The position numbers and the translations under genes were made by a program. 64,000 bases of DNA from a virus. This document shows, piece after piece, positions 1 through 64,000 of this stretch. How positions within the stretch are numbered: position 1 is the stretch's first letter; the number at the start of each line of letters is the position of its first letter. The notes beneath the pieces were generated by a model. It was not told the DNA's origin. It was given only the letters and a program-made list of their open reading frames with translations, and made no database searches. The stretch covers positions 30,329-94,328 of IMG/VR virus record IMGVR_UViG_3300027797_000020. One strand, written 5' to 3'.

Positions 1-1
1 G

Positions 2-1099
2 TTGTTCTTTAAAAAACGTGGTTACACTCCACTTGTTTGTGATACCGATGGTATGAACTTCTCATTACCTGAAGGGGGTGTTGATGATAGAAGATATGTT
101 GGTAAAGGTCTGAATTGGTTAGTTAAAGAGGGTAAAGAATATGAGGGTTATGATGCCGATGTTGCCGAGTTTAACGATTTGTTTATGAGAGGTGCGATGG
201 GTCTTGATTGTGATGGTACTTGGAAATCTTGTATTAACTTAGCGAGAAAGAACTATGCGACTATGGAACATAAAGGGAAAGTTAAATTAACGGGTAATAC
301 CATTAAATCTAAAAAGTTACCATTGTATATTGAGAAATTCTTAGACAAAGCGGTTAACCATTTATTAGAAGGTCAAGGTAAAGAATTTGTTGAGTGGTAT
401 TATGAATACGTTACCAAAATATTTAACCAAGAAATCCCATTAATGCAAATTGCTCAACGAGCTAAAGTTAAATTATCAATCAAAGATTATTTAACAAGAA
501 CAACTCAAAAAACCAAATCAGGTGGGTCAATGTCAAGAATGGCACATATGGAGTTGGCGATTAAACATAATATGAATACTCAGTTAGGTGATGTTATCTA
601 TTATGTTAACAATGGTGTTCGAGCATCTCACGGTGACGTTCAAAAAGTTAACAAACCTAAAAATGGGTGGAAACAAGAACAACTTGATTTATTTTACGAG
701 GGGTATGGTAAATATCCTGACGATTCTACAGAATCAACAGTTAAACTTAATTGTTATATTCTGAACACATCTGATTTAGAGAATAACCCTGATATGTTAG
801 GTGAATATAATGTACCAAGAGCGGTAACTACGTTTAATAAACGTATCCAACCTTTATTGATTGTTTTTAATAAAGAAGTTAGAGATAACTTATTAGTTAC
901 GGACCCCGAACAACGAGGTTTCTTTACAACCGACCAATGTAGGTTAACTAATGGTTTACCATTTAAAGAGGGTGACCAAGATTCTATTGATGACTTGTTA
1001 ACAGTTACTGAAAAAGAGGTAGAGTTTTGGAATAACATTAATGTTAGTCCTAATTATATCTATGATTTGGCGAGTGACGGTTACGAAGTGTATATATAA
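2..1099 (+). CDS. Family B DNA polymerase, C-terminal part (5'-truncated by window)
   Basis: Motif C 'LVCDTDG' followed by 'ARKNYA' and 'KVKLTG..IK'; thumb-like C-terminus. Confidence 0.85.
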   Translation: MFFKKRGYTPLVCDTDGMNFSLPEGGVDDRRYVGKGLNWLVKEGKEYEGYDADVAEFNDLFMRGAMGLDCDGTWKSCINLARKNYATMEHKGKVKLTGNTIKSKKLPLYIEKFLDKAVNHLLEGQGKEFVEWYYEYVTKIFNQEIPLMQIAQRAKVKLSIKDYLTRTTQKTKSGGSMSRMAHMELAIKHNMNTQLGDVIYYVNNGVRASHGDVQKVNKPKNGWKQEQLDLFYEGYGKYPDDSTESTVKLNCYILNTSDLENNPDMLGEYNVPRAVTTFNKRIQPLLIVFNKEVRDNLLVTDPEQRGFFTTDQCRLTNGLPFKEGDQDSIDDLLTVTEKEVEFWNNINVSPNYIYDLASDGYEVYI

Positions 1100-1102
1100 G
1101 AT

Positions 1103-1134
1103 TTCACAGAGGGAAATCGACTTCCCTCTGTGAA
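1103..1134. terminator. Hairpin between convergent genes (probable bidirectional terminator)
   Basis: Perfect 13-bp stem TTCACAGAGGGAA / TTCCCTCTGTGAA with 6-nt loop. Confidence 0.7.
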
Positions 1135-1139
1135 CTTAA

Positions 1140-1484
1140 TTAGTTCAATTTCAATCCATCAGATGACACAATATACCAAGAACCTTCTATTTGAAGGAAC
1201 TCAACACAAGCACCTTTGTCGATGAATATCTCATCATATTCTTCATCAATTTTACCAATTAATGGTGAAATTAATACTTTAGTTAATGCTTTAATTCTAA
1301 TGTGATTTGTTGTTGAGGAATCAAGTATCAATCTACAATTCTCAACATCTTTAATTACTAAGAAAAACTCACCATCAGTTTTATAAACTGAATCTCGAAT
1401 AATTCTACTTACGGGGTCATTAAATCCTCGTAAGTATATTTTTTCTCCAACTAATTTTCTTTCTGTGTTTCTATGATGGTCCAT
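1140..1484 (-). CDS. Hypothetical protein, 114 aa, beta-rich
   Basis: ORF starts 2 nt after the neck gene stop; no recognisable family motif. Confidence 0.6.
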   Translation of the reverse strand: MDHHRNTERKLVGEKIYLRGFNDPVSRIIRDSVYKTDGEFFLVIKDVENCRLILDSSTTNHIRIKALTKVLISPLIGKIDEEYDEIFIDKGACVEFLQIEGSWYIVSSDGLKLN

Positions 1485-1485
1485 A

Positions 1486-2613
1486 TTATATTACATAAAT
1501 TTGTCTTGGGAACGCCCTAAACTTCATTTGTTTATTTAAGTTTTCAGCGATTAACGCTTCACGTTCCATAACCTTTTCAGGTTTTAATCTTGTTAATCTT
1601 CCTTCAGCCCCCGTTAATTCCTCAATTAACTTAGTTTTCTCATCTTTACCTTCAGTTGCTAATGATTGATAGTCCATTGTCAATTCAGAATCAGGTGTTT
1701 TTAAATTACCACTATATTTTCCACGAACTTTAGATAACGTCTCTTTACAAGACGCAACAAACCAACGTCTAACCCAAACTTGAGCCGGGTTATTTAATTC
1801 GGTCCAAGACATTTTGTCAAATGGAACATCTGATGGTAATTTAATTATATCAGGATTATCTTTTAAACATTTATCTCTGTCCGCAGGACCCACATCGTAA
1901 TACCAATACCAAACTTTACCTCTCATTAAACTAGAGTTACCAAAGTCAAATTTACCTCCAGGTGTTTGCATTAAGTGTAACGCTTTTTTACCTTCAGGTA
2001 ATGCGGTAATTTTATAAGTTAAATCACCTGTAATGATTCTTCTTTGGATGTTGATTTCCTGCATTCTTAATAACATATCGAAAGCCGGCATCATTAAGAA
2101 ACTCATTCCGGTATTACCCATTTGGGCTAGACCACCACCACCTCCAAGACCACCACCGGCACCTAAAGCACCAAATGACCAAGGGTCAAACATTGCATTA
2201 TTTAATTCTGCGGATGAAAACCAAAGAACCTCGTTGATTTCACGATTGGCAGGAATTTCATATATTTGCTGATTCTTTTGTAACTCAATATAATCTTTTT
2301 TCAATTCCCATTCACCACCGGCTTGTAGACCGACAATTTTAGAATATGCGTAAGAATATCTTGTTTCATAATCTAAACTTTTAGATAAGAAAGCCCTACT
2401 TAATGATTGGGTATCAAGATTTAAGTTATATAGTGAAGTCCATTGTGACTCGATTAACCAATTTTGGACTTGTTCAGAATAATCATCAATAGAAAATTCT
2501 AACAAAGTATCCATTTGTTCATCATCAAGTTCAACTGAACGTAAAGGAGCACCTAATAGGTGTCGTACCTTTTTATATAGTTCACTTCTATGTGGTTCCG
2601 GAATTATTGACAT
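1486..2613 (-). CDS. Neck / head-tail adaptor protein (T4 gp13-like)
   Basis: N-terminus 'ELYKKVRHLLGAPLRSVELDDEQMD' resembles T4 gp13 '[24 protein letters not shown]'; C-terminal 'WVRRW..A..KE.L..VRGKY'. Confidence 0.8.
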   Translation of the reverse strand: MSIIPEPHRSELYKKVRHLLGAPLRSVELDDEQMDTLLEFSIDDYSEQVQNWLIESQWTSLYNLNLDTQSLSRAFLSKSLDYETRYSYAYSKIVGLQAGGEWELKKDYIELQKNQQIYEIPANREINEVLWFSSAELNNAMFDPWSFGALGAGGGLGGGGGLAQMGNTGMSFLMMPAFDMLLRMQEINIQRRIITGDLTYKITALPEGKKALHLMQTPGGKFDFGNSSLMRGKVWYWYYDVGPADRDKCLKDNPDIIKLPSDVPFDKMSWTELNNPAQVWVRRWFVASCKETLSKVRGKYSGNLKTPDSELTMDYQSLATEGKDEKTKLIEELTGAEGRLTRLKPEKVMEREALIAENLNKQMKFRAFPRQIYVI

Positions 2614-2636
2614 AGTTTTGTTTTTCTATATAAATA

Positions 2637-4175
2637 TCAATCTATAGTATAAATTAAATCATTTTCAGGAAAAACAAACATACCCCCAACTATTTTAGTG
2701 TTTTTATTATCGAACACTAAAACCTCTTTATTATTCTTGGCGAATATTAACCAATCAGTTTTATAATTTTTAACGTTACCCGACCCTAAAATAATAATTT
2801 CATTATTGGACTGTTTAACACCGGTGAAAGGTTTAACTTGTGATGTCTTTATTTCACCATCAACTTTAATCTCACAGTCAATACCACCAATCATATCTTC
2901 TTTACTACCTAACTTACCAATCTTAGTAACATTATCTTTACCAAAAATAGTTTTCAATTTAGTAACCACATAATCTTCTCTTTGTTCCCCCCAAGTATTA
3001 GTTTGGTTTAACACCGACATTAGATTTTGGAATGTTGAAGATTCAACTGAGAATATTCTTGACTTGTAATAATCAATCACTTTGATAAAACGTTTAGTTT
3101 CACTAACTTGGTCAAAATTATTTCTACCGATTAAATCAATTTCGGGTTTGTTTAACTTTACTAAAACTCTGTTTACGTCTTGCATTAAAACACAGAACGT
3201 ACTGTAGTTGGTATTTAATTTATTAATTACCGACCTACCTTGACCTTCTAAATCATAAACACCCGACATTTCCCCCGGTCCATACTTATCTTTACCGTAG
3301 AAATTATTAGGGAACACATCTTTAAGGATTCGATTGATTGCGTTTTTGTATGTGTTTTTAACTTCAGGATTTGAATTGAATATCTGACGTATTTTCTCAG
3401 TCAATTCACGACTACATCTTTCAGATTTTTGTTCCGTAAGTACAACTTTAATTTGAGTACCCTCAGTTAATTTAGTCTTAACTTTCATTGAATATAATTT
3501 ATCAACGAATTCCCAATTAACACATTTCCAAAAGTTAGTTATATATTCATCCCTTTTGTTACGGTACTTCAAATAGTAAGCGTGTTCCCACAAATCCAAA
3601 CCTAATAATGGATAACCACCATTTTTAACCACATTCATTAATGGGTTATCTTGATTGGGGGTTGATACGATTTTTAAACGATTTTGTTTAGTTAAAACTA
3701 ACCAAACCCAACCTGAACCAAATCTTTGTTTCGCTACTTCCTCAAATTTAACTTTAAACTCATTGAATGATTCGAATTGTTTAACAATTTTGTTAAAAAC
3801 TCTACCATTTGGTTTTTGTGTTTTGGGTGTTAACATTTTCCAAAACAATGCGTGATTAAAAGCACCACCGGCATTGTTTCGGATTGTTTTATTGTATTGA
3901 CCAATACTCTTGATGATTTGTTCTAACTCTAAATCACCATAATTACCTTTCTCTAACGCGACATTTAATTTCTCGACATAACCCTTATAATGTTTGTTAT
4001 AATGGTATGACATTGTTTCTTCGTCAATAAATTGTTTCAAGGCTGAGTAAGCGTAGGGTAACTTTTCAATCCCTATCTTTTTCATTTCCGTAAGGAAAAG
4101 TTCTTTGTTTTTTTCTTTATCAATTGTTTCTAACTTTTCAGTTATAACTTTGATACGTTCTTCAATTACTTTCAT
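2637..4175 (-). CDS. sod: Fe/Mn superoxide dismutase (Mn-type signatures) fused to a C-terminal putative PD-(D/E)xK nuclease domain
   Basis: LPYAYSAL..IDEETMSYHYNKH, NNAGGAFNHALFW, FGSGWVWL, NQDNP, DLWEHAYY (all four metal ligands). About 280 extra C-terminal aa with GEQRE...EDMIGGIDCE...SQVKP. ATG 4175 preferred over TTG 4196. Confidence 0.85.
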   Translation of the reverse strand: MKVIEERIKVITEKLETIDKEKNKELFLTEMKKIGIEKLPYAYSALKQFIDEETMSYHYNKHYKGYVEKLNVALEKGNYGDLELEQIIKSIGQYNKTIRNNAGGAFNHALFWKMLTPKTQKPNGRVFNKIVKQFESFNEFKVKFEEVAKQRFGSGWVWLVLTKQNRLKIVSTPNQDNPLMNVVKNGGYPLLGLDLWEHAYYLKYRNKRDEYITNFWKCVNWEFVDKLYSMKVKTKLTEGTQIKVVLTEQKSERCSRELTEKIRQIFNSNPEVKNTYKNAINRILKDVFPNNFYGKDKYGPGEMSGVYDLEGQGRSVINKLNTNYSTFCVLMQDVNRVLVKLNKPEIDLIGRNNFDQVSETKRFIKVIDYYKSRIFSVESSTFQNLMSVLNQTNTWGEQREDYVVTKLKTIFGKDNVTKIGKLGSKEDMIGGIDCEIKVDGEIKTSQVKPFTGVKQSNNEIIILGSGNVKNYKTDWLIFAKNNKEVLVFDNKNTKIVGGMFVFPENDLIYTID

Positions 4176-4217
4176 TTTGCTTATTATTATATCCAATAAA
4201 TAAGCGGAAGTTTTGAT

Positions 4218-5975
4218 TTATCTCCTTTGGTTGATTTGATTCATCATTTGTTCAACAAAGTCACCTTTATCTAAATTGTCTCCCATCACTGTTTCAAACA
4301 CATTTTTTTTGTAATTTAACATATCGTAAATTATACCTTCAATTGTGTTTTCAAATATCGGATAGTAAACTGATACCGTATTTTTTTGACCGTATCGGTA
4401 AGCCCTATCTTCAGCTTGTGAGTGGTCAGAAGGGACAAATGATAAGTCATTCATAATACAAGCCTCGCCAGCGGTGAGAGTAATACCAACACCCGCAGCT
4501 TTTAAGTTTCCAACAAAAACTTTAATTTTGTCATTTTCCTGAAATTGGTCAACTGCGTATTGTCTTTGTGGTTTGGTACAAGACCCATCCAAATAAACAG
4601 ATTGTTTTCCAAAATGTTCGTGAATTTTTTTTAACGTATCTGTAAAGTTTGTGAATATTATTACTTTTTTATCTTGGTCAATAATATTTTGGGCTAATTC
4701 TATTGTTTGTTTTATTTTTTCTTCCGCAATTATTTGTCTTACTTTCATTAACTTACTAAATTGTACAGTTAATGATTTAGACTCGTCTTTTTTATTTTCA
4801 TACCAATCGTAGTATTCACCCACTTCAGTTTCGTAATCTTTAGATTTTAATCTAAGATAAACAGGTGTGATAATTTTGTCAGGTAAATCTAACACTTCGG
4901 TTTTTAGTCGTCTTAATACTTGTCTTGAGGTCCTATCTCTAAGTTCCTCTAAATTGGATGCTCCTGACACGTTCCATATCTTTCTTTTACCGGCAGTGAA
5001 CTGATAACCTTGACAATACCTAATCGCGTAAGCCATCCAATTTTGTGCAACAGGACTCTCAATCAAACTCAATAAGTTAAAATAATTCATAGGTCGTGAT
5101 GTCATCGGAGTACCCGTTAACAACCATAATTTATCAACTTTAGTTGAGAAACTATTAATTAGTTTTGTTCTTTGAGCTTGAGCGTTTTGTATATAGTGAG
5201 CCTCATCAATGATGATTAAATCAAAATTACCTTTGGTAATGATTGAATTTTCTTTATCTTTGAGGTCGTAAAAGTTCTTTAATATGTCGTAATTTACAAT
5301 AACAAAATCGTGTTCGGTTGAGAAGTGTTTTCCTTCAGAAATATAAATTGGTCTATCTGAATAATTCTCAATCTCACGTTGCCAGTTAATCTTTAAGGTT
5401 GCGGGACAAATGATTAATATTTTTTTAGCCCCTGTTTCTAATGCCGCTATAATAGTTGAGGTCGTTTTTCCAAGACCCATATCATCCGCTAATATAAATC
5501 TTTTTGACCCCGCTAATGATTCGATAGCAATCTTTTGATGTTCCAATGGTGGTCGGTGAGAATATTTAGAATAATCGACAACCACATTTTCCACTTTATG
5601 GGTTTTTAACATCGCACCTTTCGGCATCCAAAAATCGTGGATAGTTTCGTCCTCTTTAATTTTACCCCAAATATGATATGATTTTTCTTTCTCCACTAAA
5701 AGTTTTTCAACCCAAACTTGTTTAGGTATTTCAGTGTATAAATTTTGGTCCGCAATTTTTTTAGCAAAATACGGGTCTAACTCAACCCACTTTTTCGCAA
5801 CTTTAGGTTGTGTGTCCGAATAATTAATAATATACTCCGATTGTGGTCTTGTTGGGTAAAACTTTTTGTTAGATTCTTTTTGTAATTTTAATTTTAAAAT
5901 ATAGTTATTACCCCCTGAATAATTTTCAAGAATATGTATTGCCTGTTGTTCTATTGATGTTTTTTTGTTTTCCAA
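4218..5975 (-). CDS. SNF2/SWI2-family helicase (SMARCAL1/HARP-like)
   Basis: ILADDMGLGKT, CPATLKINW, DEAH, LTGTP, GVGITLT, QAEDRAYRYGQ; TTG start. Confidence 0.93.
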   Translation of the reverse strand: MENKKTSIEQQAIHILENYSGGNNYILKLKLQKESNKKFYPTRPQSEYIINYSDTQPKVAKKWVELDPYFAKKIADQNLYTEIPKQVWVEKLLVEKEKSYHIWGKIKEDETIHDFWMPKGAMLKTHKVENVVVDYSKYSHRPPLEHQKIAIESLAGSKRFILADDMGLGKTTSTIIAALETGAKKILIICPATLKINWQREIENYSDRPIYISEGKHFSTEHDFVIVNYDILKNFYDLKDKENSIITKGNFDLIIIDEAHYIQNAQAQRTKLINSFSTKVDKLWLLTGTPMTSRPMNYFNLLSLIESPVAQNWMAYAIRYCQGYQFTAGKRKIWNVSGASNLEELRDRTSRQVLRRLKTEVLDLPDKIITPVYLRLKSKDYETEVGEYYDWYENKKDESKSLTVQFSKLMKVRQIIAEEKIKQTIELAQNIIDQDKKVIIFTNFTDTLKKIHEHFGKQSVYLDGSCTKPQRQYAVDQFQENDKIKVFVGNLKAAGVGITLTAGEACIMNDLSFVPSDHSQAEDRAYRYGQKNTVSVYYPIFENTIEGIIYDMLNYKKNVFETVMGDNLDKGDFVEQMMNQINQRR

Positions 5976-5998
5976 AACTATTTGTTTATATAAAAATA

Positions 5999-6018
5999 AT
6001 AAATATTAAGATATTTAT
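5999..6018. promoter_or_regulatory. Back-to-back TATTTAT motifs (divergent putative late promoters)
   Basis: ATAAATAT-TAAG-ATATTTAT inverted arrangement between the divergent SNF2 and gp14-like genes. Confidence 0.55.
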
Positions 6019-6022
6019 CAAT

Positions 6023-6538
6023 ATGTCTAACAATAATGTTCCAATAACACGTTTGGGTAAATTTTTCGGAGGTGAAGATTTTAACCTAGATTTAAATATG
6101 GGTGAAGAGTGGCTTCACGGTGATATGAATTTCACGTTAGTTTTGTATCGTGTAGATAGAATCAAAACTAAGACGGATGACGTATATGGTGAATCAGTGT
6201 CTGATGGTATTAAGTTTTTACCACCTGTTGAATTTAAAGGTTATGTCCAAATATTGGCTCCTGAGAATAAAACTATTGGAACGTCTAAAATAGACCAATT
6301 TGAACCAGGTAATCTTAAAGTTGGGGTTTATCAACATCATTTAGATGATTTGGGTATAGATATCACTTACGGGGATTACATTGGTTATTATGAAACTGAA
6401 ACAAAGGTGAGATACTACACAGTTAATAATGATGGTAGGGTTGTATCTGACAATAAACATAATTACGCAGGAACAAGACCTTACTATAGAAGTATTGGTG
6501 CGTCACCTGTTACCGATAACGAATTTAGAGGATTATGA
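6023..6538 (+). CDS. Putative neck/head-closure protein (T4 gp14-like)
   Basis: 'LVLYRVD...DDVYGE...KF...VE' pattern and position in the neck-tail module. True start ATG 6023; the longer track ORF overlaps the SNF2 gene. Confidence 0.55.
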   Translation: MSNNNVPITRLGKFFGGEDFNLDLNMGEEWLHGDMNFTLVLYRVDRIKTKTDDVYGESVSDGIKFLPPVEFKGYVQILAPENKTIGTSKIDQFEPGNLKVGVYQHHLDDLGIDITYGDYIGYYETETKVRYYTVNNDGRVVSDNKHNYAGTRPYYRSIGASPVTDNEFRGL

Positions 6539-6702
6539 GAATTGTTATAACTGAACGTCAATTTAAACTGATAGAAAGTATTATTGAGAATGAAATCTTT
6601 TGTGATAAATGTAATTGGAATTGGGATTGGTCTGTAGAAGAAGGCAAACCTGACCAATACATATGTCATAAATGTGGTCACGATAACACACCTAAAAAAT
6701 AA
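6535..6702 (+). CDS. Small zinc-ribbon protein, 55 aa (not in ORF track)
   Basis: MRIVITERQFKLIESIIENEIFCDKCNWNWDWSVEEGKPDQYICHKCGHDNTPKK; two CxxC; ATGA overlap with the upstream stop; fills the gap. Confidence 0.75.
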   Translation: MRIVITERQFKLIESIIENEIFCDKCNWNWDWSVEEGKPDQYICHKCGHDNTPKK

Positions 6703-6706
6703 TAAA

Positions 6707-7750
6707 ATGGGATTACCAAAGAAAAGTAATATTAAAAAACATATTCCATTGACGGAATCTAAAACACTTTTACCGAGAAGATATGAGTTATTAGATAAAA
6801 TCAACAAAGATGGAACATACCTACCAAAGTCGTTATTACACGCCGATTTGGATGGGGGGTTTTTGAATTTTGTTAAGACTGACTTACAGACTATTGTCGA
6901 TGGTAAAAAAATCCCAATGATTGATATTCTAATAACAACACAAAATTGGTCCCAATTTATTGAGACTTGGAATTTCCAAAATTTAGATAAAAATGCCGAA
7001 CCCCCTTTTATAACTGTTGTTAGAATTCCTGAAGTAAAATACGGTACGAATCCTGCAGTTGTTTATAACATCCCAAATAGACGACAATATTTTTATTCAC
7101 AAGTTCCAACTTGGGACGGACAAAGAAATGGTATGGACATTTATAAAATACCACAACCTGTTCCTGTTGACATTACTTACCAAGTTAAAATTGTTTGTAA
7201 TCGAATGAGAGAATTAAATAAATTCAATCAAATTGTATTAGAAAAGTTCGCATCCAAACAAGCCTACACTAATATTAAAGGACATTATATTCCGATTGTA
7301 CAAGGTAACATTTCTGATGAATCAGTTAATGAATTAGAAAAAAGAAAATATTACATTCAAACTTATGAGTTTACAATGTTAGGGTTTTTAATTGATGAAG
7401 ATGAATTTGAAGTTTCACCGGCAATAAATAGAGCGTTAATCGCATATGAAGTTGACACTCAGTTATCAAGAAAACAACAAAAAAATAATTCAAATCCAAG
7501 TAGTACTATTTCATCAATATTATTTGTTGCAGGAAACGACACTATTACTCAATTATTTGATTATACGGTTAATATTAATTTAGGTGAAACCATTAATGTT
7601 GAAACGTTTGACGCATACATTAATAACCAATATATTGGTAGTGATGTTAGTGAAATCCAAATTAACACTAAGGACGTGTTAATGATTATTGTAACTAAAA
7701 AAGACAACACATTAGATGCGACAATCTCATTGAACAACGAGTTACTTTAA
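6707..7750 (+). CDS. Tail completion / sheath terminator (T4 gp15-like)
   Basis: 'PQPVPVDITYQVKIVCNRMRELNKFNQIVLEKF' matches the gp15-type PVP...Q...F segment; directly upstream of sheath; ATG 6707. Confidence 0.65.
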   Translation: MGLPKKSNIKKHIPLTESKTLLPRRYELLDKINKDGTYLPKSLLHADLDGGFLNFVKTDLQTIVDGKKIPMIDILITTQNWSQFIETWNFQNLDKNAEPPFITVVRIPEVKYGTNPAVVYNIPNRRQYFYSQVPTWDGQRNGMDIYKIPQPVPVDITYQVKIVCNRMRELNKFNQIVLEKFASKQAYTNIKGHYIPIVQGNISDESVNELEKRKYYIQTYEFTMLGFLIDEDEFEVSPAINRALIAYEVDTQLSRKQQKNNSNPSSTISSILFVAGNDTITQLFDYTVNINLGETINVETFDAYINNQYIGSDVSEIQINTKDVLMIIVTKKDNTLDATISLNNELL

Positions 7751-7911
7751 TCTTCACCGTAAATATCCTTCTTATCCTTACATTTTTCAATAATTAACTT
7801 TTCCAAAAAACGGTATATTTTTATACCTCTTTTGTCACAGTAATTTTTCAAAACCTCGTGAACTTCTTCAGATATTTTTAAATTTTTAATCTTTTTATTA
7901 TCATCAGCCAT
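7747..7911 (-). CDS. Small ribbon-helix-helix-like DNA-binding protein, 54 aa (not in ORF track)
   Basis: MADDNKKIKNLKISEEVHEVLKNYCDKRGIKIYRFLEKLIIEKCKDKKDIYGED: strand-helix-G-helix pattern; own TATTTATA motif upstream. Confidence 0.65.
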   Translation of the reverse strand: MADDNKKIKNLKISEEVHEVLKNYCDKRGIKIYRFLEKLIIEKCKDKKDIYGED

Positions 7912-7912
7912 A

Positions 7913-7997
7913 GTAGAAAAAAGGTAGAAAATAATCTACCTAAAATATAAATACCTCGTAGAAAGTAAAGTATTTTGGTTTTTTTCGGAATATTTAT
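7913..7997. promoter_or_regulatory. Divergent promoter/operator region between RHH gene and tail sheath
   Basis: Inverted repeat AGGTAGA-N6-TCTACCT (7922-7941), GTAGAAA x3, TATTTATA on minus (7946-7953), TATTTAT on plus (7991-7997). Confidence 0.5.
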
Positions 7998-8033
7998 CAA
8001 ATAAATAAATCTTTTAAGAAAAACAAAAAAATA

Positions 8034-11000
8034 ATGGCAACATCTACAAACAGTAAAGTATTTGTTTCACCGGGGGTTTACACTTCAGAAGTTGATTTGA
8101 GTTTCGTAGCACAAAGTGTGGGGGTAACTACACTAGGTATCGTTGGGGAGACGTTAAAAGGTCCCGCGTTCGAACCTATATTTATCCGTAACTTTGACGA
8201 ATTCTCAACATTCTTTGGGGGTACATCACCTGAGAAATTCATAAATACTCAAATCCCTAAATACGAAGCGTCTTACATCGCTAAATCTTATTTACAACAA
8301 TCTAACCAATTGTTTGTTACAAGAATTTTAGGTCTTTCGGGTTATGATGCGGGTCCGGCTTGGTCAATTACAACTAAAGCAAACGTTGACCCATCAACAA
8401 TTCAGTTTTCTTGTTTAAGTGCGGTGACGGCTAATTGTGTGTCCGAATGTGTTACATATGCGGAATATGATTTTGAAATCCCATTTACAGGTTGTACAAA
8501 TGGTACATCAAGTATCGCATTTGACACTACAGGAGTACCACAAGAATTAATAAATAGATTATTATTACCATATGAGAATTTTGACGGTAGTCTTTCAAGT
8601 CTTGATACTGACCTAAGAAGTCAAGTTTTTGACATTATGGTGACACCATCAAAAGAAGACACATCAATTTATTATTACGGTGCAGTTCCTGGTGTATACT
8701 ATAGTGGTAACACTGATTTAGGTTACACTGCAAGAACTAACGTATTTGAAGTTGATAATATGAACGCTGAAAATATCAATTATTTAGCTCCGGCTAATGA
8801 CGCTTGGTATTACGCAATGTTTGATAATATTGACGGTGGTGTTTATACAGGTTCATCATTCTACACGTATATGACAGGATTGACACAAACGTCAAATATG
8901 TCAAATTGTGCATCATTCTACAATTATTCAGTTAACGGTAACGTTTTAACATTAGATAATTTAGTTGACGACAATACATTACCATCAGGTACTACGACAG
9001 GAGTTGCAACAACAACAACAGGTAATGGTGTTGGTTTAACTTTAGATATAACTGTAGATTCAAGTAATGAAGTTCAAAACGTTGATATTAATCTAGCGGG
9101 TACAGGTTATCAAGTTGGTGATATTATCAATATTAGTGGAAATACGGGAACGACATTAACAATTGCGTCTATAGGTTCTACTCACGGTAGTATTAACTAT
9201 AACACTAACACAATTTACGCTTACGTACCTAGTAACGTTGATGTATCTCAAATTGTTTCAACATTTAGTGCGTGTACTAGTGATGTTACAATTAGTTCTG
9301 TATCTCAAGTTAGTGAAGAAACAGTAAATGATTTTACAACTTGTTTAGTTTATACTTTAGTATCTGAAGATAGTTCAGTAACTACAAATTGGACAGTATG
9401 TGTTAGTAACGATAACGCTTGTGACCCGTCAACTACAGGTAACACAGGTACTATGAATGTAGGTTCAAGTACGGCTTGTTATAGTGGTTCAGTTGTTGGT
9501 ACATTCTTAGTATTAACAGGTCAATCTTATTTAGATTATGATGATTTAGTAATTGCAACTTTACGTTCAAGAGGTTTATCAGATTTCTCAAGTGATAATG
9601 GTCCTGTTTATGAAGTGTCAGGTTTAACACAAGTAAGTTTAAATACGTCAGGTATTTATTCGGGTGTTACTAAAAACCCATATTCTACATTCGCAATTAA
9701 CGCAACAGGTAGAACAGGAACTAATTACTCGTTTGAAACATCATTCTCAAATTCAGATTCTAAATACATTAGTAAAGTTTTAGGTTCAACTAACTTCTCA
9801 AAAGATAGAACAGAAGTTCCGTTATTTGTTGAAGAAAAATACCAATCTTTATTAAATTATGCTTGGAGAAAAGGATACATTAGAGGTTTAAGTACACAAT
9901 TAATGTCATACCCTGACGCTAGACAAGGTGCTGACCCAACATCATTAGGTTTCTATTTAGAGAAATATCAATCACCAACATCACCTTGGGTTGTTTCTGA
10001 ATTAAGAGGTAACAAAGTATACCACTTATTTAAATTCACAACAATCGCTGATGGTGACGCAGCTAACACTGAGGTGAAAATTTCTATCGCAAACATTTCA
10101 TTCGGAAATGGTACATTTGACGTATTAGTTAGAGATTATTTCGATTCTGATTCGGCTCCTGTAGTTATTGAGAAATTCACTAACTGTTCTATGGACCCAA
10201 ATCAAAATAACTTTATCGCGAAAAAAATCGGTAGTGTTGACGGTGAGTTTGAATTAAACTCAAAATATGTTATGGTTGAGATTAATGAAAACGCACCAAC
10301 AGACGCATTACCTTGTGGTTTCGAAGGTTATGACACAAGAACTTATTTAGGTGTACGTTCTCCATTCCCAATTTTCAAAACTAAATATGACTATCCAGGT
10401 GAAGTTATTTATAACCCACCTTTCGGATTATCTTCAGGTGCGGATGACGCAATTAGAAGTAACGGTGATAATGTTCGTAGAACTTATTTAGGAATTTCTG
10501 ACACTGTTGGTTATGACGTTGATTTCGTAGGATATAAAGGTAAACAATTACCATTAAATGTTTGTACACAAACTACGGGAGCGTTATGGGATACTAAAAC
10601 TAAAGGTTTCCATATGGATAACAGAGCATCTGCTATCACAGTTAATAACACTTTCTACGAAAAAGTATTTAATGTTGACGAAAATAAATATAGATTATCT
10701 GCAATCACAAGTGCAACAACTGCATTCTATGTAGGTTCTGATAACTTTAGTTCTGACCCTTCAAACGAATCTAACCCATACTACAGACTTTACGCACGTA
10801 AATTCTCATTTGTAGTACAAGGAGGTTTTGACGGATGGGATGTTTATAGAGAGTCAAGAACAAATACTGATAGATTCGTATTAGGTAGACCTGGTTATTT
10901 GAAAGGGGCTTGTCCTTCAGTTAAATACCCTACGGCTACAGGATGGGGAGCGTTCAAACAAATCACTGTTGGTGATAATACTCAAGATTGGGGGAATACT

Positions 11001-11885
11001 GACTACTACGCTTATTTATTAGGTCAAAGAAGTTTCTCTAACCCTGAAGCGGTAAACATTAACGTATTCGCAACACCGGGTATTGATTATGTTAACCATT
11101 CAGATATCGTTGAGAGTGCTATTGATATGATTGAAAACGATAGAGCGGATTCAGTTTATATCTGTACAACACCTGACTTCCAAATGTTCACACCAACTAT
11201 GGATATGGCTGATTTAATTTATCCTCAAGAGGCGGTAGATAACTTGGAAACAACAGGAATAGATTCTAACTACACTGCAACTTATTACCCTTGGGTATTG
11301 ACAAGAGATAGTGTTAATAATACACAAATCTATTTACCACCAACTGCTGAGGTGACGAGAAACTTGGCATTAACCGATAACATCGCTTTCCCTTGGTTCG
11401 CGGCTGCAGGTTACACAAGAGGTATTGTAAACGCTATTAAAGCACGTAAAAAATTAACTCAAGAAGATAGAGACGTTCTATACAAAGGTAGAATTAACCC
11501 TATTGCAACTTTCTCAGATGTGGGAACAGTTATTTGGGGTAATAAAACTCTTCAAATTAGAGAGTCAGCTTTAGATAGAATTAACGTAAGAAGATTGTTA
11601 TTACAAGCTCGTAAATTGATTTCAGCGGTTTCAGTGAGATTGTTGTTCGAACAAAACGACCAAAAAGTAAGACAAGATTTCTTAGATGCGGTTAACCCAA
11701 TCTTAGACTCAATCAGAAGAGATAGAGGTTTATACGATTTCCGTGTAACAGTTTCTTCAGATACTGCAGACTTAGATAGAAACCAAATGACAGGTAAGAT
11801 TTACATCAAACCAACTAAATCGTTAGAATTTATAGATATCACATTCTATATCACTCCAACAGGAGCATCTTTCGAGAATATCTAA
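8034..11885 (+). CDS. Contractile tail sheath protein (T4 gp18-like) with large inserted domains
   Basis: N-terminal VSPGVYTSEVD and KGPAFEP; C-terminal YYPWV, PWFAAAGYTRG, INPI, IWGNKT, DRINVRRLL, IYIKPTKSLEFIDITF. Confidence 0.96.
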   Translation: MATSTNSKVFVSPGVYTSEVDLSFVAQSVGVTTLGIVGETLKGPAFEPIFIRNFDEFSTFFGGTSPEKFINTQIPKYEASYIAKSYLQQSNQLFVTRILGLSGYDAGPAWSITTKANVDPSTIQFSCLSAVTANCVSECVTYAEYDFEIPFTGCTNGTSSIAFDTTGVPQELINRLLLPYENFDGSLSSLDTDLRSQVFDIMVTPSKEDTSIYYYGAVPGVYYSGNTDLGYTARTNVFEVDNMNAENINYLAPANDAWYYAMFDNIDGGVYTGSSFYTYMTGLTQTSNMSNCASFYNYSVNGNVLTLDNLVDDNTLPSGTTTGVATTTTGNGVGLTLDITVDSSNEVQNVDINLAGTGYQVGDIINISGNTGTTLTIASIGSTHGSINYNTNTIYAYVPSNVDVSQIVSTFSACTSDVTISSVSQVSEETVNDFTTCLVYTLVSEDSSVTTNWTVCVSNDNACDPSTTGNTGTMNVGSSTACYSGSVVGTFLVLTGQSYLDYDDLVIATLRSRGLSDFSSDNGPVYEVSGLTQVSLNTSGIYSGVTKNPYSTFAINATGRTGTNYSFETSFSNSDSKYISKVLGSTNFSKDRTEVPLFVEEKYQSLLNYAWRKGYIRGLSTQLMSYPDARQGADPTSLGFYLEKYQSPTSPWVVSELRGNKVYHLFKFTTIADGDAANTEVKISIANISFGNGTFDVLVRDYFDSDSAPVVIEKFTNCSMDPNQNNFIAKKIGSVDGEFELNSKYVMVEINENAPTDALPCGFEGYDTRTYLGVRSPFPIFKTKYDYPGEVIYNPPFGLSSGADDAIRSNGDNVRRTYLGISDTVGYDVDFVGYKGKQLPLNVCTQTTGALWDTKTKGFHMDNRASAITVNNTFYEKVFNVDENKYRLSAITSATTAFYVGSDNFSSDPSNESNPYYRLYARKFSFVVQGGFDGWDVYRESRTNTDRFVLGRPGYLKGACPSVKYPTATGWGAFKQITVGDNTQDWGNTDYYAYLLGQRSFSNPEAVNINVFATPGIDYVNHSDIVESAIDMIENDRADSVYICTTPDFQMFTPTMDMADLIYPQEAVDNLETTGIDSNYTATYYPWVLTRDSVNNTQIYLPPTAEVTRNLALTDNIAFPWFAAAGYTRGIVNAIKARKKLTQEDRDVLYKGRINPIATFSDVGTVIWGNKTLQIRESALDRINVRRLLLQARKLISAVSVRLLFEQNDQKVRQDFLDAVNPILDSIRRDRGLYDFRVTVSSDTADLDRNQMTGKIYIKPTKSLEFIDITFYITPTGASFENI

Positions 11886-11895
11886 AACAAAAACA

Positions 11896-11930
11896 AAACA
11901 AGTCGGTATTTATAATATCGGCTTGTTTTT
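11896..11930 (+). terminator. Hairpin/terminator after sheath, containing a TATTTATA motif
   Basis: AAACAAGTCGGTATT-TAT-AATATCGGCTTGTTT stem (G-U pairs) followed by T-run. Confidence 0.55.
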
Positions 11931-11950
11931 TAGCCTTTTAAAAATAAAAT

Positions 11951-12769
11951 ATGAGAAAATTTAAAAATTTAAGAGAAGGTCTTGATGAGACCGGGACCCC
12001 CGATATGAAATATTATGCGTTTGATTGGGATGACAATATTATGTATATGCCGACCAAAATAATCTTAAAAAGTGAAGACGGTGATGAGGTTCCAATGTCA
12101 ACTGAAGATTTTGCAGAATATAGAATGGACATCGGTAAAGAACCTTTTGAGTACGAAGGACATCAAGTTGTTGGTTTTGCGGATTTACCTTTTAGATATT
12201 TTTCAACGACAGGTGATAAAAATTTCATAGTTGATTCAATGACCGCAAGTGATGGACCGGCTTGGACTGATTTTGTTGAGGCAATTAATAACGGTTCCAT
12301 TTTTTCTATTGTTACTGCAAGAGGTCACACACCGTCAGTTATGAGAGATGCGGTTTACAATTTAATTGTTTCAAATCATAATGGTATTGATTCAAATGAA
12401 CTAGTTAGAAATTTAGAAAAATATAGAGATTTAGCTGATGAAGAACAATTATCAAAAAAGGATATGATTAAAGAGTATCTAGACTTGTGTAAGTTCTATC
12501 CGGTGACATATGGTGAAGGTTCAGCGACTAACCCTGAAGAAGGTAAGATTAAGGCGTTAAAAGAGTTTGTAGACCACGTAAAACACCTTTCAAGTTTTAT
12601 AGGAAAAAAGGCTTACTTAAAAAATGACATTGTTAATAAAGAACCACAAATTGGATTTTCAGATGATGATTTAAGAAACGTGGAAAAAGTTAAAGGACAT
12701 TTTGAAAATGAACCAGATAATATCATAAAGACATATTCAACTGCAGGAGGAATAAAGAAAAGATATTAA
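11951..12769 (+). CDS. HAD-superfamily phosphatase-like protein
   Basis: Motif I FDWDDNI, motif II IVTARG, Lys in EGKIKAL, motif IV GFSDDD. Confidence 0.7.
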   Translation: MRKFKNLREGLDETGTPDMKYYAFDWDDNIMYMPTKIILKSEDGDEVPMSTEDFAEYRMDIGKEPFEYEGHQVVGFADLPFRYFSTTGDKNFIVDSMTASDGPAWTDFVEAINNGSIFSIVTARGHTPSVMRDAVYNLIVSNHNGIDSNELVRNLEKYRDLADEEQLSKKDMIKEYLDLCKFYPVTYGEGSATNPEEGKIKALKEFVDHVKHLSSFIGKKAYLKNDIVNKEPQIGFSDDDLRNVEKVKGHFENEPDNIIKTYSTAGGIKKRY

Positions 12770-12927
12770 TAAATAAATTAATAAAATTATTAATAATATA
12801 AAAAATAATTAAACTAGATATTTATTACTAGAAAGATATTTTAAAAATAATTAGAAGTAAATAGAAAAATCTTTCAAAGACTATTTATATAAAAAAATAA
12901 ACACAAAAATAATAAAAAAAGAATAAG

Positions 12928-13416
12928 ATGGCTGATTTATTAATGAAAATGCCGATACCATACGAACCTAAAAGACAAAATAGGTTTATAATGAGATTCC
13001 CTTCAAGTTTGGGAATTAATGAATGGTTCGTTGAGACGGCATCAAGACCGCATATCACAATTAACTCAACTGAGGTACAATTTTTAAATACGTCGACTTA
13101 TGTTGCTGGACGTTTTACTTGGGGAACTATTAACGTTAAGTTCCGTGACCCAATTGGACCTTCTGCTTCACAAGCATTAATGGAATGGGTACGTTTATGT
13201 GCTGAATCTGTAACAGGACGTATGGGTTACGCTGCAGGTTATAAGAAAAATGTCGATTTGGAAATGTTAGACCCAACAGGTGTTGTTGTTGAGAAATGGA
13301 TACTTGAAGGAGCTTGGTTACAAGACGTTAACTTTGATTCGTTAGCATATAACTCTGATGCTATTGCTTCGATTACTGCGACTCTTAGACCTGACCGTTG
13401 TGTGTTAGTTTACTAA
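12928..13416 (+). CDS. Tail tube protein (T4 gp19-like)
   Basis: YEPKRQNRF, AGRFTWGTINVKFRD, GYKKNVDLEMLDPTG.VVEKW.L.GAW; 162 aa, downstream of sheath. Confidence 0.92.
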   Translation: MADLLMKMPIPYEPKRQNRFIMRFPSSLGINEWFVETASRPHITINSTEVQFLNTSTYVAGRFTWGTINVKFRDPIGPSASQALMEWVRLCAESVTGRMGYAAGYKKNVDLEMLDPTGVVVEKWILEGAWLQDVNFDSLAYNSDAIASITATLRPDRCVLVY

Positions 13417-13441
13417 AAAACTTTTCATATACTATTTTACT

Positions 13442-13471
13442 AATCCACATACATTGTATGTGGATTTTTTT
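13442..13471 (+). terminator. Rho-independent terminator after tail tube
   Basis: AATCCACATAC-ATT-GTATGTGGATT followed by T-run. Confidence 0.8.
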
Positions 13472-13530
13472 GTTTTATATATTTAATAAAAACAAATGTA
13501 AACTATCTTTTTTAAAAAAACAAGTAAATT

Positions 13531-14283
13531 ATGGATGCAGACTTATTAAAAGCAGCGACTGAAAACTTTTCACTACCTCACGATGTTGTAAAATTACCTT
13601 CAATGGGTATTTTTTATAAATCAAAAAAAACTGCGGTGAAAGTTGGATATCTTACGGCTGAAGATGAAAATTATTTATTAAACAATGATTCGAAAGAACA
13701 TATCGTGATGACATTGTTACGAAATAAAGTTTATGAACACGATTTAAGACCGGAAGAAATGACTGACGGTGATGTTGAGGCTATTTTGATATTTTTAAGA
13801 AATACTTCATTTGGTCCTGAATATAGTCTTAATTTGGTTGACCCTAAAAATAGTAAAGTTTTTGAACATACAGAAATTTTAGACCAATTAAGTATTAAAG
13901 AAACAACTGAAAGACCTGATGAAAATGGGTATTTCACAACTAAATTACCAAGAACAAACGCGACTGTTAAATTAAAACCTTTAACTTTTTACGAAGGGAT
14001 TGAAATTGATAATATGGCTGACCAATACCCTAAAGGTAGAACTGCCCCAACTGTAACTTGGAGATTAAATAAACAAATTGTTGAAGTTGATGGTAGTAAT
14101 GACCCTGGAACTATTTCACAATTTGTTAGTACATTACCAATCGCTGATTCAAAACATATCAGACAATTTTTGAGAGATAATCAACCCTCATTAGATTTAA
14201 AGAGACAAGTTTACGCCCCGTCAGGAGAATTGGTTACGTTTAACGTATCCTTTGGGGTGGACTTTTTTCGTCCTTTCTTCTAA
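13531..14283 (+). CDS. Baseplate hub assembly / tail assembly chaperone (T4 gp26-like)
   Basis: V.LPS.G.FY, LTAEDE..L, GD..AILIFLR..SFGPEY, C-terminal GVDFF; between tube and tape measure. Confidence 0.75.
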   Translation: MDADLLKAATENFSLPHDVVKLPSMGIFYKSKKTAVKVGYLTAEDENYLLNNDSKEHIVMTLLRNKVYEHDLRPEEMTDGDVEAILIFLRNTSFGPEYSLNLVDPKNSKVFEHTEILDQLSIKETTERPDENGYFTTKLPRTNATVKLKPLTFYEGIEIDNMADQYPKGRTAPTVTWRLNKQIVEVDGSNDPGTISQFVSTLPIADSKHIRQFLRDNQPSLDLKRQVYAPSGELVTFNVSFGVDFFRPFF

Positions 14284-14422
14284 CTACAGTCAACAATTAA
14301 TTGATGAGTATTACTTGTTGGCTAAAATTTTAAGAACACAATATAGTGAGTTTCTTAAAATACCCACATACATTAGAAAATATCTTGTAGATAAAATTAT
14401 TGAAGATTATACACCAAAGTAA
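14270..14422 (+). CDS. Start-less +1-frame ORF, probable frameshift extension of the chaperone (G/GT-like)
   Basis: VLSSNYSQQLIDEYYLLAKILRTQYSEFLKIPTYIRKYLVDKIIEDYTPK; no ATG; entered by a +1 shift at TTT TTT CGT C. Confidence 0.55.
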   Translation, partial: VLSSNYSQQLIDEYYLLAKILRTQYSEFLKIPTYIRKYLVDKIIEDYTPK

Positions 14423-14466
14423 AACATTGCTTTGGTGTATTTATATTATAACAAATATAGAAAAAT

Positions 14467-16362
14467 ATGGGATTTTTATTTGCGGGTGATGATGATGATG
14501 CTACGGGTTCAAGTAAAATAGCGAAAGCGGTTGACGGTACATTATCAGAAATTAAAAGTATTCTTAAAGCCAATTTAACTGCCGATGGTATCGGTACTGT
14601 TGTTGAACAAATGGATGAGGTCTATTCAAGATTGTCCACAACAATGGGTCTTGGACGTGCGTCCGCAGTGGCGATTAAATCCGCATTAGGTGATGCGTAT
14701 TCCGATGTTGCCAAGTTGGGCGGCGGTATGGAAGATATCGAAAGAATCCAAAAAGGTTTAGTGGGGGCTTTGGGAACTAATGTTCTTGCGAGTACTGACG
14801 CATTTAAAGAAATTTATGCGGCTTCCAAAGTTATGAATACCACAACAGATGATTTATCCAAAAAGTTTATTGATGCCGGTTATAACTTTAATAATATTGG
14901 TAAAGAAAGTGAAAAAATTATTAACACCGCAAGGTCGTTAGGTGTTAGTGCTGAAGCGGTCTCAAGTTCTGTGTTAAATAATATGGAGGCTTTAGATACA
15001 CATAATTTTTCGGGTGGTGTTGAAGGTTTAGCGAAAATGGCGGCAACCTCAGCGGGACTACGTGTTAATATGAGTAGTGTTTTAAATGCCGTGGATAAAG
15101 CGTTCAATCCTGAAGGTGCGATTGAAATGGCGGCGGCATTCCAAAGATTGGGTGTTTCACAAAGTGAATTATTGGACCCAATGAGATTAATGAATATGTC
15201 TCAAAATGACCCTGAAGCTTTCCAACAATCAATCGCTAAAATGGGGGCTAGTTTAACGGAATTAGACGAAAAAGGTAACGTTAAAATCGCACCTGGTAGT
15301 ATTCGTAGAATGAAGGAATTAGCTGACGCTGCGGGTATGCCTCAAGCGGAATTTGCGAAAATGTCAAAAGCGGCGGCGGAACTTGATATGAAAATGGCGA
15401 AATTACAATTTCCTGATTTTGCGACGGACGAACAAAAAACTTTATTGGCGAACATTACCCAAATGAAAGATGGTAAAATGCAGATTAAGGTTGATGGGGA
15501 AATGAAAGATATGAATGAGGTCTTACAAGGTTTCAAAGGTGATGAGGAAGGATTGAAAAAATTCTTAAAGGATAATCAACCAAAAACAAATGAAGAATTA
15601 TTAGATGAACAATTAAGTGTTTCAAAAAAAATTGAAGCTAATACCGCATCAATGAAAGGTAAAACGGGTTATGCAATGGCCGGTACTAAAAAGGGTGAGG
15701 AAATGTTAGTTGCAACAGGGACTATTACTAAAGCGATTACAGATTCATTTAATAAAGAGTTGGATATTAGTAAAATGAGAAAAGGTCTTGACACTCATTT
15801 GGAAACTATGGTTGATGTTATTGATAAACTTAGTACGGGTGAAATGAGTGCGACTGAAGCGTTTGGAAAAGCCGCAACAGGTATTAAAAATTTCACCGAA
15901 ACTCTTGGTGATACAGTTGGTAATGTTATTAAAAATTTAAATGAGGCCGGTATTAAAATTGAGGATAATGGTAGTCAAGTTGAAAAATTAGTTGTTAGAG
16001 GTGTAAAGGCCGTGGTTGGTGGAACAGTTAATGCCGTTGAAAACAGTGAGAAAGTTGATATAAAACCAATTGATGGTAAAAAAGATAGTGCAAAATTAAA
16101 TCCGATTGATGATAAGAAAAATTGGGATACTAAACAACAAACAATTATTGACGCACAAACTATTAATAGTTCTAACGCTAAAACCGAAACTTACCACTCA
16201 GGTAAAATGAATTTGGATGTTACAGTTACTGTACCTCCAAATATGGATAAAGCGACGTTTGAACAAATGATGAAAAGTCCTGAATTTAAAGAATCACTTT
16301 TAAAGATGATTAAAGATTCTCCACAAGGAAATAATAAAACTAAAGTTCCTGCTAACAGATAA
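14467..16362 (+). CDS. Tape measure protein (putative)
   Basis: Ala/Gly/Met-rich helical 631 aa directly after tube and chaperone; C-terminal beta segment. Confidence 0.7.
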   Translation: MGFLFAGDDDDATGSSKIAKAVDGTLSEIKSILKANLTADGIGTVVEQMDEVYSRLSTTMGLGRASAVAIKSALGDAYSDVAKLGGGMEDIERIQKGLVGALGTNVLASTDAFKEIYAASKVMNTTTDDLSKKFIDAGYNFNNIGKESEKIINTARSLGVSAEAVSSSVLNNMEALDTHNFSGGVEGLAKMAATSAGLRVNMSSVLNAVDKAFNPEGAIEMAAAFQRLGVSQSELLDPMRLMNMSQNDPEAFQQSIAKMGASLTELDEKGNVKIAPGSIRRMKELADAAGMPQAEFAKMSKAAAELDMKMAKLQFPDFATDEQKTLLANITQMKDGKMQIKVDGEMKDMNEVLQGFKGDEEGLKKFLKDNQPKTNEELLDEQLSVSKKIEANTASMKGKTGYAMAGTKKGEEMLVATGTITKAITDSFNKELDISKMRKGLDTHLETMVDVIDKLSTGEMSATEAFGKAATGIKNFTETLGDTVGNVIKNLNEAGIKIEDNGSQVEKLVVRGVKAVVGGTVNAVENSEKVDIKPIDGKKDSAKLNPIDDKKNWDTKQQTIIDAQTINSSNAKTETYHSGKMNLDVTVTVPPNMDKATFEQMMKSPEFKESLLKMIKDSPQGNNKTKVPANR

Positions 16363-16403
16363 AAATTAAGTAGTATTCTATTTATATAATAAAATAAGAG
16401 ACA

Positions 16404-19400
16404 ATGCCGAATAGTACATTATCATTTGCGTCAACTTCAACTTTTAGAGATGCGTTGATGGCCAAAAACCTTTCATCGTATGGAGTAACAGGTGTTTATA
16501 CACCACCTTCAGGTCCTTTAAATTATGAAGTGGTTTTAACTCAATCACCTGTAGTGGATTCACCGGGTGATTTAATTGCTAATGACCCTTTCGCAAATCA
16601 AATGTATCCATTAAATGCGTATGGTCCAAATGGTGGGTACAATATTAATATTAATTATAACGGTCCTTTATTGCCGGTGATACCAAATCAAGGTCCGTAT
16701 TCCCCAAATCAAAGTGCGTTATTATTAAGTAATAATTTATATCTAAATCAATTAACAACATCACCTGGTGTTAAGAATTTATTCATACCTAATGGTGGTT
16801 ATAATTACGTATATAATGTTGGTGAGGTACAAAACCCTATTCATTATTTTTTACCTTATGGGTTATCAACTTTTGTTCCGTCTGTTTATACACCATACGA
16901 AATATTATCATCAACAAATCCAACAGGTAGTGATGGCTCATTATCTCAGGATTCATTTATTGCGAGATTAGGGGCTCAACAATTGAACTTCCTTTTTCAA
17001 GAAAGAATTGCATTAGAAATATTACAAAGTACTGTTGGTAAAGTTAATTTAGAATCATTACAAGACCCGTTTGAGGCGAGTTTATTAGCGACAGGTCAAG
17101 AACCTTTAATTTACCGTAATTGGAGGATTACAGTTCCTGAATCACCTGTTACCGCGGCGTTTGACTTTGCTACTCGATTATCGGGAGCTTATTGGCCAGT
17201 ATCATTTATTCCTGGTGATTATTTTGACGAAAATACAAAAGGTGGGCAACAAACACAACAAACGTCAAATGCGTTAAATGTTGTTAATCAATTAACAGGA
17301 GGGTTTTTAGGTCCAATCTTAAATAAAAAACGAAATCCTTCTCAAATATTTTTAGCAAATACGGGTAATGGACAAAGGTCGGTTTTATTTAGTAATTTAG
17401 ATTTCAACAGATACCAACCGGGGTATAAAAAAGATTATGGGGGTATATTAGGTATTGGTCAGGCTATCGTTAATTTAGCGGTAAGTTTAATTAATCCTAA
17501 TGGTACACTATCAGGTGGGTATTATGTTGGTAGTGTTAATTCAGAGCCAAGTTCAATAACTTCACCCCCAAATCAAATTCCTGTTAACCCATACGGTGAA
17601 CAAGTTTCAACACCTGTTTATGGTCCGTCTGAGTTGGGGATATTATTTGAGGGGAATGACAATAAATTAAATTTCGGTTTAGCCGGTAAATCATTAAGTG
17701 ATGGTGGTGGTATTGATGGTGGGTTTATTTGGACTTCACCAAAATACAAACCAAACGCAGGTTTCCACGCAACACCTGGAGGTGGTTCGGGAAGTAAGGA
17801 CGAAGAATTTAATCAAATTAGTAGTCAGTATAATAAAGACGAGTCAACTAATGTTGATTTCAAAGAGAATTCGATATTAGATAGTACTCAAAGACTTATT
17901 GATTCTGCTGACAATGTTTCAGGTATTAGTAGATTGAAACACGTTGGTAATGCGATGAACCAAGTTAGTAAAGTATTCCACGATGGTTATAAAGAAATGA
18001 CCAAAGGTTCTCAAGTTGTTTCATATAAAGATGATACAACAGGTGGTGAAAAAGGTATTGAATATTGTCGAGTATTTACTAAAGACACACCGTATTACAC
18101 TTATGCTGATTTACAAAAAACTGACGGTATTACTATCTCAGGTAGAAGATTTACCAACTCGGTTTTAGATAACACATACAATCTTAATATCGCCCCACTT
18201 AAAAATCCTGGGTCAACTAATATCATATCAGGTGATGCGACAGGTAAAGGGGGTTATGCTAAAAAATATATGTTCTCGATTGAGAACTTAGCTTGGAGAA
18301 CATCAAGTAGACCGGGTTATACTTATGATGAGTTACCTGTTTGTGAGAAAGGTCCAAATGGGGGTAGAGTAATGTGGTTCCCACCTTATGATTTACAATT
18401 CTCAGATACTAGTAGTGCGAATTGGAACTCAACAAGTTTCTTAGGTCGACCTGAACCAATTTATACTTACAAAGAAACAAGTAGAACGGGTAGTTTATCT
18501 TGGAAGATAATTGTTGACCACCCTTCAGTTATGAATACGGTAGTTGAGAAACAATTAAAAGGTCAAGCCAAAGAACGTATTGATTCTATCATTGATTCAT
18601 TTTTCGCGGGTTGTGTGAAATTTGACATCTATAAATTAGCGATTAAATTTAATACAATACCAACTAAAGATTTATACACTTATCAAGAGATATTAAGTAA
18701 TCCAAGATTAACTGATAAAGAAACAGTTGCGGAAATTAATAAAGCGATACCTAAAGATAACTCAAACGCTTCAGGTTCGGCGGTTGCTGACCCTGCAAAT
18801 ACAAATAGTAATCAGACTGTTACACCTGATTCGTCAATTCAAGACTTTGAAAACAAATATTTGGATTTTGCATTCTACTTTGAAAATGATATTCCGGGTA
18901 AGAATCCAAATACTACAACAACTGAAGAATATCAATCAACATATGATTCATATACCTCAGACAGTAACATTGAAAAATATGTTAAAAACGCTGAGTCAGC
19001 TTTCAATGACGGTAATGTGAATAAAAATGTTAAAGGGTTTTTCGATTCGGTAATTAAAAGTAATTATAATTTATTTGCTGGTGGTGATAAAAATTTCATA
19101 ACCGATGCTTATGATATATTATCTAAAGGTCTTGGAACTATTAAAATAATGATGGAAGGTTCGGCGTCCGCTACCGCAACGGTTCCATATAACAAAGCGT
19201 TATCTGAAAGACGACTTGATATTGTTACTAAATTTTTGAAAAGTAAAACAATTGGTGACAAAAAATTAGGTGAGTATTTTGATAAAGGTTTAATTAAAAT
19301 TGAATTATCAAAAGGTTCGGGTGAACAAACCGTTATCCCTAAAACAAGTACTGAGACAGGTGCTAATGGAACAACAGGAACAACTGAAGATTCAGGTAAT

Positions 19401-21437
19401 GGGACTGATGTTAATTGTACTACGGATATTAAAGATAAAAATAATAAAGTTACTGCGATTTCACAAGTTTTTGCGACTGACGCTATGGCTTGTCGTAGGG
19501 TTAAAGTTAAAAGTATAACTGTGACACCGGCACCTGTTACGTCAACAACTACGTTAAAACCTGATGTTGTGGTTACAAATACAAATGGTGCTACAGAAAC
19601 ATTGCCTATAAAACGACCTGAACCACAAAAATCAATTGAACAAAAAATTAAAGAAGGTATTTCTAAAAAAATATTAAGAAATTTATTGTCAGAGTGTGAT
19701 TATTTTGAGGTTATCAAGGAGAATGTTCCGATGTTGTATGATTCGATTAAGGAAAAAATAAAATACTTTAATCCGGCGTTCCACTCTATGACACCTGAAG
19801 GTTTAAATGCTCGTTTGACGTTTTTAAATCAATGTGTTAGACCTGGTGAAACAATACCAATTATTGGTAGTGATGGTAAACCAAAAGTGGCTGATGCGGT
19901 TAACACTTCATTCGGAGCACCGCCCGTTTTAGTTTTACGTGTTGGTGACTTCTACCACACTAAAATCATCCCTGAGACATTATCTATCACTTATGACCCA
20001 TTAGTTCTTGATATGAACCCTGAAGGTATAGGTGTACAACCAATGATTGCCAAAGTGAATTTAAGTTTCAAAATAATTGGTGGTATGGGTCTTGCAAAAC
20101 CTGTGGAACAATTACAAAACGCATTATCGTTCAACTATTACGGTAATACTGAAATATATGATGAAAGAGCGACTTGGACTGAAGATACGTCAGTGTTGGA
20201 TAAAATGGTTGTGGATGCGATTATCGCACAACAACCCCCAACTACGGTAAATAACACAGGTGGTTCACAACAAACAAATGATGCGGGGTCAACAATTGGT
20301 GAGATTAAAAATACAATACCGTTAACCCCTAGTGGTGAGACAGGTGAAATGAGTTATATGAAAATTATGGATAAAGTTTTAGATGACTCTAAAACATATT
20401 TCACAAACATTTATAATTCATTAGAAGAGATTCAAATGAAAACCAACTATGGTATGTTACAATTAGTTAGTAACAAAAGAAATTTTAGTGGTGGTACTTT
20501 AGTTGAGAATGAGGTTGACAAACCTGTTAAAATTTATGGTAAACCTGATTTCCAAGATGATTTAAATGGTTTGTTTGAATTAGTATTAAATGATATTTTA
20601 TCAGGTAATAATCCGGTGATTAGTTTATTAGTTGAAAAAGGGTTTGATGATAATACGACATTGAGTGTTATTAAAGATAATTTGATAAAATATGTTAACA
20701 GTTTAAAAGGTTCAATTTCAAGTGATATTGGTGTTATTGTTAATAGTAAAATTGGTACTGCTCAACAAGATTATATTCAGGACATTCGAAAAATGAACTT
20801 TGTGAATACTAAAACTGATGGTAAAATATTAGATAAAGGTGATTTGAAAATATATAACATTAGTGGTGGTGAATTTCTTGATATGACAAATGATTACGGT
20901 AAACTTAATTTAGCGTTAAACGAATATTATAATTTATTGGGCGTTACAAATGCGATAATACCTCCACCGTATCCGGCTAGTGGTAATTTCTTTTCAGCTA
21001 CTAATTTTGGTGGTAATGATGTTGAGTTTAAACGATTTTTTATAATTGTCGGAAGAATATTTACCGATAAAAATAAAGTAAAAGACTTTACGAATAGAAT
21101 CATTACACCAAATATTTCGACAATTAAAAAACCTAAAAAATTAACCAAAGTGTTTGATGATGTTGTGGATAAATTGGTTGACCTATATAAGGATGAAATT
21201 AAAGAGGAAGATAAAATCTTAGATAAATTCAAGAAAACCTCGGAATTCCAAAAATATACTAAGGGTATTGATGAGATATTGTATAAAAAAGGTAAATCAA
21301 GAATTGTTAAATTTACAACGGTTCCTGACGCTGCTAAAGAGGGTCAACAAAAGACTAACTTAACCAACCTATACAAAGGAGACCCGACTTTAATGGATAA
21401 ATTCAACACCTTTGATGGTAAAATTAAATTTAATTAA
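16404..21437 (+). CDS. Large baseplate/tube-initiator protein with inserted OmpA-like domain
   Basis: Tube-cap-type motifs FSDTSSANW...FLGRPEPIYTY..TSR and APPVLVLRVGDFY...PMIAKVNLSF; internal FYFEND...GSAS...YNKALSERR...CRRV. Confidence 0.6.
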   Translation: MPNSTLSFASTSTFRDALMAKNLSSYGVTGVYTPPSGPLNYEVVLTQSPVVDSPGDLIANDPFANQMYPLNAYGPNGGYNININYNGPLLPVIPNQGPYSPNQSALLLSNNLYLNQLTTSPGVKNLFIPNGGYNYVYNVGEVQNPIHYFLPYGLSTFVPSVYTPYEILSSTNPTGSDGSLSQDSFIARLGAQQLNFLFQERIALEILQSTVGKVNLESLQDPFEASLLATGQEPLIYRNWRITVPESPVTAAFDFATRLSGAYWPVSFIPGDYFDENTKGGQQTQQTSNALNVVNQLTGGFLGPILNKKRNPSQIFLANTGNGQRSVLFSNLDFNRYQPGYKKDYGGILGIGQAIVNLAVSLINPNGTLSGGYYVGSVNSEPSSITSPPNQIPVNPYGEQVSTPVYGPSELGILFEGNDNKLNFGLAGKSLSDGGGIDGGFIWTSPKYKPNAGFHATPGGGSGSKDEEFNQISSQYNKDESTNVDFKENSILDSTQRLIDSADNVSGISRLKHVGNAMNQVSKVFHDGYKEMTKGSQVVSYKDDTTGGEKGIEYCRVFTKDTPYYTYADLQKTDGITISGRRFTNSVLDNTYNLNIAPLKNPGSTNIISGDATGKGGYAKKYMFSIENLAWRTSSRPGYTYDELPVCEKGPNGGRVMWFPPYDLQFSDTSSANWNSTSFLGRPEPIYTYKETSRTGSLSWKIIVDHPSVMNTVVEKQLKGQAKERIDSIIDSFFAGCVKFDIYKLAIKFNTIPTKDLYTYQEILSNPRLTDKETVAEINKAIPKDNSNASGSAVADPANTNSNQTVTPDSSIQDFENKYLDFAFYFENDIPGKNPNTTTTEEYQSTYDSYTSDSNIEKYVKNAESAFNDGNVNKNVKGFFDSVIKSNYNLFAGGDKNFITDAYDILSKGLGTIKIMMEGSASATATVPYNKALSERRLDIVTKFLKSKTIGDKKLGEYFDKGLIKIELSKGSGEQTVIPKTSTETGANGTTGTTEDSGNGTDVNCTTDIKDKNNKVTAISQVFATDAMACRRVKVKSITVTPAPVTSTTTLKPDVVVTNTNGATETLPIKRPEPQKSIEQKIKEGISKKILRNLLSECDYFEVIKENVPMLYDSIKEKIKYFNPAFHSMTPEGLNARLTFLNQCVRPGETIPIIGSDGKPKVADAVNTSFGAPPVLVLRVGDFYHTKIIPETLSITYDPLVLDMNPEGIGVQPMIAKVNLSFKIIGGMGLAKPVEQLQNALSFNYYGNTEIYDERATWTEDTSVLDKMVVDAIIAQQPPTTVNNTGGSQQTNDAGSTIGEIKNTIPLTPSGETGEMSYMKIMDKVLDDSKTYFTNIYNSLEEIQMKTNYGMLQLVSNKRNFSGGTLVENEVDKPVKIYGKPDFQDDLNGLFELVLNDILSGNNPVISLLVEKGFDDNTTLSVIKDNLIKYVNSLKGSISSDIGVIVNSKIGTAQQDYIQDIRKMNFVNTKTDGKILDKGDLKIYNISGGEFLDMTNDYGKLNLALNEYYNLLGVTNAIIPPPYPASGNFFSATNFGGNDVEFKRFFIIVGRIFTDKNKVKDFTNRIITPNISTIKKPKKLTKVFDDVVDKLVDLYKDEIKEEDKILDKFKKTSEFQKYTKGIDEILYKKGKSRIVKFTTVPDAAKEGQQKTNLTNLYKGDPTLMDKFNTFDGKIKFN

Positions 21438-21439
21438 TT

Positions 21440-21766
21440 ATGGGTGGAAGACAATATTATAATAGATATGGTAATTTTATCGTAAATGGTCAACAAACAG
21501 TTGTACCATTTGTTGATTTACCAAGCAAAAGTACCGATAAACGATACATTTACAAAGTGGGTCAATCTCGATTAGATAAGATTTCACAACAATATTATGG
21601 GACACCTTACTTTGGTTGGTTGATTATGTCCGCAAATGCTAAATTTGGTGGTCAAGAATGGAACATTACTGATGGTTCTATATTGACAATTCCATTTCCT
21701 TTAGTAGCTTCATTACAGGATTATAACAATCAATTAGAAAATCATTTCTTTTATTATGGTAGGTAA
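21440..21766 (+). CDS. Baseplate wedge protein, LysM-like (T4 gp53 / P2 gpX-like)
   Basis: RLDKISQQYYGTPYFGWLIMSAN...GSILTIP. Confidence 0.8.
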   Translation: MGGRQYYNRYGNFIVNGQQTVVPFVDLPSKSTDKRYIYKVGQSRLDKISQQYYGTPYFGWLIMSANAKFGGQEWNITDGSILTIPFPLVASLQDYNNQLENHFFYYGR

Positions 21767-24700
21767 AACAGAAAATATATTAGTCGATTTTGACTACAAT
21801 AACATAACGATAGTGGACCCTAACAAAGTGTTAGGTGAAGATGGGAAGGCGAAAGAACGTTATGTAAATCAAGAGGATTTGGTAATGTATGCGAATTTAG
21901 AGTGTAAGGTATTGCCAAGAACTAAATTAGCTGCGGGTGTTGCGGCAAATGATAGAGTACAAAATTTATCAATCGCGACCATTAATTTTTTAAAGCCTGG
22001 TGATAAAGAATTTTTGGATAATAGTTACACCGATGAATTAACAGGTCAAAATAGTTTACAAGGGAATGGTGTTAATCAACCTAATCAAAAACAAGTACCG
22101 TCAAACCCTAAAAAAGGTGAAGATTGGTATTTGAGACAAACGATAAAATCAAACGGTGTTGATGCCGCTACGGATAATGGTTTATTAGGTATCTCTAAAA
22201 TTAATATCCGACAAGGTTTGGACTTTATGCCAACATTTAACATTGAGTTAATTGATGTTAAAGGTCGTGCGTTGTTTGAGGCTGGAAATAGTTCCCCATA
22301 CGCGGCTTTCTTTAATATGCCATACCCTATGTTCGAATTGACAGTTAAAGGGTTTTACGGTAAAGCAATTAAGTATAAACTGATGTTAAAATCATTCAAT
22401 GCAAGGTACGATTCATATAGTAGTAACTTCGTAATTGATTTGATTTTCTACACTTATAAATTCAGTTCAATTGCTGAGGTTTCGATGGCTTATTTATTAG
22501 CCGTTCCACATATGTATACTTCAAGATATTCGGTTAAACAGACAAGTGGTGGTTCAAGTAATTTAACCAATGTTAGTGATGTTACCGCAACTAAAGGGTT
22601 TGGTAAGATTAAGGAAATGTATACCGAGTATAAAACAAAAGGATTAATTCCTGAAAATTTTCCTGAACTAACAATAGTTAGGATGAGAAATAATATTGAA
22701 AATTTTGTTAAAAACATATTAGATTCATTTACTAAACAAAATTTAGACCCATTGACTGATATTGAAAATTATCAGAAAAAATTAAATGAGTTTAAAGGTA
22801 AAGTTGTTTATTACGACACAACTTCTTGGGTTGACAAGTATATGGATAAAGTGAACTTTTTAATTATTGATAATCCTGTAACAGGAACTGTTAATTCAAT
22901 AACTAATAAAGTTGTGCCACAGACTAATAACACTAATGGAAATAGTGGTAACTATCTTAAAATATATACCTTTAAACAACAATTCAAACCTAATGAAAGG
23001 AATAATGCCATAACTGAGTTAAAGGCAATTCTAACTGAATATAAAAAAGTTTTGGGTGAGAATGACACATTAGGTACTAAAGGTTCTTACACTATTGATG
23101 GTAAAACAACAAATTCAAGTATTCCAATTGATATTAAAGATAATATATTTGAGATTACATTTACTGAGGACCAATTAAATACTTTAGAAACTTATAGACA
23201 AGTTAAAGGGGTTAAGACAGACCCAACTGAAGCTGAATTAACAAAATTTAAAGCTGAATTGGTTGAGAAAAAATATCTTAATAACCAAGTTATTGTAGTT
23301 AAAGATGGTAACCCTGTTCCAAAATTTGATTGGTTTTATTTTGAAGGTAAAAATAGTTTTATTGATAAAGTTGCTGATTTAGGTGTTCAAACCAATAAAT
23401 GGAGAGAAAAAATCCAAAGTGAGTTAACTGATGCTTTGGCGAAATTACTACAAAGTAGTGACAACGGTATTGGGTTTGTTCCTAATATTAGAAATGTGTT
23501 GGCGGTTATTTTTGCGAATGGTGAAGCGTTTTTACGTTTAATGGATGACGTACACTCAACTGCTTGGGAACAAAGATTACATCCACTACGTAAAAAACCT
23601 ATATTTGAAAATACGGTATCAAACGCCAATCCTGATAACCTTAGTTCAGGAACTAATGACTTATTACCTGTTTATCCTTGGCCAACTTATATGGTGATGA
23701 CTAACGGTGAAAATGGTCACGAAAAATTTGAACATAGATATCCGGGTGATAGTGATGTGATTGGGTCAACTAATGGTGATTTATTAAATGTTTGGCCTGA
23801 GATTGAATTTGTTGAGGAGTTTTTAAAAGGTTTTACTGCGAGAGCAACTGAACCTCAATTACCTACTTCTAAAACAAATGAAGTAACCGATATACAACGA
23901 GTTACATTAAACGCTATTGAGTTCCCAATTTCGAACACCGTATTCCAAAATAAAGAAGAAGTTAAATATTTTTACGAAATATTTGAAAGAATAACATTTT
24001 TAGCAAACTACTCAAGATTAAGTAGAACTAATGATTTCATTTCGATTGCCGATAAGACCGCTAATTTAATTGCGGAGAGTGAGGTTATTAACGTTAAAGA
24101 AAGTTTAAGTAATGATAATCCATTCTTAATTAAAAAGTTAAAAGAGTACTCATTAAATTCCCAAAACTTTGTCCAAGTATTGGAACACATATCAAATCAA
24201 GGTGTTGGTGTGAGTTGGCAAAACTATATTAGAGGAATTTATAATACGCCATACATTAATCAATTATCAAAATCCGATAACTTTGTCTTTATGGATGAAG
24301 CGGTGTTGAATAGTTCATTATCGCAACCAAACGTTAGTTTAACTAAAGAGGACGAGTTTATTGACTTTTTAACTGGGTCAACGACAAGTAATTCATTTGA
24401 TATTTTAGACACATACCCATTTGTTGATACGAGTTGGTGTAAAAAAAACTTATCAGATGGTAGTTCTGTCTCATTAAGTAGAGATGCGTTTAACACGACT
24501 AAAACATTATCTTTTGATAAGAAATATAAAACGATAACAAGTTTCTCAATAAATGACTCAGCGTATCCTGTCACTAACTTTGTTTACAAGGGTAGTATTG
24601 ATATGCCAAATCCTGATAATTATGCGACTTTTGAGGATTTCTATAATATTAGAAAACCTGAATCACAAATCATAACTGAGGGTAATTTATCTTATAACAA

Positions 24701-27700
24701 TTATAGTGGGTTTGTTAGTTCGGAACAAACAATCTCAATGTTGAACACTCCGTATTTTGTGAATTCAATACAAGAGGGGGTTGCAAATTTTAGAAATTAC
24801 GATAAACATCCATTTGTTTCGGCGGGGTATTTGTTCTTAAACAGTTTACCGTTATCGACATTACGTGAGAAGAATAAAAAATATGACAATGGGACTACAT
24901 TGGACCTTGATTATATTTTTGCAGGTTTGAAAAAGTTTGGGGCGTTACATAAATTACCATACGCTTGGATTGTTAAGTTAGGTTCTGTTTGGCATCGTTA
25001 TAAACGATATGTTAATGATGGGGTTGACATCTTAGATGGTGTATGGAAAAATTTTGATTATGTTACCAATTTTGACCCTGTTACTTCAGCAAAAACTAAA
25101 GATTATACTTTCACAGTTAACGGGGGAACAATTGATATTATATTAGAAAAAAATAGTACATTTGGGACTGATACTACGACATTAATTAATACAGGATTTT
25201 ATCCAAAACTAATAAATGATTTTAACGTCTTTTATCAAGGGTTTAATGTGTTTTCAGGTTATACTAGTGGTGATATCCAAGATGGTGTTGATAAATACGG
25301 ATTAGGATTACAATACGTTGATAGTGCATCAATTACGGGTATAAAAACATTTGACCCAGGAAATCCGAATCGTGATTTAAGAATAAATCCTTGGTCGGTT
25401 TATGTTGAGTCATTAGACGGTGCCAATATATTCCCAATGCCGTCAATGGGTGTAATTAGAAATCAAACTCAGGATGAATGTTTTCAATATGGTGATTTAA
25501 GAATTGAGGTAACCGGAAACACTTCAATGTATAATGGTTCTGTTAGAACATTTTGGGGAGCCCCAACTTATGGGTATTTTGATAGTGGTAGGGTTATGAA
25601 ACCAAGTCCAACAAATTATTTAAAACAAATATTAACGGGAAGTTCAATTCAAGAGAATTTTGCAATTAAAGGGAATTTAAGTAATTACTCAGAGATTAGT
25701 GAAATATTTTCAGTATTTGAAACGGACATACTTGATATGTTTGAGACCAAATTTTTAGATTTTTGTAAATCACAATATGATATTGATGATACTATTGATT
25801 ATGGGATTAATTTCCAAAAATTAATGGTAAGTATGATGAATACTCCAACACAAACAGGTAATACTCCAAGTGAAATTGTTGAGAATATTCAAAACCAACA
25901 GTATGTTAATATTACTAACACTATCACTAAGTTTATTGAGACAAATATGTACATTAAGTACGGTAACCCCTCAAATTACGATAAGAAATTATTTTATTCG
26001 TTTTCAAATTATGATATTACGGACCCATATACTTGGGAAAAATATACCTCAGTAACACCGACCGCATTACCATATAATGGTGGTGGAATTACATTGGCAT
26101 CGTCAAAGGTGAACTACCCTAATGAATGGAAAGCGTTAGAGACTTATGTTGGGTATTCGGAAATTAGTCAATTATCTTACTCAAACAATGGGTCTTATAT
26201 TACTGATTTCTTTTTAGATTTTAATGTTGCGTTTACGGAATATAATGTTAAAACATTTGCACCAATAATTAAGATTTATGCAACGCAAAAATTAAATGAA
26301 ACACTTGCGGGTTCTTCATTACCCACAACTACGGACAATGAAAACTCATATGCTATTTTAAAAGATGGTAATAAAGTTGAGGTTTTTGTTGGTCCTGGCC
26401 CTAACAAAACTGCCGCATTATTTAAACCTGATAATACTGTAATATTAGGTGGGGCTCCAAGTCTACAAACGGATGATTTAATTTTAATTGAGGAAATGGT
26501 CTTAAAGTACTATGGACCGTTAGGGTTACAAACTAACCCAATTATTACTAAAAAAATTAGACCAAAGAAATTACTTTCAAGTCCTGTACCAAAATCTAAT
26601 TTTAATCAAATTAATTTTAAGGCGTTGATGGATTTATACGTTCAATCATCAAGTAAGTTCCAAGACAGGGTTTTAAATAATTTAATGTTAAGATTACAGG
26701 TTATATTACCTGACGTAAATAATACGCCACAACCAACTGTTGATTCGGTACTTAAAGGTTCTCAAGGTAAACTTGATAAGTGGGATAGTTTCAAATCATT
26801 AAATGATAAATGGATTGCCGGGGCTGACTTTAAAAACAAGACGTTATTTGAAGATGTGTTGTTACTTGACAGGGCTAGTCGAAATATTGGGGATAAAGTA
26901 TTGGTTGATATCTATAAATTAAAACATAGGTTAGATACTTTGTTTCAAGACGGGACTAAGGTGGATATGTTATCGTTTGTTGAATCAATATTGATGGAGA
27001 ATAACTTTGTGGTGATGAATTTACCGGCATATGTTAACTTCTATAACGTTCAAGATGCGGTTAAGAACTCAAATCCAAGACCTGAAGGTACTTTGGAATT
27101 TGCTAACACTATGTTTGGTACATTTATGAATGTTGATACTCGTGATTCGTCAGCTAAAATGGTTTGTACGTTTGCTGGTAAACCAAGTGAGACAGTTGCA
27201 ATTAAAAACGTTGATTTTAAATTTAGGGATGATGCCTTTGATATTAGAAAATCAAGTGATAACCCATTGATTGAAAATCAAATTGGTAAAAAAGATTGGG
27301 ATAAATCAAATAAGGTTGTTGGGTTTAATGTTGATATTGGACCACAAAACCAATCAATATTCTACGGGTTTAATGTGTCTCAACAAAATGGTAAAGCAAC
27401 TGCGGAATCGTTGGAGGTTGAAAACCAAATGGCGAATCAATCGTCAGGTAAAGGGTCGGCGACTCAAAACATTTCATTATATAACCTTTATAAAAATAGA
27501 AGTTATACTTGTACAATATCAATGATGGGTAACGCACTGATTCAACCAACAATGTATTTCAATTTAAGACACGTTCCAATGTTTTATGGTCCATATATGA
27601 TAACATCGGTTAACCATACAATAGGACCTGGAACTTTCGAAACTATTGTTGAAGGGATTAGACAACCAACCGCATCGTTACCAAAAATTGATGATTATAT

Positions 27701-28433
27701 TCAAACATTAAAAACAAATTTATTGGCTTCAATTGTTGAAAAAAATAAACAAAAAAATGAGGAAGATAGTAAAACGATGGCGAATTCTGTAGGTGGTACA
27801 ACTCAAAATCAAACATCAAATGCAGTTGCGTCTACTAGTGAAGACAAGAAATTAGAACCTTCTAATACTTGTTCGGAGTTATTATCTGAAAAATATAAAA
27901 AATACACACCTGTTGACGCACCACAAGAAACTAGTATAAATCCTAAAGATTTAGTGACGAAAATTTTATCACGAATGGCGAATGCTAATTTTTCGGATGA
28001 TGGTAAATTAAAGTATGTGATATTCGCAACTATAGTATTGTCAAGTACGGGTAGTGATGTTTATAAATCATATGAAAATGATTTTTCAGGTGTTGATTTA
28101 TCAAGGGATTGGGGGATTATTGATTCGTTTGAATCGAAGTATTATTGTATGAAAAGTGGGGGGTCAACATTATTACCTTACGCCGTCTTTAGCTCTATTG
28201 ATAAAAATATTGATATGTTAATTAATAGATTTAAAACTAGAATGTCAACCGTTAAACCTGATAATGAAGGTAAGATTGCTCCGTCAATTGCTGAGTTTTG
28301 GTTTAAAAATAGATTACCTGAGAAGAAAGATGTTGAGACTGCGGAATGGAGTAAAGTTTCTGAAACTGACCAAACAAATATAATTAATCAAGTTACCTCA
28401 TCAATAACTCTATTTAAAACATTAAACCCATAA
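21756..28433 (+). CDS. Giant baseplate hub protein (gp27/gpD-like), 2225 aa
   Basis: N-terminal 'LLGISKINI...IELIDVKG' and late 'YTCTISMMGNALIQP...FYGPYMITSVNHTI..G.FET' hub-type motifs; follows the gp53-like gene. Confidence 0.65.
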   Translation: MVGKTENILVDFDYNNITIVDPNKVLGEDGKAKERYVNQEDLVMYANLECKVLPRTKLAAGVAANDRVQNLSIATINFLKPGDKEFLDNSYTDELTGQNSLQGNGVNQPNQKQVPSNPKKGEDWYLRQTIKSNGVDAATDNGLLGISKINIRQGLDFMPTFNIELIDVKGRALFEAGNSSPYAAFFNMPYPMFELTVKGFYGKAIKYKLMLKSFNARYDSYSSNFVIDLIFYTYKFSSIAEVSMAYLLAVPHMYTSRYSVKQTSGGSSNLTNVSDVTATKGFGKIKEMYTEYKTKGLIPENFPELTIVRMRNNIENFVKNILDSFTKQNLDPLTDIENYQKKLNEFKGKVVYYDTTSWVDKYMDKVNFLIIDNPVTGTVNSITNKVVPQTNNTNGNSGNYLKIYTFKQQFKPNERNNAITELKAILTEYKKVLGENDTLGTKGSYTIDGKTTNSSIPIDIKDNIFEITFTEDQLNTLETYRQVKGVKTDPTEAELTKFKAELVEKKYLNNQVIVVKDGNPVPKFDWFYFEGKNSFIDKVADLGVQTNKWREKIQSELTDALAKLLQSSDNGIGFVPNIRNVLAVIFANGEAFLRLMDDVHSTAWEQRLHPLRKKPIFENTVSNANPDNLSSGTNDLLPVYPWPTYMVMTNGENGHEKFEHRYPGDSDVIGSTNGDLLNVWPEIEFVEEFLKGFTARATEPQLPTSKTNEVTDIQRVTLNAIEFPISNTVFQNKEEVKYFYEIFERITFLANYSRLSRTNDFISIADKTANLIAESEVINVKESLSNDNPFLIKKLKEYSLNSQNFVQVLEHISNQGVGVSWQNYIRGIYNTPYINQLSKSDNFVFMDEAVLNSSLSQPNVSLTKEDEFIDFLTGSTTSNSFDILDTYPFVDTSWCKKNLSDGSSVSLSRDAFNTTKTLSFDKKYKTITSFSINDSAYPVTNFVYKGSIDMPNPDNYATFEDFYNIRKPESQIITEGNLSYNNYSGFVSSEQTISMLNTPYFVNSIQEGVANFRNYDKHPFVSAGYLFLNSLPLSTLREKNKKYDNGTTLDLDYIFAGLKKFGALHKLPYAWIVKLGSVWHRYKRYVNDGVDILDGVWKNFDYVTNFDPVTSAKTKDYTFTVNGGTIDIILEKNSTFGTDTTTLINTGFYPKLINDFNVFYQGFNVFSGYTSGDIQDGVDKYGLGLQYVDSASITGIKTFDPGNPNRDLRINPWSVYVESLDGANIFPMPSMGVIRNQTQDECFQYGDLRIEVTGNTSMYNGSVRTFWGAPTYGYFDSGRVMKPSPTNYLKQILTGSSIQENFAIKGNLSNYSEISEIFSVFETDILDMFETKFLDFCKSQYDIDDTIDYGINFQKLMVSMMNTPTQTGNTPSEIVENIQNQQYVNITNTITKFIETNMYIKYGNPSNYDKKLFYSFSNYDITDPYTWEKYTSVTPTALPYNGGGITLASSKVNYPNEWKALETYVGYSEISQLSYSNNGSYITDFFLDFNVAFTEYNVKTFAPIIKIYATQKLNETLAGSSLPTTTDNENSYAILKDGNKVEVFVGPGPNKTAALFKPDNTVILGGAPSLQTDDLILIEEMVLKYYGPLGLQTNPIITKKIRPKKLLSSPVPKSNFNQINFKALMDLYVQSSSKFQDRVLNNLMLRLQVILPDVNNTPQPTVDSVLKGSQGKLDKWDSFKSLNDKWIAGADFKNKTLFEDVLLLDRASRNIGDKVLVDIYKLKHRLDTLFQDGTKVDMLSFVESILMENNFVVMNLPAYVNFYNVQDAVKNSNPRPEGTLEFANTMFGTFMNVDTRDSSAKMVCTFAGKPSETVAIKNVDFKFRDDAFDIRKSSDNPLIENQIGKKDWDKSNKVVGFNVDIGPQNQSIFYGFNVSQQNGKATAESLEVENQMANQSSGKGSATQNISLYNLYKNRSYTCTISMMGNALIQPTMYFNLRHVPMFYGPYMITSVNHTIGPGTFETIVEGIRQPTASLPKIDDYIQTLKTNLLASIVEKNKQKNEEDSKTMANSVGGTTQNQTSNAVASTSEDKKLEPSNTCSELLSEKYKKYTPVDAPQETSINPKDLVTKILSRMANANFSDDGKLKYVIFATIVLSSTGSDVYKSYENDFSGVDLSRDWGIIDSFESKYYCMKSGGSTLLPYAVFSSIDKNIDMLINRFKTRMSTVKPDNEGKIAPSIAEFWFKNRLPEKKDVETAEWSKVSETDQTNIINQVTSSITLFKTLNP

Positions 28434-28475
28434 ATTTTTTAGATAACAAAGATATTTATTAATAAACATACAATT

Positions 28476-28700
28476 ATGAATACAAAATTAATTTTAGATA
28501 GTTATTTGGGTAAAAATACCCGTCACACAGAAAAAGATGCCGGTAATGGATTTAAAGAAGTGTGTGATTTAGACACAGGTGATTGTTACACAATTAGAAT
28601 GAAAGATGGTCTAATTGAAAGAGTTGACAATACTATGAACACAAATAAAAAAATACAAGTAGAAACACGCTCAGGTGTTAAACAACTTTTAAATGGGTAA
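28476..28700 (+). CDS. Hypothetical protein, 74 aa
   Basis: ORF with upstream TATTTAT motif; CDLDTGDC. Confidence 0.7.
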   Translation: MNTKLILDSYLGKNTRHTEKDAGNGFKEVCDLDTGDCYTIRMKDGLIERVDNTMNTNKKIQVETRSGVKQLLNG

Positions 28701-28707
28701 TAATAAT

Positions 28708-29382
28708 ATGAATATTGATGCGAGAATTTTAGAAGAGTTATCAAGATTTAACTCTATTAATAAATATATTAATGAACAAGAATTACCTCCACCACCGGCA
28801 GAAGACCCGTTAGCGGGAGCTCCGGCAGACCCATTAGCGGGAGGAATACCACCGGCAGACCCATTAGCAGGAGGAACTCCACCTCCACCACCTGCAGCGG
28901 GAGCACCTGCGGCGGGAGCGACACCACAACCTGTTGATGTTGAAGCGGACCCTGATGTTGAAAAAGTTGGTGATGAATCGGGTAAAGAGGAATTGGAAAT
29001 AACTGACTTAGTTAAATCTCAAAAAAATGTTGAGAAAAAACAAGAAGAGTATTTTGAACAATTATTTGGTCACTTGGAAAACTTAGAAAGTAAATTAGGT
29101 GAAATGGATGAGATAGTTAATAAACTAAATAGTCTTGAGGCTAAGGTTGAGAAATACCGTGAAAAAACACCTCAAGAGAAATTAGAACTTAAAACTTTAG
29201 ATTCAGGACCTTTCAACCAAAAACTTTCAGATTTCTTCATTGATAAACAAGAAGATATGGAAAAATCAGGTAAAAATGAATATGTTCTTACAACTGATGA
29301 GGTTAAAGACTTCTCACCTAACGAAATTCAAAAGACTTTTAGAGATTTTGATGATGAAGAAGGTTACAAGAATAATTTTTAA
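28708..29382 (+). CDS. Acidic Pro/Ala-rich coiled-coil protein (possible head scaffold/core protein)
   Basis: ILEE/INEQE leader, ADPLAG repeats, central heptad coiled coil; alternative ATG at 28693. Confidence 0.6.
   Translation: MNIDARILEELSRFNSINKYINEQELPPPPAEDPLAGAPADPLAGGIPPADPLAGGTPPPPPAAGAPAAGATPQPVDVEADPDVEKVGDESGKEELEITDLVKSQKNVEKKQEEYFEQLFGHLENLESKLGEMDEIVNKLNSLEAKVEKYREKTPQEKLELKTLDSGPFNQKLSDFFIDKQEDMEKSGKNEYVLTTDEVKDFSPNEIQKTFRDFDDEEGYKNNF
28786..28925 (+). repeat. Pro/Ala low-complexity tandem repeat (DPLAG x3)
   Basis: gacccrttagcrggag repeated at about 24-30 nt spacing, flanked by poly-Pro. Confidence 0.75.
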
Positions 29383-29402
29383 TAGATAACACATTGGAAA
29401 TG

Positions 29403-29433
29403 AACTTGTCTATAAAAAAGACAAGTTTTTTTT
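29403..29433 (+). terminator. Rho-independent terminator ending the tail/baseplate unit
   Basis: AACTTGTCT-N7-AGACAAGTT followed by T-run. Confidence 0.75.
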
Positions 29434-29443
29434 CCTAAAAAAT

Positions 29444-29472
29444 TTGACAATACAACAAGGCGGACTTATACT
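29444..29472 (+). promoter_or_regulatory. sigma70-type promoter for the replication block
   Basis: TTGACA (29444-29449), 17-bp spacer, TATACT (29467-29472), 25 nt upstream of the SSB ATG. Confidence 0.7.
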
Positions 29473-29497
29473 TTAATAAACAAATAAACTAAATTTT

Positions 29498-30361
29498 ATG
29501 GCGACAAGTACATTAGATTCAGTGTTAGCTCAATACGAGAAAGCACAACAAGGTGGTTACCCTTCAAACAGTAACAAAATGAGTCAAGACGAGCGAATGA
29601 AAAAATATTTCGCAGCTATCTTGAAAGATAATGAGAAACAAGGTTCTAAGAGATTAAGAATTCTCCCAACACCTGATGGTTCTTCACCCTTTGTAGAAGT
29701 GTGGTTCCACGAAATGTTTATCGACGGGAAATGGATTAAATTGTATGACCCTGGTATGAACGACAATGAACGTTCACCTTTGAACGAAGTTCACGAAGAA
29801 TTAACCATTGATGGTGATAAAGAACTTGCAAAAAACTACAAATCACGTAAATTTTACATCGTTAAAGTTATTGACCGTGATAAAGAAGAAGATGGTCCTA
29901 AATTTTGGAGATTTAAACACAATTACAAAAACGAGGGTATCTTAGACAAAATCATACCAATTTGGAGAAACAAAGGTGACATCACCGATGCTGACAAAGG
30001 TAGAGACCTTATCCTTGAAATGACGAAAGCAAAAACTAACCAAGGTAAAGAATACACAGTTATTCAAACGGTTATGTATGATGACCCGGCTTCATTACAC
30101 GAAGATGGTGATACGAAAAACTCTTGGGTTAATGATGAATTAACTTGGAAAGATGTTTATTCTAAAAAACCTGTAGAATATTTAGAAGCGATTGCTCGTG
30201 GTGAAACTCCTAAATGGGATAATGACCAAGGTAAATACGTTTACGGTGACTCAACTCAAGCTGAGGAATCATTTGGAGGTTCAAAACCTAAAAGTGAACC
30301 TAAATCAGTTATTGTTGACCCACAAGTTAACGCTGAGGTAGACGAAGATTTACCATTCTAA
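29498..30361 (+). CDS. Single-stranded DNA-binding protein (T4 gp32-like)
   Basis: RLRILP...PFVEVWFH, YIVKVIDRD, DITD..KGRDL; acidic tail ending DEDLPF. Confidence 0.8.
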   Translation: MATSTLDSVLAQYEKAQQGGYPSNSNKMSQDERMKKYFAAILKDNEKQGSKRLRILPTPDGSSPFVEVWFHEMFIDGKWIKLYDPGMNDNERSPLNEVHEELTIDGDKELAKNYKSRKFYIVKVIDRDKEEDGPKFWRFKHNYKNEGILDKIIPIWRNKGDITDADKGRDLILEMTKAKTNQGKEYTVIQTVMYDDPASLHEDGDTKNSWVNDELTWKDVYSKKPVEYLEAIARGETPKWDNDQGKYVYGDSTQAEESFGGSKPKSEPKSVIVDPQVNAEVDEDLPF

Positions 30362-30377
30362 CAAAAAACCTATAGAT

Positions 30378-30410
30378 AGGTACTGATTGATAAAGTCAGT
30401 ACCTTTTTTT
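30378..30410 (+). terminator. Terminator/attenuator after SSB
   Basis: AGGTACTGA-N9-TCAGTACCT followed by T-run. Confidence 0.7.
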
Positions 30411-30435
30411 ATCTTTTATTTAAATTAAATTATAT

Positions 30436-31437
30436 ATGGCAGTAAAGAAAAAAGATTTTTCATTAGAATCAATCAAAGGTAAGTTTTCGACAAAGACAAA
30501 ATATAAACCTGACAGTTTTTATGACTGTGGTGAAGAGTTCACTGAGGCTTGTGGTCTACCTGGTCCAAGTAAAGGACATATTAATATGTTCTTAGGTCAC
30601 TCAAACTCATCTAAAACAACGGCAATGATTTTGGCTGCGGCGAATGCTCAAAAACAAGGTGATTTACCTGTTTTCGTTATAACTGAAAGAAAATGGAATT
30701 GGGAACACGCGGTTGAATTAGGTCTTCAAGCAGAACAAAACTCTGAGGGGGAATGGGATGGTAACTTTATCTTCAATGATAGTTTCGATTACATTGAACA
30801 AGCAACTGATTTTATTAACCAAATTTTGGATGCTCAAGACAAAGGTGAAATTCCTTACAACATTGTATTTTTATGGGATTCTGTCGGTTCAATTCCTTGT
30901 AAGATGACATTTGACGGTAAAGGTGGTAAACAACATAACGCCGCAACATTTGCCGACAAAATAGGTATGGGTATTTCTGCAAGAATATCTAAAACTAAAA
31001 AAGAAGATGTTCCATATTGGGCGAGTATGGTTGTTATTAATCAACCTTGGGTTGAATTACCTGACAATCCATTTGGACAACCTGAGATTAAAGCAAAAGG
31101 TGGTGAGGCGATATGGTTAGCGTCTTCATTGGTGTTCTTATTTGGTAATCAGAAGAAAGCAGGTATCAACCACATTACCGCAACTAAAAACAATAGAACA
31201 GTTGTTTACGCAACAAGAACAAAAATCTCAATATTGAAGAATCACGTAAATGGGTTATCATATAAAGATGGTAAAATATTAGCAGTTCCTCAAGGTTATA
31301 TCAAAGATGATAAAGCGGCTATTGAGAAATACAAAAAAGAATTTTCCGAATATTGGAATAAGAAGTTAGGTGGTGAGGGAGACTTTAAACTTAGTGAAGT
31401 GTTTGTCCCAACAGAGGAAGAAGAGTTAGAAGATTGA
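30436..31437 (+). CDS. recA: RecA/UvsX-like recombinase
   Basis: Walker A-like GHSNSSKTT, ITE, Walker B VFLWDSVG, VINQ, KGGEAI, ILKNHV. Confidence 0.85.
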   Translation: MAVKKKDFSLESIKGKFSTKTKYKPDSFYDCGEEFTEACGLPGPSKGHINMFLGHSNSSKTTAMILAAANAQKQGDLPVFVITERKWNWEHAVELGLQAEQNSEGEWDGNFIFNDSFDYIEQATDFINQILDAQDKGEIPYNIVFLWDSVGSIPCKMTFDGKGGKQHNAATFADKIGMGISARISKTKKEDVPYWASMVVINQPWVELPDNPFGQPEIKAKGGEAIWLASSLVFLFGNQKKAGINHITATKNNRTVVYATRTKISILKNHVNGLSYKDGKILAVPQGYIKDDKAAIEKYKKEFSEYWNKKLGGEGDFKLSEVFVPTEEEELED

Positions 31438-31462
31438 TTGTAGAACCATTTAATGGTAAAAA

Positions 31463-32464
31463 ATGACTAAAACCTTTTTGGTTGATGGAAACAACCTAAT
31501 TAAAATTGGTGTTCACGGGGTGAAAGATTTCTTTCACTCCGGAAAACACATAGGTGGGGTGTGGCACTTTATAAACACACTACGACGATTTATTGATACT
31601 GAAAATTTTGATAAAGTTGTTGTATTTTGGGATGGTGAAGAAAATTCATTGTCTCGAAAAATATTATACCCCCAATACAAAGCAAATCGAAAGACCCCTT
31701 TTGATTTAACCAAAGAAGATTCTATTACCGAACAAAAGGAACGTGTTAAACAATACTTGGAAGAGTTGTTTATAAGACAGGTGTTGGTCGATAAGAACGA
31801 AGCTGATGATTTGATTGCTTATTATTGTCAAATCTCACCTGATGAAGATAAAACGATATATTCAGGAGACCGTGATTTAACTCAATTGATTTCCGAAAAT
31901 GTTAGAATTTATTTACCTGATTTGAAACAATATTTTAAACTTGGTGACAACATTAAGTTTAAGGATATTGAAATTCCCCATTATAACGTTAAGACTTACA
32001 AGATAATAGCCGGTGATAAATCGGATAACATAGATGGTATCTATTACCTTGGTGATAAGACTTTGGTTAAATTATTTCCTGAGCTACTTGACCGAGAAGT
32101 AAAATTCACCGATATTTTAGAAAAGGCTGAAATTCTACACAAAGAAGATAAGGATAACAAAGTGTTACAAAATCTTTTAACGGGTAAAACTAAGAGTGGG
32201 ATTTATGGTGATGAATTTTTTGTCATCAATGAAAAGATAGTTGATTTGTCAAACCCTTTAATAACTGAAGATGGGAAAAACGTAGTAAATGAATATTATT
32301 CAGAAACCTTGGACCCGGATGGTCGAGGTCACAGGAATGTTATCAAGATGATGATGGAAGATGGGTTCTTCAAATTCCTACCGAAAGGAGACAATGCTTG
32401 GGTGAATTTTTTAACACCCTTTTTAAGATTAACAAGAAAAGAAAAAAGAAAGTTTAATAAATAA
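31463..32464 (+). CDS. 5'-3' exonuclease / flap endonuclease (T4 RNase H, PolI N-terminal-like)
   Basis: LVDGNNL, VFWDG, YPQYKANR, EADDLIA, SGDRDLTQL, GDKSDNIDGI..LG.KT. Confidence 0.92.
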   Translation: MTKTFLVDGNNLIKIGVHGVKDFFHSGKHIGGVWHFINTLRRFIDTENFDKVVVFWDGEENSLSRKILYPQYKANRKTPFDLTKEDSITEQKERVKQYLEELFIRQVLVDKNEADDLIAYYCQISPDEDKTIYSGDRDLTQLISENVRIYLPDLKQYFKLGDNIKFKDIEIPHYNVKTYKIIAGDKSDNIDGIYYLGDKTLVKLFPELLDREVKFTDILEKAEILHKEDKDNKVLQNLLTGKTKSGIYGDEFFVINEKIVDLSNPLITEDGKNVVNEYYSETLDPDGRGHRNVIKMMMEDGFFKFLPKGDNAWVNFLTPFLRLTRKEKRKFNK

Positions 32465-32469
32465 AAATT

Positions 32470-32925
32470 ATGAAAGAACAACACGATTCAACAAAGTTAG
32501 AGTTTTTAATGAAAGTTAACGATAACATCATCGTTCAACGATTTTTTAACGTAAGAGAATTTAATCCTAAAGCGAAAAGTTCAACAGAATTATATGATTT
32601 AATTCGTGAATTTAAAGATGATTTAGAAAAACAATTGAAGATGAAAACGGTTACATATATGTTGGATAATATGTATGAAATTTCTAATAACCCAACGGTT
32701 TTAGATACATCATATACTGACGGACCTGAGTATTTTAATGTCTACATCAAACAAGGTGATGTAACAATTTTTAACCGTCAAATCGACGCGAAAATTTACC
32801 CACCAAAAATAAGATACACCGTGGATGTACGCCCACACCTAAAAAACTTACTTATGTCATTAACTGACATTTTTTCATCTGAAAATTTATCTTACGAATA
32901 CCTTAATGTTAGACAAGACGCGTAA
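32470..32925 (+). CDS. Hypothetical protein in replication block
   Basis: 151-aa ORF tightly packed between exonuclease and helicase. Confidence 0.7.
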   Translation: MKEQHDSTKLEFLMKVNDNIIVQRFFNVREFNPKAKSSTELYDLIREFKDDLEKQLKMKTVTYMLDNMYEISNNPTVLDTSYTDGPEYFNVYIKQGDVTIFNRQIDAKIYPPKIRYTVDVRPHLKNLLMSLTDIFSSENLSYEYLNVRQDA

Positions 32926-32952
32926 TATTTATTTAAAAATCAATTTTATAAT

Positions 32953-34365
32953 ATGAGTTCAAATAAAAATTTCGAGTACTTAGGTAGTGGGTTTCAGCTA
33001 CAATTATTAAACCAAATCATTGTCGATAAAGACTTCGCAAGGTCTATTATCGACGTGATTGAGGTAAATTACTTTGAGAATAAATACTTTAAGTTAATCA
33101 TCCAAATGATTAGAGAGTATTATTCAAAATATGAACACGTTCCAACTTTCGATACGTTGGAGCAAATTACAAAATCGGAATTACAACAAGAAACTGCATC
33201 TAAAATTGTTATAGATACTATTAGTAAAATAAAAGACGCACCAATCGAAGGAGGTGATTTTGTTCAAGAAAAAGCGATGAAATTCTGTAAACAACAAGAG
33301 TTACAGAAAGTGATGAACAAAGCTCAAAAAATCATTGATGGTGGTGAATTTGAAAACTACGACAAAGTAGAACAATTAGTTAGAACTGCACTACAAGTTG
33401 GGGAAAGAGAAGATGGTATGACTAACGTTTTCTCTAATTTAGAAGAGGTTTTAGACGAGGATTATAGACATCCTATACCAATGGGTATTTCAGGTATAGA
33501 TAAACTCTTAAAAGGGGGGTTAGCTAAAGGTGAAATCGGGGTGGTACTAGCACCAACAGGTGTGGGTAAAACTACATTGATGACTAAAATCACAAATCAC
33601 GCGTTTAACCTTGGTTATAACGTATTACAATTATTTTTTGAAGATAATCCTAAGATTATTCAAAGAAAACATATAACTTTGTGGACTAAAATACATCCTG
33701 ATGAATTAACAATTCGTAAAGATGAGGTAATTACCAAAGTTAACGAGATTAGGGCGACAATGCCAAATCAGTTAATTTTGAAGAAACTACCTTCTGATAC
33801 GATAACAATGTTACAAATCAAGAACCAAGTTAGAAAAATGATTGCTGATGGTATTAAGATTGATATGATTTCTTTAGATTATATTGATTGTGTATTACCT
33901 GACAAGAATTTAGGTGACGAATGGAAGTCTGAAGGTTCAGTAATGAGAGCATTTGAGGCGATGTGTCACGAGTTAAACTTAGTAGGTTGGACCGCAACTC
34001 AAGGTAATAGAAGTTCAATTTCTGCGGATGTTGTTACTACAGACCAAATGGGGGGTTCAATTAAAAAGGCACAAGTTGGTCACGTAATTATTTCAGTTGC
34101 GAAATCATTACAACAAAAAGAAATGAAATTGGCGACAATTGCGATTACAAAATCACGTATCGGTGATGACGGTGTAGTATTTGAGAATTGTAAATTTGAT
34201 AATGGTATGTTAGATATTGATACTGAAGCGTCAGTAACATTCTTAGGTCTTGAAGAACAAAACGAACAAAAACAACGTGATAAGGTTCGTGAATTGTTGG
34301 ATAAGAGACGTGAACGTGAGGAGGAAAAAAGAAAAAACAATAATAACAATAACAACAATAATTAA
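32953..34365 (+). CDS. dnaB: Replicative DNA helicase (DnaB / T4 gp41-like)
   Basis: [38 protein letters not shown]. Confidence 0.92.
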
Positions 34366-34370
34366 TAATT

Positions 34371-35318
34371 ATGGAAAATATTTTAGTACCAAATCCTGAC
34401 AGATTCGTAGTATTCCCAATACAACATCACGATATTTGGCAATTTTACAAAGACCACAAAGCGGCTTTTTGGACGGCGGAAGAATTTGATTTAAGTGATG
34501 ACATTAGAGATTGGGAAAACTTATCAGATAATGAAAAATATTTTATCAAAAATATCTTAGCGTTTTTCGCGGCGTCGGACGGTATTGTTAATGAAAACAT
34601 TGCTGAGAACTTCGCAAGAGAAGTTCAGTACGCTGAGGCGAAATTCTTCTACGGGTTTCAAGTTGCTATGGAGAACGAACACTCATTAACATATTCTTTA
34701 TTGATTGATACTTATATCACAGACTCTAAGGAAAAAGATGATTGTTTTCACGCAATTGACAAGTTAGAGGCGGTTCAAAAGAAAGCTAAATGGGCTTTGG
34801 ATTGGATTGACAACTCATCTTTTCAAGAACGATTAATTGCATTTGTTGCGGTGGAAGGGATATTTTTTTCAGGTTCATTCTGTTCAATATTTTGGTTGAA
34901 ATCAAGAGGGATTATGCAAGGTTTATGTGACGCGAACTCTTTGATTTTCAAAGACGAGAATCTTCACTGTGACTTCGCTATTCACTTATTAAACAATCAT
35001 ATTGTTGACAGACCAAGTGAGAAACGAATTAAAGAAATTTTACTTTCAGCGTTGGATATTGAAAAAGAATTTATAACCGAATCATTACCTGTTTCTTTAA
35101 TTGGAATGAATTCTAATTTAATGAAACAATATTTAGAATTTGTGGTTGATGGTCTATTATACAAGTTAGGTTGTAGTAAAGAATTTAATGTCGAACAACC
35201 TTTCAAGTTTATGGAACAAATTGCGGTTGAAACAAAAGGTAACTTCTTTGAAAATAGAACCCTTGAATATCAAAAGGCAAAATTGAATGAATCAATTACG
35301 TTCACAGAAGAGTTCTAA
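34371..35318 (+). CDS. nrdB: Ribonucleotide reductase class Ia beta subunit
   Basis: [42 protein letters not shown]. Confidence 0.96.
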
Positions 35319-35336
35319 TAAAATATTATAATTAAT

Positions 35337-37751
35337 ATGATGTCATTAAAGATTAAAAAAAGAAACGGGGAGAAACAATCGTTTAATCCTCAAAAAATTT
35401 ACAACAGAGTTAAGAAGGCGGCTAAAGGTCTTAATGTTAACTTTGATGAGATTTTCATTAAAGTGACTACTTCTCTACCAACTGAGGGGTATATCACAAC
35501 AAAAGAGTTGGACAAATTGGTGTATGAAATTGCTTCATCATACACCGGTAGTCATCACGATTACTCAAGATTAGCATCATCTGTGGCTATTTCAGCATAT
35601 CACAAAGACACTATTGATAGTTTCAGTGAGACTATGCACGTATTACATACGGAAGGTGTTATACACGATAATTTGATGAGTGTTATTGAGAAATACGGAC
35701 CAAGTAATATTGATTCGTTAATTAATCACGAAAATGATTATAACTTCGATTTTTTCGCTTGGAAAGCATTACAAGAAATGTATTTGTTGAAATTACCTAA
35801 CGGTAAGGTTATTGAAAGACCACAACATATGTATATGAGGATTGCGTTGTGGGTGACTGATAGTTACGAAGAGGCGGTTGATTATTACAAATCATTGTCA
35901 GAACAAAGAATTTCTAAAGCAACCCCAATTATGATTAACTCAGGGACGTTAATCCCTCAGTTAGCATCGTGTGTATTACATTACAACAATTCGGATTCAA
36001 GACAAGGGTTGTTAGGTACGTTAAATGACATTTCAACATACTCATCAGACGCTGCGGGTATTGGGTTATGTATGTCAAATCAAAGAAGTAAAGAAAGTCG
36101 TATTACTACTTCAGGTGGTTTTGCGGGTGGATTATTAAAGTATCTTAAAATTGTGAATGAATCATTAAGATTCTTTAATCAACAAGGTAGAAGACCTGGT
36201 AGTGCCGCTATCTACATCGAACCTTGGCATAAAGACATTTTTGATTTATTAGATATCAAAAAGAACACAGGTAAAGATGAGTTAAGAGCGAGAGACTTGT
36301 TCACGGCATTATGGATTCCTGACAACTTTATGCACGCGGTTAGAAACAATGCTGATTGGTATTTGTTCTGTCCTAATGACATTAAGAAAGCGGGTATCAA
36401 ACCATTACAAGAGTCTTACGGGGATGAATATGAAGCTAATTACGCAAAGGCGGTTGAGTTAGGTCTTGGTAAAAAAGTAAGTGCGACTGAGGTGTGGACT
36501 AAAATTATTGAATCACAAATAGAAACAGGTGTTCCTTATTTATGTTCTAAAGATAATGCTAATAAGAAAACTAACCACCAAAACATTGGGGTTATTCACC
36601 AATCTAACTTATGTGCTGAGATTTTCCAATATACGGATGAAGAAACAACTGCGATTTGTACGTTATCTTCTATGGTGTTGAAAAACTTCATCGTTGATGG
36701 GAAATTCAACTTCAAATTATTGTATGATGAGGTTAGAAAAGTAACAAGAACGTTAAATAAAGTTATTAACATTAATAGTTACTCAACTGAAAAAGGACTT
36801 AAAGGTGGTTTAGAACAAAGAGCAATTGCGATTGGGACTCAAGGTTTGGCTGACGTATTTTACTTATTAGATTACGTATTCACATCTGAGGAGGCAAGAA
36901 AATTAAATAAACAAATTTTCGAAACAATTTACTTCGCGGCTATTACTGAAAGTAACCAATTATGTATTGAAGAAAAATACGAACCATATAAATTCTTTGA
37001 AGGTTCACCAATGTCAAACGGAGTCTTCCAATTTGATATGTGGGACTTAACTGAAGATGATTTATCAGGAATGTGGGATTGGAATTCATTAAAAGATAGT
37101 GTTATGAAATATGGTATTTGTAACTCATTATTCACGGCTCAAATGCCTGTTGCGTCTTCAGCGAAGATTACGGGGTCATTTGAAATGACTGAACCAGCTC
37201 ACTCAGCGTTATTTAACAGACGTGTTGTGGGTGGTGAAATTTTAATTGTAAACAAGTATTTAATTCAAGATTTTGAGAAAATTGGTATTTGGAGTGAGGA
37301 CTTGAAAAATGATATCATTATTAATGAAGGGTCAATTCAAAATATTAACTTCAATAATTATTTAGATGTTGAAGATAAAAACTACAATAAAAAAGTAACA
37401 CGTATTGAACATTTAATGTTAAAATACAAAACAATTTGGGAGATTTCACAAAGGGAGTTGATTGATATGGCGGCTGAAAGAGCTCCGTTTATTGACCAAT
37501 CACAATCAATGAACATCTATATGAGTAATCCAACATTGTCTAAAATTACCTCATCACACTTCCACGGATGGGATAAAGGATTGAAAACGTTAAGTTATTA
37601 TATTAGAACTAAGGCGATTTCCACGGGGGCAAAACATTTAGCGGTTGATATGTCAAAAAGAGAAAAACCAAGAAATGAAAAACCTGTTGTTGAAGTTGTA
37701 CCAACAAAACCTGCGGATTCTGAATTCGAATGTTTTGGTTGTTCATCATAA
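35337..37751 (+). CDS. nrdA: Ribonucleotide reductase class Ia alpha subunit with ATP cone
   Basis: N-terminal KIKKRNG ATP cone, ERPQHM, QLASC, SNLCAEI, ICTL, MPVASS, GLKTLSYY, C-terminal CFGCSS. Confidence 0.97.
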   Translation: MMSLKIKKRNGEKQSFNPQKIYNRVKKAAKGLNVNFDEIFIKVTTSLPTEGYITTKELDKLVYEIASSYTGSHHDYSRLASSVAISAYHKDTIDSFSETMHVLHTEGVIHDNLMSVIEKYGPSNIDSLINHENDYNFDFFAWKALQEMYLLKLPNGKVIERPQHMYMRIALWVTDSYEEAVDYYKSLSEQRISKATPIMINSGTLIPQLASCVLHYNNSDSRQGLLGTLNDISTYSSDAAGIGLCMSNQRSKESRITTSGGFAGGLLKYLKIVNESLRFFNQQGRRPGSAAIYIEPWHKDIFDLLDIKKNTGKDELRARDLFTALWIPDNFMHAVRNNADWYLFCPNDIKKAGIKPLQESYGDEYEANYAKAVELGLGKKVSATEVWTKIIESQIETGVPYLCSKDNANKKTNHQNIGVIHQSNLCAEIFQYTDEETTAICTLSSMVLKNFIVDGKFNFKLLYDEVRKVTRTLNKVININSYSTEKGLKGGLEQRAIAIGTQGLADVFYLLDYVFTSEEARKLNKQIFETIYFAAITESNQLCIEEKYEPYKFFEGSPMSNGVFQFDMWDLTEDDLSGMWDWNSLKDSVMKYGICNSLFTAQMPVASSAKITGSFEMTEPAHSALFNRRVVGGEILIVNKYLIQDFEKIGIWSEDLKNDIIINEGSIQNINFNNYLDVEDKNYNKKVTRIEHLMLKYKTIWEISQRELIDMAAERAPFIDQSQSMNIYMSNPTLSKITSSHFHGWDKGLKTLSYYIRTKAISTGAKHLAVDMSKREKPRNEKPVVEVVPTKPADSEFECFGCSS

Positions 37752-37766
37752 CAAATCGTAAATTTT

Positions 37767-37796
37767 AAAAACTCTCGGCACTGTCGGGAGTTTTTT
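37767..37796 (+). terminator. Rho-independent terminator after nrdA
   Basis: AAAACTCTCGGC...GTCGGGAGTTTT stem with T-run. Confidence 0.75.
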
Positions 37797-37846
37797 ATTT
37801 TATATGGGTATACAAAAAAATTATTACCACATTATATTTATGTAAT

Positions 37847-38305
37847 ATGGCAAACGGAAATACATATGGTATTAATTTTCCTTTTAGAGATTCTTACGAT
37901 GGTAAATATTTAGATTTATCGGAGAGTAATCAGGAAGAAATACGTACTAATTTAATTCACCTTTTACTTACAAGAAAAGGTACGAGGTATTATTTACCTG
38001 ATTTTGGGACCCGACTATATGAATATATTTTCGAACCAATGGATGGTCCAACATTTTCTGAGATTGAATCTGAGATTAGGGATTCGGTTAAAGAGTATAT
38101 TCCGGGTATTACTATAACAAATATGTCTGTAACGGCGGCTTCTGATGCTGAGGAGGATATGGGGACATTTGTTAATGGTAATGATGAGAGAGTATTTAGA
38201 GTTCCTGGTATTGGAACTAAAGAACATACCGCAAAAATTAAAATTGATTACTTGTTGAACGATGATGCGTTTAGTTCAAGTGATTTTGTGATTATAAATT
38301 TATAA
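37847..38305 (+). CDS. Baseplate wedge protein (T4 gp25 / GPW_gp25 family)
   Basis: YGINFPF, IRTNLIHLLLTRKGTRYYLPDFGTRLYEYIFEP. Confidence 0.9.
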   Translation: MANGNTYGINFPFRDSYDGKYLDLSESNQEEIRTNLIHLLLTRKGTRYYLPDFGTRLYEYIFEPMDGPTFSEIESEIRDSVKEYIPGITITNMSVTAASDAEEDMGTFVNGNDERVFRVPGIGTKEHTAKIKIDYLLNDDAFSSSDFVIINL

Positions 38306-38306
38306 T

Positions 38307-40145
38307 ATGGCAAATAAGAAAATTTCGTATACTACGAGGGATTTCCAATCAATAAGAACTGAGTTAGTTAACTTCACAAGAACTTATTACCCCGATTTAA
38401 TTGATAACGTAAATGATGCGGCGGTGTTTTCCGTGTTATTGGATTTAAACGCGGCGGTTACTGATAACTTACAATTTAATATTGATAGAAGTATTCAGGA
38501 AACTGTGTTACAATATGCACAACAAAGGTCATCAATTTATAATATTGCGAGAACTTATGGTTTGAAAGTGCCGGGTCAAAGACCGTCGGTTGCTTTAGTC
38601 GATTTCTCAATTACAGTTCCGGCTTACGGTGATAAAGAAGATTTACGTTACTGTGGTATTTTAAGACGTGGGTCTCAAGTGAACGGGGCGGGTCAAGTTT
38701 TTGAAACGGTGTACGATATTGACTTCGCATCCCCAATTAATGGTGACGGATTCCCAAATAGAATAAAAGTACCTAATTTTGATTCAAATAATAAATTGAT
38801 TAATTATACAATCACTAAACGTGAGACTGTGGTTAATGGTACTACAAAAGTGTATAAAAAAACAATAACACCCAACGATGTTAAACCATTTTTTGAAATA
38901 TTTTTACCTGAGAAAAATGTGTTGGGGGTAACGAGTGTTTTACTAAAAGATGGGACACAATATGCTAATGTTCCTTCAAACGGAGAATTCTTAGGGTTGG
39001 ATAATAGATGGTATGAGGTTAAAGCCTTGGCTGAAGATAGAGTCTTTGTTGAGGACCCAACTAAGGTGTCTGATAACCCCGGAATTAAAGTTGGTAAGTA
39101 TATGTCAACAAGTGATAAATTCATCACTGAATTCACTCCTGAAGGTTTCTTTAAAATGACATTTGGTGGTGGTAGTCAATCGGCAGACGAACAACTAAGA
39201 GAATTCGCCCGAAACGGTTATAATTTAAATCTTTATAAGTATTCAAATAACTTTGCGTTAGGTAGTACTTTAAAATCAAACTCAACATTATTCGTCCAAT
39301 ATAGAATAGGTGGTGGTACGTCAAGTAATTTAGGTGTGAATGTTATAACACAAATTGGTACAGTATCATTTGCAGTCAATGGACCGTCGGAATCTGTTAA
39401 TACAACAGTTGTTAACTCATTAAGATGTAATAACGTAACCGCTGCGATTGGAGGTGCGGATTTCCCAACAGTTGAAGAGGTTAGAAATTTAGTATCATAT
39501 AACTTCTCGGCTCAAAACAGAGCGGTAACAATTAATGATTATGATTCGTTAATTAGGACAATGCCCTCACAATTTGGAGCCCCTGCGAAAGTTGCGATAA
39601 CTGAAGAAAACAATAAGATTATCATAAAAATGTTGTCATATGATGAATCAGGTAAGTTAACTGAAATTGTTTCTGACACATTAAAGAATAATGTGGCAAA
39701 TTACTTATCTAACTTCCGAATGATGAATGATTATATCTCAATTCAGACTGCAAATGTTATTGATTTGGGGGTAACTATTGATGTTGTGTTAAATGGTAGT
39801 CAAAATCAAGGTTCAACAATCTCACAAATAATCAATACGGTTTCGGACTTTTTTGAGCCGGGTAATAGACAGATGGGTGAGAATGTGAATGTTTCTGAGG
39901 TTAGACGTTTATTACAATCATTGGATGGTGTTATATCATTGTCTGATATTAAAATGTTCAACAAAGTTGGGGGACAATACTCGTCATCACAAACATCACA
40001 AAGATACTCCGATAGTGCTACGAGAGAGATTGAATTGGTTGATGATACTATATTTGCGGAACCAAGTCAAACTTATCAGGTTAGATATCCGAGTAAAGAT
40101 ATTAATGTCAGAGTTAAGAATCTAACGACAACTAATTTTACTTGA
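38307..40145 (+). CDS. Baseplate wedge protein (T4 gp6 / baseplate J-like)
   Basis: YTTRDFQSIR.EL, AQQRSSIYNIARTYG, FGGG, YRIGGG..SN, AQNRAVT..DY. Confidence 0.9.
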   Translation: MANKKISYTTRDFQSIRTELVNFTRTYYPDLIDNVNDAAVFSVLLDLNAAVTDNLQFNIDRSIQETVLQYAQQRSSIYNIARTYGLKVPGQRPSVALVDFSITVPAYGDKEDLRYCGILRRGSQVNGAGQVFETVYDIDFASPINGDGFPNRIKVPNFDSNNKLINYTITKRETVVNGTTKVYKKTITPNDVKPFFEIFLPEKNVLGVTSVLLKDGTQYANVPSNGEFLGLDNRWYEVKALAEDRVFVEDPTKVSDNPGIKVGKYMSTSDKFITEFTPEGFFKMTFGGGSQSADEQLREFARNGYNLNLYKYSNNFALGSTLKSNSTLFVQYRIGGGTSSNLGVNVITQIGTVSFAVNGPSESVNTTVVNSLRCNNVTAAIGGADFPTVEEVRNLVSYNFSAQNRAVTINDYDSLIRTMPSQFGAPAKVAITEENNKIIIKMLSYDESGKLTEIVSDTLKNNVANYLSNFRMMNDYISIQTANVIDLGVTIDVVLNGSQNQGSTISQIINTVSDFFEPGNRQMGENVNVSEVRRLLQSLDGVISLSDIKMFNKVGGQYSSSQTSQRYSDSATREIELVDDTIFAEPSQTYQVRYPSKDINVRVKNLTTTNFT

Positions 40146-40216
40146 TGATTTATTTTGAATTTTAATCATTTATCTTTTAAAAATAGCAGATAAACTATTT
40201 ATTATAAAAGAATAAA

Positions 40217-43200
40217 ATGTCGAATTCATATAGAATAAGAACAACACCAGGAGTAGACAAGTCAATTAAAGTCAGAATAGACCAAGATTTCGAATACCTT
40301 GAGATTTTATCGTTAAAATTATTACAAAGTGAAGTTTATACTAGAAGATGTTCTGATTATGGTGTCATAGTTGGTCGTGTTAGTATTAATAACGGTTTTG
40401 GAGTACCTAACGCTAAAGTTTCAGTATTTATCCCATTAACAAGTGATGACGAAGTGAATAATCCGATAATTGCGGATTTATACCCATATAAAACATTATC
40501 ACAAACTAACGATGAAGGTTATAGGTACAATTTGTTACCGACAGAACAATCGTACAGTAATCACGTTCCAACAGGGTCATTCTTTACAAGAAAAGATGTT
40601 TTAACCAACCCAACTAAAATTGAAATTTACGATAAGTATTTTAAATATAACGCGGTAACTAACGAAAGCGGCGATTATATGATTTTTGGAGTACCTGTAG
40701 GTTCTCAAACGATTGTAGTTAATGTCGATTTATCAGATATCGGTGATTTTTCATTATCACCTCAAGATATGGTTAGAATGGGTGCTGCAACACCTGCACA
40801 GGTCGACGGGACTAAATTCATTTCTTCAACAAATCTAAATGAATTACCTCAAATTGTTACTATTAATAGGACTTTGGAAGTTGAACCATTTTGGGGTGAC
40901 GAGACATTGTGTAACTTAGGTATTACGAGAACCGACTTTGATTTATCTGCGGAAAAAAACATTAATATACAACCGACCTCAATTTTTATGGGGTCTTTAA
41001 TCTCTTCACCTGATGACCAATCATTAAAACGTAAATGTAAACCAGCGTTAAAGGCGGGTTCTTTATGTTCTTTGGTAGCGGGTCCCGGTCAAATACAAGC
41101 GATTAGACAAACAATTATGACCGATGTTAATGGTCGACCGGGGTTAGAAGTTGCGAATTTGGAAGAAGGGGGTCAAGTAATTGATGATAATGGGACTTGG
41201 ATGTTTGATGTTCCAATGAACTTAGATTATGTTGTCACTAATGAGTTTGGTGAACAAGTATTATCTAATGACCCTAAAAAAGGAATTCCGACTAAAGGTA
41301 AATACAGATTCAAAATCGCTTGGAGCCAATCACCTGATTTGGGTGAAAGAGTTAAACGTGCGAGTTTTTTAGTTCCTAATGTTAAAGAATATGGTTGGAA
41401 ATCATCGGACGGTACTGACCCGTTAACAGGTCAAGCCGTTGCGTCAAGACAAAGTTTTGGTAATGCGGATAACCCTTGTGATTATAATAGTACAGTACCA
41501 AATACCAATAATGGTAGAGCGGCTAAAGCGTCATATGCGTTTAGTTTGGATTGGGAAGATTATGGTGAAAGAAATAGTTCTGGTGTTTTAACCCCGACGG
41601 GTCAAAATATGGTTCTTGAGGCGATTAATTGTGAGGACAGATTTTATGAGATGCAATATAACAAAGTTTATACGGTGTCTCAATTAATAAGTGAATATAG
41701 AAGGGGGGCAACAAACAATAGGATAATATCAATTAAGAATATTCTTGATGATGCTTGTGAATCAACAAATAATAAATTCCCAACAAATGACGGGATGTAT
41801 CGACTTGATATCATTTTTATTTTGTTTCAGATATTAATGTTAATTGGTTATGTTATTTTATTCATTGTGGTGTTTTTATTTCACTTATTTCTTTGGATTT
41901 TATGTAAAATTATTAAACCAATCGTCGGACTATTACGGGATTTTTGGTGTTGGTTAAAAGATGTTGGGTTTTCTAATAGATTTTTTAGTTGGCACCCCTT
42001 TAGAGGTTGGGCCGGTGGAAAATGTACTGAATTATCAGCAACATATAAATCATTGGAGGATAAATGTAAGAATTCATCATTACCGTTACCTAATTTAACG
42101 TATCCTGATTGTGAGTTATGTTCTTGTGACCCTGACCAACCAAAAACAACACCTCCGGACCCGAATAACCCAATACAAGTACCAAATTCAGCAAACGCTG
42201 ATATTATAATTGAGGGTTCGTACTTTGGACCTTTTAATCAGTCAACAGAGTCTAATGGTAATTTTATGCCGGTTAAGTCTCAGGATACTTTATTCATATC
42301 AGGGGTTCAAATGAAATACAGTGAGGATATCCAAGTAAAAGGTGTTCCGACTGATACTCATAGTTACGCTGAAGGTGATTGTAAGAGGACGTTTTCGAGT
42401 GATTTACCTTGGCACGAAAGATTTAACTTGTTTAATACTAAAGCGAAATATTTTAATAATACTGCGAATAATCCAGGTGGTGGCGTTAACCGTATTGCGG
42501 TTAGATTTAACTCACCAATGAATGGTAATGATTTCCCAAGTGGTAATTATGTAACACCATCAGGTAAATACCACTTGGACAATGTTATTGCGGTTTTAGT
42601 TGATGCTGACGCGGCAAGTACCTTTACTCAAGGTTCGATATTCACGACTGTTGACCCACAAAAAACAAAAGATATTAATTTAACTAATGTTTCACCAATA
42701 AATGATTTGGGTACGAATAGTATCACGGGAAAAACCATTGGTACAATATATAATGGTAATTCAAAAATAAACGAAACATTTGTTCAAGTTGATTATGCGA
42801 ATCCTGATGGGACTAGTGGAAATGTTGCGGGACCAAGTTATCACCTTACGGGTGATTCGGCAAGTACTTACCATAAATTCCCAATTGATTTAGAGTATTT
42901 TCAGGTAATTCAAAGTACGAGTCTTTCTCAATATATTAAAGATGTTACCGTAAATATTGGTAATCCTAATTTACCGAATTCCTTCTTTTCTAGAGTTATT
43001 AATGCTGGATATGGTATGGTAACTACAGATTGTGTTGATTTAGGACCTTCAGGAACGTGGAGATATTATTCAGAATTACGAGGGACGGGTATGTATGGAA
43101 ATACCGGTGGTAATTGTACGACATATGGGGGTAATCAATGTCTTGGATATATCAGACAGTATATTCCCGATTCTGATAATATGCAAGTTGTGTTTATGGT

Positions 43201-45880
43201 TAGAGGTGTTGACCCAAACTCACCAAAAACTAGAATATCATACGATTTAAGTAAATTATACGGACAATCAAATTATGGTCATAAAATAGTTTCACTTGAC
43301 AATGCTAAAATGAACATTCCAGTTCAAGGGAAGTATAGATGTGTTAGACACCTTAATCTTACTAATAGTAGTAGTGATGATGCTTACAGTGATATTCCAT
43401 TATTCCATAAAACATTTATGTGGAAACCATCATCAGGTACTTTACAAGTAGGTCCGTTTATTGACCCGGCGACGGTAACAAGCTATGATTCAAATAATGA
43501 CCCAATTGGTGGTAGCGTTTATAGTCCGGCGGAATTGGACCCATTTTACAGACCTGCGGGATTCTGTGATTTTAGTGGGTTTACAACAACCGCACATACT
43601 TATTATTCGAGGTATGATGAAGGTAGAACACCTGGTGGTGTGACAAGTCTTCCTTATACGTATGTTCATAACCCAATTAATAAAGGTGGTATAAGAATTT
43701 ATGGTAATGAAAATGCTATTAGGAATGGTAGTGGAAATGCTTATGCGGCGTATTATAATAAACAACCTGATTATAACGATAATATTATAGACCGTAAGAC
43801 GGTTGCTGCTTATTCAAATGACCCTAATTCTGATAATGGTAGTGGTTTAAGTCAGTATGGTGTGACTAATAGAGGTTACTTTAATAATGAAAGTGTTGAA
43901 GGGGGTAATATTGCGAATCTTAGACAAAACCCATATTCTTGGACTTCTTGGGGAGGAGCTTGGGTTCAGTTACGATGGGCTCAAGAACTTGATATACTTA
44001 GTTTTTCAATGTATTGGAGTGCTACTTATTATAGTCAAGATGGTCCATCAAGTCTTGATATTGTTGATGGTTCTGATGGACGACAAATTGTTATGAGAAG
44101 TGATAGGTTACCTTCATCATCATTTGAAGAGAGAAATAAAGGGCGTTTTAGTTACCTTAGTTATACTTTAATGGCGAATAATAACTTTAGTTATTATAAA
44201 ATAGGTGATGACGGTTCTGTTGCATCATTAGAAGGTTCCGCTGACGTTTCAGGTGTTGGTGGTGGTGTTGATAGTAAGGCATCAAACGCTGAGGATAAAT
44301 GTGATGGTGAAATACTAAGTACGTTTACTTGTGAAGGTTTAGTACCGTTAGGTTGTTACTCTTATGACCCGGCACAAAGTGGGATTAAAGTTGAGAAAAA
44401 ATCGGCACCAATACCGGCAACGGGTGAGGGTTCTTGTTATGGTAATAGATTACCTGCGGGAAGTAATAGTGAATATGGTAATCAGCCTGAGGGGATAATG
44501 ACTTCGGGATGTTATAGATTATGTACGGTTCCATTTGAAACATTATCGTTAGATTGGGAGTTACTTAAAGAATGGAGAGCAAGAACGGTTGTTACGTTTG
44601 GGGCTTGTAGAAACGTGTTCTCACACTACTTCACAAACAATTGGATTAATGGTACACTTTACGCGTTTTCTTTTGTTAATTCACGAAGATTTACATCACC
44701 GACAACACAACCATCAACTAATGCTAATAAACCATATAATTGTTTTTGTAAAAATAACATTTATTTAAATACTGATAGTAATAATTTCTACTATAGAAGT
44801 ACACCATATAACGCTGCGGAGGATGCTTATGTTGGTAGAAAAAGTCCACGAAATTGGTTAACGGGTAATCCATTTGGTGGGAACTCAAACAGTTTACAAT
44901 ATCCGACAACGGTGATGGACTTAGGTCCAAGGGATATTTACACTCAAGAGATTGTTTTTTCAAATGATTATGATGGTTATTTGATGAAAAGTTTAAATAC
45001 TACAACATTTAAAGATGTGTCCGATTTGTTAAACACTTTTATCATATCTAGATTTGTTAATAGAACAATGTTAGACAAAATATTGGCAGCGGTTGGTGTA
45101 AGTGCAATCACCAAGTATTTTAGTCGTGAAAATAAAAAAATTGATGGGGATTATGCCCAAATGATATCAATTAATTCTGAATTAGGTACGGTAGGATTCT
45201 CTGATGAGAATTACAGTAGTTGTGATATTTTCTATAATGGTGGTAACTCAAGTGACGGTGTATTTGGTGTCTTTTTTTCGTCAAATACTCAAGTTAGAGA
45301 TTATGTAACACCTAAAAGAACAATTATTAGTGAGGATAAACCGATTACTGATGTTGATTGTGCATTTGAATACTTTAAAGTTAACACTCAAAATGTACCA
45401 TTTTATCAATGGTTTATTAAACCAAATTATGGTAAAGAAAAAGAGGTTGATAAAAATAATTTATTTCCGTCAAGTCCTGGTTTCCCTGTTGATAGTATTT
45501 TTGGTAGTCAATTGAATGATTGGTCGACAAACCCATATTCGGGTACGTCAACACCGTCAAAAGGGACTTTCTTTACTTATGGTTACCAAAATTTAGATAG
45601 GATATTAAGAAATTCAAGATATTTTAGAACTAATGCTAGTTCATTGTCAAAATATTATCGAGGTAACATTTTTTCAGTTGACCCGACATTAAGTACGATA
45701 ATAAATGATAGAGGTAATACACTATATTGGGATAAAAACTCACAATTTGGAGAACCACAATTTCAAAGGGTTGTAAATACGGGAGCACCATTTTATTTTT
45801 ATTTTGGTTTATATCAAGGTAAATCGGCGTTTGACCGATTCAGTAAAAAATGGATTGATACTGATGTAATTACGGATTAA
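40217..45880 (+). CDS. Large virion/baseplate-associated protein (1887 aa) with internal hydrophobic segment
   Basis: N-terminal prealbumin/carboxypeptidase-regulatory-like 'GVIVGRV...GVPNAKVSVF...TNESGDYMIFGVPVG'; Cys-rich; TM-like stretch; in baseplate cluster. Confidence 0.55.
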   Translation: MSNSYRIRTTPGVDKSIKVRIDQDFEYLEILSLKLLQSEVYTRRCSDYGVIVGRVSINNGFGVPNAKVSVFIPLTSDDEVNNPIIADLYPYKTLSQTNDEGYRYNLLPTEQSYSNHVPTGSFFTRKDVLTNPTKIEIYDKYFKYNAVTNESGDYMIFGVPVGSQTIVVNVDLSDIGDFSLSPQDMVRMGAATPAQVDGTKFISSTNLNELPQIVTINRTLEVEPFWGDETLCNLGITRTDFDLSAEKNINIQPTSIFMGSLISSPDDQSLKRKCKPALKAGSLCSLVAGPGQIQAIRQTIMTDVNGRPGLEVANLEEGGQVIDDNGTWMFDVPMNLDYVVTNEFGEQVLSNDPKKGIPTKGKYRFKIAWSQSPDLGERVKRASFLVPNVKEYGWKSSDGTDPLTGQAVASRQSFGNADNPCDYNSTVPNTNNGRAAKASYAFSLDWEDYGERNSSGVLTPTGQNMVLEAINCEDRFYEMQYNKVYTVSQLISEYRRGATNNRIISIKNILDDACESTNNKFPTNDGMYRLDIIFILFQILMLIGYVILFIVVFLFHLFLWILCKIIKPIVGLLRDFWCWLKDVGFSNRFFSWHPFRGWAGGKCTELSATYKSLEDKCKNSSLPLPNLTYPDCELCSCDPDQPKTTPPDPNNPIQVPNSANADIIIEGSYFGPFNQSTESNGNFMPVKSQDTLFISGVQMKYSEDIQVKGVPTDTHSYAEGDCKRTFSSDLPWHERFNLFNTKAKYFNNTANNPGGGVNRIAVRFNSPMNGNDFPSGNYVTPSGKYHLDNVIAVLVDADAASTFTQGSIFTTVDPQKTKDINLTNVSPINDLGTNSITGKTIGTIYNGNSKINETFVQVDYANPDGTSGNVAGPSYHLTGDSASTYHKFPIDLEYFQVIQSTSLSQYIKDVTVNIGNPNLPNSFFSRVINAGYGMVTTDCVDLGPSGTWRYYSELRGTGMYGNTGGNCTTYGGNQCLGYIRQYIPDSDNMQVVFMVRGVDPNSPKTRISYDLSKLYGQSNYGHKIVSLDNAKMNIPVQGKYRCVRHLNLTNSSSDDAYSDIPLFHKTFMWKPSSGTLQVGPFIDPATVTSYDSNNDPIGGSVYSPAELDPFYRPAGFCDFSGFTTTAHTYYSRYDEGRTPGGVTSLPYTYVHNPINKGGIRIYGNENAIRNGSGNAYAAYYNKQPDYNDNIIDRKTVAAYSNDPNSDNGSGLSQYGVTNRGYFNNESVEGGNIANLRQNPYSWTSWGGAWVQLRWAQELDILSFSMYWSATYYSQDGPSSLDIVDGSDGRQIVMRSDRLPSSSFEERNKGRFSYLSYTLMANNNFSYYKIGDDGSVASLEGSADVSGVGGGVDSKASNAEDKCDGEILSTFTCEGLVPLGCYSYDPAQSGIKVEKKSAPIPATGEGSCYGNRLPAGSNSEYGNQPEGIMTSGCYRLCTVPFETLSLDWELLKEWRARTVVTFGACRNVFSHYFTNNWINGTLYAFSFVNSRRFTSPTTQPSTNANKPYNCFCKNNIYLNTDSNNFYYRSTPYNAAEDAYVGRKSPRNWLTGNPFGGNSNSLQYPTTVMDLGPRDIYTQEIVFSNDYDGYLMKSLNTTTFKDVSDLLNTFIISRFVNRTMLDKILAAVGVSAITKYFSRENKKIDGDYAQMISINSELGTVGFSDENYSSCDIFYNGGNSSDGVFGVFFSSNTQVRDYVTPKRTIISEDKPITDVDCAFEYFKVNTQNVPFYQWFIKPNYGKEKEVDKNNLFPSSPGFPVDSIFGSQLNDWSTNPYSGTSTPSKGTFFTYGYQNLDRILRNSRYFRTNASSLSKYYRGNIFSVDPTLSTIINDRGNTLYWDKNSQFGEPQFQRVVNTGAPFYFYFGLYQGKSAFDRFSKKWIDTDVITD

Positions 45881-45882
45881 TT

Positions 45883-47649
45883 ATGGGAAATAGAAAAGAG
45901 ACTAGAATTGTATTGGGGACGTTACGTTATAAATCGGCCCCTGAGACAACATTAGGAATACAAATACCTTTTGTCCAAACCGCAAAAGAAAATGTTGAAT
46001 TTGATAGAAATATTAATATTAGTTTGGCGCAAGTATTTGATGATGAAAGACAAGCGTCAACCACATTTAGACCATCCGCTAAGTTTTCAATGTTATTTAA
46101 AAACGCTTACACGGGTAATACAAGTTATGAACCGTTTGAAAACAACTTATATTATGTTGACACCTCAAAATTAGCGAAATTACAATGTGAAACAAGTGCG
46201 GGTTCGGTAAATTGGGAAGGGTTTCCACAATATAATGAATTTGATTTTATTCGTAATGATTATAAGGTTCCGGGGTACACTATCCCACCTAATAACCATA
46301 TAACATTTGTTTCAAAAAGTGCGTCAACTTATAATTGGAACCATTTTTTAAGTTATCCGTTTAGTAATTTATACACCAAAAATATGTCATACTTTAACTC
46401 TAAAAGTCAAAATGTGATTAATTGGGTGTCAGGTGACGGAATACCATTTATCATCACAAATATGGTTGAGGGTGGTAACAGGATTGTTAGTTTTAAATGT
46501 CCTGTTAAACACGGGTTAACAATTGGTGAATATGTTGAGTTAAGTTTTAATTATAATGGTGATAAATATTTTGAAGTTTATTCGTTAGGTGATGACACAT
46601 CAAAATCTGATGAATATGTGTTTAATGTATTTGATTATGGTTTCCTTGGTTCGACATTTAATGACAATGTTACAGGAACATTTAAACGAATTATTGATAT
46701 AAATAATCCTGATGATACTAAATCAGAATACTACGTTAAACAATTAAAAATTTTGACAAGTGTTGATGATTGTACGTTAGTTAAAACGGGTTTTGAACAA
46801 AATGTCTTTGGTAAAACTAAAAAATTTGAAAGTAGTGGATTTACCCCAAATCATATTGAGAGAGTCTCATTAAAAGAAGGTTCACAATCTTATTCATTAA
46901 CATTTAATACTGATATTGATATTGCTCCGATTAGAGACAATCAAAAACGGCCTATTACGGAATTATACTTCAATGTTATTTGGTCGGGTTATTTTGGGTG
47001 GACATTAACAAATACGGTGGGATTACAACAAGGGTATGACTTTAATTTACCATTGGTTAATGATAAACCTGACCCTTGGTGGGATAATTTAAATGTTAAA
47101 TCAAAGACCAACTTTCCGTTGGGGTTTTATAATAGAGTATCAGGAACTCCTAGTAAAGGGTATTCATTTAATTATGTAAAATCATTAAAGAAGGGTGATA
47201 TACTTGATGGTGGATTTTGTGAGTGGAATAGTTATGAACAGATGGAAAGGGAAATGACGCCAATATATCATAAATTCAAATATAACTTAACAAATTTTGA
47301 TATTAGAAGTGGACCATTAGTGAACTCGACTAATCAATTTGGTTATTATTATCAACCAAACTATAAAATAACGATACGAGAATACTCGGATTATATTGAG
47401 AGTGGGGATGCGAATAATGTTGTTGATATACCCGATTACTCACATTTTTCAACTACCGATAATGCTTTCATATGGAGAGACATATACTCTTACGGGTATA
47501 TTGATACTGATAGTATTGGTGTTGATTATCCATTCTTAAATGGTAAACATTATCCATTTCAAGACTATATATTTAGAATAATACCTGAAGGAACTAATTT
47601 CGTTAGTGATAACATAATTCAAGACCCAATAATAGATAACTGTGAATAA
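45883..47649 (+). CDS. Putative structural protein (baseplate/fibre cluster)
   Basis: 588 aa; 'FKCPVKHGLTIGEYVEL' beta-module seen in phage structural proteins. Confidence 0.55.
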   Translation: MGNRKETRIVLGTLRYKSAPETTLGIQIPFVQTAKENVEFDRNINISLAQVFDDERQASTTFRPSAKFSMLFKNAYTGNTSYEPFENNLYYVDTSKLAKLQCETSAGSVNWEGFPQYNEFDFIRNDYKVPGYTIPPNNHITFVSKSASTYNWNHFLSYPFSNLYTKNMSYFNSKSQNVINWVSGDGIPFIITNMVEGGNRIVSFKCPVKHGLTIGEYVELSFNYNGDKYFEVYSLGDDTSKSDEYVFNVFDYGFLGSTFNDNVTGTFKRIIDINNPDDTKSEYYVKQLKILTSVDDCTLVKTGFEQNVFGKTKKFESSGFTPNHIERVSLKEGSQSYSLTFNTDIDIAPIRDNQKRPITELYFNVIWSGYFGWTLTNTVGLQQGYDFNLPLVNDKPDPWWDNLNVKSKTNFPLGFYNRVSGTPSKGYSFNYVKSLKKGDILDGGFCEWNSYEQMEREMTPIYHKFKYNLTNFDIRSGPLVNSTNQFGYYYQPNYKITIREYSDYIESGDANNVVDIPDYSHFSTTDNAFIWRDIYSYGYIDTDSIGVDYPFLNGKHYPFQDYIFRIIPEGTNFVSDNIIQDPIIDNCE

Positions 47650-48445
47650 TTATAGATTTACCATACCAACTAATGATACTTACATTAATTTACCAATAGA
47701 AATTAAATGGGATTTTTATGGTCGTGATGATAGTATTGAATTATATGAGGAAGACGTAATTGAAGACATTATTGGTAGTCCTAAAGATTTTGAAATTTTA
47801 CAATTTTCCCACGAATCATATGACACGGGTACTAGAACTGATGTTAATTATGAATTCAATTTTTTTGATAACACCCCCGCGGTTAATCCGAATGTTTTAA
47901 CCTCAGTATCGACTGATTGGGGTCCTACTTACCTTAATGAAGGGTTTACGCCAAATCAGATTTATTATTATGAAAATCCTTTTACTAAATCTTTTTTTAA
48001 GTTGGATTTTTACGATACTGATGACGCAAATACACAAACACTCTATTTCACAATAATAATACCTGTTCAACAGGGTGGTGTTGAGTTGGCAACAATTTCA
48101 CCAATACGTCCCGACGTGAATATTAAGACACCAATTTTTAAATTAGATTTTGTTGGTGATAAGGAGGGTTTTTATATCTATTGGTTAAGAAAGAAGGATG
48201 TTATAAATTTAAGTACTTTTTATATGTCGGCCAAATTTTTTAACGCTAGAATTGGTGCTTTTGTTAGAATGATGAATACGCCACAATCTAATATACCTAG
48301 TAAATTCATATTTGACGACAGAAAATACTTCTATTATAAAGTGACTTTGGATTATAATAAATTTACTTACTCTATTTATGATACAACAGGTGTTAGAGCC
48401 GGAACAACAAGTTCCATAAAATGGTATGAATATATTAACCCATAA
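47642..48445 (+). CDS. Putative structural protein
   Basis: 267-aa aromatic, beta-rich ORF coupled to its neighbours (GTG start). Confidence 0.55.
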   Translation: MNNYRFTIPTNDTYINLPIEIKWDFYGRDDSIELYEEDVIEDIIGSPKDFEILQFSHESYDTGTRTDVNYEFNFFDNTPAVNPNVLTSVSTDWGPTYLNEGFTPNQIYYYENPFTKSFFKLDFYDTDDANTQTLYFTIIIPVQQGGVELATISPIRPDVNIKTPIFKLDFVGDKEGFYIYWLRKKDVINLSTFYMSAKFFNARIGAFVRMMNTPQSNIPSKFIFDDRKYFYYKVTLDYNKFTYSIYDTTGVRAGTTSSIKWYEYINP

Positions 48446-49632
48446 TGGAGGATAGAATTTTTTATTATAAAATATCACCTGAAGTAATTAGAGGTGACCT
48501 TTTTAGTGTTAATTTTACTGGCGATAGTGAAACTACTAACGCTGAATATGTTTATTGTTGTGATATTTATACGAGTGCGGTAACAGAATATTATACCGGA
48601 CAAACATATGCTTATTCCTCAATGACTCAGATTGTGTCGGGAGGTACTATGGGGACATCGTTATTAACAGGATTGACTATCCCAATCTTTATAACTGAAA
48701 ACACCATAGATATTGGTTATTATTCGGCATTTGACGGTATGGTAACTCAAAAAGATACGATATCTAACTTTCTATTTTCCGCCACAACACAAAACCCCAA
48801 TACCTATTTTTTCTACAATACCTCAGATACTGAATTTAAGAAATTTTTATCATTTAGTGAATATAAAGTGGATTGGGGTGATGGTTCGCCACAAACTACA
48901 ATCACCGCAACAAGTCCTAATTTTTATGGTCATACTTATACTCAAACAGGGAAATTTAAGATTTCAATGTCAGGAATGAGTCCTTGGGGTATTAACTTAG
49001 TTGAAAAGGACGTAACCGTACCATATAGTAATATTGTTGCGTCAAACCCTAAAGGTATTGCCTATTTTTTCCCATCAGGTGGTAATTGGTCCGGAACCCC
49101 AATATCTTATGATTATATTTTTAGTGGGGATTCTATTTGTGATGTGGATGTACAAACTAGTGACAATTACACAACTATACCGATAATTATTACGGGGTAT
49201 ACTAATTCAACAATTAATGACTTAGAACAATACGGTAGTAAGTACGACCCTTTATTAATTGGTGGTAAATTTAAACTGAATGAACAAGTTATCATTAATT
49301 CGGATACAGTGGGGGTATTTCGTGGGGTGTCAAATGATGGTTTGTATACCGCCTACACGATAAATAATCTTGACTACTATGATTTTGCGGATGGGACGAC
49401 CGTATTTTCCGCTCAGACATATGGTTTAACGTCGGATATGATTATTTGCACTGCGATTACAAAAAATGAAGTGTTATTAAATGTAATTGATGAAGCAGAA
49501 GTGCAGTCCGATGTATTTATAGAAAGAGGAAAACAATCAGGTTTAGAATCAATTCTTAGGCTTGGTGAAGTGGATAATGTCGGTGACCTTTTAAAATATG
49601 GTTATGGATTTTTTAATGTAATAGAAATATAA
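48445..49632 (+). CDS. Putative structural protein with PKD-like domain
   Basis: YKVDWGDGSP...HTYTQTGKFKISM PKD signature. Confidence 0.6.
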   Translation: MEDRIFYYKISPEVIRGDLFSVNFTGDSETTNAEYVYCCDIYTSAVTEYYTGQTYAYSSMTQIVSGGTMGTSLLTGLTIPIFITENTIDIGYYSAFDGMVTQKDTISNFLFSATTQNPNTYFFYNTSDTEFKKFLSFSEYKVDWGDGSPQTTITATSPNFYGHTYTQTGKFKISMSGMSPWGINLVEKDVTVPYSNIVASNPKGIAYFFPSGGNWSGTPISYDYIFSGDSICDVDVQTSDNYTTIPIIITGYTNSTINDLEQYGSKYDPLLIGGKFKLNEQVIINSDTVGVFRGVSNDGLYTAYTINNLDYYDFADGTTVFSAQTYGLTSDMIICTAITKNEVLLNVIDEAEVQSDVFIERGKQSGLESILRLGEVDNVGDLLKYGYGFFNVIEI

Positions 49633-49633
49633 T

Positions 49634-50551
49634 ATGGCAACAGGAACATATGGAACGGTAAGGCCGGCTGACGTATCACCGGCAGATGTGGAAATAATTT
49701 TAAATTATACCCCGTCGAGGGATGAAACGGATAATTTTTTATTAACAAAATTAAATTCGAGTGCGGTCCTTAAACCGTATTATAGTAATTCGGACATTAA
49801 TCCAAATGTTAGTAACCCTAGTATTGAATTATTGGGTGGTTTGTATAATTTAAAATTACCTGCGGACCAATTTAATAAAGTTGGGATTTATACTTTATTT
49901 ATTAGACCCGCACAGATTAGAACTAAAATATTGGATTGTGGCGTATTATCTTCGTTACCAAATGTTAAAGGTTTAGTGTTTGATTTATCTGATGTTCCAT
50001 CTGAGTATAGAAATAAGTTTGTTAGCCAAGGATTAACAGGGTTTAGAATTGAGTATTTAAATTCTGATGGTACTAAAGTCCCTAATTTTTTTAGATTAAT
50101 TACCTCATCATTTTTCTGTGAACCTGTTGTTCAAAACTTAACTAATAGTTCCCAAAAGGCGATTCGATATAGATATACGGAAAACAATACTAATTTAATG
50201 TATTGTACTGTATCTCCATCGTCATCGCCAACAAACAAACCGAACGCGACTCCATATATTGGACAACCAAATCAAAATGTGATAATTACTAATACATTCT
50301 TCAACCCAATGACATTGGATATTGAAATCGCTGAACACGATTTCTCAACATTAGCAATTGCTCTATTTGGTAATCAAACTAAATCTATGGATGATGGTGT
50401 TTATACTTTATACGATACTGAGAATAATATTTATAGACAATACAACTTATACGAAATTAGAGACCAATACAACCACTTGTTATATGAGGTTAGACAAGAT
50501 AGAGGTGATAATATTGATTTTAGTAAAAACTTTACAAACATAACACAATAA
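49634..50551 (+). CDS. Putative baseplate structural protein
   Basis: 305-aa ORF in coupled baseplate operon; no family motif recognised. Confidence 0.55.
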   Translation: MATGTYGTVRPADVSPADVEIILNYTPSRDETDNFLLTKLNSSAVLKPYYSNSDINPNVSNPSIELLGGLYNLKLPADQFNKVGIYTLFIRPAQIRTKILDCGVLSSLPNVKGLVFDLSDVPSEYRNKFVSQGLTGFRIEYLNSDGTKVPNFFRLITSSFFCEPVVQNLTNSSQKAIRYRYTENNTNLMYCTVSPSSSPTNKPNATPYIGQPNQNVIITNTFFNPMTLDIEIAEHDFSTLAIALFGNQTKSMDDGVYTLYDTENNIYRQYNLYEIRDQYNHLLYEVRQDRGDNIDFSKNFTNITQ

Positions 50552-53500
50552 TGGCGATTAAAAAATATACTTGTCCCCCAACTCCGGCCACAGGTGCGGG
50601 GTCTTTCTCTGACGACTTAGTTGGGTTCCAATTAGTTCAGGGTGGTGGGTTAACGCAAGGAAATTTCAATTTTGTTGAGTCAATAACTGAAAAATCCAAC
50701 CGTACATTTAATACAGGTACATTTTCAGAACCAATAAACTTAGAGGGTTTAGGTGTTAGTGATGTATCACAATCAAAAACAATTTTTGAGAATAATTTCA
50801 AGGTTTATCCGAATTTTGATTTAAGTCAAATAACTAACTTTACGTTATACGGGTCTTTAACTAAAAGACTGTCGGTATCGGTACAAAACATCATTAGTTA
50901 TTTTCCGGCAGCAATTGAATCAACCTTCGCTGGTGTTAATTATGAAACGGGAACTACCGCAAACAATATTAGTTATAATGCTGCTAGCGATGTTACAACA
51001 TTTGATTTGAATGTTGGTCGTTTACGAAATCAATTCGATATTGATTTTACGGACAACTCAACAAGGAATTTGGAATTACGGGAAATCCCTGTATCTCCAT
51101 TAAGAAATTTAACGGTTGAGTATAGTAAATATGCCTTGTATTACGGTGGGGGTGTTTATGATTTGGCCTTTGTCCAATCAACAACATCGTTAGTTTCTGG
51201 AACATTGACAGTTTCGGTGTTTGGTAATCCATTTTCAGGTAAAACTGAAGTGTATGAAAGTTTGTACATTAGACCTAACGATTATGAGGTTAGTAAGGTT
51301 TTTAACGAGGAGTTTGATGAGGTTGAGAAGTTTTTATTAAACAGAACGTCAGCTCCTGTTTATACTTGTGTGTTCAATACTCCAAAAGAGGCTGATGATG
51401 GGACATATTATACTTACACTCAAAAAGTTACTTGGCCTTTAAACGGTCAATGGAATATTGATATTGTTACCGCATCGTTCACACGTTATTTGGAAACATT
51501 AAATGAGATTGCGGAATCGTTGGATTCTTATAAAACGGATTTAATCTCAAGATTTTTAACGACGGGAGCGTTTAAAGAGTTTGACACTATTGGTCAAAAA
51601 ACTGAAAAAACATTACAGATTTACGGTAGGAGTTTTGATGAAACTAAAAAGTTTATTGACGCATTGGCGTATATGAATTCGGTTAACTATAATGTTGGTA
51701 ACGATATCCCATCACAATTACTTAAAAATTTAGCCCAAACTTTGGGTTGGCAAACAAATATGTCACCAATCACAAATGAAGACTTTTTGGGGTCTGTTTT
51801 TGGTGAGAAAAACCACGACAAATCACAATTTTCGGGTGTTGGTACGGCAATGACTCCTGATGAGTTAAATTACCAATATTTCAGAAATTTGATATTGAAT
51901 TCGGCTTACTTATTTAAATCAAAAGGAACTCGAAAGTCAGTTGAAATATTAATGAGATTGATTGGGGCTCCTGACGCTTTAGTTGAATTTAATGAACACG
52001 TTTATTTAGCGGACCAAGTAATTAACTTGAGTCAGTTTAATTCGCAATATGCTCAAATATCAGGGGGTACTTATGTGACGCAAACACCGACATTGGACAC
52101 AAATGATGTTTACACCTTCCAAGGGGTACAATATACAGGGTTTACAACTAGTGTTACGATTAAAGACGTTAACATAGGTAGAAGTGAATTCCCAATGGAC
52201 GAGTATGGTTATCCAATGGCTCCTGAAGATAGTGAAAGTTATTATTTCCAATTGGGTAGTGGTTGGTTTGAACAAACCCCAAGTCATAGAGGTCCCGAAT
52301 TGGTTAACATTACTAATAGTACGTTTGTTGGGGAAAATCCCGATTTTCAAACTTATTTGAAACCTTACACTTATGGTCAAGATTATTTAAATAGGTTTAG
52401 ACAATTCCCATTTATGGATTTGGGATATGATTTAAAATCAACGATTGATAATAATAAAAGTTGGGTTAATACCGAAGTTGGGTTACGAAGTAATCTTGAC
52501 GGTGGTTATAATGCTAAGTATTATGTTAATGACGATAAATTGGTTTTAAATGTTAAAAACATTGATTTATTCTTAAACCCAGGTCAAGGGTTGGCATATG
52601 ATGTATGGTATATGTCAAGAGAATATAATTACCCAATACCAAATGAGGGGTTATTCTACGTAGCACCAACAAATTGTAATCCATTCCCAAGTCAAATAAT
52701 GAAAATGAGTGATACTCAATTTCAGACTTCATTCCCTAACGTTCCCTATCCGGCTAGAGGTGGTGTCGATTGGACTCAAATTGACCCAAAACCAAAAAGA
52801 CAAACATTCTTTGAATTCGCACAATCATTTTGGAAAAATATGATTAATGTTCGAAATAGACAATATGTGTCAAATAATGGGACAACAGGTTATCCAACAT
52901 TGGAATCTATCTATTGGAGGTATTTGTTATCAGAGGAGGCGATTGGTCAACCAAATGATAATTTTACATACCAAACAATGATTGATTATGTTAATGGTTT
53001 GGGGGATTATTGGGTTAGATTGGTGGAACAAATGATTCCGGCATCAACAATATGGAACACCGGTGTTAAATACGAAAATTCGATATTTCATAGACAAAAA
53101 TATGCTTGGAGAAGACAAAGAGGTTGTCAAATCATTCCAATACCTTGTAAACCTTGTTCAACAACATCAAATCTATTCCCTATTGATTGTCCAATACAAA
53201 GTGCGGTATGTTCGGTGTATCCTTGGAACGAAAATCCAAGTGTTCAATCATTCTCGGCGGTTTTAGGTGTGTTAATTAATGACTATTTGACGGCGAATGA
53301 TAAAACAACGGGTGATTGTAACTTAAATGGTTTATCAACTCAATGGTTTGTTGACTTACGAGTGAATGATGGTATTCTTGTTAAGAAATCGTTTTTTAAT
53401 GGTGTTGGTTACACGGTCCCTAGTTTAAGTTCACCAAGTAACTCTCAATGGTATAATGCTTTAGTTCTTTCGTTAGATGAATTGACCAATTTTGGGTACG

Positions 53501-53619
53501 ACTACTATTTAACAAATACGGGAACAGTGGAGATTTACAATTCAATCTGTTCTGAATCAACCCAAGGTTTAACCTTTACGATTAATGTTGGGATAAATTT
53601 AAATTTATGTTGTAATTAA
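50551..53619 (+). CDS. Baseplate wedge protein with P2 gpI / T4 gp7-like domain
   Basis: IPSQLLKNLAQTLGW and RNLILNSAYLFKSKGTRKSVEILMRLIG motifs. Confidence 0.7.
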   Translation: MAIKKYTCPPTPATGAGSFSDDLVGFQLVQGGGLTQGNFNFVESITEKSNRTFNTGTFSEPINLEGLGVSDVSQSKTIFENNFKVYPNFDLSQITNFTLYGSLTKRLSVSVQNIISYFPAAIESTFAGVNYETGTTANNISYNAASDVTTFDLNVGRLRNQFDIDFTDNSTRNLELREIPVSPLRNLTVEYSKYALYYGGGVYDLAFVQSTTSLVSGTLTVSVFGNPFSGKTEVYESLYIRPNDYEVSKVFNEEFDEVEKFLLNRTSAPVYTCVFNTPKEADDGTYYTYTQKVTWPLNGQWNIDIVTASFTRYLETLNEIAESLDSYKTDLISRFLTTGAFKEFDTIGQKTEKTLQIYGRSFDETKKFIDALAYMNSVNYNVGNDIPSQLLKNLAQTLGWQTNMSPITNEDFLGSVFGEKNHDKSQFSGVGTAMTPDELNYQYFRNLILNSAYLFKSKGTRKSVEILMRLIGAPDALVEFNEHVYLADQVINLSQFNSQYAQISGGTYVTQTPTLDTNDVYTFQGVQYTGFTTSVTIKDVNIGRSEFPMDEYGYPMAPEDSESYYFQLGSGWFEQTPSHRGPELVNITNSTFVGENPDFQTYLKPYTYGQDYLNRFRQFPFMDLGYDLKSTIDNNKSWVNTEVGLRSNLDGGYNAKYYVNDDKLVLNVKNIDLFLNPGQGLAYDVWYMSREYNYPIPNEGLFYVAPTNCNPFPSQIMKMSDTQFQTSFPNVPYPARGGVDWTQIDPKPKRQTFFEFAQSFWKNMINVRNRQYVSNNGTTGYPTLESIYWRYLLSEEAIGQPNDNFTYQTMIDYVNGLGDYWVRLVEQMIPASTIWNTGVKYENSIFHRQKYAWRRQRGCQIIPIPCKPCSTTSNLFPIDCPIQSAVCSVYPWNENPSVQSFSAVLGVLINDYLTANDKTTGDCNLNGLSTQWFVDLRVNDGILVKKSFFNGVGYTVPSLSSPSNSQWYNALVLSLDELTNFGYDYYLTNTGTVEIYNSICSESTQGLTFTINVGINLNLCCN

Positions 53620-56129
53620 TGAGTTGTTTTTTAAGTTATAGTTTAACGGGGATAACAGGTGATTGTAGTAATCTAAATGAAGGTTCGTTTGGTATTACAA
53701 TTGATGGTTCAGCTCCGGATTATACAATAAATTGGATAAGTCCAATTACTGATGTAATCCCATTAGGTGCTGGAGTGACCGCCTATACTGAAACTAATTT
53801 AAGTGCGGGTACTTATACTTTCATAATTACGGATAGTTGTTTAGACCCCGGAAATACAACGGTAGGTCCGATATCAATTTATATTTCAAGTGGTGTATGT
53901 ACATCAATAACTAGTGTGAATAATACGGTATGTAGTTTAGATAATGGTTCTTTAACTGCGACAACTGAATATGATTATGGTAGTAATCAATTTTACTTAT
54001 ATCATAACACATTAGGGTATATCACATCAGCAACAACAACTAATACAATAACACCTGCGGGTGCGGTATTTCCTAATTTAAGTGCGGGGACTTATTATGT
54101 TGTTGTCACGGATGGTGGTGGTTGTTCGGGAACAACAACTAGCGTTATTGTAAAGGACTCTCCTCAGTTGGATTATGGTGTGTATATTGTTAACGATGCC
54201 GGATGTAACGTAAATTCAGGTAAGTTATTTGTTACAGGATTAACGGGTACTCCACCTTACACTTATCTATGGAGTAATGGTGAAACGACAGATTCAATTA
54301 CGGGTCTAACCGCCGGTTCTTACGACATCACTGTTAGTGACAATTCGGGTTGTGTTGTTAATAAAACTGAGATAGTTTTAAAAGTACCAACTGTTGGTCA
54401 AGCGGGTGTTTTAGTTGCCTCTCCGGCTTGTTTTGGGAATAATGGTACTGTAACGGTGTTACTTTCGGGTGGTACTGCTCCCTATTATTTTTCAGGGTCT
54501 AATGGTACGGTGACAGTAACTTTTGATAATTTTTATGAATTTAGTAACTTACCGGCAGGTGTGTTAAGTTACTTTGTTCAAGATTCAGGTTTATGTAGTT
54601 TTACAAGTAATGTTTCGGTATTATCACAACAGTCGTTTAATCTTGTTTCGGTAAATACTACTAATTCAAAATGTAATGATACTTCAGGAACAATTACTCC
54701 CTTAGTTTCTTCGGGTACTCCACCATATATTTTTAAATTAACCTCATCTAATGGTTATACTAACTCTATTACAACAACGTTAACAAGTTTTGATTTTACG
54801 GGGTTAGCATCAGGGACTTATACTTTAAGTATTAAAGATGGTAGTAACTGTGAATATACTGACACTTATGTTATTGAGAATGAAGTGTTATTTAGTTTTG
54901 AAGCTAATACTGTTGATACAAGTTGTGGTTTAAGTAATGGGGAAATTCAAGTTGTGGTTGATGGTGGTACAGGTCCATTTTTATATGAAATTAATGGGAT
55001 TTCTGAAATATTAAATTCAAGAACTAAAACATTTTTAAATTTTGATAATGGTAGTTATACTTTAAGTGTTACAGATACAAGTGTACCTTGTAAACAAAGT
55101 ACAACGGTGTTAGTTGGGGATTCATTTGGAGTTGATTATGTTGTTAATTCACAAAATCCGACAGGTTCTAATAATGGTCAAATACAGTTATTTATAACTA
55201 GTGGTCAACCACCATTCACCTATGATTGGAGCTCGAATGTTGGGTCTCAAACAGGTCAATTGATAACTAATTTATCCGCAGGGACTTACACAATAAAGAT
55301 TACTGATGATAACGGTTGTGTAAAAGAAAGTACTATAACGTTACAGGGAGTGAATTGTTCTGTTTCATACGAAATCTATAATTTCACTCAAGACACTTTT
55401 AAAAACACAGGCGATTTAATTACGAAGGGTCCAATACAAATGTTGAATGAAGGTTTTAACGATTTAACCCTTGGGGACGATAACTGTATTTTAAATCAAG
55501 CAATTTTTGAAGCTTATGTGAGTGTTTCAGGTGTTTCAGCGACTACTGTATTTTATACGGGTAATACGTTATTTGATGTACCAAGTAATACCTTATGGGC
55601 GACAACAGTTAGAAACCTTTTATTATCGTTTGACGGTATTGGAAATGTTGTTATTAATACAACAACAAATAAAATTACAATAACAACCGATTGTGCGTCT
55701 GAAGTTTCTTTATTAGATTCGGACATATTAGTTAATATGATAATACATTACGATGTGTCTTGTGTTTCTTGTTCATTATATTGTTCATATGACCAAACAG
55801 GTGTTTGTGATGGTTATAAATTAACTCAAACTCAAAATGTTGGTCTTATGTTAAACCCTACTACAGTACAGTTAGAATTGTATGATGGGGATAATGGTGA
55901 AGTATTGTTTAAGTCAGTACCAAAAATAGTTAATGTGACTAGTGGTTGTTTAAATTCTTATTATTATAATCAAGACCCTCCGGTAACTGACCCTGAAGAT
56001 ATTGCGCATTCGAATCGGGAACTTAGGAATGCGTGTTTGAAGGCGATAAATGAATTATCCTTGGGGACTTACCCATTTACTTGGGCTAACAATTTCTTAC
56101 CTTCATTTCAGATAAATAAATTCTTTTAA
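53619..56129 (+). CDS. SprB-repeat adhesin-like fibre protein
   Basis: Repeated C..NG.I....GGT.PY.Y.W......L.AG.Y...V.D..GC units (e.g. GTPPYTYLWSNGETTDSITGLTAGSYDITVSDNSGC). Confidence 0.8.
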   Translation: MSCFLSYSLTGITGDCSNLNEGSFGITIDGSAPDYTINWISPITDVIPLGAGVTAYTETNLSAGTYTFIITDSCLDPGNTTVGPISIYISSGVCTSITSVNNTVCSLDNGSLTATTEYDYGSNQFYLYHNTLGYITSATTTNTITPAGAVFPNLSAGTYYVVVTDGGGCSGTTTSVIVKDSPQLDYGVYIVNDAGCNVNSGKLFVTGLTGTPPYTYLWSNGETTDSITGLTAGSYDITVSDNSGCVVNKTEIVLKVPTVGQAGVLVASPACFGNNGTVTVLLSGGTAPYYFSGSNGTVTVTFDNFYEFSNLPAGVLSYFVQDSGLCSFTSNVSVLSQQSFNLVSVNTTNSKCNDTSGTITPLVSSGTPPYIFKLTSSNGYTNSITTTLTSFDFTGLASGTYTLSIKDGSNCEYTDTYVIENEVLFSFEANTVDTSCGLSNGEIQVVVDGGTGPFLYEINGISEILNSRTKTFLNFDNGSYTLSVTDTSVPCKQSTTVLVGDSFGVDYVVNSQNPTGSNNGQIQLFITSGQPPFTYDWSSNVGSQTGQLITNLSAGTYTIKITDDNGCVKESTITLQGVNCSVSYEIYNFTQDTFKNTGDLITKGPIQMLNEGFNDLTLGDDNCILNQAIFEAYVSVSGVSATTVFYTGNTLFDVPSNTLWATTVRNLLLSFDGIGNVVINTTTNKITITTDCASEVSLLDSDILVNMIIHYDVSCVSCSLYCSYDQTGVCDGYKLTQTQNVGLMLNPTTVQLELYDGDNGEVLFKSVPKIVNVTSGCLNSYYYNQDPPVTDPEDIAHSNRELRNACLKAINELSLGTYPFTWANNFLPSFQINKFF

Positions 56130-56142
56130 TATTTAAAATATT

Positions 56143-56544
56143 ATGTATTTTTTTGACTTACGCGACTATTATGACTCTAAAGTAATTGGAAATCATTATG
56201 AAGAAATTCCGATTTGTGACCCTGTATGGTCCGATATGGGAACAACGGCAAGGGCAACAAGTGATGCTTATTTTAATGCGATAAATCAGTGGTACAATTG
56301 TGGTTTGACTTGTTTAGAAGATGGTGAATGTAAAGATACTATCTTAGCAAAATGGGCCGTCGTCCTAAATGATATTACGGTTTTTAATGCTGCGTCCACG
56401 GATTTTTGGACTATGATGGGTGAAGAATGTTCAACCGGTGGTGTTTTTGATAGAACAAAATATGATGATTATATTTCCATTCAAGAAACATTGGCCTGTG
56501 ATATTGAAGAATTGACTTACTTAGTTGATGGGTTAGTTCAGTAA
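56143..56544 (+). CDS. Hypothetical acidic Cys-containing protein, 133 aa
   Basis: ORF with A-rich leader filling the gap between the SprB gene and the glycosyltransferase. Confidence 0.6.
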   Translation: MYFFDLRDYYDSKVIGNHYEEIPICDPVWSDMGTTARATSDAYFNAINQWYNCGLTCLEDGECKDTILAKWAVVLNDITVFNAASTDFWTMMGEECSTGGVFDRTKYDDYISIQETLACDIEELTYLVDGLVQ

Positions 56545-56601
56545 TATTTATTTCTACCATTTATTATATTGACTTCTTTAATATTTTTAATTAAAAAGAT
56601 A

Positions 56602-57594
56602 ATGAAGTTTGATGATTTAATATTTGTGTCGGCACAACCTGACGTTCCCTATTTCCATTGGCAAACTAAAGTATATGTTCATAACTTTATAGATAAAGGG
56701 ATAAAACCTAATCAAATCCACGTATTGTTTGTGATTGTTGATGGTGAAGAACCGTCAAAAAAATCTTTAGAATTAAAAGAATACGGTGTTAATGTTCATC
56801 ATTATATTGATGACCGAGAAAACAAAGAATATATTCCAAGTCTAAGACCATTAATTTTATCTAAATGGTTAAAAGAAAATCCCCAATTTGGTAAATGTTA
56901 TTTCTATCACGACTCTGACATTGTTTTTAGGGTCTTACCTGACTTTAATTCAATGATTGAGGACAATATATGTTATTTATCGGATACAACGTCATACATC
57001 GGTTATGATTACTTAAAAGAGTGTTGTGGTCGATATGAAGATGAACATAAAGTATTAAGTGAAAACAAACTTTTATATTTAATGTCAGATATCGTGGGGG
57101 TTGATATTGAAACAATAAAAAACAATCAAAAAAATTCAGGAGGTGCTCAATATCTTATTAAAGGTACGGATTATACTTTTTGGGATAAAGTGTACAAGGA
57201 TAGTGAGAGATTATATGACACTTTAATACATTTCCATAAAAGTTACCCAATCCAAAATGGGTTACAAATTTGGACATCAGATATGTGGGGGGTATTATGG
57301 AATTTATGGTACTTGGGTAAAGAAACTGAGGTTACTGATAAATTAAGTTTTTCTTGGGCTACGGACACCGTAGAACAATATGAGAATAAAATAATACTAC
57401 ATATGGCAGGAGTAACTCCCGATTTAAAACATAGTAAATTCTATAAAGGTGATTTTATCACATTAAACCCAATTGAGTTATTAAAAATCAACGATACTAT
57501 CTTTGACTACATAGATGAGAACAGTTCAACAAAAAAATACATTGAAGTTATGGAATCTATGATAAAAAACGAGAGTAACGATTATTTATTATAA
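56602..57594 (+). CDS. GT-A glycosyltransferase resembling peptidyl-Ser O-galactosyltransferase / Hyp O-arabinosyltransferase (GT96/GT95)
   Basis: YFHWQ, YIPSLRP..L..WL, YFYHDSDIVF (DxD), GGAQYLI, WTSDMWG, ILH; ATG 56602. Confidence 0.7.
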   Translation: MKFDDLIFVSAQPDVPYFHWQTKVYVHNFIDKGIKPNQIHVLFVIVDGEEPSKKSLELKEYGVNVHHYIDDRENKEYIPSLRPLILSKWLKENPQFGKCYFYHDSDIVFRVLPDFNSMIEDNICYLSDTTSYIGYDYLKECCGRYEDEHKVLSENKLLYLMSDIVGVDIETIKNNQKNSGGAQYLIKGTDYTFWDKVYKDSERLYDTLIHFHKSYPIQNGLQIWTSDMWGVLWNLWYLGKETEVTDKLSFSWATDTVEQYENKIILHMAGVTPDLKHSKFYKGDFITLNPIELLKINDTIFDYIDENSSTKKYIEVMESMIKNESNDYLL

Positions 57595-57603
57595 AAACAT
57601 AAT

Positions 57604-57987
57604 ATGGCGATACCAACAGAAAGAAATGAGTGTGGGGTTATAACGATATTCCCTATGTACGTATCTTGTAATTCTACGAATCCATCAAGCATTACTGCAT
57701 CAGATGGGATTGCTAGTCTATTCATATCTGGTGGTACTCCACCGTATTTTATACAATGGAACAATGGAAGTATTGGACAATCCATAAACAATTTAAGTGT
57801 TGGGACTTACACCGCAACAGTAAAGGATTCTAATGATGATTATATTATAACCTCGACGTGTACTTTATCTGTTCCAACAACAACTACAACAACAACTACG
57901 ACAACTACAACATTACCGGTGTACGACTTCTGTTTGACATTTACACCAAGTAGAGATAGTTGGGATTATTTCTATAATAGAAGTTAA
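57604..57987 (+). CDS. Single SprB-repeat protein with poly-Thr stalk
   Basis: GGTPPYFIQWNNG...LSVGTYTATVKD, then P-T12. Confidence 0.7.
   Translation: MAIPTERNECGVITIFPMYVSCNSTNPSSITASDGIASLFISGGTPPYFIQWNNGSIGQSINNLSVGTYTATVKDSNDDYIITSTCTLSVPTTTTTTTTTTTTLPVYDFCLTFTPSRDSWDYFYNRS
57874..57912 (+). repeat. Poly-threonine tract (ACN)12
   Basis: Mixed ACA/ACT/ACG codons. Confidence 0.85.
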
Positions 57988-57998
57988 AAAGAAAATAT

Positions 57999-59105
57999 AT
58001 GTATTTATACGATTTAGGAGATTTATTTGATGGTTATAAGTTTAGTGTTCATTTTAACCCTAGCGGGTTTTATAATGGTAAGAATTCTTGGTTATCCGAT
58101 GATTCATCAATTAAAATTATATGGGACACAACCCTAAATGCTTGGAAATTATCAGGAGATACTTTAGGTAGTACTCAAGTGATAAATACTAATCCGACTT
58201 ATCCCCCAATTAATGGTAATTGGACGGTGTTAGGTCAATCATACGTCGTAACTTCAAATCAAGGGGTGTGTGCTCCTGTGGATGCTTTAAGTGCGACGGT
58301 GAACTATAATAACCCTGGATGTATATGTGATGGGTCAATAAATGTTACTGCAACAGGTGGTGTACCGCCTTATCAATATTCTTATGACAATGGTGTGACA
58401 TATATTGCGAGTCCAATCAAAGGTGGGTTATGTGGAGGTAACTATCAAGTTAAAATAAAAGATAGTGATAATACGATAGTGACTAAAACAGTTGCAATGA
58501 ATACTGTTGAACCTAGAACAACTTATACTATTAATTTAAATACTACGAATACGGTTCTGACTTCGGTGGGTACGTATGAATACACATTTGCAGTCGTTGT
58601 TTCACCACCATTACCTGCGGGAGTTCAGTTAAATTTTGATTTAAATTTCTTAGGTGTGTTTATGAGAACACCAACGATTACTTCAGCAATTTCTTCGTTT
58701 ACTCCACAAGTAATTAAAAATGGTTCGACACAATTAAACTTCACTGATAATACAAACGAAACAACGGGAACGTTTAATGGTTCAGGATGTCAAGGAAATA
58801 CGTCATATAGTACTAATTACTCGTTCACTTATGCCGGATTAAGTATGGTGTCGACTGATGTTTACAGTATTAAGGTGGTGACGACAGAACAGTTAACTTG
58901 CACAGGAACAAATAGTGTAAATGCTGCGATTAGTGATACTGAATTAGGGCCGTTAGGTTACGGAAAAACGGCTTCGGGTCGTTATAGTTGTTGTCAAGGA
59001 AGGTTTACGATTAGTCCAAATACTTCGTATATGAGTAACGCAACGTTAACGGGATGTAATTGTTGTACAATTAATGGGACTTACACTAAATCATTATATG
59101 AATAA
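57999..59105 (+). CDS. SprB-repeat-containing Cys-rich fibre/adhesin protein
   Basis: CDGSINVTATGGVPPYQYSYDNG...LCGGNYQVKIKD. Confidence 0.7.
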   Translation: MYLYDLGDLFDGYKFSVHFNPSGFYNGKNSWLSDDSSIKIIWDTTLNAWKLSGDTLGSTQVINTNPTYPPINGNWTVLGQSYVVTSNQGVCAPVDALSATVNYNNPGCICDGSINVTATGGVPPYQYSYDNGVTYIASPIKGGLCGGNYQVKIKDSDNTIVTKTVAMNTVEPRTTYTINLNTTNTVLTSVGTYEYTFAVVVSPPLPAGVQLNFDLNFLGVFMRTPTITSAISSFTPQVIKNGSTQLNFTDNTNETTGTFNGSGCQGNTSYSTNYSFTYAGLSMVSTDVYSIKVVTTEQLTCTGTNSVNAAISDTELGPLGYGKTASGRYSCCQGRFTISPNTSYMSNATLTGCNCCTINGTYTKSLYE

Positions 59106-59125
59106 AAAAATTAAAAAATAGATAA

Positions 59126-61573
59126 ATGGGGTTCATTTTAAAAAACACATCAGGATTAGTTAACACTAGATTTACTGATGCCGCAAGACAAAAGTTGTCT
59201 CAGGGTAAATTTAATATTAGCTATTTCCAAGTTGGGGATAGCGAGGTATTGTATAATACGTTACTACCACCATACTCTCAATCGAGTACTATGATATTAG
59301 AACCTGGATTTAACGCTCAGAACTCAAGTGGTTCACCTGAGTCAAACAAACAAAATGTTAAATATCCTTATTATGTTGATGGTACAGGTGGAAATACTTA
59401 TGGTATTCCTTATATGGATTCGGTAGTGAGTCCAATCTATAATACTGCGGCGATTAGAGGGTTTTTTAGTGGTGATACTAGTGTATTACCAACGAGTTGG
59501 AGTGCATTAACGGGTAATGAGTATGTTGTTAATTCAAATTATGTTGTTGATATGAGTAGTTTGACGGGTGGTACTGTGATAACGATAAGTCAATTAAGTT
59601 GTAATCCTGTTCAGTATACACAACCATCTATTGGTGATATTATAACAATTTATTACGATAATTTAGGTGCTAGTAATTGTGGTTGTGTTAATTTACCAAC
59701 ACCCACACCAACGCCAACACAATATGCGACTCCGACACCAACACCTTCAAACACTCCAAGTCCTGATGCTCCTTGTGCTTCACCAACACCAACACCATCA
59801 CCAACACCGAGTTTTTGTCCTGACCCAACACCTACCCCAATAAAAACGGATTGTGTTATGTCGATGTCGTCTTGTTATCCTGTTTTAACGTACAGAGTTG
59901 TTGATTATTGTAATGATAAAATAACATTGGATAGACCCACACCTGACTTTTCAAACATTTCTTTTTCAGGTTGTTACGCTCGTGTTTTGGTATATCCAAA
60001 ACTAATTACAGGTTTGTATGATAGTACAACTCCGTTGGCTCATTACAGTGATGATATTATTAATTTTGAATCTGTTTGTAGTGTTGATGAATTTAATGTG
60101 AAAATTTGGAATATGAATATTCCTTGGTCTGAAGACTTAGCAGGTTTAGATTCTGCGGTTTATAAAGATTACCAACAATTTGGTTCGGTTAATTATTTAG
60201 GGACTAAAGAATACTTAGGTTATATGTCAAATAGTGGTCAAACATTTTTCATAAATAACTCATTAAGTGCGGAAACAACTGACACATATTATTATAATTC
60301 ATTTGATGAGGTGGTTAAAGTTGAACCTGAAGAACAAAAGGCTATCGCGATAATTCACTACACTAACCAAACTATTGATTTATTCTATGGTGAAAAATTC
60401 GCTTTAGAACCTTATGACCCATCGGCACCTTATGACACTACAGGTCAAGCTAGAAACTTTAAATTACATATACCTTGGTTGATGTGGCATAAAAATCCTG
60501 ATTGTTGTTATGGTGAGACATTTTGGGTTGACCCTCCAGGTTTTGATGACTTGACTGTTTCAGGTAGTCCATTGTTTAAGGTTCATTATTTACAATCAAC
60601 TAAAAATGTTGATATGAACTCACCTGGTCTTAGATATTATAATTTATGGGATACTAATCCAACGGCAAGTGGGTATCCAAGTAGAATTGGTAAAGTGTTT
60701 CCTGACGATAGGTTGATTGTTATTGATGATGAAGAGATAATTGCTGCGATGTCGTACAAATCTAATCGAAATTGGACGTTACCCGCAACTAAATTGTTTT
60801 TATCAACACCTAACACTTGTAATACAATTGGTGATAGTGTGGGGGTTCTAACGGGGTCTAACGAGACTATGTTTGTAACTTATAGATTCACAAACACAAC
60901 CGCATTTACAAATTCATTACATTGTAACTACTATTCTAAAATTACCGGACCAAACAACGTGTGTAATCCGTCTGATTCTGAAAATGTTGGAGTTAGATTT
61001 GGTGGTAATTTATCTTGTTTGACTAATTATACTGATTCATTTAAACAAGGGTTTTTTGCTGAAAAAATTGAGATTCTTTGTCAAAAAGTTGCGACGGGGG
61101 ATAGACCAAATTCTGATGATTGGTTGATAATTGATATGACAGACCAAATTAGTGCAAGTACTATTAACGGTTATATAACTGAAGATGTTTTGACAGGTAC
61201 TACGTTTGTTATAACTAAAGATTTGTATGATACTGCGGTTGCTAATATGGATTATTATAATTTGGATGATTATGTTAATTTAACGGAACAAGGTGTTACA
61301 ACACCACAACTTAATTTTGGTGATGAGTATTATTTCTATGGTTCACTTGAAACTGATATTGAGGCAACAATCTATGAAATGAGGTATAAGGTTAATTTAT
61401 CAAACACTGAGTTTCAAACAAGTACAAATCCAACTTGGACTACAACAACAAAACCATATATAACTGAAATTGGTCTTTACGATTCTGATAAAAACCTTAT
61501 GATTGTATCTAAGCTACAATCACCGGTTTTAAGACAGGGGATTCAGCAATTTTTAGTTAAATTTGATTTTTAA
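59126..61573 (+). CDS. Baseplate/tail-fibre attachment protein with internal Pro/Thr linker
   Basis: N-terminal TDAARQKL...ISYFQVGDSE and C-terminal YITEIGLYDSDKNLMIVSKL (tail-collar/fibre anchor-like). Confidence 0.6.
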   Translation: MGFILKNTSGLVNTRFTDAARQKLSQGKFNISYFQVGDSEVLYNTLLPPYSQSSTMILEPGFNAQNSSGSPESNKQNVKYPYYVDGTGGNTYGIPYMDSVVSPIYNTAAIRGFFSGDTSVLPTSWSALTGNEYVVNSNYVVDMSSLTGGTVITISQLSCNPVQYTQPSIGDIITIYYDNLGASNCGCVNLPTPTPTPTQYATPTPTPSNTPSPDAPCASPTPTPSPTPSFCPDPTPTPIKTDCVMSMSSCYPVLTYRVVDYCNDKITLDRPTPDFSNISFSGCYARVLVYPKLITGLYDSTTPLAHYSDDIINFESVCSVDEFNVKIWNMNIPWSEDLAGLDSAVYKDYQQFGSVNYLGTKEYLGYMSNSGQTFFINNSLSAETTDTYYYNSFDEVVKVEPEEQKAIAIIHYTNQTIDLFYGEKFALEPYDPSAPYDTTGQARNFKLHIPWLMWHKNPDCCYGETFWVDPPGFDDLTVSGSPLFKVHYLQSTKNVDMNSPGLRYYNLWDTNPTASGYPSRIGKVFPDDRLIVIDDEEIIAAMSYKSNRNWTLPATKLFLSTPNTCNTIGDSVGVLTGSNETMFVTYRFTNTTAFTNSLHCNYYSKITGPNNVCNPSDSENVGVRFGGNLSCLTNYTDSFKQGFFAEKIEILCQKVATGDRPNSDDWLIIDMTDQISASTINGYITEDVLTGTTFVITKDLYDTAVANMDYYNLDDYVNLTEQGVTTPQLNFGDEYYFYGSLETDIEATIYEMRYKVNLSNTEFQTSTNPTWTTTTKPYITEIGLYDSDKNLMIVSKLQSPVLRQGIQQFLVKFDF
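59696..59840 (+). repeat. Pro/Thr-rich (PT)n linker punctuated by Cys
   Basis: PTPTPTPTQYATPTPTPSNTPSPDAPCASPTPTPSPTPSFCPDPTPTP. Confidence 0.85.
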
Positions 61574-61574
61574 T

Positions 61575-62174
61575 ATGAAGAAAACATTAAAAGAAAGTCC
61601 TAAAGTTTTAGGACTTGATGTTTCTACCAAAACTATTGGATGGGCATTATTTGATATACAAAGTCGAGAACTTTTAGAATTAACACATATTTCGCCAGTA
61701 CCAAAACCTGTAGAAGAAAGTAAAATTAAAGAACTTTTACTTAAAAGTGACATTTTCAAAAGTAAATTGGTTCAATATAAAGATATGGGAATAACAAGTG
61801 TTGTTATTGAAGAACCATTACTTAATTCTAACAACATTAGGACCGTTCAAACTCTATTGAGATTTAATAGTTTTGTTTGTAAAGTTATTTACGATACGTT
61901 GGGAATCGTCCCTGAGTTTATTTCAACATATAATTCAAGAAAATTCGCATTCCCTGAGTTGGTTCAAGAGAATGATAAAGGAAAACACGTTTTATTTGGT
62001 GGATTACCAAAAGATATTGACAAGAAAATGATTGTGTGGGAGAAGGTTGCTAAACGAGAACCACAGATTCAATGGTTATATACTAAAAACAACACATTGA
62101 AAAAAGAGAATTTTGACCAAACAGACGCCTATTGTTGTGTGTTAGGTTATATGACTCAAGAAAAAATTTGGTAA
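61575..62174 (+). CDS. ruvC: RuvC-like Holliday junction resolvase
   Basis: VLGLDVSTKTIGWA, VVIEEP, DQTDAY; ATG 61575. Confidence 0.8.
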   Translation: MKKTLKESPKVLGLDVSTKTIGWALFDIQSRELLELTHISPVPKPVEESKIKELLLKSDIFKSKLVQYKDMGITSVVIEEPLLNSNNIRTVQTLLRFNSFVCKVIYDTLGIVPEFISTYNSRKFAFPELVQENDKGKHVLFGGLPKDIDKKMIVWEKVAKREPQIQWLYTKNNTLKKENFDQTDAYCCVLGYMTQEKIW

Positions 62175-62188
62175 ATTATTTTAATAAT

Positions 62189-62220
62189 AAAAAAAGGGAA
62201 GATAATACTTCCCTTTTTTT
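62189..62220. terminator. Bidirectional terminator
   Basis: A7-GGGAAG-N6-CTTCCC-T7 between convergent genes. Confidence 0.85.
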
Positions 62221-62275
62221 ATGCCCTTTTGTTTTGTAATTCGGAAATGTTTTACAATACAAATATAATGATAAA

Positions 62276-64000
62276 TTATTGTAATTCTATAAATCCTGTA
62301 CCATCTTGTAATATTATGTAATCCCCTGTTTGTAATAATAATAGATTTCCTAATGTTGTTGGTGTTGGTGATGGTGTATATGATGGGGTAACACTTGGTG
62401 TGAATGAAGGTGTGACTGTTGGTGTGATTGATGTTGTTGGTGTAATAGTATTTGTTGGGGTAACCGTAGGTGTTGAGGTTTCAGTTATTGTGGGTGTTAC
62501 AGTTGGTGTTGAAGTGTTAGTTTGTGTTGGTGTGTTAGTTGGTGTTTGTGTTACGGTAATCGTCGGTGTTTGAGTGTTGGTTGGGGTTGGCGTCGGAGTT
62601 GGACAAGGGTTTATTGCGGTACAAGGTGAACAATCATAATCACCATCGAAAGGTGGGTAAACAGGTTTAGTATCGTCCCAAACAATGGTTGGAGAACCTA
62701 TTGCAGGATATGTCCCGACTTTATAACAATATCCATTAGTTGCGACAACAACATAATTAGCGTCTACTCCGGCGTATGTCATAGGAATACGAATAACATC
62801 ATATGTTACATATGTCCCACAACAAGGATATGATTCAGCAATAACATAAACAGTTGTTGGTGTTGGGGTTGGTGTTTTAGTTGGTGTTACAGTGTTAGTT
62901 GGAGTGACGGTTGATGTGTTAGTTGGTGTTGGGGTAACTGTAGGTGTTGAAGTTTCTGTAATTGTAGGTGTTACTGTAGGTGTTGACGTGTTAGTTTGTG
63001 TTACGGTAATAGTCGGAGTAACAGTTGGTGTTTGAGTTTCAGTTATTGTTGGTGTTACAGTAGGTGTTGGAGTTACAGTTGGTGTTTGAGTTTCAGTTAT
63101 TGTTGGAGTAACCGTAGGTGTTTGAGTTTCAGTGATAGTTGGTGTGACAGTTGGGGTTGAAGTTTCGGTTATTGTTGGGGTAACTGTAGGTGTTGATGTA
63201 TTAGTTTGTGTTGGAGTAACCGTAGGCGTTGAAGTGTTGGTTTGTGTTGGAGTAACCGTAGGTGTTTGAGTTTCAGTAATAGTTGGTGTGACAGTTGGTG
63301 TTGAAGTTTCGGTAATTGTTGGAGTTACTGTTGGTGTTGGAGTTTCGGTAATTGTTGGAGTAACTGTAGGTGTTTGAGTTTCAGTTATTGTTGGAGTTAC
63401 AGTAGGTGTTGAAGTGTTAGTTTGTGTTGGAGTTACAGTAGGTGTTGAAGTGTTAGTCTGAGTTGGGGTAACTGTTGGAGTTTGCGTTTCGGTAATTGTT
63501 GGGGTTACAGTTGGTGTTGATGTATTTGTTTGAGTTGGGGTAACTGTAGGTGTTGATGTATTTGTTTGAGTTGGTGTAACTGTAGGTGTTGATGTTTCAG
63601 TTATTGTTGGTGTAACTGTTGGCGTTGAAGTTTCGGTAATTGTTGGTGTAACCGTTGGTGTTGAAGTTTCGGTAATTGTTGGTGTAACCGTTGGTGTTGA
63701 TGTATTTGTTTGAGTCGGGGTTACAGTTGAAGTTGGGGTGACAGTTGGTGTTTGGGTTTCTGTAATGGTGGGTGTTACTGTCGGAGTAACCGTTGGAGTT
63801 TGCGTTTCAGTTATTGTTGGGGTAACTGTTGGCGTTGAAGTATATGTGACTGTTGGTGTGACAGTTGGTGTTGAAGTGTTAGTTTGGGTTGGGGTTACAG
63901 TCGGTGTTTGCGTTTCAGTTATTGTTGGGGTAACAGTTGGTGTTGAAGTTTCGGTAATTGTTGGTGTTACAGTTGGTGTTGGGGTAACTGTTTGAGTTGG
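62276..64000 (-). CDS. Mucin-like Thr/Pro repeat protein, C-terminal 574+ aa (start lies beyond window)
   Basis: Frame of the track ORF 62276..62782 appears open to the window end; long (T-x)n repeat, a small Cys domain, a second TP block, and C-terminal LLLLQTGDYIILQDG motif. Confidence 0.85.
   Translation of the reverse strand, partial: PTQTVTPTPTVTPTITETSTPTVTPTITETQTPTVTPTQTNTSTPTVTPTVTYTSTPTVTPTITETQTPTVTPTVTPTITETQTPTVTPTSTVTPTQTNTSTPTVTPTITETSTPTVTPTITETSTPTVTPTITETSTPTVTPTQTNTSTPTVTPTQTNTSTPTVTPTITETQTPTVTPTQTNTSTPTVTPTQTNTSTPTVTPTITETQTPTVTPTITETPTPTVTPTITETSTPTVTPTITETQTPTVTPTQTNTSTPTVTPTQTNTSTPTVTPTITETSTPTVTPTITETQTPTVTPTITETQTPTVTPTPTVTPTITETQTPTVTPTITVTQTNTSTPTVTPTITETSTPTVTPTPTNTSTVTPTNTVTPTKTPTPTPTTVYVIAESYPCCGTYVTYDVIRIPMTYAGVDANYVVVATNGYCYKVGTYPAIGSPTIVWDDTKPVYPPFDGDYDCSPCTAINPCPTPTPTPTNTQTPTITVTQTPTNTPTQTNTSTPTVTPTITETSTPTVTPTNTITPTTSITPTVTPSFTPSVTPSYTPSPTPTTLGNLLLLQTGDYIILQDGTGFIELQ
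62852..64000 (-). repeat. Degenerate 36-bp / 12-aa tandem repeat (TPTVTPTITET[SQ] / TPTVTPTQTNTS)
   Basis: About 30 units with synonymous variation; Thr at every second residue. Confidence 0.9.

Follow-up and report, generated by a model that had tools for sequence, protein, structure and literature searches.

A 330-residue open reading frame at positions 56602-57594 (plus strand) of the window, by which we mean the whole 64,000-nucleotide stretch of phage DNA that was analysed, is predicted to encode a glycosyltransferase whose family is paired with threonine runs on particle proteins in many unrelated phages, so that such particles are probably coated in part with sugar. O-glycosylation of the virion is likely in the phage of the window as well, with a run of twelve threonines in the next gene's product as the best acceptor.

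A predicted glycosyltransferase and its distant kinship with HPAT

Because the full-length homologs are 329-330 residues long, we placed the start of the gene at the ATG at 56602 rather than at an upstream TTG. The translation carries all four motifs that had been claimed for it, in the order YFHWQ, YIPSLRP..L..WL, HDSDIVF and WTSDMWG, and matches the profile of phrog_4417 (E 1.5e-66; residues 8-320 on positions 3-291 of 293), a large PHROG family that is annotated as of unknown function and has no Pfam model. In the predicted structure (pLDDT 96.9), a strand at residues 99-102 leads into H-D-S-D at 103-106, and the model combines a Rossmann-like fold with a family-conserved DxD (D104-x-D106) after the fourth strand, as in GT-A enzymes. 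A fold search with this model against the PDB returned 389 matches at E<=0.001, the nearest being glycogenin, Skp1 alpha-galactosyltransferase, UGGT and LgtC; among the matches listed, all the top ones are nucleotide-sugar transferases, including the LPS and polysaccharide enzymes LgtC and WbbM. The model and the fold matches bear out the first-pass annotation in that the product is, by prediction, a retaining-type DxD GT-A glycosyltransferase. The same annotation had listed a best structural match to an ordinary GT8 enzyme as evidence against its reading, and the best matches do fall in the GT8 clan; in our view this does not overturn the reading, because we know of no solved structure of any GT95 or GT96 enzyme and because several top matches (glycogenin, Skp1 GalT, GlyE) act on proteins. 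The GT8 profile itself (PF01501) did not match the ORF, and a sequence search of PDB chains with the ORF and the family profile found nothing real, its sole matches, TALE-repeat chains, being rejected as artefacts.

Identity ranges from 52 to 93% over hundreds of relatives, in which the catalytic residues are intact; among 57 homologs, D106, H267 and K282 never vary and D104 shows at least 90% conservation, the pattern expected of a working metal- and nucleotide-sugar-binding site. It is highly improbable that the product is instead a non-catalytic assembly factor or chaperone that uses a glycosyltransferase fold to bind poly-Thr tails. Such a role would suit a protein whose activity is a prediction, and in Enterococcus phage phiFL1A the gene indeed has the tail-tube gene on one side and the tail chaperone genes on the other, but the near-invariance of the DxD aspartates, His267 and Lys282 across so diverse a set of homologs argues for catalysis, as does the fusion of relatives to further glycosyltransferase domains (a GT60 GlcNAc transferase, a protein O-FucT and GT6).

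Of the kinship claimed for this enzyme with the GT95 and GT96 families, the GT95 side was examined with profiles. The Pfam HPAT model (PF23452, CAZy GT95; gathering cut-off 23.9 bits) did not match the ORF even at E 10, matched 2 of its 57 homologs at E 0.09, and gave no hit on the contig of the window or in four carrier phages; it does match in two bacterial genomes. When the phrog_4417-family profile was aligned by hhalign with 29 PF23452-bearing bacterial proteins, the match reached a probability of 79.6% (E 1.5e-5) and covered 263 columns, with every motif in register, and reciprocal HMM searches between the ORF's family and HPAT-family proteins gave E<1e-3 in 68 of 120 and 38 of 279 sequences, with values as low as 5e-8, against a best E of 0.09 in reversed and shuffled controls. 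The profile comparisons support a distant relative of HPAT-family proteins rather than a member of HPAT: the GT95-like motif order aligns column for column with the PF23452-bearing proteins, but the ORF falls below the Pfam threshold. GT95 and GT96 are themselves related families (PMC8012813), GT95 being predicted to be GT-A-like and GT96 to have a novel fold that is not GT-A (PMC8476585). Some HPAT-family relatives carry a fused PqqD peptide-recognition domain, and the gene clusters of other relatives of the enzyme hold radical SAM, LanC-like and C39-ABC exporter genes; these associations, like the fusions to the GT60, O-FucT and GT6 domains, favour a peptide as acceptor. Kinship with both plant cell-wall protein glycosyltransferases and PqqD-fused bacterial enzymes suggests that transferases directed at peptides form an old family, almost unstudied outside plants.

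The gene and its neighbours in the window

The window comes from a large uncultured tailed phage in which the enzyme had previously gone unannotated, and megablast of positions 50000-64000 against cultured phages gave no match. The gene sits in a tightly packed plus-strand array that runs from its first gene, a baseplate wedge subunit (38307-40145, plus strand), to 62174; the wedge gene, the packing and a tail sheath gene at 8034 together suggest the label of fibre/baseplate operon given to this array. PHROG and Pfam searches found no role for the ORFs at 16404-28433, 40217-45880, 45883-53619 and 56143-56544.

Ahead of the enzyme, on the plus strand, lie genes for an 836-residue protein with four SprB repeats (53619-56129; no Thr tract by the criteria applied) and for a 133-residue protein with an N-terminal MYFFDL motif and no Thr tract (56143-56544). 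The ORF directly downstream (57604-57987, plus strand) encodes a 127-residue protein in which a SprB-like Ig domain is followed by a run of twelve threonines (T12; 57877-57912, with mixed ACA, ACT and ACG codons) and a 24-residue tail, and this protein is the best acceptor candidate. Next on the same strand come a 368-residue protein with an N-terminal MYLYDL motif and a weak SprB repeat (57999-59105) and a conserved 815-residue protein (59126-61573), whose structure prediction from a 30-sequence alignment reached a pLDDT of only 48.8 and whose (PT)n linker, at about 59693-59848, is replaced by a pure Thr run in many enzyme-bearing relatives. Many relatives have a single gene of 450-750 residues where the window has ORFs 57604-57987 and 57999-59105, which suggested one frameshifted gene; we rejected that reading as artefactual because the two-ORF layout recurs in the two closest relatives (L169 and L170).

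Most of what had been described at this locus is real, including the T12 stalk at 57877 and the (PT)n linker, which had been placed at 59696 and starts at 59693. The SprB domains pass the Pfam threshold in 53619-56129 (E 1.1e-21) but fall just below it in the ORFs starting at 57604 and 57999. A (T-x)n repeat of more than 380 residues does occupy 62852-64000, in a gene that is open at the contig end (62276-64000) and also encodes a small globular domain and a second TP tract; the repeat consists of about 20 copies of a degenerate 36-nt tandem unit (12 residues) and runs off the contig end. However, this gene, which had been grouped with the fibre genes, lies convergently on the minus strand, separated from the plus-strand operon by a bidirectional terminator-like hairpin with a 15-bp stem (62187-62222). 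The TATTTAT motif said to precede the enzyme is present at 56545; the window holds 49 copies versus 46 expected, and 10 of the 29 plus-strand copies lie no more than 70 nt upstream of a plus-strand gene start, against about one expected under uniform placement. Matches to sigma-70-type promoters between 53000 and 64000 were at chance level (52 versus 50 expected).

Poly-threonine runs beside the enzyme

Searching with the ORF by tblastn recovered 77 phage records, none of them from mycobacteriophages. In phiFL1A, Lacticaseibacillus phage R3.3 and Lactococcus phage bIL285, the enzyme gene comes immediately after a capsid or tail-tube gene, and the only real poly-Thr tracts in these three genomes are C-terminal tails of capsid or tail-tube proteins; a Lentibacillus prophage has a capsid gene without a Thr tail upstream of the enzyme. 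In 80 loci of bacterial genomes drawn from several phyla, the nearest upstream neighbour of the enzyme gene proved to have a poly-Thr/Ser tract 20 times out of 76, versus 17 of 854 other neighbours (odds ratio 17.6, p 8e-14, counts that ignore shared ancestry), and 53 of the 80 loci had no Thr tract nearby. When 27 loci were fetched by their tail-tube protein alone, a poly-Thr tail was present on that protein in 12 of 12 loci with the enzyme and in 0 of 15 without it, again ignoring shared ancestry, with the enzyme-plus-tail and enzyme-less states interleaved in two sublineages. The association of this enzyme with Thr tracts, first noticed at a single locus, is strong and recurs across several phyla, with capsid and tail-tube proteins among the neighbours concerned.

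These counts weigh on the alternative that the enzyme's target is not phage protein but, for instance, a polysaccharide of the host envelope, teichoic acid or LPS (blocking superinfection or changing a receptor) or the phage DNA, and that its proximity to Thr-rich genes is a by-product of accessory-gene insertion. Such a target would accord with the presence of LgtC and WbbM among the closest folds, with the many phage glycosyltransferases that act on DNA or O-antigen (reviewed in PMC12619734) and with the bacterial loci that have no adjacent Thr tract, but it leaves unexplained both the co-variation of enzyme and tail-tube tail and the enrichment specific to neighbour position -1. Moreover, envelope modification usually needs membrane access, whereas we detected neither a membrane segment nor a signal peptide in the protein, which opens directly on its first Rossmann strand (residues 7-13), and in carrier phages the gene belongs to late structural operons, outside the lysogeny and DNA-metabolism modules. 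We consider a target of this kind unlikely.

Within the clade of the window's own phage, pure Thr runs were found at 44 of 49 enzyme-bearing loci versus 9 of 19 enzyme-less ones (uncorrected for kinship), and the enzyme's immediate downstream neighbour almost always has one. The predicted co-occurrence of the enzyme with TP-repeat genes failed in this clade: TP-type tracts, that is, (PT)n and Thr-x repeats, amount to 8.4 aa per kb with the enzyme versus 10.1 without it (p 0.15), and a complete 322-kb relative (G006) lacks such an enzyme, yet retains 12 PT-tract genes. Because pure Thr runs alone go with the enzyme and TP tracts do not, TP-repeat glycosylation lacks comparative support; the (PT)n linker and the Thr-x repeat protein may be modified, and the earlier picture of rigid, protease-resistant fibres arising from stalk glycosylation is speculation. 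Peptides that exemplify the contrast in specificity between Thr runs and TP repeats are T12, (PT)6 and TPTVTPTITETQ.

The even distribution of PT-type tracts, their abundance in the enzyme-less relative and the fact that the window contains a single pure Thr run could all mean that its Thr/Pro tracts are ordinary flexible, unglycosylated linkers and that the enzyme has one minor acceptor or none and is kept by descent from ancestors in which it served other proteins. We think this unlikely: against it stand the strong conservation of the enzyme, catalytic residues included, and the conservation beside it, across the clade, of the Thr-run gene directly downstream.

Proposed glycosylation of virions and known systems

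We think it reasonably probable that the enzyme attaches sugar to phage structural proteins, at the threonine hydroxyls of their poly-Thr runs. For this to happen, a soluble, metal-dependent, retaining-type GT-A enzyme would act in the host cytoplasm during particle assembly, drawing on a host nucleotide sugar and transferring the sugar to the runs. The most likely acceptor in the phage of the window would be the T12 run of the next gene's product, whose position and SprB-like domain suggest that it is part of the virion; a second candidate is a T7 run encoded on the same contig by a gene that lies upstream of the window. We infer the acceptor (protein threonine), the presence of the tagged proteins in virions, the identity of the sugar and the effect on the particle.

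On a broader scale, we lean slightly towards regarding a previously unannotated transferase family, distant kin of the plant enzymes that glycosylate extensins, and its short poly-Thr tag as a portable, two-part glyco-tag that is repeatedly gained and lost as a unit by phages of Firmicutes, Bacteroidota and other phyla, where it would coat capsids, tail tubes and the fibre-like proteins of jumbo freshwater phages, while cellular relatives of the enzyme would modify ribosomal peptides. To our knowledge, experimentally known glycosylation of phage virions is essentially confined to mycobacteriophages, and we found no published description of this enzyme family, of DUF7164, of poly-threonine phage glycosylation or of HPAT in phages. 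A second family of such enzymes, unrelated to the first, would, with its simple sequence tag and its spread over hundreds of phages infecting lactic acid bacteria, enterococci, staphylococci and aquatic Bacteroidota, turn glycosylation of the particle into a general trait of phages. It would bear on immune recognition of therapeutic phages, on phage stability in dairy fermentation and on adhesion to mucus and host surfaces, and would offer a genetically encodable pair of tag and enzyme for glyco-engineering of phage particles. Since cultured carriers are available (phiFL1A, bIL285, R3.3 and Chryseobacterium phage MA9V-3), the idea is directly testable.

Plant HPAT (GT95) enzymes transfer L-arabinofuranose onto hydroxyproline, and the substrates of HPAT1-3 and of the Ser alpha-galactosyltransferase SGT1 (GT96) are repetitive, Ser/Hyp-rich structural proteins and peptides. 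The ordered motifs of these plant enzymes, PYxxWQ, Y.P..(R/K)P..L..W, DxD and W-x-(S/A)-D-M and a late His, recur in the phage ORF, where hhalign placed them against those of the PF23452-bearing bacterial proteins. They differ in their acceptor, Hyp or Ser as opposed to the presumed Thr of the phage enzyme, and plant HPAT is a Golgi protein with a type II membrane anchor, whereas the phage product is soluble and has no such anchor. Protein-acting transferases of the GT8 clan, namely glycogenin (3u2t), Gat1 (6mw8) and GlyE of the pneumococcal serine-rich repeat pathway (5gvv), are only 8-11% identical to the ORF, and two of them, GlyE and Gat1, lengthen a sugar already in place and do not start on the peptide. 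The capsid-glycosylating A064R of Chlorovirus PBCV-1 (2p6w) has only general GT-A similarity to it and builds N-linked-type glycans on a eukaryotic virus with no Thr tag.

A close parallel is provided by mycobacteriophages Che8, Corndog and Myrna, in which phage-encoded glycosyltransferases act experimentally on the C-termini of capsid and tail-tube subunits (Freeman et al. 2023, Cell Host Microbe 31:1216, as cited in PMC12619734). Like that system, the phrog_4417 family unites a transferase with Ser/Thr-rich tracts on virion proteins: in Firmicutes phages, the genes for capsid and tail-tube proteins with C-terminal Thr tails adjoin the enzyme gene, and in the window the T12 ORF lies directly downstream. 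The mycobacteriophage enzymes belong to a different family and their glycosylation is experimental, whereas the phrog_4417 system is known from sequences; its tag is a nearly pure Thr run, and its hosts are Firmicutes, Bacteroidota and others. Moreover, unlike the terminal tails of mycobacteriophage capsids, the Thr tract in the jumbo phage of the window forms a linker inside a fibre-like protein.

The phage and the predicted enzyme

The window forms the final 64 kb of a 94-kb IMG/VR virus contig (completeness 32% by CheckV). Because it encodes a tail sheath (8034–11885) and a baseplate wedge protein (gene start 38307), has a GC content of 33.5%, and has complete relatives of 290–322 kb, its source is an AT-rich jumbo myovirus of uncultured origin. 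The wedge gene opens a tightly packed plus-strand array that ends at 62174, and genes for replication and nucleotide metabolism also lie within the window. The sheath protein is unusually long (1283 aa), and its match to the 496-position PHROG sheath profile is stretched across its entire length, implying large insertions.

ORF 56602–57594 (+) encodes a protein of 330 aa containing, in order, YFHWQ, YIPSLRP..L..WL, HDSDIVF and WTSDMWG. Pfam searches gave no match with a cut-off as loose as E 10, and sequence searches turned up no relative in the PDB. Its PHROG family, phrog_4417 (E 1.5e-66), is annotated as 'unknown function'; this phage-type family is large, a word search giving 1716 clusters when grouped at 90% identity, with 833 representatives remaining at 50%. 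A structural model built from 57 homologs was very confident (pLDDT 96.9, pTM 0.93), and a Foldseek search of the PDB gave 389 matches at E<=0.001. At the top stood the UGGT catalytic domain, WbbM, LARGE1, XXYLT1 and LgtC, most of these leading matches being retaining GT8-clan enzymes. As modeled, the protein is a GT-A nucleotide-sugar transferase. Across the 57 homologs D106, H267 and K282 never vary and D104 hardly does, and the HDSD motif directly follows the strand at 99–102; we take the D104/D106/H267 arrangement to be the metal-binding DxD...H set of GT8-type enzymes such as LgtC and glycogenin. Neither a signal peptide nor a membrane segment was found in the enzyme.

Two neighboring genes, one on either side of this ORF, open with a shared motif, MYFFDL.D (56143–56160) and MYLYDL.D (57999–58016), present in only those two ORFs of the window. 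The TATTTAT that the first-pass annotation had noted at 56545 is present, although the heptamer is not over-represented window-wide (49 copies vs 46 expected). On the plus strand, 10 of 29 copies lie 12–57 nt upstream of a plus-strand gene start (7991, 11907, 12882, 14438, 16379, 32926, 37835, 40196, 56545 and 57583), vs about one expected under uniform placement with a 70-nt limit; these sites may represent a phage promoter motif, or simply AT-rich spacers.

Threonine runs beside the enzyme gene

Translation and a tract scan of the window bore out the four motifs and three Thr-rich tracts reported in the first pass. Directly after the enzyme gene, 57604–57987 encodes a 127-aa protein with an SprB-like Ig domain and a T12 run, whose mixture of ACA, ACT and ACG codons indicates that the run is kept at the protein level. 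A PT-type linker of about 50 residues lies in the 815-aa neighbor (59126–61573). The third tract, a 12-residue Thr-x repeat spanning over 380 residues of ORF 62276–64000, had been placed alongside the fiber operon; its gene is encoded on the opposite (minus) strand, and a strong terminator hairpin (62187–62222) separates it from the plus-strand array, so that it forms a separate, convergent unit. The repeat is encoded by a degenerate 36-nt tandem repeat reaching past the contig end: The contig terminates within it (62925–64000), so that the assembly probably broke inside the repeat and left the gene open. Relatives reach 1000–1750 aa. Outside the window, farther upstream along the source contig (26906–27589, +), a 228-aa ORF carries a PT tract and a T7 run, the sole other pure Thr run across 94 kb, and is a candidate second acceptor.

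Thr/Pro tracts occurred in 78 of 80 loci fetched with the enzyme, which are close kin and hence non-independent, and the gene directly downstream of the enzyme in these loci almost always carries a Thr run or PT linker. As an enzyme-independent marker we used the 815-aa neighbor, finding the enzyme within 10 kb in 55 of 80 marker loci. The density of TP-type tracts did not differ between loci with and without the enzyme (8.4 vs 10.1 residues per kb, p 0.15), whereas pure Thr runs were present in 44/49 loci with the enzyme vs 9/19 without (OR 9.8, p 4e-4), these nine being weak cases. The linker of the 815-aa protein is itself a Thr run in many relatives with the enzyme and PTPTPT in relatives without it. 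G006, a complete relative of 322 kb, yielded no enzyme-family gene in a search that was positive in 5/5 control genomes, and has PT-type tracts in 12 genes with essentially no Thr runs; of two complete relatives with the enzyme, one has 5 Thr-run and 11 PT-tract genes, the other 3 and 9. These sequence comparisons tie the enzyme to pure threonine runs. Of the earlier proposal that the phage glycosylates its own Thr/Pro stalks, the link to Thr runs therefore stands (44/49 vs 9/19), but the PT linker and Thr-x repeat, which may yet be substrates, gain no support as such (8.4 vs 10.1; G006).

The association extends to cultured phages. A tblastn search with the enzyme retrieved 77 phage records, most of them for phages of Lactobacillus, Enterococcus, Staphylococcus and Lactococcus; a single Chryseobacterium phage was also present, and no mycobacteriophage. 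In Enterococcus phage phiFL1A, the family gene is flanked by those for the major tail protein and the tail chaperones, and the genome's only real Thr tracts are Thr-only C-terminal tails on the tail protein and a likely capsid protein. Lacticaseibacillus phage R3.3 carries it after a capsid-like ORF with a Thr tail, its tail-tube-like ORF being also Thr-tailed; in Lactococcus phage bIL285 the capsid gene precedes it, and a T9 run closes orf50. Both ORFs upstream of the family gene in Chryseobacterium phage MA9V-3 contain long Thr/Ser tracts. Among 27 viral loci retrieved solely by the phiFL1A tail-tube protein minus its tail, the Thr tail was present in 12/12 with the enzyme and 0/15 without, and in two sublineages loci of both types are intermixed when ranked by sequence identity. 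Within 80 bacterial loci (Bacteroidota, Firmicutes, Actinomycetota, Saccharibacteria, Proteobacteria and others), poly-Thr/Ser tracts occupied position -1 in 20/76, vs 17/854 other neighbors within eight genes (OR 17.6, p 8e-14).

Probable distant kin and cellular relatives

The first-pass annotation had linked the enzyme through ordered motifs to GT96 and to GT95, the plant hydroxyproline O-arabinosyltransferases (HPAT; PF23452); the two families are related (PMC8012813), and GT95 is predicted to adopt a GT-A-like fold (PMC8476585). The motif order held up. The PF23452 model matched neither the enzyme, nor 55 of 57 homologs, nor four carrier phages. Its hits were to other genes, in two bacterial genomes where the phage-type family is present as well, and all 120 relatives of those genes among the matches listed bear PF23452, mostly fused to PqqD. 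An hhalign comparison of the phage-type profile with 29 aligned PF23452 proteins gave 79.6% probability (E 1.5e-5, 263 columns), aligning PYxxWQ, Y.P..(R/K)P..L..W, DxD, W-x-(S/A)-D-M and a late His. Reciprocal HMM searches on small sets reached E<1e-3 for 68/120 and 38/279 sequences (best E 0.09 in reversed and shuffled controls), and HPAT accounted for 20 of the 30 nearest named clusters in a language-model atlas, a lead only. Judged from these profiles, the two families are probably distant kin, the enzyme falling outside Pfam HPAT.

The bacterial HPAT proteins (P0281–P0400; L167:1006–2139 and L168:1333–2298, both minus strand) have about 380 aa with a C-terminal PqqD, the peptide-recognition element of RiPP pathways, and occur in Alphaproteobacteria, Myxococcales and other groups; they are candidate peptide glycosyltransferases. 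One Candidatus Microthrix cluster holds both an HPAT-family gene (L095:3181–4215, −) and a fusion of about 1030 aa (L095:7932–11015, +) whose N-terminal domain is of the phage-type family, so distant paralogs coexist 4 kb apart; the cluster's layout recurs in L092.

Among cellular relatives of the enzyme, some carry a fused domain of the GT60 GlcNAc transferase family or a protein O-fucosyltransferase, GT6 or discoidin domain. Five long fusions (P0150, P0148, P0139, P0240, P0272) combine the phage-type domain with GT60 and O-fucosyltransferase domains, and also with GT6, GT2/GT4, FkbM-type methyltransferase and discoidin domains, which suggests one-polypeptide assembly lines for multi-sugar glycans. 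Family genes in Chitinophaga and Pedobacter adjoin radical SAM, LanC-like, thioredoxin and C39-ABC exporter genes and small Cys/Gly/Thr-rich ORFs. The chromosomal members in Chitinophaga niastensis (L100:4559–12104) and Pedobacter gandavensis (L120:4603–12716) have a second transferase-like domain and a VKOR-thioredoxin-C39 gene among their neighbors; these resemble biosynthetic loci for glycosylated ribosomal peptides. Cellular relatives of the enzyme hint that its acceptors are peptides or proteins.

A candidate virion O-glycosylation module

We consider it fairly probable that the enzyme and a poly-Thr tag constitute a virion O-glycosylation module. A soluble, retaining GT-A enzyme, its divalent metal held by D104, D106 and H267, would act in the cytoplasm with a host nucleotide sugar, O-glycosylating Thr runs that lie exposed on structural proteins, either ahead of particle assembly or while it proceeds. 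The best acceptor in the window would be the T12 run encoded directly downstream (57604–57987), whose protein would be part of the virion, and the glycan might provide shielding, stiffness or adhesion. The general O-glycosylation system of Bacteroidota is periplasmic and would have no access to virion proteins in the cytoplasm, which would give a phage reason to encode an enzyme of its own. Our literature search found no paper describing this enzyme family or a poly-Thr system. Virion glycosylation has been demonstrated experimentally in mycobacteriophages, according to work cited in PMC12619734; compared with that system, the phage-type enzyme belongs to a different family, would act on a simpler and different tag, and has a much wider host range.
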